The notes under the pieces: generated by a model
The model's input: only the letters and a program-made list of their open reading frames with translations
What the model was told of the DNA's origin: nothing
Databases searched by the model: none
Program-made: the position numbers and the translations under genes
In this document: in pieces, positions 1 to 12,383 of the stretch
Layout of the letters: each line of letters opens with the position of its first letter
Numbering within the stretch: the first letter of the stretch is position 1
Virus genome (UHGV): UHGV-1630673
DNA: 12,383 nt
Reading direction: 5' to 3' (one strand)
Origin: a virus

Positions 1-1
1 C

Positions 2-109
2 TATCTGCTTGACCGGAGTGAGTCCGGGGGCGAAGACGGCGAAACCAAAGCGGCTATTGCGGCGATGCGCCAGCAACTGAGCCAGTTTTCTCTCCCAAAA
101 ATTCTCTAA
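2..109 (+). CDS. 3' end of an upstream head gene (5'-truncated at window edge); by position possibly the prohead maturation protease
   Basis: Open frame enters from the window edge (frame 2) and ends at TAA 107-109; translation ...YLLDRSESGGEDGETKAAIAAMRQQLSQFSLPKIL*. It ends 9 nt before the major capsid start on the same strand. Function is inferred only from HK97-type gene order (protease immediately upstream of a delta-domain capsid gene). Confidence 0.35.
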   Translation, partial: YLLDRSESGGEDGETKAAIAAMRQQLSQFSLPKIL

Positions 110-118
110 GGGATTTAT

Positions 119-1339
119 ATGTACCAGAAAAAATCGGCTGACGATCAGCCACAAAGTATTGGTGAAATCTCCTCCCAGCTCACCATGGTGATTGATCAGG
201 TCAAAAACTTCGGCGAAGACGTGAAGAGAAAAATGGAGGCAGGAGAAACCGTTTCGCTGGAACTGAAACAAAGAACGGACGAAAGCCTTAATCAGATGAA
301 CGAGCTGAAAGAACGTCTCACTGAGCTGGAGCAAAAAGGTGCACGCCGCCCGAACGATGCACCTGCACAGCGAAAATCGCTCGGTGAGCTGGTGGTCGAA
401 AGTGAAGAGTTCAAAGGCATGGACAGTTCGGCCCGTAAGAGCATCCGCGTCAAGCTGGAACAGAAAGATATTATGAACGTGCCGGCGACTACGGGCACTG
501 GCGTGAGCGCAACAAACAGTCTGGTTGTATCCGATCGTGTTCAGGGCATTATCGCACCACCGGAACGCACTCTTACCATCCGTAACCTGCTGATCCCCGG
601 TAATACTGCATCCAACGGTATTGAATTCGTTCAGGAAACGGGGTTTACCAATAATGCTGCAGCTGTGGCGGAAGGTGCCCTCAAGCCAAAATCAGACATT
701 AAGTTTGAGCTGAAAAGTGCGCCGGTACGTACCATTGCGCATTATTTTAAAGCGTCCCGTCAGATCCTGGACGATGCGCCCGGTCTGGCCAGTTATATCG
801 ATGGCCGTGCTCAGTATGGTCTTCGCTTTAAAGAGGAGCAGCAGTTGCTGAGCGGCGATGGCACCGGCGCGAATATCCTCGGTATTCTGCCGCAGGCAAC
901 AGAATTTGCTCCAGCGCTTACCCTGTCCAACGCCACGCCGATCGACCGTCTTCGCCTGGCTGTTCTGCAGGCCGTTCTTGCAGAATATCCGGCGTCTGGT
1001 TTTGTACTGAACCCGATTGACTGGGCAGGCATCGAGTTGACCAAAGATAACGAAGGCCGCTACATCATTGCGCAGCCGGTCAATGGTGGTGTTCCACGTA
1101 TCTGGGGGCTTCCTGTTGTGGAAACTCAGGCTATGGCGCAGAACAACTTCCTGACTGGAGCCTTCAACATGGCTGCGCAAATCTTCGATCGCATGGATAT
1201 CGAAGTGCTGCTCTCCACTGAGAACGAAGATGACTTTATTAAAAACATGGTCACCATTCGTGCGGAAGAGCGTCTGGCATTAGCAGTTTATCGTCCGGAA
1301 GCATTTGTCACCGGTAATGTAACCGCTTCTGGCGGCTGA
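119..1339 (+). CDS. Major capsid protein, HK97-fold, with N-terminal delta (scaffold-like) domain
   Basis: 406-aa ORF with AAGGGA Shine-Dalgarno 108-113, 5 nt before ATG 119. The first ~100 residues are charged and coiled-coil-like (ISSQLTMVIDQVKNFGEDVKRKMEAGE...LKERLTELEQKG), typical of the HK97 gp5 delta domain; the remainder has the size and character of HK97-family capsid proteins. High GC, followed by a hairpin terminator. Confidence 0.88.
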   Translation: MYQKKSADDQPQSIGEISSQLTMVIDQVKNFGEDVKRKMEAGETVSLELKQRTDESLNQMNELKERLTELEQKGARRPNDAPAQRKSLGELVVESEEFKGMDSSARKSIRVKLEQKDIMNVPATTGTGVSATNSLVVSDRVQGIIAPPERTLTIRNLLIPGNTASNGIEFVQETGFTNNAAAVAEGALKPKSDIKFELKSAPVRTIAHYFKASRQILDDAPGLASYIDGRAQYGLRFKEEQQLLSGDGTGANILGILPQATEFAPALTLSNATPIDRLRLAVLQAVLAEYPASGFVLNPIDWAGIELTKDNEGRYIIAQPVNGGVPRIWGLPVVETQAMAQNNFLTGAFNMAAQIFDRMDIEVLLSTENEDDFIKNMVTIRAEERLALAVYRPEAFVTGNVTASGG

Positions 1340-1346
1340 CAATTCA

Positions 1347-1372
1347 GGGCCGCTTAGCGGCCCTCTCTTTCT
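1347..1372 (+). terminator. Intrinsic terminator-like hairpin after the capsid gene (probably partial/attenuating)
   Basis: Perfect 7-bp GC stem GGGCCGC (1347-1353), loop TTA, GCGGCCC (1357-1363), followed by a pyrimidine/T-rich tract TCTCTTTCT (1364-1372). The T tract is interrupted by C, so termination is probably incomplete. Confidence 0.5.
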
Positions 1373-1384
1373 GAGGAGATTGTG

Positions 1385-1639
1385 ATGGCCAGAAAAAATG
1401 TGGCTGAACCGTCTGTATCCGACGGTAAAAATGTGGCGCCAGAACCCTCTGAGTCCGGGACTATTCAGGTTCAGCCTGTCCGGCGTTTTATGGATGGCGA
1501 CATTTTCAGGACGCCTGCCGATGATCCTTTTCATGTCTCTCGCTTACGTGCTGCCGAGCTCAAAGGTAACGGGCTGGTGACGATAGTTGGTGAAGTCCCT
1601 GATAACAAAATGAACCGCGCCCCCGAAACCAAAGGGTAA
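1385..1639 (+). CDS. Small head-module protein of unknown function (84 aa)
   Basis: GAGGAG Shine-Dalgarno 1373-1378, 6 nt before ATG 1385 (the ORF track begins at GTG 1382). Stop TAA 1637-1639 overlaps the next start ATG 1639 (TAATG coupling). No family recognised. Confidence 0.6.
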   Translation: MARKNVAEPSVSDGKNVAPEPSESGTIQVQPVRRFMDGDIFRTPADDPFHVSRLRAAELKGNGLVTIVGEVPDNKMNRAPETKG

Positions 1640-1977
1640 TGGTTATGACGGTAATCAACACTGAAACAGCCATGGAACATCTCAGGCTGGATGATGAAAT
1701 CGATAAAACGATGGTGGAGGGGTATCTTGCCGCTGCGGAGGATGCTGCTATGCAGTTTCTTAACCGACGCTTTTTTGCTGACCAGGCCGCGCTGGATAAC
1801 GCAATTGAAAATGAAGGCGCCGGCGATCGCCCAATTATTATCACGCCCTCTATTCAGAGTGCGGTTCTTCTTATACTGGGCTGGCTATATGAAAACCGTG
1901 GGGATGACCTGGGTCATGATATCCCTGGCCCTGCGCGTTGGTTGCTTAATCCCTATCGCATCGATATGGGGGTATAA
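1639..1977 (+). CDS. Head-tail connector protein (phage gp6-like family)
   Basis: 112-aa ORF; N-terminal segment TAMEHLRLDDEIDKTMVEGYLAAAEDAAMQFLNRR matches the characteristic N-terminal pattern of gp6-like head-tail connector proteins. Position after capsid is consistent. Translationally coupled to the upstream ORF. Confidence 0.75.
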   Translation: MVMTVINTETAMEHLRLDDEIDKTMVEGYLAAAEDAAMQFLNRRFFADQAALDNAIENEGAGDRPIIITPSIQSAVLLILGWLYENRGDDLGHDIPGPARWLLNPYRIDMGV

Positions 1978-2042
1978 AAATATGGCCTGCGAAGGGTGCC
2001 GCCGTCGGCGTGAATGGTTAAAAAAGTGGACGAAAATTGCCT

Positions 2043-2240
2043 ATGAACGAGCAACAGGTAAACGCGCTGATAGCAGCGCTGAGCGAACAAACAGCAGCAC
2101 AGAGAGAGCAGACGGAAGCGATAAACCGCCTGGCTGAATCAAACATGGCTCTGTGTGATGTGATCATTCAGTCTCTGGCCGGTGAAGAGGATGTGCAGGC
2201 AGAGCCGAAAACCTATCTCAGCGGAAAACCCAGGGGGTGA
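2043..2240 (+). CDS. Small hypothetical protein (65 aa)
   Basis: ORF in the 265-bp gap between connector and head-tail joining genes; protein MNEQQVNALIAALSEQTAAQREQTEAINRLAESNMALCDVIIQSLAGEEDVQ... looks like a real helical protein. Stop 2238-2240 abuts the next start 2242. Shine-Dalgarno is weak (GTGGA 2026-2030); the ORF track starts at TTG 2037. Confidence 0.45.
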   Translation: MNEQQVNALIAALSEQTAAQREQTEAINRLAESNMALCDVIIQSLAGEEDVQAEPKTYLSGKPRG

Positions 2241-2241
2241 T

Positions 2242-2574
2242 ATGCAGGCCGGGAAATTGCGTCACAGGGTTATCCTGCAGGAGCCGGTAAAAGAGCAGAG
2301 CCCGACAACGGGCGCCGTAATCAATACCTGGCGCGATGTCGCAACCATCTGGGCCGAAATCTCCCCCTTATCTGCGCGGGAGTTTATCGCGGCCCAGGCA
2401 TCACAGGGCGAGATAACAACGCGTATAACGATTCGCTACCGGGCGGGCGTCACCAGAAAGCACAGGATTCTGTATCGCGATGGCATTTACAACATTGAAG
2501 GCGTTTTACCAGACCCGCGCAGCGGCAGGGAGTATCTGACGCTGCCCTGCTCAGAAGGGGTGAATGATGGCTGA
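2242..2574 (+). CDS. Head-tail joining / head closure protein (110 aa)
   Basis: GGGGGTGA upstream of ATG 2242. Protein MQAGKLRHRVILQEP...IWAEISPLSAREFIAAQA...ITIRYRAGVTRKHRILYRDGIYNIEGVLPDPRSGREYLTLPCSEG shows the typical pattern of phage head-tail joining proteins (GKLRHRV..LQ, RYR, Y.I..V.D..GR.E.L.L.C.E). Stop overlaps the next gene. Confidence 0.75.
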   Translation: MQAGKLRHRVILQEPVKEQSPTTGAVINTWRDVATIWAEISPLSAREFIAAQASQGEITTRITIRYRAGVTRKHRILYRDGIYNIEGVLPDPRSGREYLTLPCSEGVNDG

Positions 2575-3106
2575 TGGTGTAGAGGTTAACCTTACCGGGC
2601 TTGAGTCGGTGCTGGGCAAGATGGATGCTGTCTCACAGGTGACCCGCAATAAAACCGGGCGTGCAGCGCTGCGTAAAGCAGCAAACGTCATCCGGGACAG
2701 GGCCCGCAGTAATGCCGCTCGTGTTGATGACTTTCTTACTAAAGAAGCCATCTATAAAAATATTGTCGTCAGTTTCAGCAGCAAAGCCTTTCGCAGAACG
2801 GGCGACCCAACCTTTCGTGTAGGGGTAATGGGCGGAGCAAGGCAATATGCCAATACAAAGGCCAATGTGCGAAAAGGCAGGGCGGGTAAAAGTTATAATA
2901 CAGCCGGAGATAAAGGCAATCCCGGTGGTGATACCTGGTACTGGCGATTTCTGGAATTCGGGACCGAGCATATGGCTGCGAGGCCAATACTACGCCCGGC
3001 AATGAATGGCGTGGATACTGACGTAATTAATATTTTCGCTGTGGAACTGGAAAAGGCTATCGATCGTGCCGTCCGTAGCGCAGCCAAAAAAGGAACGTCC
3101 GTATGA
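2567..3106 (+). CDS. HK97 gp10-like tail component protein (179 aa)
   Basis: Contains WYWRFLEFGTEHMAARPILRPA, a close match to the conserved FLEFGT...ARPF(L)RPA signature of HK97 gp10-family proteins. Start ATG 2567 (track 2564, tandem ATGs) overlaps the upstream stop at 2572-2574. Confidence 0.75.
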   Translation: MADGVEVNLTGLESVLGKMDAVSQVTRNKTGRAALRKAANVIRDRARSNAARVDDFLTKEAIYKNIVVSFSSKAFRRTGDPTFRVGVMGGARQYANTKANVRKGRAGKSYNTAGDKGNPGGDTWYWRFLEFGTEHMAARPILRPAMNGVDTDVINIFAVELEKAIDRAVRSAAKKGTSV

Positions 3107-3468
3107 TAGCTCCAATATTCTCTGTCTGCGCGGCAAGCCAGGCTGTAAAGGATTTATTGGGTACCAACCCCGTCAGGCTCTATCCCTTCGGGATACAGGA
3201 TGACAATATCGTTTACCCCTACGCGGTCTGGCAAAACATTGGCGGCTCTCCTGAAAATTACCTGAACCAGCGGCCAGATGCTGATCACTACTCTCTTCAG
3301 GTTGATGTTTATGGTGATACCGATGCAGATGTAATTGCCGTGGCCCACGCATTGCGTGATGCCATCGAAGGGAAAGCCTATATTACCCGGTGGGGAGAGC
3401 AAAGCCGTAATGATTCCACGATGAAATACCGCTATTCCTTCGATGTTGACTGGATCGCGTCCAGGTAA
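3103..3468 (+). CDS. Tail completion / tail terminator-like protein (121 aa, DUF3168-like pattern)
   Basis: AGGAA Shine-Dalgarno 3091-3095; ATG 3103 overlaps the upstream stop (ATGA). N-terminal pattern SQAVKDLLGTNPVRLYPFGIQDDNIVYPYAVWQ resembles tail completion proteins encoded immediately upstream of major tail genes. The family call is tentative. Confidence 0.6.
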   Translation: MIAPIFSVCAASQAVKDLLGTNPVRLYPFGIQDDNIVYPYAVWQNIGGSPENYLNQRPDADHYSLQVDVYGDTDADVIAVAHALRDAIEGKAYITRWGEQSRNDSTMKYRYSFDVDWIASR

Positions 3469-3486
3469 CCAACAACCCTAAACTGA

Positions 3487-3512
3487 CCCGCTTTGAGCGG
3501 GTTTTTCTATTT
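3487..3512 (+). terminator. Intrinsic terminator-like hairpin upstream of the major tail gene
   Basis: CCCGC (3487-3491), loop TTTGA, GCGGG (3497-3501), followed by TTTTTCTATTT (3502-3512). It sits between the tail completion gene stop (3468) and the major tail Shine-Dalgarno GGAGA (3515-3519). Confidence 0.5.
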
Positions 3513-3525
3513 ATGGAGACTAAAA

Positions 3526-4017
3526 ATGTCTGTATTAACGCAAGGCACACAGTTCTTTGTTCTGAAATCTGGCGTGGTCAGCGAGGTTGAATGTATCACT
3601 AGCTTCAATCCCGGCGGCAACCCCGCCGATCAGATTGAAGATACCTGCCTGAGTGAACGGGATTCCAGAACCTACAAAAAAGGTCTGAAAACGCCAGCGG
3701 CTGCAACTGTCGGGCTCAATGCTGACCCGACGAACGCCAGCCACATCATGCTACATGGCCTTGCAGAAGCTAATGACCAGGCGTCATTAACTTTTGCCGT
3801 TGGCTGGTCAGATGGCACCAGCGTTCCGACCGTTGCCGCTTCCGGCGATGAAGATGCTGTTGATGGTCTGGTGCTTCCATCTGATCGCACCTGGTTTATT
3901 TTCCAGGGCTATGTTTCCGATTTTCCATTCGATTTTCAGGGCAATGCGGTTGTGACGACCTCTGCCACCATTCAGCGCTCGGGCTCTTCAGTATGGGTTC
4001 CGAAAGCCGCCGCGTAA
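3526..4017 (+). CDS. Major tail (tail tube) protein (163 aa)
   Basis: GGAGA Shine-Dalgarno 6 nt before ATG 3526 (track start 3493 is a TTG inside the terminator). Its position immediately before the chaperone G/GT pair, its size, and motif resemblance to lambda gpV N-domain-like tube proteins ([12 protein letters not shown]..., [10 protein letters not shown]..., [11 protein letters not shown]) support the call. Hairpins flank the gene on both sides. Confidence 0.75.
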
Positions 4018-4024
4018 CCATTAT

Positions 4025-4050
4025 GCCCGGAAATCCGGGCTTCACTATTC
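4025..4050 (+). terminator. Hairpin / attenuator after the major tail gene
   Basis: GCCCGG (4025-4030), loop AAAT, CCGGGC (4035-4040), then TTCACTATTC. The stem is perfect but the U tract is weak, so this may be a partial terminator or a stabilising hairpin. Confidence 0.4.
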
Positions 4051-4060
4051 AGGAGTTGAA

Positions 4061-4444
4061 ATGCAGCTTACTCTCGATACGTTAAAAGAAACCGGGGCAT
4101 TCACTGGCCGCCCGGTAGAGAAAGAAATCAAATGGAAAGGTCGTGACGGGCAAGAACATATTGCAACCGTCTTTGTACGTCCTATGGGCTACCACACCAC
4201 TAAAGCTGAACTGCTGGCGTATAACGGCAAATCAGATCCGGTGGCTGGGCGTATTGCCGCCCATATCTGTGATGAGGAAGGCAAGCAAATCTTCACCGAG
4301 GCGGACATTCTCGGAACTGCATCTGAAGACCGTGGTGCACTTGATGGCCCGATTGTTATTGCCTTGCTGACCGTAATTCAGGGAGTCAACGAGCTGGGAA
4401 AGACTACGAACTCACAGGAGAAGACGAGTTCTGGTGTGAGTTAG
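4061..4444 (+). CDS. Tail assembly chaperone (lambda gpG-like), zero-frame product (127 aa)
   Basis: AGGAG Shine-Dalgarno 4051-4055 and ATG 4061. Position between major tail and tape measure genes. Contains an in-frame slippery heptamer near its 3' end; stop TAG 4442-4444. Confidence 0.8.
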   Translation: MQLTLDTLKETGAFTGRPVEKEIKWKGRDGQEHIATVFVRPMGYHTTKAELLAYNGKSDPVAGRIAAHICDEEGKQIFTEADILGTASEDRGALDGPIVIALLTVIQGVNELGKTTNSQEKTSSGVS

Positions 4445-4710
4445 TCATGAACGGCATTGGCGGGAGAACGATCGAGGAGGCTCAGGAGCGAATGAGCCTC
4501 CGTGAGTTTCAGATATGGGTAAAGTACCGCAATAAGTATGGTCAGCTTAACAACATGATGCGAACCGAGTGGGGGGCCTCGATGGTCGCTTCTGTTCTGG
4601 CGAACATCAATAAGGCGAAGAACACGCCTACTTATAAGGTCAGTGACTTTGCGCCCCATATCAATGAATCCCCTTTGTCGCTTCAAGATGCCATGAAAAA
4701 TTGGCACTGA
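4061..4710 (+). CDS. Tail assembly chaperone G-T fusion made by -1 frameshift at 4396-4402 (predicted ~216 aa)
   Basis: The -1 frame downstream of the slip site encodes DYELTGEDEFWCELVMNGIGGRTIEEAQERMSLREFQIWVKYRNKYGQL...ASVLANINKAK..., resembling the lambda gpT-like domain pattern. The T-frame ATG at 4447 has no Shine-Dalgarno, consistent with expression only as a fusion. Confidence 0.75.
4396..4402 (+). other. Programmed -1 ribosomal frameshift slippery heptamer G GGA AAG
   Basis: GGGAAAG at 4396-4402 lies in the G reading frame as G|GGA|AAG (codons 113-114 = Gly-Lys), the same heptamer and phasing as the phage lambda G/GT shift site. The -1 frame is open from 4402 to TGA 4708-4710, with no stop across the junction. 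Confidence 0.8.
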
Positions 4711-4773
4711 TAACTGTTAAATGCAGTGCAGGATCACTATCATCAGTAAACTAATAACTACTGGGATAGGGAT

Positions 4774-5151
4774 ATGAAAAAGTTAATTTTCGCTTTAGTA
4801 CTTGGCGCATCCGCTTTAACAATTACTGGCTGCGCCCCAACAGTCCAGAAAATCGACTACAACCAGAAATCTATGCTTCTATCTCTTGGGATGAGCAAAA
4901 ACGATGTTATGCAGATTATGGGATCGCCTAGAAGGACTGATGTTAACCCAGAGCGCGAACGCTGGATTTATTGGAATAAGTCTCTATACGGCTACACTAT
5001 TATCGATAACGAACAATTAGCTAATGATCGACTAGTTGTTACGTTTGTAAGCGGGAAAGTGGCTAAGTGGGGCCAACAAACATTGGCTGATGATGTCATG
5101 GAATCATCACAAAAAACCGCCCAAGCTTATGCCGAGGCACTTAAAAAATAG
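4774..5151 (+). CDS. Moron: predicted outer-membrane lipoprotein with BamE (SmpA/OmlA)-like motif pattern (125 aa)
   Basis: N-terminus MKKLIFALVLGASALTITGC is a signal peptide with lipobox ITG|C; residue +2 is Ala, so outer-membrane sorting is predicted. Mature part LSLGMSKNDVMQIMGSPRR...ERWIYWNK...LVVTFVSGKVAKW follows the BamE-like pattern (GM[ST]..V...G[ST]P...W.Y...[LV]TF..GK[LV]). The gene is clearly AT-rich relative to the head genes and is followed by a strong intrinsic terminator. Confidence 0.8.
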   Translation: MKKLIFALVLGASALTITGCAPTVQKIDYNQKSMLLSLGMSKNDVMQIMGSPRRTDVNPERERWIYWNKSLYGYTIIDNEQLANDRLVVTFVSGKVAKWGQQTLADDVMESSQKTAQAYAEALKK

Positions 5152-5172
5152 TCGCTTAAATTAAATTATGAA

Positions 5173-5195
5173 CCTCGCCTCGGCGGGGTTTTTTT
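5173..5195 (+). terminator. Intrinsic terminator after the lipoprotein moron
   Basis: CCTCG (5173-5177) pairs with CGGGG (5184-5188) (5 bp including one G-U pair, 6-nt loop), followed by seven T residues (5189-5195). Confidence 0.6.
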
Positions 5196-5213
5196 ATGCC
5201 TGGAGAAAACTTA

Positions 5214-7754
5214 ATGGCTGGAAAATCCCTTGGTACATTAACAATTGACCTGATAGCAAAAGTAGGCGGATTTGTTCAGGGGATGGATAAGGCTGAAAGG
5301 TCGTCCCAAAAATGGCGCGATCAGGTAAAAAAAGACGCTAAAGAGGTTGGGGCATCCCTGGCTGCTATTGGCGTAGCAGCAGCTACTGCTGCCGTTGGAA
5401 TTGGCATTGCTGGTCTGGCGATTGTAAAAAACACCGCTCAGCAGGTAACTGAGGCTGACAGGTGGGCAAAATCATTAAAAATGTCCACTCAAGATTTATT
5501 ATCCTGGCAATACGCAGCTGAACAAGCCGGTTTAACTGGCGATAATATTGCAGATATTTTTAAAGATATTAACGATAAAGTCGGCGATGCGGTTCTGAAC
5601 AAATCAGGTGAGGCTGCTCAGGCACTGGATACTCTCGGGCTTTCAGCTCAGAAGTTGGCCCAGCAATCCCCTGACAAGCAACTGATGGCTATCAGTGGAG
5701 CATTACAGAAAATCCCCTCTCAGGCCGGGAAAACCAATATCCTCGAAAGTCTGGGTAATGACCTGTCAAAAATGTTGCCGTTGTTCGATAACAATAACGA
5801 GAAATTGAAGCAATTTATCCAGTTGTCAAAAGATTTTGGTGTCGCACCTCCCCAGGAAGATATTGATAATCTGGTTAAAGTTAATCAGTTCTTTCAGGAT
5901 ATCGAGACCAGCGCGCGCGGCATGAGGATGGAAATTGCATCAGGTCTAGCAAAAATTGATCTGTCACCTTTGCAGGATGGGCTGGATGATATTCGAGACG
6001 TATTTACTGATCCTGCTGTTCTTCAGGGTATTTCGGACCTTGTAGGTGAGGCAATCAGTCTTGCAGGAGTGGTTGGCCGAATAGCTGGTGGTTTGGGAGC
6101 TATCGCATCCTATACACGCTCTCGCGTTGGTGCCGTATCAGGGAATTACGATGCTTCCGATCTAAACGACGTAGAACAGCGTATTGAATTCCTGAACAAG
6201 AGAGGTAACCAGAGTAAGGAACAAAAAGAAGAGTTAGATTTTTTAAACAAGCGCCGTGATTTTTTGCAAGCAATCAAAGGATCGATACTCACCCCAGAAG
6301 AATCACAAAGGGCCGCGAAGGGGATGCAGTCCTTGCTTTCTGACATGGACATAGAGCCGAACACCACTGATAATTATAATCTTGGTAAAGATGAATCGAA
6401 CCAGAAGCAAACTGCTAAGAAAAACCCAACTGATAACGCATTCAAAAGTAGATTACTAGACTTACAGAAACAAGCTGCACTTATTGAAACTACTGGTAAA
6501 AAAACAGCTGAAGTTACAGAGCTTGAAAAAATAAATTTTGATATTGCCAGTGGGAACCTGAAAAAATTATCTGAGGATCAAAAAGAACAGCTTCGTATTG
6601 CTGCAAAAACACTTGACTCTAAAAAAGAAGAACTGCGACTTAACCAAGAGAATGCAAAGGTTGCAGAATATATTTCCGGTTTAACAAGGCAAAACAAGCT
6701 TGTCCGACAGGGATATGATAACGAAATTATGGGTCTTTCTTTGGGAAGTAAGGACCGTGGCAGAATGCGAGAGTTAAATGGCATTCAGCAGGATTTCGAA
6801 TCGAGACAAGAGGAACTTTTAAATCAACTTCAGTCTGGTGATATTGATAATAGTTTATATGATAAAAAGAAAGAGGCGTTAAAGGATGCACTTAAAGAAC
6901 GCTTGCAAATACAGGAAAGTTATTATCAGGAGTCAGATGATTTACAAAGTGATTGGCAATCTGGCATCTCAAGTTCATTAGCTGACTTTGCTGACATTTC
7001 TAGTGATTACTACCAGCAAGCAGCTAATGCGATGACATCGATACTGGGTTCAGCTACTGATTCCATCTCTGAGCATTTATATAATGTTATCGATGGTACC
7101 GAGTCGATGGGAGAAGCTATAAAAGGTATTTTTGCAGATCTTGGTGAATCTGTGATTCAAGCTCTTGTCGATATGGCTGCTCAATGGATTGTGTACCAGG
7201 GTGTCCAAATGCTGGTTAACAAATCAGTACAGGCCTCTGCTATTCCTGCAATGATTGCTAATGCACAGGCTACTGCATTACAGGGTCAACTTGCCGCTTT
7301 TGCTTCAACCGCCGCAATACCAATAGTTGGGCCTGCAATGGCTCCAGCAGCCATGGCTGCTGCCGCTGCTGTAACGCAACCAATGGTTGCTGCTATATCC
7401 GTCGCTTCAATATCAGGTATGGCGCATGATGGCATTGACTCAGTACCAAAAACAGGAACCTGGCTCCTACAGGAAGGTGAACGAGTTACCACAGCTAAAA
7501 CCAGTGCAAAGTTGGATGCTACGTTGGATCGGGTAGCGAACCAGTCAACCGGCGGTGGCGCTATCTATGCCCCAAATATCACCATTCCTATCAATGGCAA
7601 TCCTTCAGATGCCACATTGTCGCTGGTACGTAAGGCGGCTGATGAGGGGGCTGAGCGCGGATATCGGAAAGCTGTTAACTCCATAGCCAGCGGGCAGGGT
7701 GATTTGCACAAGGTATTAATGGGGAAAACAAACTCGGGGAGGAAAATTGGCTGA
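5214..7754 (+). CDS. Tail tape measure protein (~846 aa)
   Basis: Longest gene of the tail module, immediately after the chaperone pair. Features: N-terminal hydrophobic segment (LAAIGVAAATAAVGIGIAGLAIV), long charged helical centre, and Ala/Gly-rich hydrophobic C-terminal region (AAFASTAAIPIVGPAMAPAAMAAAAAVTQPMVAAISVAS). GGAG 5202-5205 is 8 nt before ATG 5214; the track start ATG 5196 sits directly on the terminator T-run with no Shine-Dalgarno. Confidence 0.85.
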   Translation: MAGKSLGTLTIDLIAKVGGFVQGMDKAERSSQKWRDQVKKDAKEVGASLAAIGVAAATAAVGIGIAGLAIVKNTAQQVTEADRWAKSLKMSTQDLLSWQYAAEQAGLTGDNIADIFKDINDKVGDAVLNKSGEAAQALDTLGLSAQKLAQQSPDKQLMAISGALQKIPSQAGKTNILESLGNDLSKMLPLFDNNNEKLKQFIQLSKDFGVAPPQEDIDNLVKVNQFFQDIETSARGMRMEIASGLAKIDLSPLQDGLDDIRDVFTDPAVLQGISDLVGEAISLAGVVGRIAGGLGAIASYTRSRVGAVSGNYDASDLNDVEQRIEFLNKRGNQSKEQKEELDFLNKRRDFLQAIKGSILTPEESQRAAKGMQSLLSDMDIEPNTTDNYNLGKDESNQKQTAKKNPTDNAFKSRLLDLQKQAALIETTGKKTAEVTELEKINFDIASGNLKKLSEDQKEQLRIAAKTLDSKKEELRLNQENAKVAEYISGLTRQNKLVRQGYDNEIMGLSLGSKDRGRMRELNGIQQDFESRQEELLNQLQSGDIDNSLYDKKKEALKDALKERLQIQESYYQESDDLQSDWQSGISSSLADFADISSDYYQQAANAMTSILGSATDSISEHLYNVIDGTESMGEAIKGIFADLGESVIQALVDMAAQWIVYQGVQMLVNKSVQASAIPAMIANAQATALQGQLAAFASTAAIPIVGPAMAPAAMAAAAAVTQPMVAAISVASISGMAHDGIDSVPKTGTWLLQEGERVTTAKTSAKLDATLDRVANQSTGGGAIYAPNITIPINGNPSDATLSLVRKAADEGAERGYRKAVNSIASGQGDLHKVLMGKTNSGRKIG

Positions 7755-8233
7755 TGGCTATTACAACACCGATTAATTACCCCTCGGACTATTTGCCAGG
7801 ACCTCTTAAAGATAGTTTTGGTCTTAAGCCAGTTTCGCCGCTAAAAAGCACGCCAATTATTACTGGCAGGCGACGTCAAAGGCGTGCTTATACATCCGTA
7901 CCTACAGAAACAGATATTGCATGGCTCTTTGATGATGCCCAGGCGCAAGCTTTTGAGGCGTGGTACCGGGATGTGCTTTCTGATGGCAGCGCCTGGTTTA
8001 ATATGCCTTTGCTGACGCCTGTCGGACATAAGAATTACGTCTGCAGATTTACAGATATCTATAGGGGGCCGACGCCAGAAGGTGGTTTGTTCTGGCGCTA
8101 TGTTGCGCCCATTGAGTTATGGGAGCGTCCTATGCCTCCTGCTGGGTGGGGGTATTATCCAGAATGGATTACGGGTAGTTCGCTGCTTGATATTGCGCTG
8201 AACAAGGAGTGGCCGAAGCATGACGGTGATTAA
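7754..8233 (+). CDS. Minor tail protein (159 aa), tail-tip/distal tail component by position
   Basis: ATG 7754 overlaps the tape measure stop TGA 7752-7754; GGGGAGG at 7737-7743. First gene after the tape measure, so a tail-tip role is inferred from position. No family recognised. Confidence 0.55.
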   Translation: MAITTPINYPSDYLPGPLKDSFGLKPVSPLKSTPIITGRRRQRRAYTSVPTETDIAWLFDDAQAQAFEAWYRDVLSDGSAWFNMPLLTPVGHKNYVCRFTDIYRGPTPEGGLFWRYVAPIELWERPMPPAGWGYYPEWITGSSLLDIALNKEWPKHDGD

Positions 8234-8702
8234 CCAACTTTATGCCAGCAGCGGTTCTGAAGCCATTATTGAAACACTGCAAATAACTGTCGGAGATACG
8301 ATTCATTATATTTGCAATGGATATGAAGATATCACCGCCACCACAGAAGGAGGGCAAACAGTAACGTTTATAGCGGGAGGAATTGAAATTGCTCTACCAG
8401 CCAGGAACAGTGATGGGACACAAGATTTAAAATTTGTGGTCGGTAACATTGATGGTGAGGTCTCAACAATCATTACGGATGCGTTGGACGACCTGAGTGA
8501 ATCGTCATTGACCTATCGGAATTACACTTCTGATGATCTGTCTGCACCCGCTTCCCCTCCCTATACGCTGAAGCTGAAGCCCGGCTACTGGACGGCTCTT
8601 CAGGCACAGCTTACGGCAGGGTATCTGAATGTACTTGATACGGCCTGGCCCCGTAATCGTTACAAGTTGCCATTCTTCCCTGGACTTCGCTACACGAACT
8701 AA
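8220..8702 (+). CDS. Minor tail protein (160 aa), tail-tip component by position
   Basis: AAGGAG 8204-8209 upstream of ATG 8220; overlaps the upstream gene by 14 nt. Tandem stops TAA TAG (8700-8705) are followed by a terminator. Function inferred from position. Confidence 0.55.
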   Translation: MTVINQLYASSGSEAIIETLQITVGDTIHYICNGYEDITATTEGGQTVTFIAGGIEIALPARNSDGTQDLKFVVGNIDGEVSTIITDALDDLSESSLTYRNYTSDDLSAPASPPYTLKLKPGYWTALQAQLTAGYLNVLDTAWPRNRYKLPFFPGLRYTN

Positions 8703-8726
8703 TAGGTAAGCGAACCAACAAATCTA

Positions 8727-8749
8727 CCTCGCATTGACGAGGTTTTTTT
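8727..8749 (+). terminator. Intrinsic terminator (second copy of a repeated motif)
   Basis: CCTCG (8727-8731), loop CATTGA, CGAGG (8738-8742), then seven T residues (8743-8749). Shares the 16-nt string GGTTTTTTTATGCCTG with the terminator at 5187-5202. Confidence 0.6.
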
Positions 8750-8773
8750 ATGCCTGTGATTTGCGGAGGCGTG

Positions 8774-9154
8774 ATGTTCAAACAGGAAAAATATGAATCC
8801 GTTGTCTGGCTGAAAGGTGGTCGTGATTATCCAAATCTCGACTGCTTCGGCCTTATCAATGAAGTTCGGCGGGACCTCGGTCTACCCGCCTGGCCGGATT
8901 TTGCAGGAGTGACGAAAGATGATGGTGGTCTCAACCGTGAGGCCAAAAAATTGATGATATCGCTGACCCGTTGTGAGCCCAGCGAAGGGGCTGGGGCTGT
9001 TTGCTATTCCGGGTCCACCGTCACACATGTTGCCGTTGTCGTGCGGATTGGCGATCAGTTGCTTGTTGCAGAGTGCAACCCGCAAACAAACGTGACATTT
9101 CTTCCTCTGTCTCGTTTCAAACGGCGGTTCGTTAAAGTGGAGTTCTGGCAATGA
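8774..9154 (+). CDS. NlpC/P60-like (papain-fold) tail protein, lambda gpK-type peptidase domain (126 aa)
   Basis: Candidate catalytic Cys in NLDCFGL, downstream His in THVAVVV, and a polar residue ~17 aa later (AECN), spaced as in NlpC/P60 domains. Position before the host-specificity gene fits. Start is ambiguous: ATG 8750 has no Shine-Dalgarno, while ATG 8774 is 4 nt after GGAGG (8765-8769). Stop overlaps the next start (ATGA at 9151-9154). Confidence 0.55.
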   Translation: MFKQEKYESVVWLKGGRDYPNLDCFGLINEVRRDLGLPAWPDFAGVTKDDGGLNREAKKLMISLTRCEPSEGAGAVCYSGSTVTHVAVVVRIGDQLLVAECNPQTNVTFLPLSRFKRRFVKVEFWQ

Positions 9155-12100
9155 CCATCAGATTTTACCCGTCCCGCCTGCCTGGTGAGCCGCTGGAAAC
9201 CCACGAACATGGCGCGATGTCCTTTCATGAATGGATGGTAAAGAATGTAAAAGAGTATCGGGAGCAGGAAAAACATCCGATTGCGGTTGAAGTGGGGGGC
9301 ATTAACGTTCCTCCTCATGAGTGGCCACTTTGCTTTATCAAACCTGAAAGTGATGTTCGAATTTATCCGGTCCCCTTCGCAACGGCTGCTGCCGTTGCAG
9401 CATGGGCGGCGCTGGCGATTGCTGCTGCCTCAGCTGTTTATGTTTTGATCACAATGTCCAATATGGACAAAGGCGGATACTCTTCATCGAGCGGCACTGG
9501 TCTTGATTTAAATCCGGCAAAAGCCAATACCGCAAAATTGGGTGACCCCATCCGGGAATTATTCGGGCGCTATCGTGTATACCCTGATTATGTTGTGCAA
9601 CCGGTCACTCGCTTTGACCCGAACGACCCGACGATCATGCGTGTGGAAATGCTCCTTTGCGTGAGTGTTGGCAATGTCGCGTTCACAAATGGTGATATTC
9701 GTGTCGGCGAGACTCCAACCACAGCGCTTGGGGAGTCGTTCTCCCATGATGTTTACCCACCAGGCTCTGATGTGTCGGCAGATCGTCGCAGTGAAAACTG
9801 GTACAACTCGACTGAAGTGGGCGGTACGTCAAGCGGGACGGGCCTTGATATGGCTCAAACCTCTCCTGACTCAACGGACATCACCGCTGACAGTATGACT
9901 GTTTCCGGTGCATCGGTGACATTTAACGGATTAGACGACGATAACGATGATGACGATGAAGGGAATGCGTTGCCAGAATCGTGGGTGACGGGAACTATTG
10001 TAACTATCGTTGCGCCAACCAATTATCTGGTTTCAACCTCATCGGGTTATAGCGTTCTTACCAGCGATACGCTGGCGGAAATTAATCCAGCCGCCGGAAT
10101 GCCAGTCACGCTGGAGATTAACGGTGCAGAATATGACCTGGTGATCGCAACGTATACCCCAAAACAGGATGCGGTTCCTGGTGTCGGGGGAGGTGCTGCT
10201 GCTGTACGTGGAAATGCTGCACCGACAACCTATGATTTTTCCACATCGGGACAGACATTTGATTTAACCTGGAATGCAACTTCCTTCACCGTCTCCCTTG
10301 TAGCTGATTATCTGAATATGTCAGGACTTCTGGCGGCAATTAATGAAGGGCTGACGGGGTCGGGGCTGGTTGCTCAGGATGATGGCGGTGTTGTGCGGAT
10401 AGTTGAAATATCCAGCCCGTGGAGGGGCGGAAATATCACATCATCAGCACTCCCCGTTTCTGTTTTTGGTGACACACCGGAATTTACTGCTGGTACGCCC
10501 TCAAGTGGTGGAAGTCCTGCGATCACGGCTAATGTTACGCTCGCTTATGGTCGCGCAACTGGTGCGGCATTCTCGGGAATTCCGGAGGGGACACAGCGGC
10601 TTTCTCTGGCTCATCGTGGTAACGAATATCGGATTGCTGATGCTGACGGTACTACAGCAACGGTTCAGCGTGTGGTCGAAGGTGTTGTTGATCCTTCTTG
10701 GTTGGGGTTTGCCCCGCGCACGATGATCGATTATCAGGCTACGGGTATTAACGACAATAATACCTGGATGGGGCCGTTTCTTGTTTGTCCTGAAAATGAA
10801 GTTGTGGACGCCTTCGAGGTGAACTTCTCATTTCCTTCCGGGATTTGCGGTTTTGACAACAAAGGCAAAAAGCGTATCCGCCATTGTGAATGGGAAATTC
10901 AGTACCGCGTTTATGGTTCTGGTGCCGGATGGGCCAGCCGCGAAGGCGTTTATGCTCTGCAAAACGTCAATGGCCTGGGATTTACTGAACGGTTTGATCT
11001 CAGCACTCCCGGCCTTGTCGAAGTTCGTTGTCGCCGCCGGAACGAGCAAGGGAGTAACAATGCTCGTGATTCTATGTACTGGCAGGCATTGAGAGGGCGG
11101 TTACTTTCACGGCCTGCATCTTATCCTGGCGTTACGCTTCTGGCGGTGACGGTGGAAACCGGCGGGAAGCTGGCCGCTCAGTCTGATCGGCGAGTGAACG
11201 TTGTCGCAACGCGAATTTATGACAAAGGTGCGGCAAGAAGTATTTCAGGTGCGTTGTATCATGTTGGTGGTTCGCTTGGACTTGATATGGATACTGAGGC
11301 CATTGATCTTCTGGAAACCACGGTATGGACACCCAATGGTGAGTATTTCGATTTCGCTGCTGGTGACAGTATCTCTGCCCTTGAAATGCTTCAGAAGATT
11401 GCTAATGCCGGGAGGTCCTATTTCCTGCTGAGTGATGGACTGGCGTCTGTAGGGCGGGAAGGGGTTAAGCCGTGGACCGGGGTTATCAGCCCGCATGAAA
11501 TGACCGAAGAGCTGCAAACAGCCTTCACCCCGCCATCTGATGATGATTATGATGGCGTTGATGTCACTTATATCAACGGTACAACGTGGGCAGAAGAGAC
11601 GGTGCAATGCCGTATGCCTGGCAACCCTACACCTTTTAAAGTTGAAAACTATGAACTTGACGGCGTTCTTAACCGAGATCACGCCTATCAGATAGGCATG
11701 CGCAGGCTGATGAAATATCAAAAGCAGCGGCGTAACTATTCAACGACGACCGAGCTTGACGCGCTTTGTTATAATTACGGGGATCGTATTTTGCTGACGG
11801 ATGATATCCCTGGAAATAAAACGATTAGTTGTCTTGTTGAAGCAATGAACACAGCAGACGGGGTCACAACGTTCACGGTTACGGAGCCGCTCGACTGGTC
11901 ATTTGAAAATCCACGGGCAATCCTGCGTTATCAGGATGGCTCGGCTTCCGCTTTGCTGGTGGCCTCAGCGGTTGGTGACTATCAGCTGTCTGTTCCATAT
12001 GACTCAGAGTTTGACGGGATCATATTAAATGATCCGTATATCGAACCGCCGCGTCTGATTTTCTGCACATCTTCACGCAGGACATACGACGCGATTATAG

Positions 12101-12207
12101 AAGAGATTGCGCCTCAATCCGATGGTACATGCCAGGTGACTGCCCGTCAGTACCGTGATGATTTCTACGCCTACGACGACGCCACATACCCCGGCGACGT
12201 CGCTTAA
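9151..12207 (+). CDS. Host-specificity / tail tip central fibre protein (gpJ-like), 1018 aa, with gpI-like N-terminal region
   Basis: Largest ORF at the distal end of the tail module; GGAG 9139-9142 is 8 nt before ATG 9151. N-terminal ~190 aa contain an Ala-rich hydrophobic segment (FATAAAVAAWAALAIAAASAVYVLI) followed by LGDPIRELFGRYRVYP, resembling the lambda gpI pattern. The remainder has the size and character of gpJ-like proteins. Acidic tract LDDDNDDDDEG at ~9931-9963. Confidence 0.8.
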   Translation: MTIRFYPSRLPGEPLETHEHGAMSFHEWMVKNVKEYREQEKHPIAVEVGGINVPPHEWPLCFIKPESDVRIYPVPFATAAAVAAWAALAIAAASAVYVLITMSNMDKGGYSSSSGTGLDLNPAKANTAKLGDPIRELFGRYRVYPDYVVQPVTRFDPNDPTIMRVEMLLCVSVGNVAFTNGDIRVGETPTTALGESFSHDVYPPGSDVSADRRSENWYNSTEVGGTSSGTGLDMAQTSPDSTDITADSMTVSGASVTFNGLDDDNDDDDEGNALPESWVTGTIVTIVAPTNYLVSTSSGYSVLTSDTLAEINPAAGMPVTLEINGAEYDLVIATYTPKQDAVPGVGGGAAAVRGNAAPTTYDFSTSGQTFDLTWNATSFTVSLVADYLNMSGLLAAINEGLTGSGLVAQDDGGVVRIVEISSPWRGGNITSSALPVSVFGDTPEFTAGTPSSGGSPAITANVTLAYGRATGAAFSGIPEGTQRLSLAHRGNEYRIADADGTTATVQRVVEGVVDPSWLGFAPRTMIDYQATGINDNNTWMGPFLVCPENEVVDAFEVNFSFPSGICGFDNKGKKRIRHCEWEIQYRVYGSGAGWASREGVYALQNVNGLGFTERFDLSTPGLVEVRCRRRNEQGSNNARDSMYWQALRGRLLSRPASYPGVTLLAVTVETGGKLAAQSDRRVNVVATRIYDKGAARSISGALYHVGGSLGLDMDTEAIDLLETTVWTPNGEYFDFAAGDSISALEMLQKIANAGRSYFLLSDGLASVGREGVKPWTGVISPHEMTEELQTAFTPPSDDDYDGVDVTYINGTTWAEETVQCRMPGNPTPFKVENYELDGVLNRDHAYQIGMRRLMKYQKQRRNYSTTTELDALCYNYGDRILLTDDIPGNKTISCLVEAMNTADGVTTFTVTEPLDWSFENPRAILRYQDGSASALLVASAVGDYQLSVPYDSEFDGIILNDPYIEPPRLIFCTSSRRTYDAIIEEIAPQSDGTCQVTARQYRDDFYAYDDATYPGDVA

Positions 12208-12238
12208 TACCCCATAAAAACCCCTTATTAACTCTTTT

Positions 12239-12272
12239 CGCACAAACCCTCGTTTGCGCGAAGCCTCTTTTT
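12239..12272 (+). promoter_or_regulatory. Imperfect hairpin with downstream T-run between the host-specificity gene and the next gene
   Basis: CGCACAAAC (12239-12247) pairs with GTTTGCGCG (12252-12260) with one mismatch, loop CCTC; a TTTTT run (12268-12272) lies 7 nt downstream. Not a canonical terminator geometry. Confidence 0.3.
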
Positions 12273-12284
12273 GGAGCAAAAAAC

Positions 12285-12383
12285 ATGGCTGCAGATCTGA
12301 ATCCGCCGCTGGGTACGACGACGCCTGAAATCTTTTTAGATAACGTTAAGCGGGCCGATCGGTTAGTGAACGGGCCGGAGGAA
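12285..12383 (+). CDS. 5' end of next gene (3'-truncated by window edge); unknown, possibly tail fibre or accessory protein by position
   Basis: GGAG 12273-12276 is 8 nt before ATG 12285; open frame MAADLNPPLGTTTPEIFLDNVKRADRLVNGPEE runs to the window end. Only 33 codons are visible, so function cannot be assigned. Confidence 0.45.
   Translation, partial: MAADLNPPLGTTTPEIFLDNVKRADRLVNGPEE

Follow-up and report, generated by a model that had tools for sequence, protein, structure and literature searches.

The locus at positions 4,061 to 4,710 of a stretch of DNA from the virus genome UHGV-1630673 raises the question of how two tail assembly domains that lie in different reading frames around a single GGGAAAG heptamer are expressed. 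Below, the whole stretch of DNA that was analysed (12,383 nucleotides) is referred to as the window. A first-pass annotation of this DNA proposed that a -1 frameshift of the lambda type gives rise to a G-T tail chaperone fusion; every element of that interpretation held up in the sequence comparisons described here, and the underlying coordinates and sequence statements all proved to be correct. With a probability of about 93%, we read the locus as one at which an HK022-like siphophage or prophage uses a programmed -1 ribosomal shift to extend its tail assembly chaperone. The features on which the analysis draws are listed in Table 1.

Table 1. Features of the window that bear on the expression of the G and T frames (coordinates refer to the whole stretch).
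Feature	Coordinates	Strand	Basis or remark
HK97-fold capsid protein, connector, head completion protein, HK97-gp10-like protein, gp17-like tail completion protein	119-3468
Major tail tube protein gene	3493..4017	+	Pfam Phage_TTP_11 (PF16460), E 3e-66; phrog_158 major tail protein
G-type tail assembly chaperone ORF, 127 aa, zero-frame product	4061..4444	+	Pfam Phage_TAC_13; phrog_1749
SD-like AGGGAG, candidate stimulator	4380..4385	+	10 nt 5' of the heptamer
Slippery heptamer GGGAAAG	4396..4402	+	Phased G GGA AAG; predicted -1 shift site
T segment, -1 frame, 102 codons and TGA stop	4402..4710	+	Pfam Phage_tail_T; phrog_337; third-position periodicity
Hairpin of 8+4 bp, candidate stimulator	4409..4442	+	6 nt 3' of the heptamer; MFE about -14 kcal/mol
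In-frame ATG inside the T segment	4447..4449	+	Used as the 'T' start by annotation pipelines
Lipoprotein gene, 125 aa, BamE-like domain	4774-5151		Between T and the tape measure gene
Tail length tape measure protein gene	5196..7754	+	phrog_2854, E 3e-291; Pfam Tape_meas_lam_C
Minor tail proteins and gpJ-like tip protein	downstream of 7754

The G/T pair is flanked by the tail tube and tape measure genes. The order in the window is tail tube gene, tail assembly chaperone, T domain in the -1 frame and tape measure gene, with one extra gene inserted between the last two. The G/GT frameshift is described as widely conserved among long-tailed phages in the same tube, chaperone, T and tape measure layout (PMC5009743), in line with the remark in the first-pass annotation that a conserved frameshift at this position is an established feature of the tail assembly genes of tailed phages. 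The tail tube gene is listed with a TTG start that has no Shine-Dalgarno (SD) sequence, and relatives annotate a protein of 163-167 aa; translation may really begin at an ATG inside the ORF.

The interval between T and the tape measure gene has a variable content of its own. DNA similarity to the relatives ends at the T stop, and in the window the lipoprotein gene that occupies the interval has behind it, at 5170-5191, a hairpin and T-run that resemble a terminator. Among 234 related loci, this slot is empty in 93 and contains one small ORF in 140; the ORFs belong to approximately 16 unrelated families (a few small ones of which look spurious), mostly predicted lipoproteins, secreted or membrane proteins. 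The pattern suggests that the slot is a hotspot within the tail operon at which accessory genes ('morons') are exchanged.

The upstream ORF, interpreted from the outset as a tail chaperone, matches Phage_TAC_13 (PF16459) with an E value of 3e-30 and 104.8 bits (cut-off 28.8), and the phrog_1749 tail assembly chaperone family with an E value of 2e-47; it is preceded by an AGGAG SD sequence with a predicted duplex energy of -6.9 kcal/mol. Among the matches listed, the proteins nearest to G come from Klebsiella michiganensis (96% identity) and from Klebsiella and Raoultella species. The -1 frame is open from 4345, reads GAC TAC GAA ... GTC ATG from 4402 (peptide DYELTGEDEFWCELVMNGIGG...) and is closed by the TGA at 4708-4710, so that the open frame across the junction described in the first-pass annotation is there, with 102 codons from 4402 onwards. 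This segment matches Phage_tail_T (PF06223) with 32.6 bits (cut-off 25.9; E value 1e-7) and phrog_337 with an E value of 9e-25; the T protein of lambda scores 54.1 bits on the same Pfam model, in support of the proposed assignment of the downstream domain to the gpT family. A sequence search of the PDB with the 216-aa fusion predicted below returned no match at E values up to 1.

The heptamer consists of codons 113-114 of the 127-codon G ORF together with the last base of codon 112. Since position 4396 is a third codon position in the ORF 4061-4444 [(4396-4061) mod 3 = 2], GGGAAAG has the form X XXY YYZ with the phase CTG GGA AAG, and the surrounding sequence reads ...GTC AAC GAG CTG GGA AAG ACT ACG.... 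This is the form that tandem -1 re-pairing requires. The phase is also exactly that of the lambda G/GT site, as originally claimed: lambda (J02459) reads GCG GGA AAG in its G frame. Past the heptamer, the zero frame runs on through 13 further codons (TTNSQEKTSSGVS) before it meets the TAG at 4442-4444, so that 14 codons separate the heptamer from the end of the G ORF.

By itself, the heptamer is weak evidence because in-phase heptamers of the generic XXXYYYZ form turn up often: the forward genes of the window, 3885 codons in total, contain 19, and 44% of the codon shuffles of G contain at least one. A heptamer of the X_XXA_AAG type is in phase in only 5% of these shuffles. GGGAAAG at 4396 is the only one of the 19 that is followed by a long -1 ORF (102 codons); for the other 18, the -1 frame extends over 29 codons or fewer. 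In bacteria, X_XXA_AAG is the type of heptamer with a high efficiency. According to PMC5009743, ribosomes of E. coli are highly prone to shift on G_GGA_AAG.

In the mechanism that we propose, the majority of ribosomes would translate the G ORF to its stop and produce the 127-aa chaperone. In a minority, tRNA-Gly in the P site (on GGA) and tRNA-Lys in the A site (on AAG) would slip one base back to GGG AAA, and decoding would resume at GAC (4402) in the -1 frame and proceed to 4710, yielding a 216-aa G-T fusion. This predicted GT protein, join(4061..4402, 4402..4710), would combine G residues 1-114 with 102 T residues; its junction, ...NELGK/DYELTGEDEF, is the one given in the first-pass annotation, with the junction peptide NELGKDYELTGEDEF, which becomes DYELTGEDEFWCELVMNGIGGR after trypsin. 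By analogy with lambda, we infer that the shift occurs, that its rate may be close to the few per cent of lambda and that the two products act as chaperones: G and the G part of GT would coat the tape measure protein, the T domain would recruit the tail tube protein, and both G and GT would be absent from the finished virion.

To assess the conservation of the site, we compared the window with related loci. The close set consisted of 84 loci, namely two annotated phage loci (L001 and L002), 80 IMG/VR contigs and two Rosenbergiella prophages (at least two Rosenbergiella loci came from a scan of genome contigs), with G identity to the window of 60-96%. In all 84, the heptamer is found at the identical offset and is followed by a -1 ORF of 102-106 codons. 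For the wider set, these were joined by prophages of Salmonella, Pantoea and Serratia and by loci from two more IMG/VR scans. Among the 235 loci that were scored automatically, the heptamer is GGGAAAG in 228 and GGGAAAA in 7; with four more loci examined by hand, an in-phase heptamer and a long -1 ORF are present in 239 of 239 analysable loci, down to approximately 55-65% G identity, and the phages HK022 and D3, which were checked separately, have the identical layout. The length of the -1 ORF is 98-108 codons in these loci, with one of 123. The zero-frame tail past the heptamer, by comparison, ranges from 3 to 48 codons in 72 distinct sequences: the G stop shifts by up to 45 codons among the relatives, and the heptamer never moves. 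At the level of sequence, we regard this conservation in all 239 relatives as the decisive evidence for a shift site.

The same counts bear on the suggestion that the split is a sequencing error, a frameshift mutation in a former single G-T gene, or a chance heptamer followed by a remnant. The abundance of generic in-phase heptamers, both in the window and in the shuffles of G, speaks for such an origin, as does the existence of a few database proteins that resemble in-frame fusions. Those apparent fusions are, however, frame-scrambled singletons or a deletion variant. Among the 120 matches listed from a collection of 5.8 billion proteins, three (P0001, P0040 and P0015) reach beyond the G part, and none is a genuine annotated full-length G-T fusion: we rejected P0001 and P0040 as frame-scrambled reads, and P0015 as a deletion variant on a 2-kb contig. 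An artefact or a decaying gene would, moreover, have to account for the same two-frame layout in 239 independent loci from several genera, and for purifying selection that acts on each frame on its own side of the heptamer. We consider this origin to be scarcely credible.

The pattern of substitutions points to the heptamer as the place where the selected frame changes. In a set of 71 distinct close G-T sequences, the heptamer and the ATG at 4447 enclose 45 nt, which contain 3, 0 and 12 variable columns at codon positions 1, 2 and 3, respectively, of the -1 frame; read in the G frame, the same columns are distributed 0, 12 and 3, an implausible excess at the second position. Across 91 distinct junctions, the column entropy upstream of the heptamer is 0.44, 0.29 and 1.26 bits at the three positions of the zero frame, and downstream of it 0.46, 0.40 and 1.04 bits at the three positions of the -1 frame. 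This flip of the periodicity from the zero to the -1 frame indicates that the coding frame under selection switches at the heptamer, 45 nt ahead of any start codon, and argues that the -1 frame encodes protein right from the shift site, and not only from an internal start. A lack of conservation of the downstream frame in relatives had been named in the first-pass annotation as an outcome that would speak against the frameshift; the frame is conserved, with purifying selection detectable upstream of the ATG at 4447.

These observations also weigh on the main translational alternative, namely that T has a start of its own at the ATG at 4447, reached through translational coupling or reinitiation beyond the G stop (4442-4444), and that the heptamer is incidental. 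The stop and the ATG are indeed only 2 nt apart (TAGTCATG), and GenBank and PGAP records of close relatives list a separate protein of 87 aa, named 'tail protein' or 'phage tail assembly protein T'. This ATG is the earliest ATG, GTG or TTG after the preceding stop in the -1 frame. However, the strongest pairing with the anti-SD in the sequence ahead of it has an energy of only -2.8 kcal/mol (G, -6.9 kcal/mol; 12 of the 14 other listed starts in the window, -4.5 to -11 kcal/mol). The remark in the first-pass annotation that this ATG has no SD sequence is thus confirmed in the sense that the SD is weak, and the fate of the codon in relatives is more telling. In at least 128 relatives, that is, more than half, Met 4447 is replaced by a Leu codon, and no other start is available before the middle of the T domain: in the Rosenbergiella locus L084, CTT stands in place of the ATG, and in those of Salmonella, Pantoea and Serratia the -1 frame has no Met before residue 40-52, which is already within the T domain. 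Because Met 4447 is Leu in most relatives and the next Met is inside the T domain, it appears from these alignments that a complete T domain can be produced only as a G-T fusion, by ribosomes coming from G. A separate start is further at odds with the -1-frame periodicity of the 15 codons ahead of the ATG, with a G stop that is mobile by up to 45 codons while the heptamer stays fixed, and with the retention of the heptamer in 239 of 239 loci. We therefore consider independent translation of T to be very unlikely, and the ATG at 4447 is probably an internal Met codon only; some termination-reinitiation may make a minor contribution in the clade of the window by yielding a free 87-aa T.

The records of the closest relatives are also where the practical value of a programmed frameshift at this locus lies. 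In GenBank and PGAP, G and the 87-aa second piece are separate genes with no join; phage records use 'tail protein' or 'hypothetical protein' as names for them, and in PGAP the second is a 'phage tail assembly protein T'. The missing join is an annotation gap and not a biological novelty. The appropriate annotation would be a joined CDS, 4061..4402 + 4402..4710, encoding the 216-aa GT alongside the 127-aa G.

A change of frame by -1 could, in principle, also be made in the RNA, by slippage of the polymerase on a run of A or G, with no part played by the ribosome. The outcome, a GT fusion, would be identical, and sequence comparison cannot tell the two apart. The homopolymer runs at the site are, however, merely 3 nt long, and the strict X XXY YYZ phasing, which is needed for tandem tRNA re-pairing, is irrelevant to a polymerase. 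In bacteria, slippage is known from runs of approximately 9 A or T (PMC5009743), and the shift rate in lambda responds to the modification of tRNA-Lys, specifically to the thiolation of tRNA-Lys(UUU) (PMC3296357). Slippage of the polymerase is accordingly a most improbable source of the fusion, and a shift made by the ribosome remains by far the preferred reading.

Two elements flanking the heptamer were considered as possible stimulators of this ribosomal shift. A point of comparison is the E. coli dnaX cassette, which consists of an SD-like element, an A AAA AAG heptamer and a 3' stem-loop; approximately 50% of ribosomes shift there, and the product is truncated. In the window, an SD-like AGGGAG happens to stand 10 nt ahead of an X XXA AAG heptamer, and a hairpin starts 6 nt behind it. 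Unlike in dnaX, these flanks are not conserved in the family, and the stability of the hairpin does not exceed that of synonymous recodings that encode the same peptide; the shift in the window would also extend the protein, whereas the dnaX shift truncates it.

The hairpin at 4409-4442 is common to the entire clade with a 127-aa G and is missing in the clade with a 117-aa G, in Rosenbergiella and in Serratia. Its stem arises largely from two Glu-Leu dipeptides in ELTGEDEFWCEL, GAG CTC being self-complementary. No covariation above that of shuffles was found across nine diverse junctions (75% of cells paired, one compensatory pair). When each junction was compared with 200 synonymous recodings that keep the T-frame peptide, the stability of the hairpin gave z = -0.19 in the window and a family mean of z = -0.05 over 109 distinct junctions; thus, the window provides no sign of a selected stem-loop of the dnaX type 5-9 nt past the heptamer. 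Hairpins of the HK022/Pantoea type are more stable (-22 to -25 kcal/mol, z approximately -2), and only some clades clearly exceed the recodings. Given its loss in clades, the lack of covariation and the z value of -0.19, we rejected the hairpin of the window as a selected element; it may contribute functionally to the shift.

The upstream AGGGAG motif would pair with the anti-SD at -7.7 kcal/mol, a value that about 4% of background windows match or surpass. SD-like stimulators of -1 shifts have a spacing of 9-14 nt (PMC5009743), a range that includes the 10 nt between AGGGAG and the heptamer. In relatives, the corresponding region spans +0.3 to -11 kcal/mol; AGGGAG is specific to the window and is confounded with Gln-Gly/Glu codons, and on these grounds we make no claim for it as a stimulator. 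The heptamer itself appears to be the sole conserved signal at the site, as in lambda. It is unlikely, in our judgement, that AGGGAG and the hairpin are acquired, dnaX-like stimulators that raise the shift rate well above the few per cent of lambda. If they were, the lineage of the window would build its tails at a different G:GT ratio, and this ratio might be tuned clade by clade via RNA structure, for example, in loci of the HK022/Pantoea type.

Comparison with characterized phages places the locus in a known group. When the 114-aa G part was used as a tblastn query against phage records, HK022, HK140, mEp235 and mEpX2 were found at 66% identity and the Pseudomonas phages D3 and PMG1 at 64%. 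HK022 gp13 is 65.8% identical to the window over the whole 114-residue G part, and a global alignment of the two GT proteins contains 129 identical residues out of 216 (60%). In HK022, GGGAAAG is at the aligned position, in an (N/D)LGK context (following ...DLGK in HK022 and ...ELGK within ...NELGK in the window), and is followed by a -1 ORF of 107 codons, compared with 102 in the window, that ends exactly where the joined CDS of the HK022 record ends. In that record (GenBank AF069308), gp13 has 161 aa, and gp14 is a two-piece joined CDS described as the presumed downstream part of a translational frameshift product. The neighbours are those of the window as well, with genes for the HK97-gp10-like, gp17-like tail completion, Phage_TTP_11 tail tube and tape measure proteins. 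The differences are limited to the zero-frame product (161 aa in HK022, with a 48-codon tail past the heptamer, versus 127 aa in the window), a Leu in HK022 at the position of Met 4447, and the tape measure gene, which directly follows T in HK022, whereas the lipoprotein gene lies between the two in the window.

The relationship to lambda is more distant. The lambda G/GT locus, described in the work of Levin et al. 1993 and Xu et al. 2004, 2013 and 2014 (as reviewed in PMC5009743), shares with the window the heptamer and its phase, G GGA AAG, the location between the tail tube and tape measure genes, and the Pfam family of the T domain. The G proteins belong to different families (PF06894 in lambda, PF16459 in the window), and BLASTP detected no pairwise similarity between the window G and lambda G or between the T segment and lambda T, so that the kinship of the T domains rests on the Pfam profile. 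The zero frame ends 5 codons after the heptamer in lambda and 13 in the window, and lambda T overlaps H directly, with no gene between them, whereas the window has one. In lambda, approximately 4% of ribosomes shift and approximately 96% keep the zero frame (PMC3296357). According to PMC5009743, tail assembly in lambda depends on a G:GT ratio of approximately 30:1; the tape measure protein is the binding partner of G and of the G part of GT, the tube protein is that of T, and the virion contains neither G nor GT. The same mechanism, with a similarly low percentage of shifting ribosomes, is expected in the window.

Judged by sequence identity, the closest characterized homologue of the locus is therefore HK022 gp13/gp14 rather than lambda G/T. 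The feature is a member of a characterized and annotated orthologue group and, as such, is already known: it adds one more case of a recoding event that is among the most widely conserved in tailed phages, in a family whose HK022 homologue is already annotated as a frameshift.

The interval between the T stop (the end of the -1-frame segment that follows the tail assembly chaperone gene G) and the start of the tape measure gene is a cargo slot that varies among related loci. We compared this slot, the counterpart of positions 4711-5195 of the window, in the loci L001-L242: in 93 of 234 related loci it is empty, with T followed directly by the tape measure gene, and in 140 of the 234 it is occupied by a single small ORF. 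The ORFs from these 140 loci group into approximately 16 sequence families that are unrelated to one another, a few minor ones being apparently spurious, such as one that is a broken tape measure gene. The majority of the families consist of predicted lipoproteins (with lipoboxes of several types), of proteins with a signal peptide or of membrane proteins. In the window, DNA similarity to the relatives ceases at the T stop, and the slot ORF that follows encodes a predicted lipoprotein with the lipobox LTITG|C and a match to Pfam BamE (E 1.5e-5). The slots of 16 loci, among them that of a Serratia prophage (L088), again hold a member of this BamE-like family.

Features of the interval that separates T from the tape measure gene
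Feature	Position	Evidence or context
Predicted lipoprotein gene, 125 aa	4774-5151 (ORF; within interval 4711-5195)	Lipobox, Pfam BamE, phrog_18614
Terminator-like GC hairpin and T-run	5170-5191	3' of ORF 4774-5151

The terminator-like hairpin lies 5 nt ahead of the tape measure ATG; upstream of the lipoprotein ORF, a consensus scan detected no sigma-70-like promoter. The mechanically listed start of the tail tube ORF is TTG 3493. Because this TTG lacks a Shine-Dalgarno sequence (duplex +0.7 kcal/mol) and the protein is annotated as 163-167 aa in relatives versus 174 aa from the TTG, the true start is probably a downstream ATG, the stretch concerned being 3493-3530.

Three database proteins, P0001, P0040 and P0015, match the predicted G-T fusion beyond its G part. 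The first two were rejected as natural fusions, being frame-scrambled translations from error-prone assemblies, and so was P0015, a 158-aa deletion variant from a 2-kb contig in which G is joined to the T C-terminus. A natural in-frame G-T gene is unsupported by any of the three.

RNA structure following the slippery heptamer differs between clades. In the HK022/Pantoea-type clade with a 161-aa G (L087, L243, which is HK022 itself, and relatives), folding of the counterpart of window positions 4403-4455 yields a much stronger hairpin just 3' of the heptamer (-22 to -25 kcal/mol), with stability about 2 SD beyond that of synonymous recodings, whereas in the Serratia and Klebsiella clades with a 117-aa G, the structure falls below that of their own synonymous recodings (z +1.4 to +2). 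This contrast in hairpin stability suggests that frameshift efficiency might be tuned clade by clade.

Follow-up and report, generated by a model that had tools for sequence, protein, structure and literature searches.

The term 'moron' was first applied at the junction between the tail chaperone and tape-measure protein (TMP) genes, to gene 15 of phage HK97 (PMC3594210). HK97 gp15 is expressed from the prophage and prevents injection of the genome in a manner that depends on the tail (PMC3594210). Phage ES18 has three annotated 'possible morons', genes 18-20, between chaperone gene 17 and TMP gene 21, with a putative terminator after each. One of their products, ES18 gp19, carries the annotation of a DUF4041-domain protein, and SNIPE binds TMPs through DUF4041. 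Ltp, from the S. thermophilus phage TP-J34, is a prophage lipoprotein that stops injection by binding the incoming TMP. P-FimU, encoded within the tail cluster of Pseudomonas F10-like phages, is a prophage-borne version of a host pilus subunit and functions in anti-phage defense. Cor (phi80, N15 and mEp167) and Llp (T5) are phage-encoded outer-membrane lipoproteins that protect the lysogenic or infected cell, and mEpimmI phages encode lipoproteins in their structural clusters that act in exclusion, with the receptor deciding which phages are excluded (PMC11893012).

We analyzed a cassette at the chaperone/TMP junction in a 12,383-nucleotide stretch of the UHGV virus genome UHGV-1630673, referred to below as the window. 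The window phage is a temperate siphovirus, probably a Klebsiella prophage. The cassette (positions 4711-5195; its elements and the flanking genes given here are on the plus strand) begins with a short leader containing a weak -10-like element and a Shine-Dalgarno sequence of its own. A single gene follows, and after it an intrinsic terminator joined to a substitute ribosome-binding site (RBS) that serves the TMP gene. To the left are the genes for the tail assembly chaperones G (4061-4444; Pfam Phage_TAC_13, 3e-30) and T (4447-4710, with its TGA at 4708-4710; Pfam Phage_tail_T, 7e-8). Gene G contains a slippery heptamer, G GGA AAG, at 4396-4402, from which the -1 frame is open into T. To the right is the TMP gene (5214-7754; PHROG 2854 at 3e-291, and Pfam Tape_meas_lam_C). 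The initial annotation had described a 63-nt spacer, a 125-aa ORF with a signal peptide and lipobox, and a hairpin terminator, and each was found where it had been placed. The spacer (4711-4773, GC 0.365) comprises an untranslated leader and putative promoter region. The lipoprotein gene runs from the ATG at 4774 to the TAG at 5151, with the signal peptide and lipobox encoded at 4774-4833, and it is the sole ORF of at least 50 aa on either strand within 4711-5195. The intrinsic-terminator-like hairpin, GAACCTCGC-CTCG-GCGGGGTTT followed by a T-run, is at 5170-5195. The cassette had also been called markedly low in GC. This is correct relative to the upstream genes (0.412 for 4711-5195 compared to 0.519 for 119-4710), but the cassette is not alone in its low GC, which extends into the likewise AT-rich TMP gene (0.443 overall, and 0.387 over 6201-7200).

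The cassette is a mobile accessory 'moron' at the tail-chaperone/TMP junction. We examined 86 related loci and found the gene just upstream of a TMP gene in 49, downstream of a TMP gene in 3, and between the lysis cassette and the terminase genes in 32. A TMP gene was thus adjoined in 52 of the 86. A single cluster of the lipoprotein, with members at least 90% identical, covered four contexts. The 49 copies upstream of TMP genes adjoin six TMP types, as confirmed by PHROGs. In sibling phages whose tube, G and T proteins are 83-97% identical, the same slot is filled by unrelated genes. The cargo is a second lipoprotein family in KpF5 and E. coli PRO_A, a secreted 125-aa protein in E. coli EC7 and vB_EcoS-716R3, and a 2-TM membrane protein in ST16-OXA48phi5.3. 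Four different cargo genes were found in the slot of sibling phages, and each encodes an exported or membrane protein (4/4 types). The replacement by unrelated cargo in siblings, together with the different positions of the gene in other phages, supports the earlier view that this is an accessory gene and not a virion gene. We found no relatives with an empty slot, and the case for dispensability therefore rests on replacement rather than absence. Judged by sequence, the cassette is a moron: it is replaced by unrelated cargo between the same neighbors, it has a deviant GC content, and it carries a putative terminator of its own.

Divergence among the TMPs did not track the cargo. We considered co-evolution of the gene with the adjacent TMP gene and rejected it; TMPs that are 85% identical to that of the window are accompanied either by this gene or by the unrelated secreted protein, leaving allele-level coupling unsupported. 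The adjacency to TMP genes may be due simply to a site that is permissive for recombination.

The locus shares several properties with HK97 gene 15, including the same slot, a small envelope-targeted accessory protein, and a self-contained unit with deviant GC and a terminator (PMC3594210). The initial annotation had considered the position unusual. This was not upheld, as HK97 gp15 and ES18 gp18-20 are encoded in the same chaperone/TMP slot; the junction is a classic insertion site, and the gene is in this respect a fairly ordinary kind of phage moron. The proteins themselves are different. HK97 gp15 is a YebO-like inner-membrane protein, whereas the window protein is a lipoprotein predicted to reach the outer membrane; its fold is BamE/BLIP-like, and its sequence is unrelated to that of gp15. 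Searches of Pfam, PHROG and NCBIfam with the lipoprotein gave no match to gp15/YebO or to Ltp repeat domains. Exclusion has been demonstrated for HK97 gp15, whereas we infer it for the lipoprotein described here. ES18 gp18-20 belong to different protein families, none of them BamE-like, and ES18 gp20 is 33% identical to the alternative slot lipoprotein of KpF5 and an E. coli prophage. Ltp resembles the window protein in its lipoprotein features but has a different fold and host, and its gene belongs to the lysogeny module of a Gram-positive phage. P-FimU also differs from the window protein in fold and host. A lipoprotein of mEp013 is 28% identical to the window protein, and we asked if it could be the characterized mEpimmI 'Lpp'. 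We rejected this identification: the mEp013 protein is, among sequenced phages, unique to mEp013, whereas type-C Lpp is common to four phages (PMC11893012). The experimental data on Lpp therefore do not transfer.

Several analyses indicate that the ORF is a real gene and not a chance ORF. We found 113 homologs of the lipoprotein, dN/dS values of 0.025-0.045 that point to strong purifying selection on the ORF, and a match to PHROG 18614 at 2.8e-66. The only PHROG matches were 18614 and 3135, both of which are annotated as function unknown. Relatives that are 54-98% identical are distributed across Enterobacterales, Stutzerimonas and Alcaligenes, and the family is present in prophages of Klebsiella, Salmonella, Enterobacter, Serratia, Pectobacterium, Stutzerimonas and Alcaligenes. 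More distant relatives, detected by profile search, are ordinary small lipoproteins of many bacteria. The family alignment has 34 invariant columns, including those of the motif PRRTDVNxxRERWIYW.

The window protein starts with MKKLIFALVLGASALTITG followed by CAP, creating the lipobox I-T-G-C with Cys20 and an Ala at the +2 position. The signal peptide comprises residues 1-19, Cys20 is the predicted lipidated residue, a BamE/SmpA-OmlA-like domain extends from approximately residue 28 to 102, and a C-terminal helix occupies residues 104-124. The mature domain is folded and has 105 residues. A PROSITE-PS51257-style lipobox rule was passed by the window protein and by 32/35 family members. The Cys was invariant, and Ala was at +2 in 30 family members matching the lipobox pattern (at least 90% of the family). 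The earlier prediction of a lipoprotein signal is consistent with these results, both in the rule-based check and in the nearly invariant +2 Ala.

The protein had also been described as BamE-like, and this description holds at the level of domain and fold. Pfam BamE (PF04355) matched residues 36-98 marginally, at 25.2 bits against a cut-off of 23.2 (E = 1.5e-5). An AF2 model (pLDDT 82) has two helices packed on an antiparallel sheet, plus the C-terminal helix. Using this predicted structure, the top Foldseek match in the PDB was BamE (5wam, 1.3e-4), and there were many matches to the E chains of BAM complexes, with TM values of 0.5-0.63 on the target. OsmE, the periplasmic T6SS immunity protein BtiO, and BLIP matched about as well as BamE, and the fold alone is therefore no sign of BAM binding. 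Alignment by hhalign to E. coli BamE gave a probability of 72% and E = 3e-5. No NCBIfam model for BamE was matched, the sub-threshold matches being to YgdI/YgdR and OsmE only, and a comparison of the family profile with PDB chains of BamE gave E = 0.3-1 only. An exhaustive profile search recovered a compact family of just 27 clusters at 1e-10, which is therefore separate from true BamE. By these profile comparisons, the protein is not a BamE ortholog and belongs to a separate, compact phage-borne family.

The family has in common with BamE/SmpA-OmlA proteins, including OsmE, a lipobox lipoprotein signal, a non-Asp residue at +2, a GMxxxxVxxxLGxP...W core, and a fold of two helices and an antiparallel sheet. 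Unlike BamE and OsmE, it is phage-borne and has its own invariant motif (above) and an extra C-terminal helix. BamE is encoded by a housekeeping chromosomal gene, whereas the lipoprotein gene was in phage tail or lysis/terminase contexts in 84/86 loci. BLIP and BtiO have the same small fold, in their case serving as secreted or periplasmic binders and neutralizers, but they are only 15-18% identical in sequence, have unrelated targets, and are not phage genes. BtiO neutralizes a periplasm-acting effector (PMC12541434) and BLIP is an inhibitor protein, and the fold is therefore used elsewhere for binding and neutralizing. Literature searches on BamE-like or SmpA/OmlA prophage lipoproteins returned nothing relevant.

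We propose that the most likely role of the protein is that of a prophage-expressed periplasmic binding or neutralizing module, spread by a mobile moron cassette, that guards the envelope of the lysogen or excludes superinfecting phages (probability roughly 0.45). The gene would be expressed from the prophage in the lysogen. According to the +2 rule, its product would be localized to the outer membrane, and the small BamE/OsmE/BLIP-type domain and C-terminal helix would be displayed in the periplasm, where the protein would act on a conserved envelope component. The lysogen would thereby be protected, most plausibly through superinfection exclusion at the step of envelope crossing, after adsorption and before DNA entry. 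A different outcome of the same action could be general protection of the envelope. The precedents for this proposal are HK97 gp15, ES18 gp18-20, P-FimU, the mEpimmI lipoproteins and Ltp. The sequence of the lipoprotein is very strongly conserved, which is atypical of a direct arms race with phage proteins and counts against a role in exclusion. The proposal also has against it that the promoter is weak by consensus. There were zero matches to PADLOC defense models and no match in PHROG, Pfam or NCBIfam to any family with an exclusion annotation.

The gene could instead be a lysogenic conversion factor that contributes to host fitness apart from phage defense, for example by protecting against envelope or osmotic stress or by conferring serum or bile resistance, similar to lambda Bor or OsmE. 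We consider this unlikely, though several observations are consistent with it. The fold resembles OsmE, the weak NCBIfam similarities are to OsmE and YgdI/YgdR, and the distant relatives are ordinary small lipoproteins. Both intact and decayed copies were found in apparently non-prophage chromosomal contexts in Alcaligenes, which makes a role in host physiology possible. Lambda bor adjoins the lysis genes, and a Klebsiella lineage has the lipoprotein gene in the corresponding location. However, most copies found are phage-borne, and 52/86 loci adjoin a TMP gene.

It is somewhat more doubtful that the protein masks a receptor in the manner of Cor and Llp, binding and inactivating the phage's own receptor from the inner leaflet of the outer membrane and so protecting the lysogen and preventing loss of progeny on debris. 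Like Cor and Llp, which function in this way, the protein is a phage-encoded lipoprotein with a predicted outer-membrane destination, and the lipoproteins of the mEpimmI structural clusters exclude by receptor. The sense orientation of the gene in a late operon would also give late expression. However, the protein has no sequence or fold likeness to annotated exclusion lipoproteins: homology to Cor or Llp was absent from the PHROG matches, and no FhuA-Llp or Cor entry was among the Foldseek PDB matches. The gene is linked to the TMP gene and not to a receptor-binding gene; the J-like gene does not begin until 9151, which is 4 kb further downstream. Furthermore, the same protein (54-98% identical) is found alongside unrelated tail-tip modules in the distant hosts Enterobacterales, Stutzerimonas and Alcaligenes, and a variable receptor is therefore unlikely to be the common target. 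On these comparisons, the analogy to own-receptor masking by Cor and Llp, which the initial annotation had drawn, is weakened.

We give still less weight to the possibility that the protein is a BamE paralog or mimic that docks on the BAM complex (BamA POTRA5/BamD) and modulates outer-membrane protein assembly or changes BamA in its capacity as a route by which phages or toxins enter. The Pfam BamE score above the gathering threshold, the BamE structures as best Foldseek matches, the hhalign result and the non-Asp +2 residue of a lipoprotein, as in BamE, would all fit such a mimic. P-FimU is a precedent for a prophage copy of an envelope-machine subunit that acts in defense, and high conservation across classes would suit a conserved host target. 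These observations are offset by the missing NCBIfam BamE match, the poor profile match to PDB BamE chains, and the separate 27-cluster family, as well as by the family's own motif, its extra C-terminal helix, and the about equally good matches to OsmE, BtiO and BLIP. In a broader and similarly improbable version, the protein would be a 'P-BamE', a decoy that the phage produces in imitation of a subunit of a host envelope machine. It would attach to the BAM complex or to some other conserved machine of the periplasm, much as P-FimU does to the type IV pilus, and would shut a conserved envelope-crossing route to incoming siphovirus tails across Beta- and Gammaproteobacteria. If true, this would account for the extreme conservation as well as for the repeated occurrence next to TMP genes.

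A tail structural or assembly protein, or a lysis accessory protein (spanin), with an odd N-terminus is very improbable in spite of the sense orientation inside the tail operon with no upstream terminator and, in one lineage, the placement after Rz-like genes, because the gene is swapped for unrelated genes in siblings with near-identical neighbors, occupies three different genome positions, ends in its own hairpin, and encodes a conserved lipobox. The spanin assignment was rejected: the protein has no C-terminal TM segment and is therefore not a u-spanin, there is no i-spanin embedding or partner at this locus, and the 105-residue mature domain is folded.

If the protein is a factor for exclusion or envelope protection, as in the reading that we prefer, the known prophage defenses would gain a widespread class of lipoproteins. 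This would matter for phage therapy against Klebsiella, since host range is limited by genes of this kind. The chaperone/TMP junction in this phage lineage behaves as a cassette-exchange site, at which all of the cargo seen consists of exported or membrane proteins, with shared 5' signals and a terminator-plus-RBS junction. This pattern provides a simple genomic rule for locating candidate envelope-acting prophage genes.

The 5' signals are contained in the leader. The Shine-Dalgarno region, GGGATAGGGA, is at 4763-4772, and the arrangement GGGGATAGGGA(T/C)-ATG is conserved with the gene in both the TMP-upstream and the lysis/terminase contexts. A -10-like hexamer, TATCAT, is at 4738-4743, 30 nt ahead of the ATG, and is a candidate promoter element. 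It had been reported to lack a good -35 element, and our consensus scan of the spacer agrees, with zero sigma-70-type sites at 9/12 or better and no good -35. Homologous cassettes elsewhere have a TAnnnT hexamer at an equal distance (approximately 30 nt) from the ATG (TATGAT, TGCTAGGAT, TGCTAATCT and TGTTAATCT), which across contexts often reads as an extended -10, TGnTAnnnT. Because the cassettes share ancestry, this positional conservation is merely suggestive of a promoter. By alignment, the spacer is approximately 85% conserved relative to an E. coli prophage bearing a different cargo ORF. We detected no terminator between gene T and the lipoprotein ORF; with the gene also in the sense orientation, its transcript may simply be part of the late operon message. 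In the folded window spacer, the TATCAT region pairs with the Shine-Dalgarno sequence (-16 kcal/mol, z = -3.9). This pairing could make translation rely on the cassette's own promoter, a possibility on which we do not rely. We set aside a leader structure that sequesters the Shine-Dalgarno sequence, as the segment with which it pairs differs at other loci, where most z-scores lack significance. A search of Rfam for known RNA families gave zero matches.

At the 3' end, the terminator stem is formed by 5170-5178 and 5183-5191, with a run of seven T residues at 5189-5195 (-14.6 kcal/mol, z = -3.1 against shuffles). The same hairpin is 3' of the lipoprotein gene in at least 63 of the 86 loci, including the non-TMP context. 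The AACCTCGC..GCGGGGTTTTTT hairpin, the Shine-Dalgarno sequence, and the TAnnnT hexamer approximately 30 nt upstream all travel with the gene. The initial annotation had presented the terminator as a feature of this gene's own cassette, but it is not private to the gene, as the same hairpin also trails other cargo genes in sibling phages. The rest of the operon is not clear of terminator-like hairpins; others are at 1346-1364, 3485-3503 and 8726-8743. Immediately after the hairpin is a junction module, (A)TGCCTGGAGAAAA-N-ATG (5196-5216), that contains the RBS and start codon of the TMP gene and is conserved ahead of unrelated downstream genes. The sequence GCCYGGAGRAA occurs 34 times in 865 kb of related loci, and 31 of these occurrences are in the hairpin zone, no more than 120 nt past the lipoprotein stop codon. 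It is possible that the common hairpin/RBS junction is itself what drives the exchange of cassettes. The real start of the TMP gene is almost certainly the ATG at 5214, preceded by GGAG at 5202-5205; relatives have ATT or GTT in place of the T-run ATG at 5196.

The window represents a siphovirus late morphogenetic operon, with genes for an HK97-type major capsid protein (119-1339), a lambda-like tail tube protein (3526-4017), the tail assembly chaperones G (4061-4444) and T (4447-4710), the 125-aa ORF (4774-5151), a tape-measure protein (TMP; 5214-7754, a revised start) and distal tail proteins, including a DUF1833 protein and a J-like protein of 1018 aa. A lambda-type slippery heptamer, G GGA AAG, lies at 4396-4402 in the zero frame of gene G, and no stop codon interrupts the -1 frame from it into gene T (4396-4710), so the chaperone pair is predicted to use the standard G/GT programmed -1 frameshift. 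The genes around the cassette (4711-5195) are 82-87% identical in DNA to those of Klebsiella and E. coli phages and prophages, and the closest homologue of the 125-aa protein, from Klebsiella pasteurii, is 97% identical.

All of the cassette features named in the initial annotation were found where it had placed them: a spacer (4711-4773) with TATCAT at 4738-4743, a lipoprotein signal (ORF start MKKLIFALVLGASALTITG followed by CAP, with lipobox I-T-G-C and Ala at +2), and a terminator consisting of a 9-bp GC-rich hairpin (5170-5191; -14.6 kcal/mol, z = -3.1 relative to shuffles) and seven T residues. Two features were less particular to the cassette than had been proposed. The GC content is low (0.412, compared to 0.519 in 119-4710), but the TMP gene is also AT-rich (0.443 overall), and its central part, 6201-7200, has the lowest GC of the window (0.387, with local minima of ~0.36). 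Because the AT-richness runs on into the TMP gene, the drop is the sign of a mosaic boundary where gene T ends and not of the cassette alone. The TMP gene is itself mosaic; its product is 72-85% identical to those of sibling phages, compared to 97% for the tube protein. Similarly, the terminator does follow the ORF, but there are similar hairpins at 1346-1364, 3485-3503 and 8726-8743. The mechanically called TMP ORF begins at ATG 5196, inside the terminator T-run, where relatives have ATT or GTT. GGAG at 5202-5205 and ATG 5214 are kept in relatives, and we therefore place the start of the TMP gene at 5214.

The 125-aa ORF is a real gene under constraint. There were 113 homologues in a large protein database, and in the alignment of the family 34 columns are invariant, among them Cys20 and the block P-R-R-T-D-V-N-x-x-R-E-R-W-I-Y-W. 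Pairwise dN/dS was 0.025-0.045 against homologues that are 82-97% identical in protein, with synonymous sites near saturation. A PROSITE-style lipoprotein rule matched 32 of the 35 family members, 30 of which have Ala at +2. Under the +2 rule, which is well established for Enterobacterales, this residue predicts sorting by Lol, and the protein would be exported, lipidated and located in the outer membrane.

The proposed likeness to BamE held at the level of fold and not of orthology. The Pfam BamE model was barely over its threshold (25.2 bits vs 23.2). An AlphaFold2 model made with 35 sequences (mean pLDDT 82) comprises an antiparallel sheet with two short helices, besides the signal helix and a helix at the C-terminus (residues 104-124). 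Its top Foldseek matches in the PDB were Neisseria BamE (E = 1.3e-4), OsmE, BtiO (a periplasmic T6SS immunity protein), many BAM-complex E chains, and BLIP. However, none of the NCBIfam BamE models matched the protein, and the family profile reached PDB BamE chains only at E = 0.3-1. Comparison by hhalign with E. coli BamE gave 72% probability. Among phage families, PHROG 18614, of unknown function, matched at 2.8e-66, and the BFVD viral library held only a few phage proteins with a BamE-like fold, all uncharacterised. When 1.84 billion representatives were searched exhaustively with the profile, 7 clusters were found at 1e-30, 27 at 1e-10 and 212 at 1e-3; the family is compact, grading into miscellaneous small lipoproteins of the same architecture. 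Annotation pipelines already label it as BamE or BamE domain-containing, and we found no functional study of this prophage lipoprotein family in the literature.

Relatives of the cassette were collected by scanning GTDB genomes (14 loci) and IMG/VR (74 loci), and gene position was counted in the 86 fetched loci with a recognised intact ORF, including the window and Flyfo phage Tbat2_3. In 49 of the 86 loci the gene preceded a TMP gene, either immediately or with one or two small ORFs in between. In a single Klebsiella-type lineage (32 loci) it lay between the lysis cassette and the small and large terminase genes; it was downstream of the TMP gene in 3 loci and elsewhere in 2. The 49 upstream loci have six types of TMP, and all long neighbours tested were TMPs (PHROGs 2854, 1538, 1107, 339 and 24). 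One single-linkage cluster of the lipoprotein at ≥90% identity covers four positional contexts, a sign that the gene has recently passed from one phage backbone to another. Among the hosts are Enterobacterales, Stutzerimonas/Pseudomonas and Alcaligenes. The cassette is a mobile, one-gene accessory element that prefers moron hot spots, especially beside TMP genes, and its product is a constrained lipoprotein with a BamE/BLIP-type fold. We put the probability of a mobile accessory lipoprotein cassette at roughly 85%.

The position had been considered unusual, but the slot between the chaperone and TMP genes is a classic moron site. The DNA of Klebsiella phage KpF5 and its relatives ceases to resemble the window where gene T ends, and three alternative cargo genes occupy the slot in sibling phages. 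The slot gene of KpF5 and E. coli PRO_A encodes another lipoprotein (MIKKAAVVFTVMLLGG or MKKIAIMLFALLLTA, each followed by C), that of E. coli EC7 and phage vB_EcoS-716R3 a secreted protein of 125 aa with a type I signal peptide, and that of Klebsiella phage ST16-OXA48phi5.3 a 155-aa protein that is probably membrane-embedded, given its two hydrophobic segments. By these features, the cargo is predicted to be an exported or membrane protein in four of four types. The tube, G and T proteins beside differing cargo are 79-97% identical, and cargo is not tracked by TMP identity: TMPs 85% identical to that of the window are paired with either the BamE-like lipoprotein or the secreted protein. The KpF5-type lipoprotein is related to gp20 of phage ES18, whose record lists gp20 among three "possible morons" with putative terminators between the chaperone and TMP genes. 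ES18 gp19 (1835-3364 of the fetched locus L020), in the same slot, is annotated as a DUF4041-domain protein, and the SNIPE nuclease defence uses its DUF4041 domain to bind TMPs (PMC13190303). That a TMP-binding domain of a defence system should be encoded beside a TMP gene may deserve a look. The existence and position of the cassette gene would not surprise a specialist. Moron-encoded envelope proteins at this junction are a known kind, and what is new is the uncharacterised protein.

The cassettes also share flanking signals. Upstream of the gene, GGGGATAGGGA(T/C)-ATG is kept across contexts, and a hexamer of the form TAnnnT, in many cases as an extended -10, always lies ~30 nt before the ATG. 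The hexamer is TATCAT in the window and, in the other fetched loci, TATGAT (L052), TGCTAGGAT (L008, L010 and L060) or its variants TGGGTAGGAT (L007) and TGATAGGAT (L089); the lysis/terminase lineage has TGCTAATCT or TGTTAATCT. This conserved position supports the candidate -10 element of the initial annotation, but the -35 is poor, a consensus scan was empty, and the cassettes share ancestry. A cassette promoter is plausible but unproven. In the predicted fold of the window's leader RNA (4733-4773), the Shine-Dalgarno sequence is base-paired to the TATCAT region (-16 kcal/mol, z = -3.9) and would be masked in a late read-through transcript but not in one starting after TATCAT; this pairing architecture was not conserved in the other loci.

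Downstream of the gene, a hairpin (AACCTCGC-loop-GCGGGGTTTTTT) was present in at least 63 of the 86 loci, including those in the lysis/terminase context, and variant stems, e.g. AAGCCCGC...GCGGGCTT, keep pairing. Where the cassette lies among tail genes, the T-run continues into (A/T)TGCCYGGAGAAAA-N-ATG (5196-5213 in the window; L008-L012 and L077-L093), which supplies the RBS of varied next genes: TMPs of different families, a homologue of the window's 7754-8233 gene, and a 124-aa ORF. Within 865 kb of related loci, 31 of the 34 occurrences of this junction motif were within 120 nt 3' of the lipoprotein gene, where the hairpin lies. The motif looks like a cassette feature that would restore translation of the gene beyond the insertion. 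The same hairpin and RBS junction was also found 3' of unrelated cargo genes in sibling phages, and the PRO_A cassette has the leader and first codons of the window, followed by the other lipoprotein. With conserved joints at both its 5' and 3' ends, the slot behaves as a cassette-exchange site.

The fuller statement, that this mobile cassette has a protective or exclusion role, is tentative, and we rate it at somewhat below even odds. Given its moron architecture, the cassette would be expressed in lysogens. Several comparisons suggest that its product could then act protectively in the periplasm. The same fold is used as a binder or neutraliser in BLIP and BtiO (PMC12541434), and the alternative slot cargo are all envelope proteins. 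Characterised genes at or near the slot act on phage entry (the HK97 exclusion protein gp15, DUF4041, and the tail-cluster gene P-FimU (PMC12952977)), and there are phage lipoproteins with exclusion activity, including Ltp, which binds TMP (PMC3952083), Llp, Cor, and the mEpimmI Lpp proteins (PMC11893012). Sequence conservation is very high between distant hosts and between different tail modules, which points to a conserved host envelope component as the target rather than a variable receptor or a fast-evolving phage protein. The lipoprotein might block the injection route, act as a mimic directed at BAM, or contribute to general envelope fitness. Receptor blocking of the Cor/Llp type, raised in the initial annotation, is weakened, since such conservation speaks against a variable receptor as the target. 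The cassette is a reasonable experimental candidate in view of its wide distribution, the strong constraint on its gene and its portable junction of terminator and RBS.

Several loci carry additional accessory genes. In Flyfo siphovirus Tbat2_3 (L002, 3383-5366), the homologue is 3' of the TMP gene and belongs to an accessory block of four genes, one of them annotated as YafO toxin, which makes the post-TMP junction a multi-moron site as well. In L007 (6384-6707), L060-L065 (5384-5707) and L012 (5592-5987), the BamE-like gene is accompanied by a second small lipoprotein gene, unrelated to the first. In Enterobacter-type prophages the two lipoprotein genes overlap by ATGA, with a terminator after the second, and in Stutzerimonas the second gene is just upstream of the BamE-like gene. 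The second lipoproteins had no match in Pfam, NCBIfam or PADLOC. Alcaligenes parafaecalis has an intact copy of the BamE-like gene and A. aquatilis an N-terminally disrupted one (L018, about 5960-6350; L019, 6037-6315), both at the same chromosomal position and adjoining the same conserved downstream gene. There were no recognisable phage genes within 6 kb of these copies, which may mean either that the gene originated in the host or that the copies are left over from a prophage.

Elsewhere in the window, a solo hairpin (8726-8743, within 8703-8773) with a T-run, followed by ATGCCTG, resembles the 3' junction of the cassette. It sits between the DUF1833 gene and the next tail gene, for which the true start is probably ATG 8774, since relatives align only from residues 6-9 of the ORF called from 8750. 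The KpF5 counterpart of the 8703-8773 junction is only ~10 nt, and the junction may have lost a cassette and kept its scar, or may be a second insertion site.

Follow-up and report, generated by a model that had tools for sequence, protein, structure and literature searches.

A low-GC trough across the moron slot and tape measure gene of virus genome UHGV-1630673 probably layers a swappable cassette on an old AT-rich tape measure type

Introduction

Why does one part of a prophage tail gene cluster carry markedly fewer G and C letters than the genes around it? In the window, by which we mean the whole 12,383-nucleotide stretch of virus genome UHGV-1630673 analyzed here, a preliminary description placed a lower-GC block at 4711–8702, covering a lipoprotein gene, the tape measure protein (TMP) gene and two minor tail genes, and read it as a product of modular exchange with a lower-GC lineage. 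The locus raises the questions of how far the block extends and how old it is. The features concerned are as follows.

4061–4444, plus strand: tail assembly chaperone G (Pfam Phage_TAC_13, 3e-30; phrog_1749)
4396–4402, plus strand: slippery heptamer of the lambda type (G GGA AAG), read in the G zero frame
4447–4710, plus strand: T segment of the chaperone (G-T fusion; Pfam Phage_tail_T, phrog_337)
4711–5195, plus strand: moron cassette (leader, lipoprotein gene, terminator hairpin)
4711–4773, plus strand: cassette leader, with ribosome-binding region and possible weak promoter
4774–5151, plus strand: cargo lipoprotein, 125 aa (predicted signal peptide, lipobox ITGC, BamE/OsmE-like domain)
5170–5195, plus strand: intrinsic-terminator-like hairpin, 9 bp with a T7 run (−14.6 kcal/mol, z = −3.1)
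5196–7754, plus strand: TMP open reading frame (phrog_2854, 3e-291; Pfam Tape_meas_lam_C)
5196–7505, plus strand: TMP codons 1–770, synonymous AT shift (GC3 ~0.35–0.37 versus 0.51)
6156–7235, plus strand: K/E/Q/N/D-rich TMP center (41% of residues versus 24% elsewhere)
7506–7754, plus strand: last 82 TMP codons (GC3 ~0.52, no synonymous deficit)
7754–8702, plus strand: two minor tail genes (159 aa, phrog_384; 160 aa, DUF1833/phrog_396)
8726–8749, plus strand: orphan terminator-like hairpin with T-run, in a 71-nt gap (−8.1 kcal/mol, z = −2.3)

Results

The trough ends inside the TMP gene

Maximum-likelihood one-block segmentation placed the best single block at 4601–7280, with a GC content of 0.423 versus 0.513 outside and an LLR of 34.3, which was reached by none of 200 shuffles of 30-nt chunks (null mean 5.6, maximum 12.3). 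At third codon positions, segmentation gave 4996–7508 as the best block (GC3 0.352 versus 0.506), and GC3 was 0.377 in the lipoprotein and TMP genes together versus 0.506 in all other genes (chi-square p = 4e-12). The trough is beyond chance, but it is shorter than first described. Its left boundary at 4711 was placed correctly, since the T segment immediately upstream has a GC3 of 0.64, a sharp edge; the G gene before it has normal composition (GC 0.51, GC3 0.50) and belongs to the upstream backbone. The right boundary at 8702 was wrong: GC returns to ~0.50 by ~7200–7300 and GC3 to normal by ~7505, so that each recovers before the TMP gene ends. The two minor tail genes, with GC contents of 0.492 and 0.468 and a joint GC3 only marginally lowered (0.448 versus 0.513, or 0.45 versus 0.51 rounded; p = 0.03), lie outside the trough.

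Whole-window GC is 0.494, with 0.521 in the capsid gene and 0.513 in the large tail gene at 9151–12207. The 60-nt counts that had suggested the block were nearly right: the low lines at 6481–6540, 6541–6600 and 6841–6900 measure 0.267, 0.367 and 0.267, the lipoprotein gene, put at about 40%, measures 0.421, and 841–900 measures 0.633, as does 9361–9420, which had been given as 0.67. The two high-GC lines are local peaks above the averages of their genes.

On either side of the trough, two further junctions were analyzed. The −1 frame is open from the slippery heptamer to the T stop at 4710, and we infer a −1 G–T frameshift at 4396–4402. Beyond the minor tail genes, the hairpin at 8726–8749 resembles the remnant of another moron slot. 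The gene after the gap probably starts at 8774, with a Shine–Dalgarno sequence (SD) GGAGG at 8765–8769, and a Logan gene call for it has 126 aa; the homologous gap is 9 nt in three relatives (L005, L010 and L070) and 506–757 nt with an open reading frame in four others (L003, L032, L033 and L074).

A swappable cassette occupies a known moron slot

The left part of the trough, the lipoprotein gene with a GC content of 0.42 and a GC3 of 0.41, is an AT-rich cassette open to exchange and seated in an established moron slot, which supports the modular exchange suggested for it: in relatives the slot is empty or holds unrelated cargo, and gene 15 of HK97 lies at the equivalent position. In a survey of about 105 loci (about 230 with a second set), the slot was empty (−17 to +3 nt) at some and at the others held 350–730 nt, and up to 3.6 kb, at a GC content of 0.23–0.44. 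At least 12 unrelated AT-rich cargos were found among relatives, with 18–22% pairwise identity; a 125-aa protein in L001 and a 123-aa protein in L002, for example, are unrelated to the window cargo. The leader is conserved across cargos, as L012 and L016 are homologous to the window up to 4781 though their cargo proteins differ. It contains a −10-like TATCAT at 4738–4743 that may act as a weak promoter, while no promoter upstream of the lipoprotein gene passed a consensus scan. At its right end, every occupied slot examined carries a hairpin with a T-run whatever the cargo, followed by the conserved SD and TMP start; in the window this is the hairpin and T7 run at 5170–5195.

The first moron to be named, HK97 gene 15, separates the tail assembly chaperone genes from the TMP gene (Juhala et al. 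2000; Cumby et al. 2012; reviewed in PMC3594210). The window cassette shares this slot, which is empty in HK022, and likewise consists of a small AT-rich open reading frame (GC 0.33 in HK97, 0.42 in the window) followed by a hairpin and T-run that abut the TMP start, where HK97 has an annotated terminator. Both cargos are small envelope proteins, that of the window by prediction, but gp15 is a 62-aa YebO-like inner-membrane protein and the window cargo an unrelated 125-aa BamE/OsmE-like lipoprotein. The HK97 TMP is of another N-terminal type, and its GC3 dips only mildly (0.46 versus about 0.55–0.60).

The lipoprotein matches phrog_18614 at 2.8e-66 and Pfam BamE at 25.2 bits, just over the curated cut-off of 23.2. 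With its lipobox, BamE match and weak OsmE match it resembles BamE/OsmE (SmpA_OmlA) outer-membrane lipoproteins; it differs from them in NCBIfam scores far under the cut-offs, in an extra C-terminal helical tail and in being phage-borne. The OsmE and YgdI/YgdR matches fall under the cut-off, and a sequence search for a relative of solved structure found none. T5 Llp is a superinfection-exclusion lipoprotein. Cor of phi80, N15 and HK022 is a prophage lipoprotein that blocks FhuA-dependent phages (PMC3594210). Like both, the window protein is a small phage or prophage lipoprotein encoded in or beside the tail gene cluster; no sequence similarity to Cor or Llp and no PADLOC match was detected, and an exclusion function is only an analogy.

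The TMP deficit is mostly synonymous

The true TMP start is probably the ATG at 5214, with SD GGAG at 5202–5205: alignments of relatives and profiles begin at residue 7, and the homologous ATGGCT is the TMP start in empty-slot phages. Partition of the TMP deficit of −7.1 GC points gave −1.7 for amino acids and −5.4 for synonymous choice. All segments as far as codon 770 have a synonymous deficit (−0.027 to −0.088), versus 0.000 in codons 771–852; over codons 1–770, GC3 is lower in 14 of 16 amino-acid families (Ala, for instance, 0.20 versus 0.51). The deepest part of the trough (GC 0.35–0.42) coincides with the K/E/Q/N/D-rich center, where an amino-acid-driven deficit is added.

These figures bear on the idea that the trough is purely an artefact of a Lys/Glu/Asn/Gln-rich coiled-coil. 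The central 360 residues, whose coiled-coil state is assumed from composition rather than predicted, are 41% K/E/Q/N/D, and this composition accounts locally for −0.04 to −0.07 of the deficit. However, amino acids explain only −0.017 of the whole-gene deficit of −0.071, the N-terminal third is synonymously shifted, and so is the Ala/Gly-rich segment 7236–7505, in which the amino-acid effect is +0.078; the shift of 14 codon families and the existence of GC-rich homologous TMPs also speak against it. The partition contradicts this explanation, to which we give almost no credence. The dip is not confined to the coiled-coil part. Relatives do share the composition, which the preliminary description had named, together with such confinement, as evidence against its own reading.

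AT-richness is probably an old property of the TMP type

Without exception, every fetched relative that shares 66% or more TMP identity has the same trough in the same place. In these relatives TMP GC is 0.44–0.47 versus 0.52–0.58 in the flanks. The last 10–12% of the gene in relatives has a GC3 of 0.45–0.54 versus 0.32–0.41 for the remainder, much as in the window. Against L010, L006, L016, L043 and L045, synonymous sites are saturated (pS 0.72–0.82), and TMP GC3 is 0.35–0.40 in these phages, with a range of 0.34 to 0.69 in the large tail gene. Polarized recent synonymous changes in TMP codons 1–770 are balanced (W>S 157, S>W 151), which gives a flux equilibrium of ~0.38 versus an observed GC3 of 0.37; flanking genes are biased toward S>W, with ratios such as 240:371 and 17:50. 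Codon usage in the window TMP correlates with that of other TMPs at r = 0.85–0.92 and with its own flanks at 0.80. This test uses parsimony on terminal branches, where point mutations and short imports between AT-rich TMP alleles are inseparable, and the relatives are non-independent samples. From the shared trough, the saturation and the balanced flux, it follows that the AT-richness would be an old and stationary TMP-type property of the allele class rather than a recent import into this genome. Acquired DNA reportedly drifts toward resident composition, as in the amelioration model of Lawrence and Ochman. The TMP resembles unameliorated islands in that its synonymous-site composition differs from that of the surrounding genes; unlike in that model, AT-to-GC and GC-to-AT changes offset each other, and the deficit has outlived saturating divergence.

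The original reading, that 4711–8702 was recently imported as one block from a lower-GC lineage between two repeated hairpin motifs, has some support. The left compositional edge meets a homology break at 4698–4712 versus several Klebsiella phages, 8702/8806 is a real mosaic joint versus the closest relative, L005, and the deficit is mostly synonymous. However, composition is normal from ~7280 (GC) and 7505 (GC3) rather than 8702, the minor tail genes barely deviate, the trough is retained in every relative at or above 66% identity through saturated synonymous divergence, and the balanced flux gives no amelioration signal. L005 is collinear with the window over 1–8702 at 89% identity, so this genome is not distinguished by the block as a unit. 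The hairpin/TTTTTTTATGCC motif is not specific to the block; these phages commonly carry this terminator/ribosome-binding-site junction, at many of their gene boundaries. Recent joints (~1954/1981, 3200, 7000–7200 and 8702/8806) lie mostly away from the compositional edges: positions 1–1954 are 97% identical to Kp4866-6 and 1982–4712 83% identical to other Klebsiella phages, and identity to L005 drops at ~3200, ~5400, ~7000–7200 and 8702/8806 and climbs again at ~6200. A recent four-gene import is contradicted in its extent as well as its timing, and we consider it very improbable; with the trough shared by relatives, no net drift to higher GC and joints elsewhere, the claim of an exchange specific to this genome is not supported. 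Pervasive mosaicism is described for HK97/HK022-like lambdoid phages in PMC3594210, citing Juhala et al. 2000. The window shares with them sharp identity changes at or near gene boundaries versus different relatives, and morons of deviating GC; unlike that mosaicism, its TMP trough is not framed by recent joints and is conserved in an allele class rather than forming a one-genome patch.

GC-rich TMPs exist in the wider family (GC3 0.57 in HK022, 0.60–0.67 in Atlantibacter and L133-type phages), so the low GC3 is not intrinsic to the protein and an ancient foreign origin in an AT-richer phage pool is possible. By this account, the ancestor of the allele class (codons 1–770, perhaps with the adjoining slot) was imported, and AT-biased mutation without selection for GC-ending codons kept it AT-rich. 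L045 and about 20 others, with 49–54% TMP identity, offer a fitting phage type: their genome GC is 0.47–0.49 and their TMP GC 0.45–0.49, with no trough and an empty slot. Window TMP codon usage fits the flanks of L045, a 47%-GC phage type (r = 0.84, the best match among flanks), slightly better than its own flanks. Moreover, the point at which composition changes is fixed and lies close to a strongly conserved motif of the TMP (G741–V780 invariant), a possible crossover site. Yet the TMP tree does not place the window's clade inside the L045 type, and Rosenbergiella, the lowest-GC hosts found (flanks 0.48–0.49), have TMPs still 5 points lower. A scan of 185,579 species genomes with two peptide patterns found no donor, only relatives at or below 55% identity. 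We regard an ancient import as unlikely, though the most credible of the alternatives.

Slot occupancy accompanies AT-rich TMPs in one family

An unexpected lead is that an occupied slot accompanies an AT-rich TMP in the window/HK022-type family, while HK97-type TMPs lack the association. In one set of loci the dip was −0.008 ± 0.024 with empty slots (n = 24) and −0.081 ± 0.032 with occupied ones (n = 46); in another, 18 of 19 occupied slots had dips of −0.03 to −0.10, and about 41 empty ones lay at ~+0.01. Several sister-clade contrasts agree. Selection might be involved: a TMP below a constitutively expressed cassette might be kept AT-rich or rich in rare codons, either because H-NS binding or Rho-type termination stops toxic tail read-through in the lysogen, or because slowed TMP translation aids chaperone loading. 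The stationary composition fits such selection, as does an AT-richness that begins at the cassette and extends downstream only (T gene GC3 0.64, TMP 0.37). Against it, all HK97-type slots are occupied and dips there are small (−0.057 to +0.014), L169 and L095 carry a cassette beside a GC-rich TMP, and L043 (−0.06) and L073 (−0.076) have dips despite an empty slot. The samples are phylogenetically clustered, and the TMP GC skew is G-rich, unlike C-rich Rho utilization sites. We consider this proposal improbable.

Discussion

Based on these data, we propose that the trough consists of three superimposed layers, namely the moron cassette, a synonymous AT shift in the TMP gene and an amino-acid effect in the TMP center, none of which is a recent four-gene import; we give this reading a probability of about 0.6. 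The cassette is inserted after the T stop codon and ahead of the TMP ribosome-binding site. Its cargo open reading frames, AT-rich as in other morons, are swapped among phages, with cassette ends common to different cargos in some lineages. It may be transcribed independently in the lysogen, and the lipoprotein may have an envelope function such as superinfection exclusion. TMP codons 1–770 are written in AT-ending codons (GC3 ~0.36); the TMP class would rest at an AT-biased mutational equilibrium, with neighboring structural genes held, or assembled, at higher GC3. The K/E/Q/N/D-rich center adds its amino-acid deficit to give the deepest point, and the last 82 codons match the composition of the downstream tail-tip genes. 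Since the TMP is AT-rich in all close relatives, the trough would represent ordinary phage mosaicism and not the recent import of a block.

Gene layout and nearest relatives

The window represents the late structural genes of a temperate siphophage of the HK97/HK022-like kind, with the following features.

119-1339, capsid
between capsid and tail tube, head-tail connector genes
3493-4017, tail tube
4061-4444, chaperone G
4447-4710, T segment of the chaperone
4774-5151, 125-aa ORF (lipoprotein)
5196-7754, tape measure protein (TMP) gene
after the TMP gene and ahead of the J-like gene, three small tail-tip genes
9151-12207, J-like protein, 1018 aa

The TMP matches phrog_2854 (3e-291) and Pfam Tape_meas_lam_C (1.8e-10), and its gene follows the G/G-T chaperone genes and precedes the tail-tip genes, in synteny with HK022 and HK97, as expected of a TMP gene. 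In GenBank, the window is closest to Klebsiella prophage-derived phages and to two E. coli phages. An exact-protein look-up placed TMP on a single Logan contig of 9 kb (SRR3131830) and nowhere else; in E. coli complete genomes, the top match had 79.5-84.5% identity and covered part of the region, so the window does not derive from that collection. Within chaperone gene G, the zero frame contains the lambda-type slippery heptamer G GGA AAG (4396-4402), from which the −1 frame runs uninterrupted as far as the T stop (4710); programmed −1 frameshifting at this site is predicted to yield a G-T fusion. An Rfam scan of the whole window gave only a sub-threshold isrK sRNA match at 3440-3507 (20.4 bits, E = 0.82; gathering score 50), which we put down to chance.

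A real but shorter GC trough

A low-GC block at 4711-8702, spanning the lipoprotein gene, TMP and two minor tail genes, had been proposed in the preliminary description as a modular exchange from a lower-GC lineage. Its hand counts of sample lines were essentially correct (recomputed GC 0.633, 0.633, 0.267, 0.367 and 0.267); because the background is 0.51-0.52, however, the high-GC lines are local peaks only. In a 300-nt profile, GC falls from ~0.50-0.53 to 0.42-0.47 at ~4500-4700, reaches 0.357 at 6451-6750 and is 0.50 again by 7201-7500. One-block maximum-likelihood segmentation delimited 4601-7280 (GC 0.423 vs 0.513) with a log-likelihood ratio (LLR) of 34.3, the highest among 200 chunk-shuffles being 12.3, and a block defined on third codon positions covers 4996-7508 (GC3 0.352 vs 0.506). 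These results establish a genuine, non-random trough, with a left edge at 4711 as described but a right edge ~1.2-1.4 kb sooner than 8702. The two minor tail genes (7754-8702) fall outside it, with GC of 0.49 and 0.47 and a GC3 of 0.448 vs 0.513 that is only marginally low (p = 0.03). The observation is thus confirmed in part, and the interpretation attached to it is partly supported by the data below.

For each gene, we calculated the GC expected from its own protein sequence when encoded with the codon preferences of the remaining genes. The deficit of the whole TMP gene, −7.1 GC points, comprises −1.7 from amino acids and −5.4 from synonymous choice. From the lipoprotein gene through TMP codon 770 (nt 7505), every segment has a synonymous deficit, which falls to zero over the final 82 codons. 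TMP codons 1-770 have a GC3 of 0.37 vs 0.51, and GC3 is lower in TMP for 14 of the 16 codon families (e.g., Ala 0.20 vs 0.51, Thr 0.32 vs 0.61). Total GC recovers sooner (~7236) only because an Ala/Gly-rich segment lifts GC1 and GC2, with GC3 still at ~0.3. The TMP centre, codons 321-680, is 41% K/E/Q/N/D residues vs 24% elsewhere, and the trough is deepest there because amino acids and synonymous choice contribute about equally. Confinement of the dip to the coiled coil had been named as a point against exchange; the synonymous deficit across segments and in 14 of 16 families shows that the dip is not so confined.

A moron cassette in the HK97 gene-15 slot

HK97 gene 15, the first element to be named a moron, has the tail assembly chaperone genes on one side and the tape-measure gene on the other (PMC3594210). 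The HK97 record shows a layout like that of the window, with a gp15 GC of 0.33 and an annotated terminator adjoining TMP. The cassette at 4711-5195 separates the T stop from the TMP start and adds a further example of this known arrangement, with a moron occupying the HK97 gene-15 slot. Applying the Juhala/Hendrix definition, we found 485 nt of extra DNA in the slot, where the T stop and TMP start overlap or abut (−17 to +3 nt) in HK022, in Atlantibacter prophages, in a more distant TMP type represented by locus L045, and in others. The slot also deviates in composition (GC 0.41-0.42 vs 0.50-0.52 in the upstream genes); since the downstream TMP gene is AT-rich too, this contrast is one-sided. 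A terminator of its own is predicted at 5170-5195, a 9-bp GC-rich hairpin followed by T7 (−14.6 kcal/mol, z = −3.1). A sigma-70 consensus scan of 4711-4773 gave no match, the only conserved −10-like element being TATCAT with a poor −35; nothing was detected 5' of the lipoprotein gene, and promoter-like matches in 4000-9200 numbered fewer than the shuffle mean. Because the consensus scan gave no promoter, independent transcription of the cassette is something we infer.

The translated 125-aa ORF begins MKKLIFALVLGASALTITGC... and contains the lipobox ITG/C. Its match to Pfam BamE is marginal (25.2 bits vs a cut-off of 23.2) and that to NCBIfam OsmE falls under the cut-off; a strong match was obtained to phrog_18614, a family of unknown function. 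With a signal peptide, a lipobox cysteine and an SmpA_OmlA domain, the product fits a predicted bacterial lipoprotein of BamE/OsmE-like type. Searches with the lipoprotein against PADLOC defence models and PDB sequences yielded no meaningful match. By analogy to gp15 and Cor, the protein may act at the envelope, for example in superinfection exclusion.

In a survey of ~105 loci, the slot was empty, with overlapping or abutting T stop and TMP start, or else 350-730 nt long (maximum 3.6 kb) with a GC of 0.23-0.44. These loci carry at least 12 unrelated AT-rich cargos, chiefly lipoproteins, small membrane proteins and zinc-ribbon proteins; two relatives with identical gene order have unrelated products there, 125 and 123 aa in length (18-22% identity). 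Among the tail-module loci surveyed (L001-L277), we noted several lipoprotein families, a two-TM family (MKNFGWLLS...) and zinc-ribbon proteins (MALIKCKECGE...). The 63-nt leader (4711-4773) is common to the window and to relatives with a different cargo, and the terminator-like hairpin is kept downstream of different cargos; in the leader-sharing lineages, cargos are swapped between conserved cassette ends.

All occupied slots examined end in a hairpin and T-run followed by the conserved sequence (A/T)TGCCYGGAGAA...ATGGCT, which comprises a Shine-Dalgarno sequence and the real TMP start. In the window, the listed ATG 5196 falls inside the terminator T-run, and ATG 5214 has a Shine-Dalgarno GGAG at 5202-5205. 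Alignments of TMP with relatives and with profiles begin at residue 7, and phages with an empty slot use the homologous ATGGCT as the TMP start. Judged from these alignments, the TMP start is most likely ATG 5214 rather than ATG 5196.

The hairpin and TTTTTTTATGCCTG motif occurs twice, at 5170-5202 and 8726-8756, and both copies are a terminator/ribosome-binding-site junction that is common at many gene boundaries in these phages. The second copy includes an orphan terminator-like hairpin and T-run (8726-8749) in a 71-nt gap (8703-8773) between the second and third tail-tip genes. The homologous gap measures 9 nt in loci including L005, L010 and L070; in L003, L032, L033 and L074 it extends to 506-757 nt and contains an ORF (MKKYSTGNPILNL...). 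The gap in the window resembles a vestigial second moron slot, and the third tail-tip gene probably starts at 8774, not 8750.

The AT-rich TMP gene is old and stationary

Three GenBank relatives show a like dip over the slot and the first three quarters or more of TMP. HK022 has no dip (TMP GC 0.53) and an empty slot, although its TMP N-terminus is homologous. In a composition survey of 78 IMG/VR loci, every locus with at least 66% TMP identity had a TMP GC of 0.44-0.47 (GC3 0.33-0.43) vs 0.52-0.58 in the flanks, with the final ~12% of TMP back at 0.40-0.54. Since all these relatives share the trough, a recent import of TMP codons 1-770 into the window is not supported. Against five relatives (L010, L006, L016, L043 and L045), TMP synonymous sites are saturated (pS 0.72-0.82); GC3 is 0.35-0.40 in the TMP of all five, and 0.34, 0.47 or 0.63-0.69 in their J-like genes.

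Recent synonymous third-position changes were polarised by parsimony on terminal branches, using the nearest neighbour and two outgroups; the sequences are related, and short recombination imports are counted as changes. With imports so included, TMP codons 1-770 showed 157 AT-to-GC vs 151 GC-to-AT changes, an equilibrium GC3 of ~0.38 vs the 0.37 observed. The net flux to resident composition that amelioration entails was thus absent, and TMP is not drifting to the composition of its neighbours. The flanking genes had an excess of GC-to-AT change (AT-to-GC to GC-to-AT ratios of 240:371 in J, 17:50 in tube and 24:55 in mt3). This AT-biased recent change in the GC-richer flanks, counted over loci L001-L082, places their GC3 above flux equilibrium. 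If anything, TMP sits where AT-biased change would bring any unconstrained sequence. We conclude that TMP is a conserved, stationary AT-rich allele class. Low expression, given the few TMP copies per virion, was considered as a sufficient cause of the low GC3 and rejected, because equally low-copy tail-tip genes have a GC3 of 0.63-0.69 in relatives.

An ancient origin of TMP in an AT-richer pool is possible. The wider TMP family, found in prophages of many Enterobacterales, has a TMP GC of 0.43-0.57, usually but not always under the flanks. The L045 type (L045 and ~20 others, 49-54% identity) has an empty slot and a genome GC of 0.47-0.49, with a TMP of its own at like composition, and the codon usage of the window TMP correlates with flanks of this type at r = 0.84, with its own flanks at 0.80 and with those of L010 at 0.52. 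In the TMP tree, the window clade is not nested in the L045 type. A GTDB genome scan with the TMP profile found relatives of at most 55% identity, none from markedly low-GC genera, and no donor among them. In the same family, L084 (Pseudomonas lundensis I31, JAWQUI010000002.1) is an Enterobacterales-type prophage tail module, in a genome labelled Pseudomonas, with flanks at GC 0.50-0.54. Its TMP is 55% identical to that of the window and groups closely with IMG/VR contig L050 in the TMP tree; the module represents either a transfer across orders or an assembly that is contaminated or wrongly labelled.

Slot occupancy and TMP composition

In the window-type family, the dip (TMP GC relative to the flanks) is −0.008 ± 0.024 where the slot is empty (n = 24) vs −0.081 ± 0.032 where it is occupied (n = 46; Mann-Whitney p = 6e-10, for loci that are not phylogenetically independent). 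Several sister-clade contrasts in the TMP tree are in line with an AT-rich TMP beside an occupied slot. A second set, seeded with HK022, gave ~+0.01 for ~41 empty loci and −0.03 to −0.10 for 18 of 19 occupied loci. The exception, L169 (with L095 alike), carries a short zinc-ribbon cassette adjoining a GC-rich TMP. As a general rule, that an occupied slot implies an AT-rich TMP is rejected: an HK97-seeded set, of a different TMP type and with every slot occupied, has small dips only (−0.057 to +0.014). Together, these sets indicate that the link is real in one family and not universal.

For the window/HK022-type family, if the link survives phylogenetic control and is causal, an accessory cassette would shape the composition of the adjoining essential TMP gene, as a long-lived, downstream-only AT enrichment over ~2.3 kb. 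We regard this as unlikely, at somewhat less than one chance in five. By one route, selection would favour H-NS/Rho-type insulation of the late genes from a lysogen-active promoter; by another, cassette and TMP would be transferred together as one unit. Both insulation by selection and co-transfer are held with low confidence as causes of the link. Rho utilisation in TMP is disfavoured, as TMP is G-rich rather than C-rich.

Recent mosaic joints

Megablast alignments break in the window at 1954/1981 and at 4698-4712. The first is a sharp joint between head and tail modules: 1-1954 is 91-97% identical to one Klebsiella phage set (Kp4866-6 and others), and 1982-4712 is ~83% identical to another. 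The closest relative, L005, is collinear over 1-8702 (89%) and drops to 69% from 8702/8806. Within the collinear part, identity moves in steps, from 96-100% (1-3200) through 82-92% (to 4800), 90-96% (4800-5400), 77-88% (to 6200) and 93-94% (6200-7000) to 73-80% (7000-8700). The sole joint that matches a compositional edge is 4711; the joint at 8702 is genuine, yet both of its sides are GC-normal. Downstream, the third tail-tip and J-like genes (8806-12289) have ~69% nucleotide identity to every relative found and a GC3 of 0.47-0.52, far lower than the 0.56-0.71 of relatives, which suggests that the tail-tip/host-range module came from a lineage unsampled in the collections searched. For the tail-tip genes of the window overall, GC3 is 0.44-0.52 vs 0.53-0.71 in relatives. 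The mosaicism of the window is a new instance of known lambdoid mosaicism.

Discussion

When a prophage tail operon shows a GC dip, the dip should not be taken for a single transferred block; splitting amino-acid from synonymous effects and checking relatives alters the conclusion. For annotation, the analysis places the lipoprotein cassette in the classic HK97 gene-15 slot and corrects two start codons. That slot is a busy exchange point, and its mostly envelope-targeted cargos may act in superinfection exclusion or modify the host envelope. Of more specialist interest is a TMP allele class that stays at a GC3 of ~0.36 through saturating divergence, with neighbours at 0.34-0.69, and that is associated with slot occupancy in one TMP family. 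If this link is real, it bears on how mosaic phage genomes maintain their composition.

Follow-up and report, generated by a model that had tools for sequence, protein, structure and literature searches.

Two near-identical putative terminators precede tail genes in a Klebsiella-type lambdoid prophage

The 12,383-nt stretch of virus genome UHGV-1630673 analyzed here (hereafter the window) comes from a Klebsiella-type lambdoid prophage and carries two near-identical hairpin motifs among its tail genes. The reading we favor, at a probability of roughly two in three, is that both copies belong to one Rho-independent terminator family of enterobacterial lambdoid prophage late regions, each placed at the right edge of a slot for optional cargo, directly ahead of the ribosome-binding site that serves the next essential tail gene. 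Paired terminators of this type are an ordinary, already understood kind of feature. The evidence observed in our analysis comprises the anatomy of the two copies, their conservation pattern among relatives, their co-occurrence with cargo genes, and the start codons downstream of them.

Anatomy of the repeat pair

The 16-nt string GGTTTTTTTATGCCTG occurs exactly twice on the + strand of the whole window, at 5187–5202 and 8741–8756, as the sequence-only reading had reported, and no further match was found in the window at up to two mismatches. The CCTCGC hairpin (CCTCGC at 5173–5178 and 8727–8732) and the T7 run described at both sites were likewise borne out by position search, terminator flags, and folding. 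When extended, the repeat spans 31 nt on the + strand (site 1, 5172–5202; site 2, 8726–8756), of which 27 positions are identical, and all four differences are confined to the loop or the 3′ arm.

Both copies were flagged as terminator-like, with an RNA hairpin followed directly by U7. The site-1 terminator (5170–5195, + strand) has a stem formed by 5170–5178 and 5183–5191, a CTCG loop, and a T7 run at 5189–5195, and its RNA folds into 9 bp with the loop CUCG at −14.6 kcal/mol (z = −3.2). The site-2 terminator (8726–8749, + strand; stem 8726–8731/8738–8743, loop CATTGA, T7 at 8743–8749) folds into 6 bp with a 6-nt loop at −8.1 kcal/mol (z = −2.7), which is only moderate stability. Both hairpins are more stable than base composition predicts, and at both sites the T7 run begins inside the last stem pair. 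Site 1 starts 19 nt past the stop at 5151 and site 2 starts 24 nt past the stop at 8702, both in the same orientation as the genes. From this anatomy we infer that both copies act as Rho-independent (intrinsic) terminators in cells.

A repeat of this length had been judged unlikely to arise by chance. Two matches to GGTTTTTTTATGCCTG were found in 0 of 200 shuffles, and the 16-mer is the longest exact direct repeat of the window; in Markov simulations, however, between 0.5% (order 1) and 2.5% (order 3) of windows had a repeat of at least 16 nt, and by itself the 16-mer is only mildly unusual. The pair is non-random because of its 27/31 extension, the common stem, and its location in two of the seven intergenic gaps.

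A cargo slot upstream of the tape-measure gene

Site 1 follows a gene at 4774–5151 (+ strand) encoding a 125-aa lipoprotein (MKKLIFALVLGASALTITGC...) with a BamE-like domain (Pfam BamE, E = 1.5e-5; PHROG 18614, function unknown) and a lipobox visible in the translation. The gene has a G+C content of 42.1%, compared with 50–53% for the upstream tail genes and 44.3% for the downstream tape-measure gene. The segment at 4712–5157 is swapped for unrelated genes in six relatives (L001, L020, L032, L054, L210, and L212), and five or more unrelated genes, encoding small envelope proteins, occupy the slot across the relatives.

Gene 15 of HK97, the first described moron, has the tail chaperone genes on one side and the tape-measure gene on the other, and a moron comes with a promoter and a terminator of its own (PMC3594210). 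The lipoprotein gene, flanked by the tail chaperone T gene and the tape-measure gene, is moron-like cargo in an HK97 gp15-type slot: some relatives have it and others do not, it encodes a small envelope protein like exclusion-type cargo, it is lower in G+C than the upstream tail genes though close to the tape-measure gene, and it has its own factor-independent terminator, namely site 1. It departs from a typical moron in that no convincing promoter was found for it; no sigma-70-like promoter at a threshold of at least 9/12 consensus was present in 4711–4773, and promoter-like matches overall did not exceed those in shuffles. The terminator sequence, moreover, is common to unrelated cargo genes and does not travel with one gene, and at site 2 the terminator has no accompanying gene.

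In 56 of 67 relatives, a terminator directly precedes the tape-measure gene. All 56 of these loci have a slot gene, while no terminator was found at nine loci that lack such a gene and in which the tape-measure start and the 3′ end of the G-T chaperone gene overlap. At least six stem types occur at the site-1 position (AACCTCGC/GCGGGGTT, ACCTCGC/GCGAGGT, AAACCCGC/GCGGGTTT, GCCCGC/GCGGGC, GGCCCC/GGGGCT, and CCACCT/AGGTGG), all of them paired and with energies from −10.8 to −21.6 kcal/mol, so that the hairpin structure is kept across relatives while the stem sequence changes. Site 1 is, by its anatomy and position, the predicted terminator of the lipoprotein gene.

A lineage-specific spacer upstream of the K-like gene

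Downstream of the tape-measure gene on the + strand, a virion structural or minor tail protein gene (159 aa, 7754–8233; PHROG 384, E = 1.4e-52) is followed by a DUF1833 minor tail protein gene (160 aa, 8220–8702; Pfam DUF1833, E = 8e-36; PHROG 396) and a K-like minor tail protein gene (126 aa, 8774–9154; PHROG 329 minor tail protein, E = 8e-12). The last two are separated by a 71-nt spacer (8703–8773, + strand) that contains site 2 and represents an insertion relative to the 9-nt junction TAAGGAATCCCAATG of most relatives; 73 of 79 relatives have this tight junction without a hairpin. Searches of annotated phage records and complete E. coli genomes did not find the spacer in any of them; it is held by four members of the tail-tip lineage of the window phage (the window, L002, L003, and L224). 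In these four copies the stem is intact and the loop varies, and the T-run is interrupted in L003 (GGTTGTTTT).

Four relatives carry inserts of 757–1223 nt at the DUF1833/K-like junction. Their cargo includes a TIR-domain protein matching PADLOC PDC-S66 (E = 1e-115) and a DUF1883 gene. The 71-nt spacer contains no open reading frame, and we rejected site 2 as a moron; with no gene in the spacer it would be at most a moron remnant or a slot edge. Site 2 is most simply read as the orphan terminator of a cargo slot, either a remnant or a resident insulator of a cargo unit. This interpretation is by analogy, since no cargo gene still in front of a site-2-type hairpin was found among the scanned relatives.

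Start codons of the two downstream genes

Each repeat copy contains an ATG, and the sequence-only reading had also pointed to in-frame ATGs with Shine-Dalgarno sequences shortly downstream. The latter positions were confirmed, and homologue N-termini identify them as the true start at 5214 and the probable start at 8774. The tape-measure gene (846 aa, 5214–7754, + strand; Pfam Tape_meas_lam_C; PHROG 2854, E = 3e-291) has its Shine-Dalgarno GGAG at 5202–5205 and its ATG at 5214–5216 (5202–5216 together, + strand). Its homologues begin MAGKSLGTL at this ATG, and the alignment to the PHROG 2854 profile begins with the first residue encoded from 5214. For the K-like gene, GGAGG at 8765–8769 precedes the ATG at 8774–8776 (8765–8776, + strand), and homologues all begin MF(N/K/H).. 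at the equivalent codon. The gene caller on the source contig placed the tape-measure start at 5214 (846 aa), but the K-like start at 8750, the motif ATG.

The motif ATGs could in principle be real alternative starts, with a Shine-Dalgarno sequence in the 3′ arm of the hairpin, serving a switch between long and short proteins or coupling termination to re-initiation. We consider this highly improbable. The motif ATGs had been described as lacking a Shine-Dalgarno sequence, which did not hold at site 2, where a Shine-Dalgarno-like GAGG (8739–8742) lies 7 nt upstream of ATG 8750, buried in the hairpin 3′ arm. The choice of 8750 by the gene caller also favors a translational role, as do the K gene starts of L213, L046, and L053, which align to the motif ATG and are preceded by ACGAGGT. 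The eight-codon extension is in frame in all four lineage members (MPVICGGV, MPEICGGV, MPEFCGGV, and MPENCGGV), although four closely related sequences have little power to show frame maintenance. Coupling of termination to re-initiation finds no support at site 1, where the motif reads ATTGCC in most family members, leaving no ATG and a shifted frame; in addition, homologues of both proteins all begin at the downstream ATG, and the tape-measure profile begins at residue 1 with the 5214 start. The motif ATG is better regarded as a by-product of the T-run-A-T-G sequence and not as a start codon, firmly at site 1 and probably at site 2.

Distribution of the terminator family

The stem type recurs in the phage from which the window derives. 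Stems of the form CCTCGC-N4-GCG(G/A)GG were found at three late-region junctions of its own genome (L211, at 2645, 12610, and 16166), the one additional to sites 1 and 2 lying at L211 2643–2662, and CCTCGC-type stems account for 33 of the 56 terminators 5′ of tape-measure genes in relatives. These results support the proposed terminator family in a weaker form. In a scan with 21 positions specified, the 31-nt unit was found at ~14 independent chromosomal gene ends in unrelated bacteria, Gammaproteobacteria among them. The search for further copies thus went part of the way toward the plainer possibility that the motif belongs to ordinary terminators, and the 31-nt unit is neither phage-specific nor boundary-specific.

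The chromosomal copies give some weight to the view that the two window copies are unrelated and look alike since strong terminators form a narrow class (G+C-rich stem, stable tetraloop, and T-run ending in AT). The unit lies at ordinary gene ends in Photobacterium, Cedecea/Phytobacter, Enterobacter, Pseudomonas, Vibrio, Corallincola, and others, with some copies identical to site 2 at 29–30 of 31–32 positions or to site 1 at 36 of 39; the hairpin alone was seen in >120 viral contigs and in many different contexts, and the simulated frequency of exact 16-mer repeats is compatible with this view. We nonetheless judge such convergence to be improbable. By a rough estimate, two of about five terminators would share the stem and the five bases after T7-AT in only ~1e-6 of 12-kb windows, and the stem family is strongly over-represented in this phage group, both at site-1 terminators and in the threefold occurrence within one genome. 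Common descent of the two window copies is likely.

Mosaic edges and recombination

The repeat had also been proposed as a module-boundary sequence, which fits one site of the two. Site 1 lies at a mosaic edge, where homology to five relatives (L001, L020, L032, L054, and L212) resumes at 5157–5171 after the variable cassette, but site 2 is inside a block (DUF1833, hairpin, K-like, and J-like) that is collinear with L003 from ~7900 to 12383. Because site 2 lies within this block and the lineage switch is at ~7250–8250, not at site 2, the pair does not appear to bracket an exchangeable tape-measure/minor-tail module; each copy would mark the right edge of a separate cargo slot.

The mosaic edge at site 1 is also what would be expected if the terminator and ribosome-binding site formed a junction cassette (AACCTCGC-N4-GCGRGG-T6–7-AT(T)GCCYGGAG) through which short-homology recombination swaps cargo and tape-measure modules, the cassette having been copied to a second junction as are the PeSL (promoter-early stem-loop) cassettes of T4-type phages, which provide a precedent (PMC2839356). 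Three mutually unrelated slot genes (the lipoprotein with the BamE-like domain, the lipoprotein of the L020 family, and the L003 membrane protein) share one cassette on their 3′ side, and it precedes tape-measure genes with unlike N-termini (MAGKSLGTL, MTEQTSRLA, MAENAGSIY, MSEQDGGTL, and others), while L003 and L012 have homologous slot genes, yet different hairpins follow them. Over 27 distinct loci the cassette had a mean identity of 92%, against 66% for the left flank and 75.5% for the right, and the cassette was 89% identical in 20 pairs with both flanks unrelated, but the loci of the pair test were picked by a regular expression fixing about half of the cassette positions, and the high identity is partly built in. 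We regard this exchange scheme as unlikely. A conserved left-hand junction is absent, breakpoints do not fall at site 2, each genome has only three copies, the promoter component is missing, and the unit turns up outside phages as well. Comparisons, all at 65–95% identity, revealed no recent exchange that broke within the cassette, and no recombinant junction between copies appeared in scans, which were made for other purposes.

Comparison with known systems

As members of a terminator family at slot edges, the window copies resemble the Q-antiterminated terminators of late operons in having a hairpin and U-tract within a long late transcription unit. Lambdoid regulation is seen in a complete relative, whose genes include CI, Cro, O, RusA, and an annotated antiterminator Q, and the tR′ position, just 3′ of Q, is occupied by the identical 31-nt unit in L082, L083/L236, and L088. 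In L082 and L083 it follows the Q genes (Pfam Antiterm, E = 1e-35), and in L088 it lies between the Q-position gene and the holin. Unlike tR′, the window copies are internal to the tail genes, ~10–14 kb downstream of the lysis genes.

In a lysogen, the terminators would halt transcripts from cargo or spurious promoters before they reach the tail genes, and site 1 would end the transcription unit of the lipoprotein gene. During lytic growth, the Q-modified RNA polymerase of the lambdoid late operon may read through both terminators, as suggested by the presence of Q in a relative. The read-through mRNA would then carry the hairpin just 5′ of an unpaired Shine-Dalgarno sequence.

The copies also resemble PeSLs, which are repeated intergenic terminator stem-loops ending in the Shine-Dalgarno and start of the next gene, tied to variable genes and plausibly insulating neighbors (PMC2839356). 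PeSLs contain a strong sigma-70 promoter, number ~50 per genome, flank ORFans on both sides, and recombine into mini-circles experimentally (PMC2839356), whereas neither window cassette has a promoter-like element and only three CCTCGC-stem copies lie in 20.5 kb of the source genome, each only at the right edge of a slot. Similarly, the site-1 cassette is a conserved island between divergent flanks, like the linker sequences of Botstein and Campbell (summarized in PMC2839356), but site 2 is limited to one lineage and lies off breakpoints, and no recombination event within a cassette is documented.

Implications

The practical value of these results is mostly in annotation. They bear on where two tail genes start, which gene callers and the sequence-only reading had placed too far upstream or could have, and they allow the gene at 4774–5151 to be recognized as cargo in an HK97 gp15-type slot. 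The DUF1833/K-like junction is a second cargo slot and, because relatives carry a TIR-domain defense candidate there, a useful place to seek new prophage-borne defense genes.

A broader and doubtful proposal is that the cassette is the lambdoid counterpart of the T4-type PeSL, a portable unit at tR′, tape-measure-upstream, and tail-tip junctions that uses short-homology recombination to steer the insertion, loss, and exchange of exclusion and defense cargo to safe sites between genes of the late operon. If this were true, site 2 would be a freshly seeded or recently emptied slot. Moron exchange has so far been described as independent of conserved flanking sequences (PMC2839356), and a cassette acting as a recombination anchor would explain concretely how moron exchange is targeted in lambdoid prophages.

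Genomic context of the repeat pair

The window covers the head-tail region of a Klebsiella-type lambdoid prophage and is contained in a 146-kb metagenome contig (L211, 7438-19820). Its capsid and connector genes (1-1954) were 94-100% identical to those of many Klebsiella prophages with different tail modules, with a head/tail mosaic junction at 1954-1981. Gene order was assigned with Pfam and PHROGs, which placed the tail tube (3526-4017), chaperones G (4061-4444) and T (4447-4710), a BamE-like lipoprotein of 125 aa (4774-5151), the tape measure (5214-7754), a structural protein (7754-8233), a DUF1833 minor tail protein (8220-8702), a K-like minor tail protein (8774-9154), and a J-like protein (9151-12207). 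Public labels on homologues (ON470622, related locus L001; hits H31-H47) were misleading, naming the K-like protein 'nitrite transporter', the J-like protein 'kinase', the DUF1833 protein 'ArsR family transcriptional regulator', and the gene at the lipoprotein position 'obscurin'.

Hairpins were found in nearly every intergenic gap of this late operon. One followed the capsid gene (1346-1364) without a clean T-run, a terminator-like one lay directly upstream of the tail tube gene (3485-3503), and GCCCGGAAATCCGGGC followed the tail tube gene (4025-4040) without a T-run. A weak Rfam match at 3440-3507 (20.4 bits, E 0.82, far under the gathering score) to isrK, a prophage-encoded Hfq-binding sRNA family, overlapped the terminator that precedes the tail tube gene and probably arose by chance.

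The 16-mer GGTTTTTTTATGCCTG, reported in the sequence-only reading as a repeat flanking the tape-measure block, occurred exactly twice in the window, at 5187-5202 and 8741-8756. The pair is real: the repeat extended to 31 nt (site 1, 5172-5202; site 2, 8726-8756) with 27 of 31 positions identical, the four differences falling in the loop and 3' arm, and in both copies the hairpin ran directly into T7. RNA folds gave -14.6 kcal/mol for site 1 and -8.1 kcal/mol for site 2, and no Rfam family matched either site at E ≤ 1. The repeat had also been called unlikely by chance, which holds for the pair as a whole and less so for the 16-mer by itself. The latter is modestly unusual, since no exact direct repeat in the window is longer than 16 nt and 0.5-2.5% of simulated sequences contain one at least as long. 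What makes the pair non-random is its continuation over 31 nt, its common stem, and its location in two of the window's seven gaps between genes. Gene conversion between the copies was considered and set aside, as only one base pointed to it (ATGCCTG at site 1, ATGCCCG or ATGTCCG in the closest relatives) and the loops carried no signs of conversion.

Site 1 as the probable terminator of a moron upstream of the tape-measure gene

Relatives were gathered via the K-like protein (n = 80), and the tape-measure start was within the locus in 67 of them. A hairpin with a T-run was located directly upstream of the tape-measure gene in 56 of these 67, with CCTCGC stems in 33, CCCGC stems in 18, and other stems in 5. 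The stems differed in sequence among relatives, yet all paired in single-sequence folds, which indicates selection for structure. Such folds were used because RNAalifold on 20 site-1 sequences gave no pairs, owing to a one-base register shift between stem variants. Of the 11 loci without the terminator, nine formed one lineage that lacks an intervening gene, the end of the G-T chaperone gene being overlapped by the tape-measure start. The terminator is thus missing where the gene is missing, and co-occurs with an inserted gene.

The genes inserted in this slot belonged to at least five unrelated families, all of them small lipoproteins, signal-peptide proteins, or membrane proteins. The slot gene of the window (4774-5151) has the same position as HK97 gene 15, the first element named a moron; morons are said to bring their own promoter and terminator for expression from a repressed prophage (PMC3594210). 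No promoter was found for the slot gene 4774-5151. Homology of the window to five relatives stopped at 4704-4712 and restarted at 5157-5171, which places site 1 at the right edge of a variable cassette. We read site 1 as the terminator of a lipoprotein moron that occupies the HK97 gp15 slot. A third cargo slot was observed between the tail tube and chaperone G genes of three related loci (L212 and L215, 11444-12236; L214, 11444-12218), where an ORF11CD3-like or KilA-N gene was followed by its own terminator directly upstream of the G ribosome-binding site.

Site 2 as a probable orphan terminator in a cargo slot

Among the 79 relatives having sequence upstream of the K gene, 73 showed a tight junction, TAAGGAATCCCAATG, without a hairpin, and only the related loci L002 and L003 had a spacer of 71-72 nt with the hairpin. 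A Raoultella locus (L224) was the fourth member of the hairpin lineage, together with these two and the window. At blastn sensitivity, none of the 50,697 annotated phage records or 5,426 complete E. coli genomes contained the spacer, and when it was compared in full with ~240 loci, similarity ended at the 31-nt core plus a few bases. The Raoultella terrigena locus is a decayed prophage that has lost its head genes and most of its tail genes. Its last DUF1833 codons directly adjoin an Rz-like spanin gene and a 50-aa gene ~35 nt upstream of the hairpin, which puts the breakpoint near the hairpin and not inside it.

Inserts of 757-1223 nt were found at the DUF1833|K-like junction in four relatives. 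A 77-aa gene and a reverse-strand gene for a 292-aa TIR-domain protein were inserted exactly at this junction in three related loci (L213, 16106-17197; L046, 3795-4886; L053), and the TIR protein matched the PADLOC defence candidate PDC-S66 (E 1e-115). The same junction held a DUF1883 gene on the minus strand in L073 (850-1119) and, in L044 (4237-4791), a 184-aa gene with no family assigned and its own terminator, GCCGCACAAAGCGGC-T6. These varied inserts mark the junction as a recurrent cargo slot, and by its predicted gene content it is a prophage tail-operon hotspot for defence cargo. The site-2 core CGCATTGACGAGGT aligned with the K-proximal end of the TIR insert, TTCGCATCAACGAGGT...ATG, an alignment that hints at a shared right edge of the slot. 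Searches for cargo in front of the site-2 hairpin (viral, genome, and metagenome scans and exact-protein look-up) gave only the same lineage or the same phage. We read site 2 as an orphan terminator in a slot that holds candidate defence genes in relatives. In an E. coli relative (L239, ON470622), a gene for a retron-type reverse transcriptase (40834-42318) lies 3' of the tail fibre genes and adds defence cargo where the late region ends.

A promoter-like sequence, TTGACC-18-GATGAT, was located inside the DUF1833 gene (8508-8537), ~190 nt upstream of the site-2 terminator. It was present in the window, L002, and L003 and absent in hairpin-less relatives. It could be the source of a short transcript, although it is coding sequence, and promoter-like hits overall were no more frequent than in shuffles.

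The two copies do not delimit an exchangeable module

One option offered for the pair had been a module-boundary sequence used for recombination. We rejected a mobile or exchangeable tape-measure/minor-tail module: the core tail genes between the copies were collinear in all relatives, 73 of 79 relatives lacked site 2, and the window changes lineage at ~7250-8250. The window was 99-100% identical to the related locus L214 up to ~3250, 80-95% to ~7250, and 65-70% beyond, whereas its identity to L003 was 82-86% from ~8250, straight through the site-2 hairpin, to the end. Given this unbroken homology, no mosaic breakpoint of the window falls at site 2. Coincidence with mosaic breakpoints, the check proposed for a module-boundary sequence, was seen at site 1, at the edge of its variable cassette (5157-5171), and not at site 2, inside the block collinear with L003.

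The motif ATGs are probably not the start codons

Each copy had also been described as ending in an ATG that gives the longest ORF of the next gene but lacks a Shine-Dalgarno sequence, with an in-frame ATG preceded by one further on (5214, 8774). The tape-measure protein of relatives begins MAGKSLGTL at the codon matching 5214, and its PHROG profile aligned from residue 1 of the 5214 start. Most relatives carry T6-ATTGCC, compared with T7-ATGCC in the window, and therefore have no upstream ATG and a different frame. K-like homologues all begin MF.. at the codon matching 8774. Judged from the homologues, the motif ATG at site 1 is not the tape-measure start, and that at site 2 is probably not the K-like start. 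The statement on the Shine-Dalgarno sequence was wrong at site 2, where GAGG within the 3' arm of the hairpin precedes ATG 8750 by 7 nt. An eight-codon extension from 8750 was in frame in all four lineage members, which makes 8750 a less likely alternative for the K-like start.

A putative wider terminator family and possible convergence

A third CCTCGC-stem terminator was found in the phage's own genome, upstream of the terminase genes in the source contig (L211, 2643-2662). It reads AGCCTCGCACAAGCGGGGCT-T5-ATTGGAGGAAATATG and has the same layout of hairpin, T-run, ATTG, Shine-Dalgarno sequence, and start. Further CCTCGC-stem terminators occurred at several late junctions in relatives. The third copy and the copies in relatives support the earlier suggestion of a putative terminator family of this phage group.

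A viral scan for the full unit, with 21 bases specified, identified eight loci: two of the site-2 lineage, three upstream of other tape-measure genes, and three at the tR' position, where the unit either directly follows a gene for a Q-type antiterminator or separates a Q-position gene from the holin. More than 120 viral contigs contained the hairpin by itself. About half of these copies continued with AT(T)GCCYGGAGAAA and a gene start; the genes that followed were mostly for tape-measure proteins of 900-1200 aa with very different N-termini. Hairpin-only matches were dropped as homologues and are weak evidence, because only seven stem bases are free within the terminator class.

The family had further been suggested to be phage-specific, a suggestion contradicted by the bacterial genomes. 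Among 185,579 of them, the 31-nt unit was found in 23 loci, only four of which were in prophage tail or Q contexts. The remainder represented ~14 independent cases at the ends of ordinary genes, in Photobacterium, Cedecea/Phytobacter, Enterobacter, Pseudomonas, Vibrio, and others. Some of these copies matched site 2 at 30/32 or site 1 at 36/39 positions, as close as the window copies are to each other. A rough expectation for convergence was 0.3-3 contexts, and the observed number was within about an order of magnitude of it. The unit is thus neither phage-specific nor boundary-specific. Common descent of the two window copies appears likely, though not proven.

An alternative is that the cassette, from hairpin to Shine-Dalgarno sequence, is a recombination linker. 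It resembles the PeSL cassettes, agents of modular shuffling in T4-type phages (PMC2839356). Across 27 distinct loci the cassette was 92% identical and the flanks 66% and 75.5%, but half of the cassette was already fixed in the pattern used to pick these loci. One and the same cassette also followed three unrelated slot genes, and the homologous slot genes of L003 and the related locus L012 were followed by different hairpins. With no conserved left junction, no promoter component, and no recent breakpoint seen inside the cassette, we regard a linker as unlikely.

Probable terminators in a late operon with proposed Q-dependence

The best-supported reading is that the two copies are related intrinsic terminators and that each marks the right-hand limit of a cargo slot within the tail operon of a lambdoid prophage. 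The anatomy of the elements, their conservation pattern, and their co-occurrence with cargo were observed directly. One complete relative, a lambdoid prophage, encoded CI, Cro, O, and RusA as well as an annotated antiterminator Q. The reachable DNA of the window phage ends upstream of the holin, in an AT-rich region with a reverse-strand gene. We infer both termination and read-through: the two elements would act as intrinsic terminators within a late operon whose Q-dependence is taken from the relative. In a lysogen, transcripts from cargo or spurious promoters would be stopped before the tape-measure and tail-tip genes, and after induction both terminators would be read through.

Follow-up and report, generated by a model that had tools for sequence, protein, structure and literature searches.

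The gene at 9151..12207 of the analysed window, a 12,383-nt stretch of viral DNA, most probably (at about 0.85) encodes the main trimeric tail-tip hub of a siphovirus-type Klebsiella prophage, with gpI and the hub-forming N-terminal half of gpJ joined in one chain. This reading is supported because the N-terminus is gpI-like, the gpI and gpJ parts follow each other collinearly, and the gene immediately follows the K-position gene, in the place that I and then J occupy in lambda. The gene and its parts are as follows.

9151..12207, + strand: whole gene, tail-tip hub protein of 1018 aa (gpI-like module plus gpJ/TipJ-like hub core, 'baseplate hub 2' type)
9151..9375, + strand: aa 1-75, predicted ubiquitin-like (Ubl) ThiS/MoaD-type beta-grasp domain, equivalent of the lambda gpI N-domain (Pfam Lambda_tail_I)
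9376..9450, + strand: aa 76-100, hydrophobic helix rich in Ala, corresponding to the gpI hydrophobic H1/H2 region
9451..9510, + strand: aa 101-120, Ser/Gly-rich linker modelled at low confidence (pLDDT 41-50, full-length model)
9511..9591, + strand: aa 121-147, conserved motif KANTAKLGDPIRELFGRYRVYPDY, which aligns with the gpI C-terminal motif
9601..10791, + strand: aa 151-547, beta-rich extension that separates the gpI-like module from the hub core
9934-9960, + strand: aa 262-270, poly-Asp linker
about 10168-10560, + strand: aa ~340-470, lineage-specific, indel-rich insertion
10792..12171, + strand: aa 548-1007, gpJ/TipJ hub core (NF040662, Pfam, Foldseek)

The single uninterrupted 1018-aa ORF described in the first-pass annotation was indeed present, with an ATG start and the stop codon included in the above coordinates. 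Its ATG overlaps the TGA of the upstream gene (ATGA, 9151-9154), and a GGAG lies ~10 nt 5' of it. The 120 closest database homologs, from many genomes, are 1013-1022 aa long, and the same N-terminus was common to 80/80 distant full-length representatives retrieved by exhaustive search (alignment A1, 23-67% identity; the 80 relatives hereafter), in which it begins a few residues from the start at most (no more than 11). These homolog lengths and the shared N-terminus rule out a frameshift or assembly artefact, a check for which comparison with homologs had been recommended. Since the whole architecture recurs in these relatives and the structure of a homolog within a virion (9OCC) shows one chain, the broader idea that the long ORF reflects a sequencing error or a recent accidental read-through of two genes retains a negligible probability.

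At the level of the whole protein, PHROG 469 ('tail protein') covers aa 1-1017 (E=9e-277), and a K. michiganensis 'host specificity factor TipJ family phage tail protein' is 99% identical. BLASTP against gpJ gave nothing significant with the whole protein, and phmmer with the whole protein returned no match among PDB sequences, where 9OCC was found by the family profile alone. On the other hand, the AF2 model (pLDDT 89.8) identified Sf11 gp14 (9occ_E) as top Foldseek match (E=1.2e-43, TMt 0.67, 969 columns). Many database records name the hub protein 'kinase' and its neighbour 'nitrite transporter'. Some short database matches (~200-310 aa) to the N-terminal region were also seen, with lengths scattered like those of contig-end fragments.

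The similarity of the N-terminal ~150 aa to gpI is supported, and is visible at profile level only. We compared by hhalign a profile built from 80 N-termini with one built from 18 diverse gpI proteins, which yielded a collinear alignment of query residues 2-147 with gpI 16-202 at 90% probability (P=1.6e-6, against 0.16-0.33 for reversed and cross-region controls). An earlier comparison, in which gpI was represented by a shallow alignment (Neff 1.9) of its close homologs, had reached only 29% probability and was superseded by the one including 12 diverse phage gpI proteins. The Ubl part alone scored P=2.6e-6 against gpI, and aa 1-75 adopt a beta-grasp fold of the ThiS/MoaD type, as does the gpI N-domain (PMC1779556). 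The Ala-rich membrane-like segment that had been noticed near the N-terminus, FATAAAVAAWAALAIAAASAVYVLI (aa 76-100, nt 9376-9450), has the highest 19-residue hydropathy in the protein (Kyte-Doolittle 2.23) and lies within a 35-residue uncharged run; a helix is predicted at aa 79-103, an equivalent segment (Kyte-Doolittle of at least 1.6) occurs in 54/80 relatives, and hhalign places it opposite gpI 98-157. The conserved motif, which includes the second string that had been noticed, LGDPIRELFGRYRVYP (aa 130-145, nt 9538-9585), pairs in the full profile alignment with gpI residues of about 170-202; N126 and G139 do not vary among the 80 relatives, and P145 hardly does. In lambda, the corresponding gpI motif (N-x-x-AQGNxxPVxYGExRVG) forms strands threading into gpJ; the TAPI-C pattern looked for after the hydrophobic region was N-x-x-x-x-G-x-x-[VI]-P-x-x-x-G.

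Searches with single sequences and standing domain models were less revealing. BLASTP of aa 1-215 against lambda gpI found nothing significant, and Pfam and NCBIfam returned no match for aa 1-100, 1-200 or 1-225 of this protein, even at E=10; Lambda_tail_I (PF06805) likewise fell short of its gathering threshold and did not match this protein to E=10. Foldseek of the N-terminal model against BFVD recovered mainly other fused J-like proteins, with a stand-alone tail assembly protein at E=0.84. The profile of aa 1-225 matches Sf11 gp14 (9occ_E) at E=2.9e-20 (6-204 to 5-194).

Some of these data would also fit a module that is an independently acquired ThiS-like domain with a membrane anchor, resembling gpI by analogy or shared superfamily rather than through an I-J fusion. 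Among the 80 relatives, Pfam ThiS matches 19 (best 3e-7) and Lambda_tail_I only 5 (best 6e-3); the hydrophobic segments taken alone give no alignable signal with gpI (P=0.22), and the C-terminal motif alone reaches just P=1e-3 (21% probability; same control range). However, the three elements stand in gpI order in a collinear alignment, and the module, which occupies the J-like gene's 5' end and starts at the stop of the K-position gene, sits exactly between the K and J functions. Since the K-like and J-like genes overlap by 4 nt, the window has no separate I gene. Moreover, the family profile weakly matches the T1 insertion protein gp34 over the junction of Ubl domain and hydrophobic segment (9l9p_A, E=0.3), and Iyer et al. 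place such proteins in the TAPI family (PMC1779556). We therefore regard independent acquisition as unlikely and retain the gpI-gpJ fusion. One TAPI feature, a conserved Gly ending the beta-grasp domain (Iyer et al. 2006, PMC1779556), is Gly in 57/80 and Gly-Gly in 22/80 relatives, and is replaced here by Ala77 (PFAT). The first-pass annotation, which had proposed this fusion as a departure from lambda, was right on the composition, a gpI-like aa 1-147 plus a gpJ core. Its counter-hypothesis, that this is simply the normal N-terminus of the J-like family, is equally true in view of the full-length PHROG 469 match, and the two statements are compatible because the whole family is a fusion.

A long gpJ-like body from residue ~200 onwards, as had been expected, is not supported; the gpJ-like core spans aa 548-1007. 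This core is covered by NCBIfam NF040662 (attach_TipJ_rel; E=6e-140, 466.9 bits versus a cut-off of 140) and has, as its FNIII-A and Phage-tail_3/HDII-HDIV hub domains, FNIII-A_GpJ (PF24801, aa 549-648, 35.1 versus 27) and Phage-tail_3 (PF13550, aa 798-889, 23.1 versus 23). Foldseek matched lambda gpJ (8k35_A, 5.8e-25) and T1 (9l9p_S, 5.3e-21). The preceding aa 151-547 are folded with confidence in the AF2 model, and Pfam gave no match on aa 201-548 even at E=5; family occupancy drops to 0.41-0.44 at aa 351-450.

The C-terminal third had been designated the receptor-binding region that determines host range. The lambda gpJ C-terminus is indeed a receptor-binding domain (RBD), and close homologs are only 0.64-0.65 identical to the query at aa 951-1000, somewhat below aa 526-650. 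However, identity is equally low or lower at aa 26-100 and 376-400, the TipJ core model covers aa 548-1007 end to end, and occupancy of this stretch is about 1.0 across the 80 relatives. None of the lambda-type C-terminal Ig/fibre/RBD families, that is, Ig_J, Ig_J_second, Phage_Tail_Tip and Ig_GpJ_C (PF24421, PF24489, PF09327, PF12421), all found in lambda gpJ, matched this protein in Pfam, and the protein ends where the core model ends, without a central fibre or receptor-binding domain. Jersey-type hubs have likewise been reported without a C-terminal antireceptor domain (PMC13243795). Relatives also carry a fibre or spike gene directly downstream, the conserved N-terminus of which begins here at 12285. 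The C-terminal third is thus conserved hub core, and a receptor-binding role for it is improbable, slightly more so than independent acquisition of the N-terminal module. Because the protein ends with its hub core, host recognition is expected mainly from the fibre/spike gene at 12285, possibly aided by the variable insert at aa ~340-470.

The remaining genes of the tail-tip region in the window are the following.

7754..8233, + strand: distal tail protein candidate (PHROG 384, E=1.4e-52)
8220..8702, + strand: DUF1833 protein, candidate 'baseplate hub 1' (short gpL-like; Pfam DUF1833 E=8e-36, PHROG 396 minor tail protein)
8750..9154, + strand: gpK-position gene, 134 aa, probable papain-like (NlpC/P60/CHAP) cysteine peptidase without JAB/MPN
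12285..12383, + strand: start of the next gene, running off the window, with a side fibre/tailspike conserved N-terminus, MAADLNPPLGTTTPEIFLDNVKRADRLVNGPEE

The gpK-position gene probably starts at Met9 (nt 8774), which gives 126 aa; its homologs are also 126 aa long and without a Pfam domain. As had been claimed, this upstream gene is short and devoid of an MPN domain: no JAB/MPN match was obtained in Pfam for the 126-134-aa protein, whereas lambda gpK has both Prok-JAB and NLPC_P60 matches. Its description as NlpC/P60-only stood as to the missing JAB/MPN, while the peptidase class is weakly suggested by a CHAP match below the cut-off (E=0.011, 16.6 bits versus 26), NLPC_P60 giving no match. 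D31-C32, H93 and E108 show no variation among 120 homologs, a weak hhalign comparison of the family with a single gpK sequence (P=0.06) paired the Cys and His motifs, and PHROG 329 ('minor tail protein') matched at E=4.9e-12. Position and size suggest that the DUF1833 protein is the 'baseplate hub 1' partner of the hub, by analogy with Sf11 gp16 (156 aa) and Jersey gp30 (PMC12724387, PMC13243795). By tblastn, DUF1833 homologs occur in the fused-hub Pseudomonas phages PAJU2, PS-1 and vB_Pae_SG_WM_Sew_P27, and also in Kagunavirus/K1-type phages. The 7754..8233 protein weakly matched the Sf11 distal tail protein gp17 by phmmer (9occ_C, E=0.027, aa 7-112 to 4-111); phmmer of the DUF1833 and K-like proteins against the PDB gave no useful match. 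Downstream of the hub gene, MAADLNPPLGTTTPEIFLDNVKRADRLVNGPEE matches the N-terminus of a 612-aa 'SGNH/GDSL hydrolase family protein' of Klebsiella phage ST405-OXA48phi1.3, encoded directly after the hub gene in that phage. The fibre/spike gene is more likely to be the host-range determinant than the C-terminal third of the hub.

In lambda and T1, a gpI trimer is known to occupy the tail-tip lumen, where it plugs the tube and contacts the tape measure at its C-terminus; its plug and membrane roles have been described (PMC11101478, PMC10721106, PMC12617516). Judging from the lambda, T1 and Sf11 structures, the cone that closes the tail tube would consist of three hub copies. Upon receptor triggering, the hub domains would swing out and the plug open, which may free the hydrophobic helices toward the outer membrane and perhaps let them enter it. 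The ubiquitin-like domain, not seen in the structures of lambda gpI or Sf11 gp14, is likely flexible. More tentatively, the plug might never be released: the three tethered helices would enter the outer membrane and hold the open hub in place there as an exit pore, with the Ubl domains carried along. We consider this possible because the module is tied to the hub, has a single helix, lacks the Ubl-terminal Gly and has no JAB partner. If true, it would account for the 'novel N-terminal domain on a tether' that recent structural studies of Jersey and Sf11 had not assigned, and the AlphaFold placement of the tethered domain in the lumen would make sense because gpI sits there in lambda.

An I-J fusion accompanied by an NlpC-only K is already known as the normal layout of a large phage family, catalogued in 2006 (PMC1779556). 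Given that description, the virion-solved homolog and the 99% identical protein in public databases, the finding carries little weight as a discovery. It does expose an annotation gap, as the gpI-like first 150 residues lie outside every Pfam and NCBIfam model. Host-range engineering in such Klebsiella prophages should target the downstream fibre/spike gene, perhaps also the insert at aa ~340-470, and not the C-terminal third of the hub protein.

Iyer, Burroughs and Aravind (2006, Genome Biol 7:R60) reported that some prophages fuse tail assembly protein I to J, that TAPI consists of a ThiS/MoaD-like Ubl domain, a Gly-rich linker and TAPI-C, that a JAB domain is nearly always missing from the NlpC protein next to TAPI-TAPJ fusions, and that a further product of the operon is protein 'Z', rich in beta-strands (PMC1779556). 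The gene order of the window, DUF1833, a small Cys-peptidase-like gene and the fused hub, does not differ essentially from that of such prophages. Protein I was then assumed to lie outside the mature tail (PMC1779556), but later cryo-EM established gpI as a virion protein. The same N-terminal module opens a large tail protein in Pseudomonas phages D3 (orf26), phi297, PMG1, JBD44 and PAJU2, at low identity (~31-33% over aa 3-210, E ~1e-20) and in another host genus; in several relatives, Marin and VB_EV13 among them, the upstream gene is annotated 'peptidoglycan hydrolase'.

Compared with lambda, the protein corresponds to gpI plus gpJ ~1-600, with the Ubl domain, hydrophobic region, C-terminal motif and the FNIII-A and Phage-tail_3 hub domains in the same order, yet two genes in lambda are one here. 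Lambda gpI has two hydrophobic helices in a 59-residue uncharged run (19-residue Kyte-Doolittle 1.78) rather than one helix of ~25 aa, gpK combines JAB with NlpC/P60 whereas JAB is absent here, gpL is full length with an Fe-S domain in place of the short gpL-like DUF1833 candidate, and beyond the hub gpJ has Ig domains, a central fibre and a LamB-binding domain, all lacking in this protein. T5 pb3 (Foldseek E=2.9e-8), which has been equated with gpL plus gpI plus the N-terminal part of gpJ (PMC10721106), is also a single polypeptide with the tube-closing plug covalently in the hub. Its plug is, however, inserted within HDII and the gpL-like HDI is fused as well, whereas here the plug module lies at the N-terminus and includes a Ubl domain, and HDI is presumably separate (DUF1833).

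The closest structural match is Sf11 gp14, 'baseplate hub 2' of a Shigella phage (PDB 9OCC, chain E), whose N-terminal 200 aa are homologous to those of the hub described here. It aligns across the whole protein at 16% identity despite being 190 aa shorter (828 versus 1018 aa), the extra residues here lying mainly at aa ~340-470. It is a virion component present in three copies, with residues 81-827 modelled and the first 80 unresolved, in the gene order tape measure gp18, distal tail gp17, hub 1 gp16, gp15 (absent from the virion), hub 2 gp14 and spike gp13 (PMC12724387). The same kind of N-terminal addition has been reported for gp32 of Salmonella phage Jersey (PMC13243795). Neither the Sf11 nor the Jersey structural paper linked this module to gpI (PMC12724387, PMC13243795), and that link offers an interpretation for the so far unassigned N-terminal domain of Jersey- and Sf11-type hubs.

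The window is the head-to-tail structural module of a siphovirus-type prophage, laid out as follows.

Gene content of the window
119-1339: HK97-type capsid protein
3493-4017: lambda-like tail tube protein
4061-4444, plus strand: tail assembly chaperone (Phage_TAC_13)
5196-7754: tape measure protein
7754-8233: PHROG 384 protein
8220-8702: DUF1833 protein (Pfam E=8e-36)
8750-9154: small protein at the position of lambda gpK
9151-12207, plus strand: hub ORF, 1018 aa

The 7754-8233 product weakly matches the distal tail protein of Shigella phage Sf11 (9occ_C, E=0.027). Homologs of the DUF1833 protein occur in Kagunavirus/K1-type phages and in Pseudomonas phages PAJU2 and PS-1, both of which also carry a fused hub; its size and position suggest that it is the counterpart of Sf11 'baseplate hub 1' gp16 (156 aa) and, likewise, of the C-terminally truncated gpL homolog of Salmonella phage Jersey. 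Further upstream, an 87-aa ORF (4447-4710, plus strand) lies in the -1 frame directly 3' of the chaperone gene, which is the layout of lambda G/GT programmed frameshifting; a quick reading by eye revealed no obvious slippery heptamer XXXYYYZ in 4380-4444. A 125-aa ORF (4774-5151, plus strand) whose product matches the BamE domain (Pfam E=1.5e-5; PHROG 18614, unknown function) lies between the chaperone and tape measure genes and could be a lipoprotein-type moron within the tail module. This ORF, together with most of the tape measure gene, falls in a segment (~4500-7500) where G+C content drops from ~0.51-0.54 to 0.40-0.45 before returning to ~0.49-0.52, which suggests a mosaic origin.

The hub ORF is neither an artefact nor peculiar to this genome. 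Its ATG overlaps the TGA of the preceding gene (ATGA), with GGAG ~10 nt upstream, and its product shares 99% identity with a 'host specificity factor TipJ family phage tail protein' of Klebsiella michiganensis, the best 120 database homologs all being 1013-1022 aa long. PHROG 469 ('tail protein') matches it end to end. The first-pass annotation had accurately described a single ORF with a hydrophobic N-terminal segment: the two peptides it quoted map to aa 76-100 and 130-145, and the former is the most hydrophobic 19-residue window of the protein (Kyte-Doolittle 2.23), inside a 35-residue uncharged run. An exhaustive HMMER search with aa 1-215 (E≤1e-3) retrieved 420 proteins; 80 full-length representatives, 803-1368 aa long and sharing 23-67% identity with the hub protein, were aligned. 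In 80/80 of them the N-terminal region begins close to the protein start, at most 11 residues in. Among cultured phages, the large tail protein opens with the same N-terminus in Klebsiella temperate phages and in Pseudomonas D3 (orf26), phi297, PMG1, JBD44, and PAJU2. This region is therefore simply the normal N-terminus of a large J-like family, an outcome that the first-pass annotation had itself named as refuting its reading. Short proteins (~80-310 aa) were numerous among the matches to aa 1-215; the majority probably represent fragments from contig ends, and some (e.g., of 209, 228, and 254 aa, covering residues 1 to ~206-208) may be true stand-alone gpI-like genes belonging to the hub family.

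We then assessed the proposal that this N-terminus corresponds to gpI, the lambda insertion protein, fused to a gpJ-like hub. Neither BLASTP against gpI nor Pfam/NCBIfam searches with the single N-terminal sequence returned any match. Across the family, N-termini matched Pfam ThiS in 19/80 cases (best E=3e-7) and Lambda_tail_I in 5/80 (best 6e-3). Profile comparison by hhalign of the family N-terminus with a diverse gpI alignment (lambda, 5 enterobacterial homologs, and 12 phage gpI proteins from Yersinia, Ralstonia, Burkholderia, phi80, Aeromonas, HK022, T1-like, Pseudomonas, Edwardsiella, Vibrio, Psychrobacter, and SSU5 sources) yielded a collinear alignment of query 2-147 with gpI 16-202 (probability 90%, P=1.6e-6), whereas reversed-sequence and cross-region controls gave P 0.16-0.33. 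The ubiquitin-like beta-grasp (Ubl) parts alone scored P=2.6e-6 and those after the hydrophobic region P=1e-3, with KANTAKLGDPIRELFGRYRV paired with the gpI motif NxxAQGNxxPVxYGExRV; no signal came from the hydrophobic parts alone. The Ubl domain is the strongest part of the likeness and the C-terminal motif the weakest. Against the T1 insertion protein gp34 (a gpI homolog, 9L9P), the family profile reached only E=0.3, across the Ubl-hydrophobic junction. The hub gene directly follows the gene at the gpK position, and a separate I gene is absent. On the basis of these profile matches and this gene position, we regard the assignment of aa 1-~150 as gpI-like as well supported (probability of about 0.85), and the gpI-gpJ fusion holds.

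The preceding gene, as listed, starts at 8750 and encodes 134 aa. Almost every database homolog is 126 aa long, however, and Met9 is invariant, which makes the ATG at 8774 the probable true start. Those homologs carry no Pfam domain, and the only matches of the protein itself were a sub-threshold CHAP (E=0.011) and PHROG 329. Within its family D31-C32, H93, and E108 are invariant, and a weak hhalign alignment to gpK (P=0.06) pairs the invariant residues with the gpK catalytic Cys and His motifs; from its sequence, this protein is a probable papain-like peptidase. It certainly lacks the JAB/MPN domain present in gpK, as the first-pass annotation had proposed. Database names are systematically misleading for both proteins, this one being recorded as 'nitrite transporter' and the hub widely as 'kinase' in Klebsiella, Raoultella, and Citrobacter genomes and phage records. 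Only 47 bp (8703-8749) separate the DUF1833 gene from this gene in the window; in the related Klebsiella phage ST405-OXA48phi1.3, a TIR-domain gene (6319-7197, minus strand), opposite in strand to its surroundings, and a small ORF lie between them, an arrangement resembling a defence-type moron within the tail-tip module.

The gpJ-like part of the hub does not extend over everything after residue 200, as had been assumed, and instead spans aa 548-1007 (NCBIfam attach_TipJ_rel, E=6e-140), with Pfam FNIII-A_GpJ at aa 549-648 and Phage-tail_3 at aa 798-889. Between the gpI-like module and this core, the predicted model contains ~400 residues of confidently folded, beta-rich domains devoid of Pfam matches, including a poly-Asp linker (aa 262-270) and a stretch (aa ~340-470) found in under half of the family members (occupancy 0.41-0.44). 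Foldseek comparison with the PDB ranked Sf11 gp14 first.

Foldseek matches of the hub protein in the PDB
9occ_E: Sf11 gp14, E=1.2e-43
8k35_A: lambda gpJ, E=5.8e-25
8xcg_F: lambda gpJ, open state, E=1.9e-24
9l9p_S: T1 tail tip chain, E=5.3e-21
7zhj_b: T5 tail tip chain (pb3), E=2.9e-8
8rk3_b: JBD30 baseplate, E=1.3e-7
8vjh_A: Chi tail tip chain, E=1.3e-6
6tba_8A: RcGTA, E=1.5e-6

In lambda gpJ, the matching core domains occupy residues 86-498 and are followed by two Ig domains, a tail-tip fibre domain, and a C-terminal receptor-binding domain, whereas none of the domains that follow the core was detected in the hub protein, which ends with the core. Moreover, its C-terminal third shows essentially full occupancy across the family and, among close homologs, varies about as much as, or less than, aa 26-100 and 376-400, leaving the receptor-binding role ascribed to this third unsupported; of the original interpretation, the fusion and the JAB-less K-like gene stand, but not the C-terminal receptor-binding domain. 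The next gene begins at 12285, and over its first 33 residues the product matches the start of a 612-aa 'SGNH/GDSL hydrolase family protein' encoded directly after the hub gene in ST405-OXA48phi1.3. By analogy with Sf11 and Jersey, where tailspike genes come after the hub genes (PMC12724387, PMC13243795), this gene is the more likely host-range determinant. Read by eye, the 77-bp hub-to-fibre intergenic region (12208-12284) contains an inverted repeat at 12238-12260 (TTCGCACAAACCCTCGTTTGCGCGAA) followed by CCTCTTTTT, a layout shaped like an intrinsic terminator immediately ahead of the fibre gene.

The gpI-gpJ fused hub is an already known feature. In 2006, Iyer, Burroughs and Aravind recognised a ThiS/MoaD-like domain in 'tail assembly protein I', and the hub locus is the arrangement that they described; their paper also points to a conserved Gly at the C-terminal end of the Ubl domain, where it proposes JAB-mediated cleavage (PMC1779556). 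This Gly is found in 57/80 family members (Gly-Gly in 22/80). The hub protein has Ala77 at that position and no JAB partner, so its processing is not predicted.

Cryo-EM of lambda established gpI as a virion 'insertion' protein with a non-resolved N-domain; the tip lumen houses the gpI plug and two hydrophobic helices, the gpI trimer supporting the tape measure C-terminal coiled coil and blocking the tube until, upon LamB binding, the hub domains swing out, the plug opens, and, as has been proposed, the hydrophobic helices pass into the outer membrane (PMC11101478, PMC10721106, PMC12617516). T1 has the same insertion protein. By analogy with these systems, T5, and Sf11, the hub protein would form a trimeric cone plugged by its own N-terminal segments, placed in the lumen; the plug would then open, possibly with membrane insertion of these segments. 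Fusion would thereby mean fixed 1:1 stoichiometry and permanent tethering. In Sf11 gp14, the relative of the hub protein with a solved structure, the ordered part runs from residue 81 to 827 and excludes the first 80 residues (PMC12724387), which mirrors gpI and its invisible N-domain. In T5 the plug lies within the single-chain hub pb3, which the authors equate with gpL + gpI + gpJ(N) (PMC10721106).
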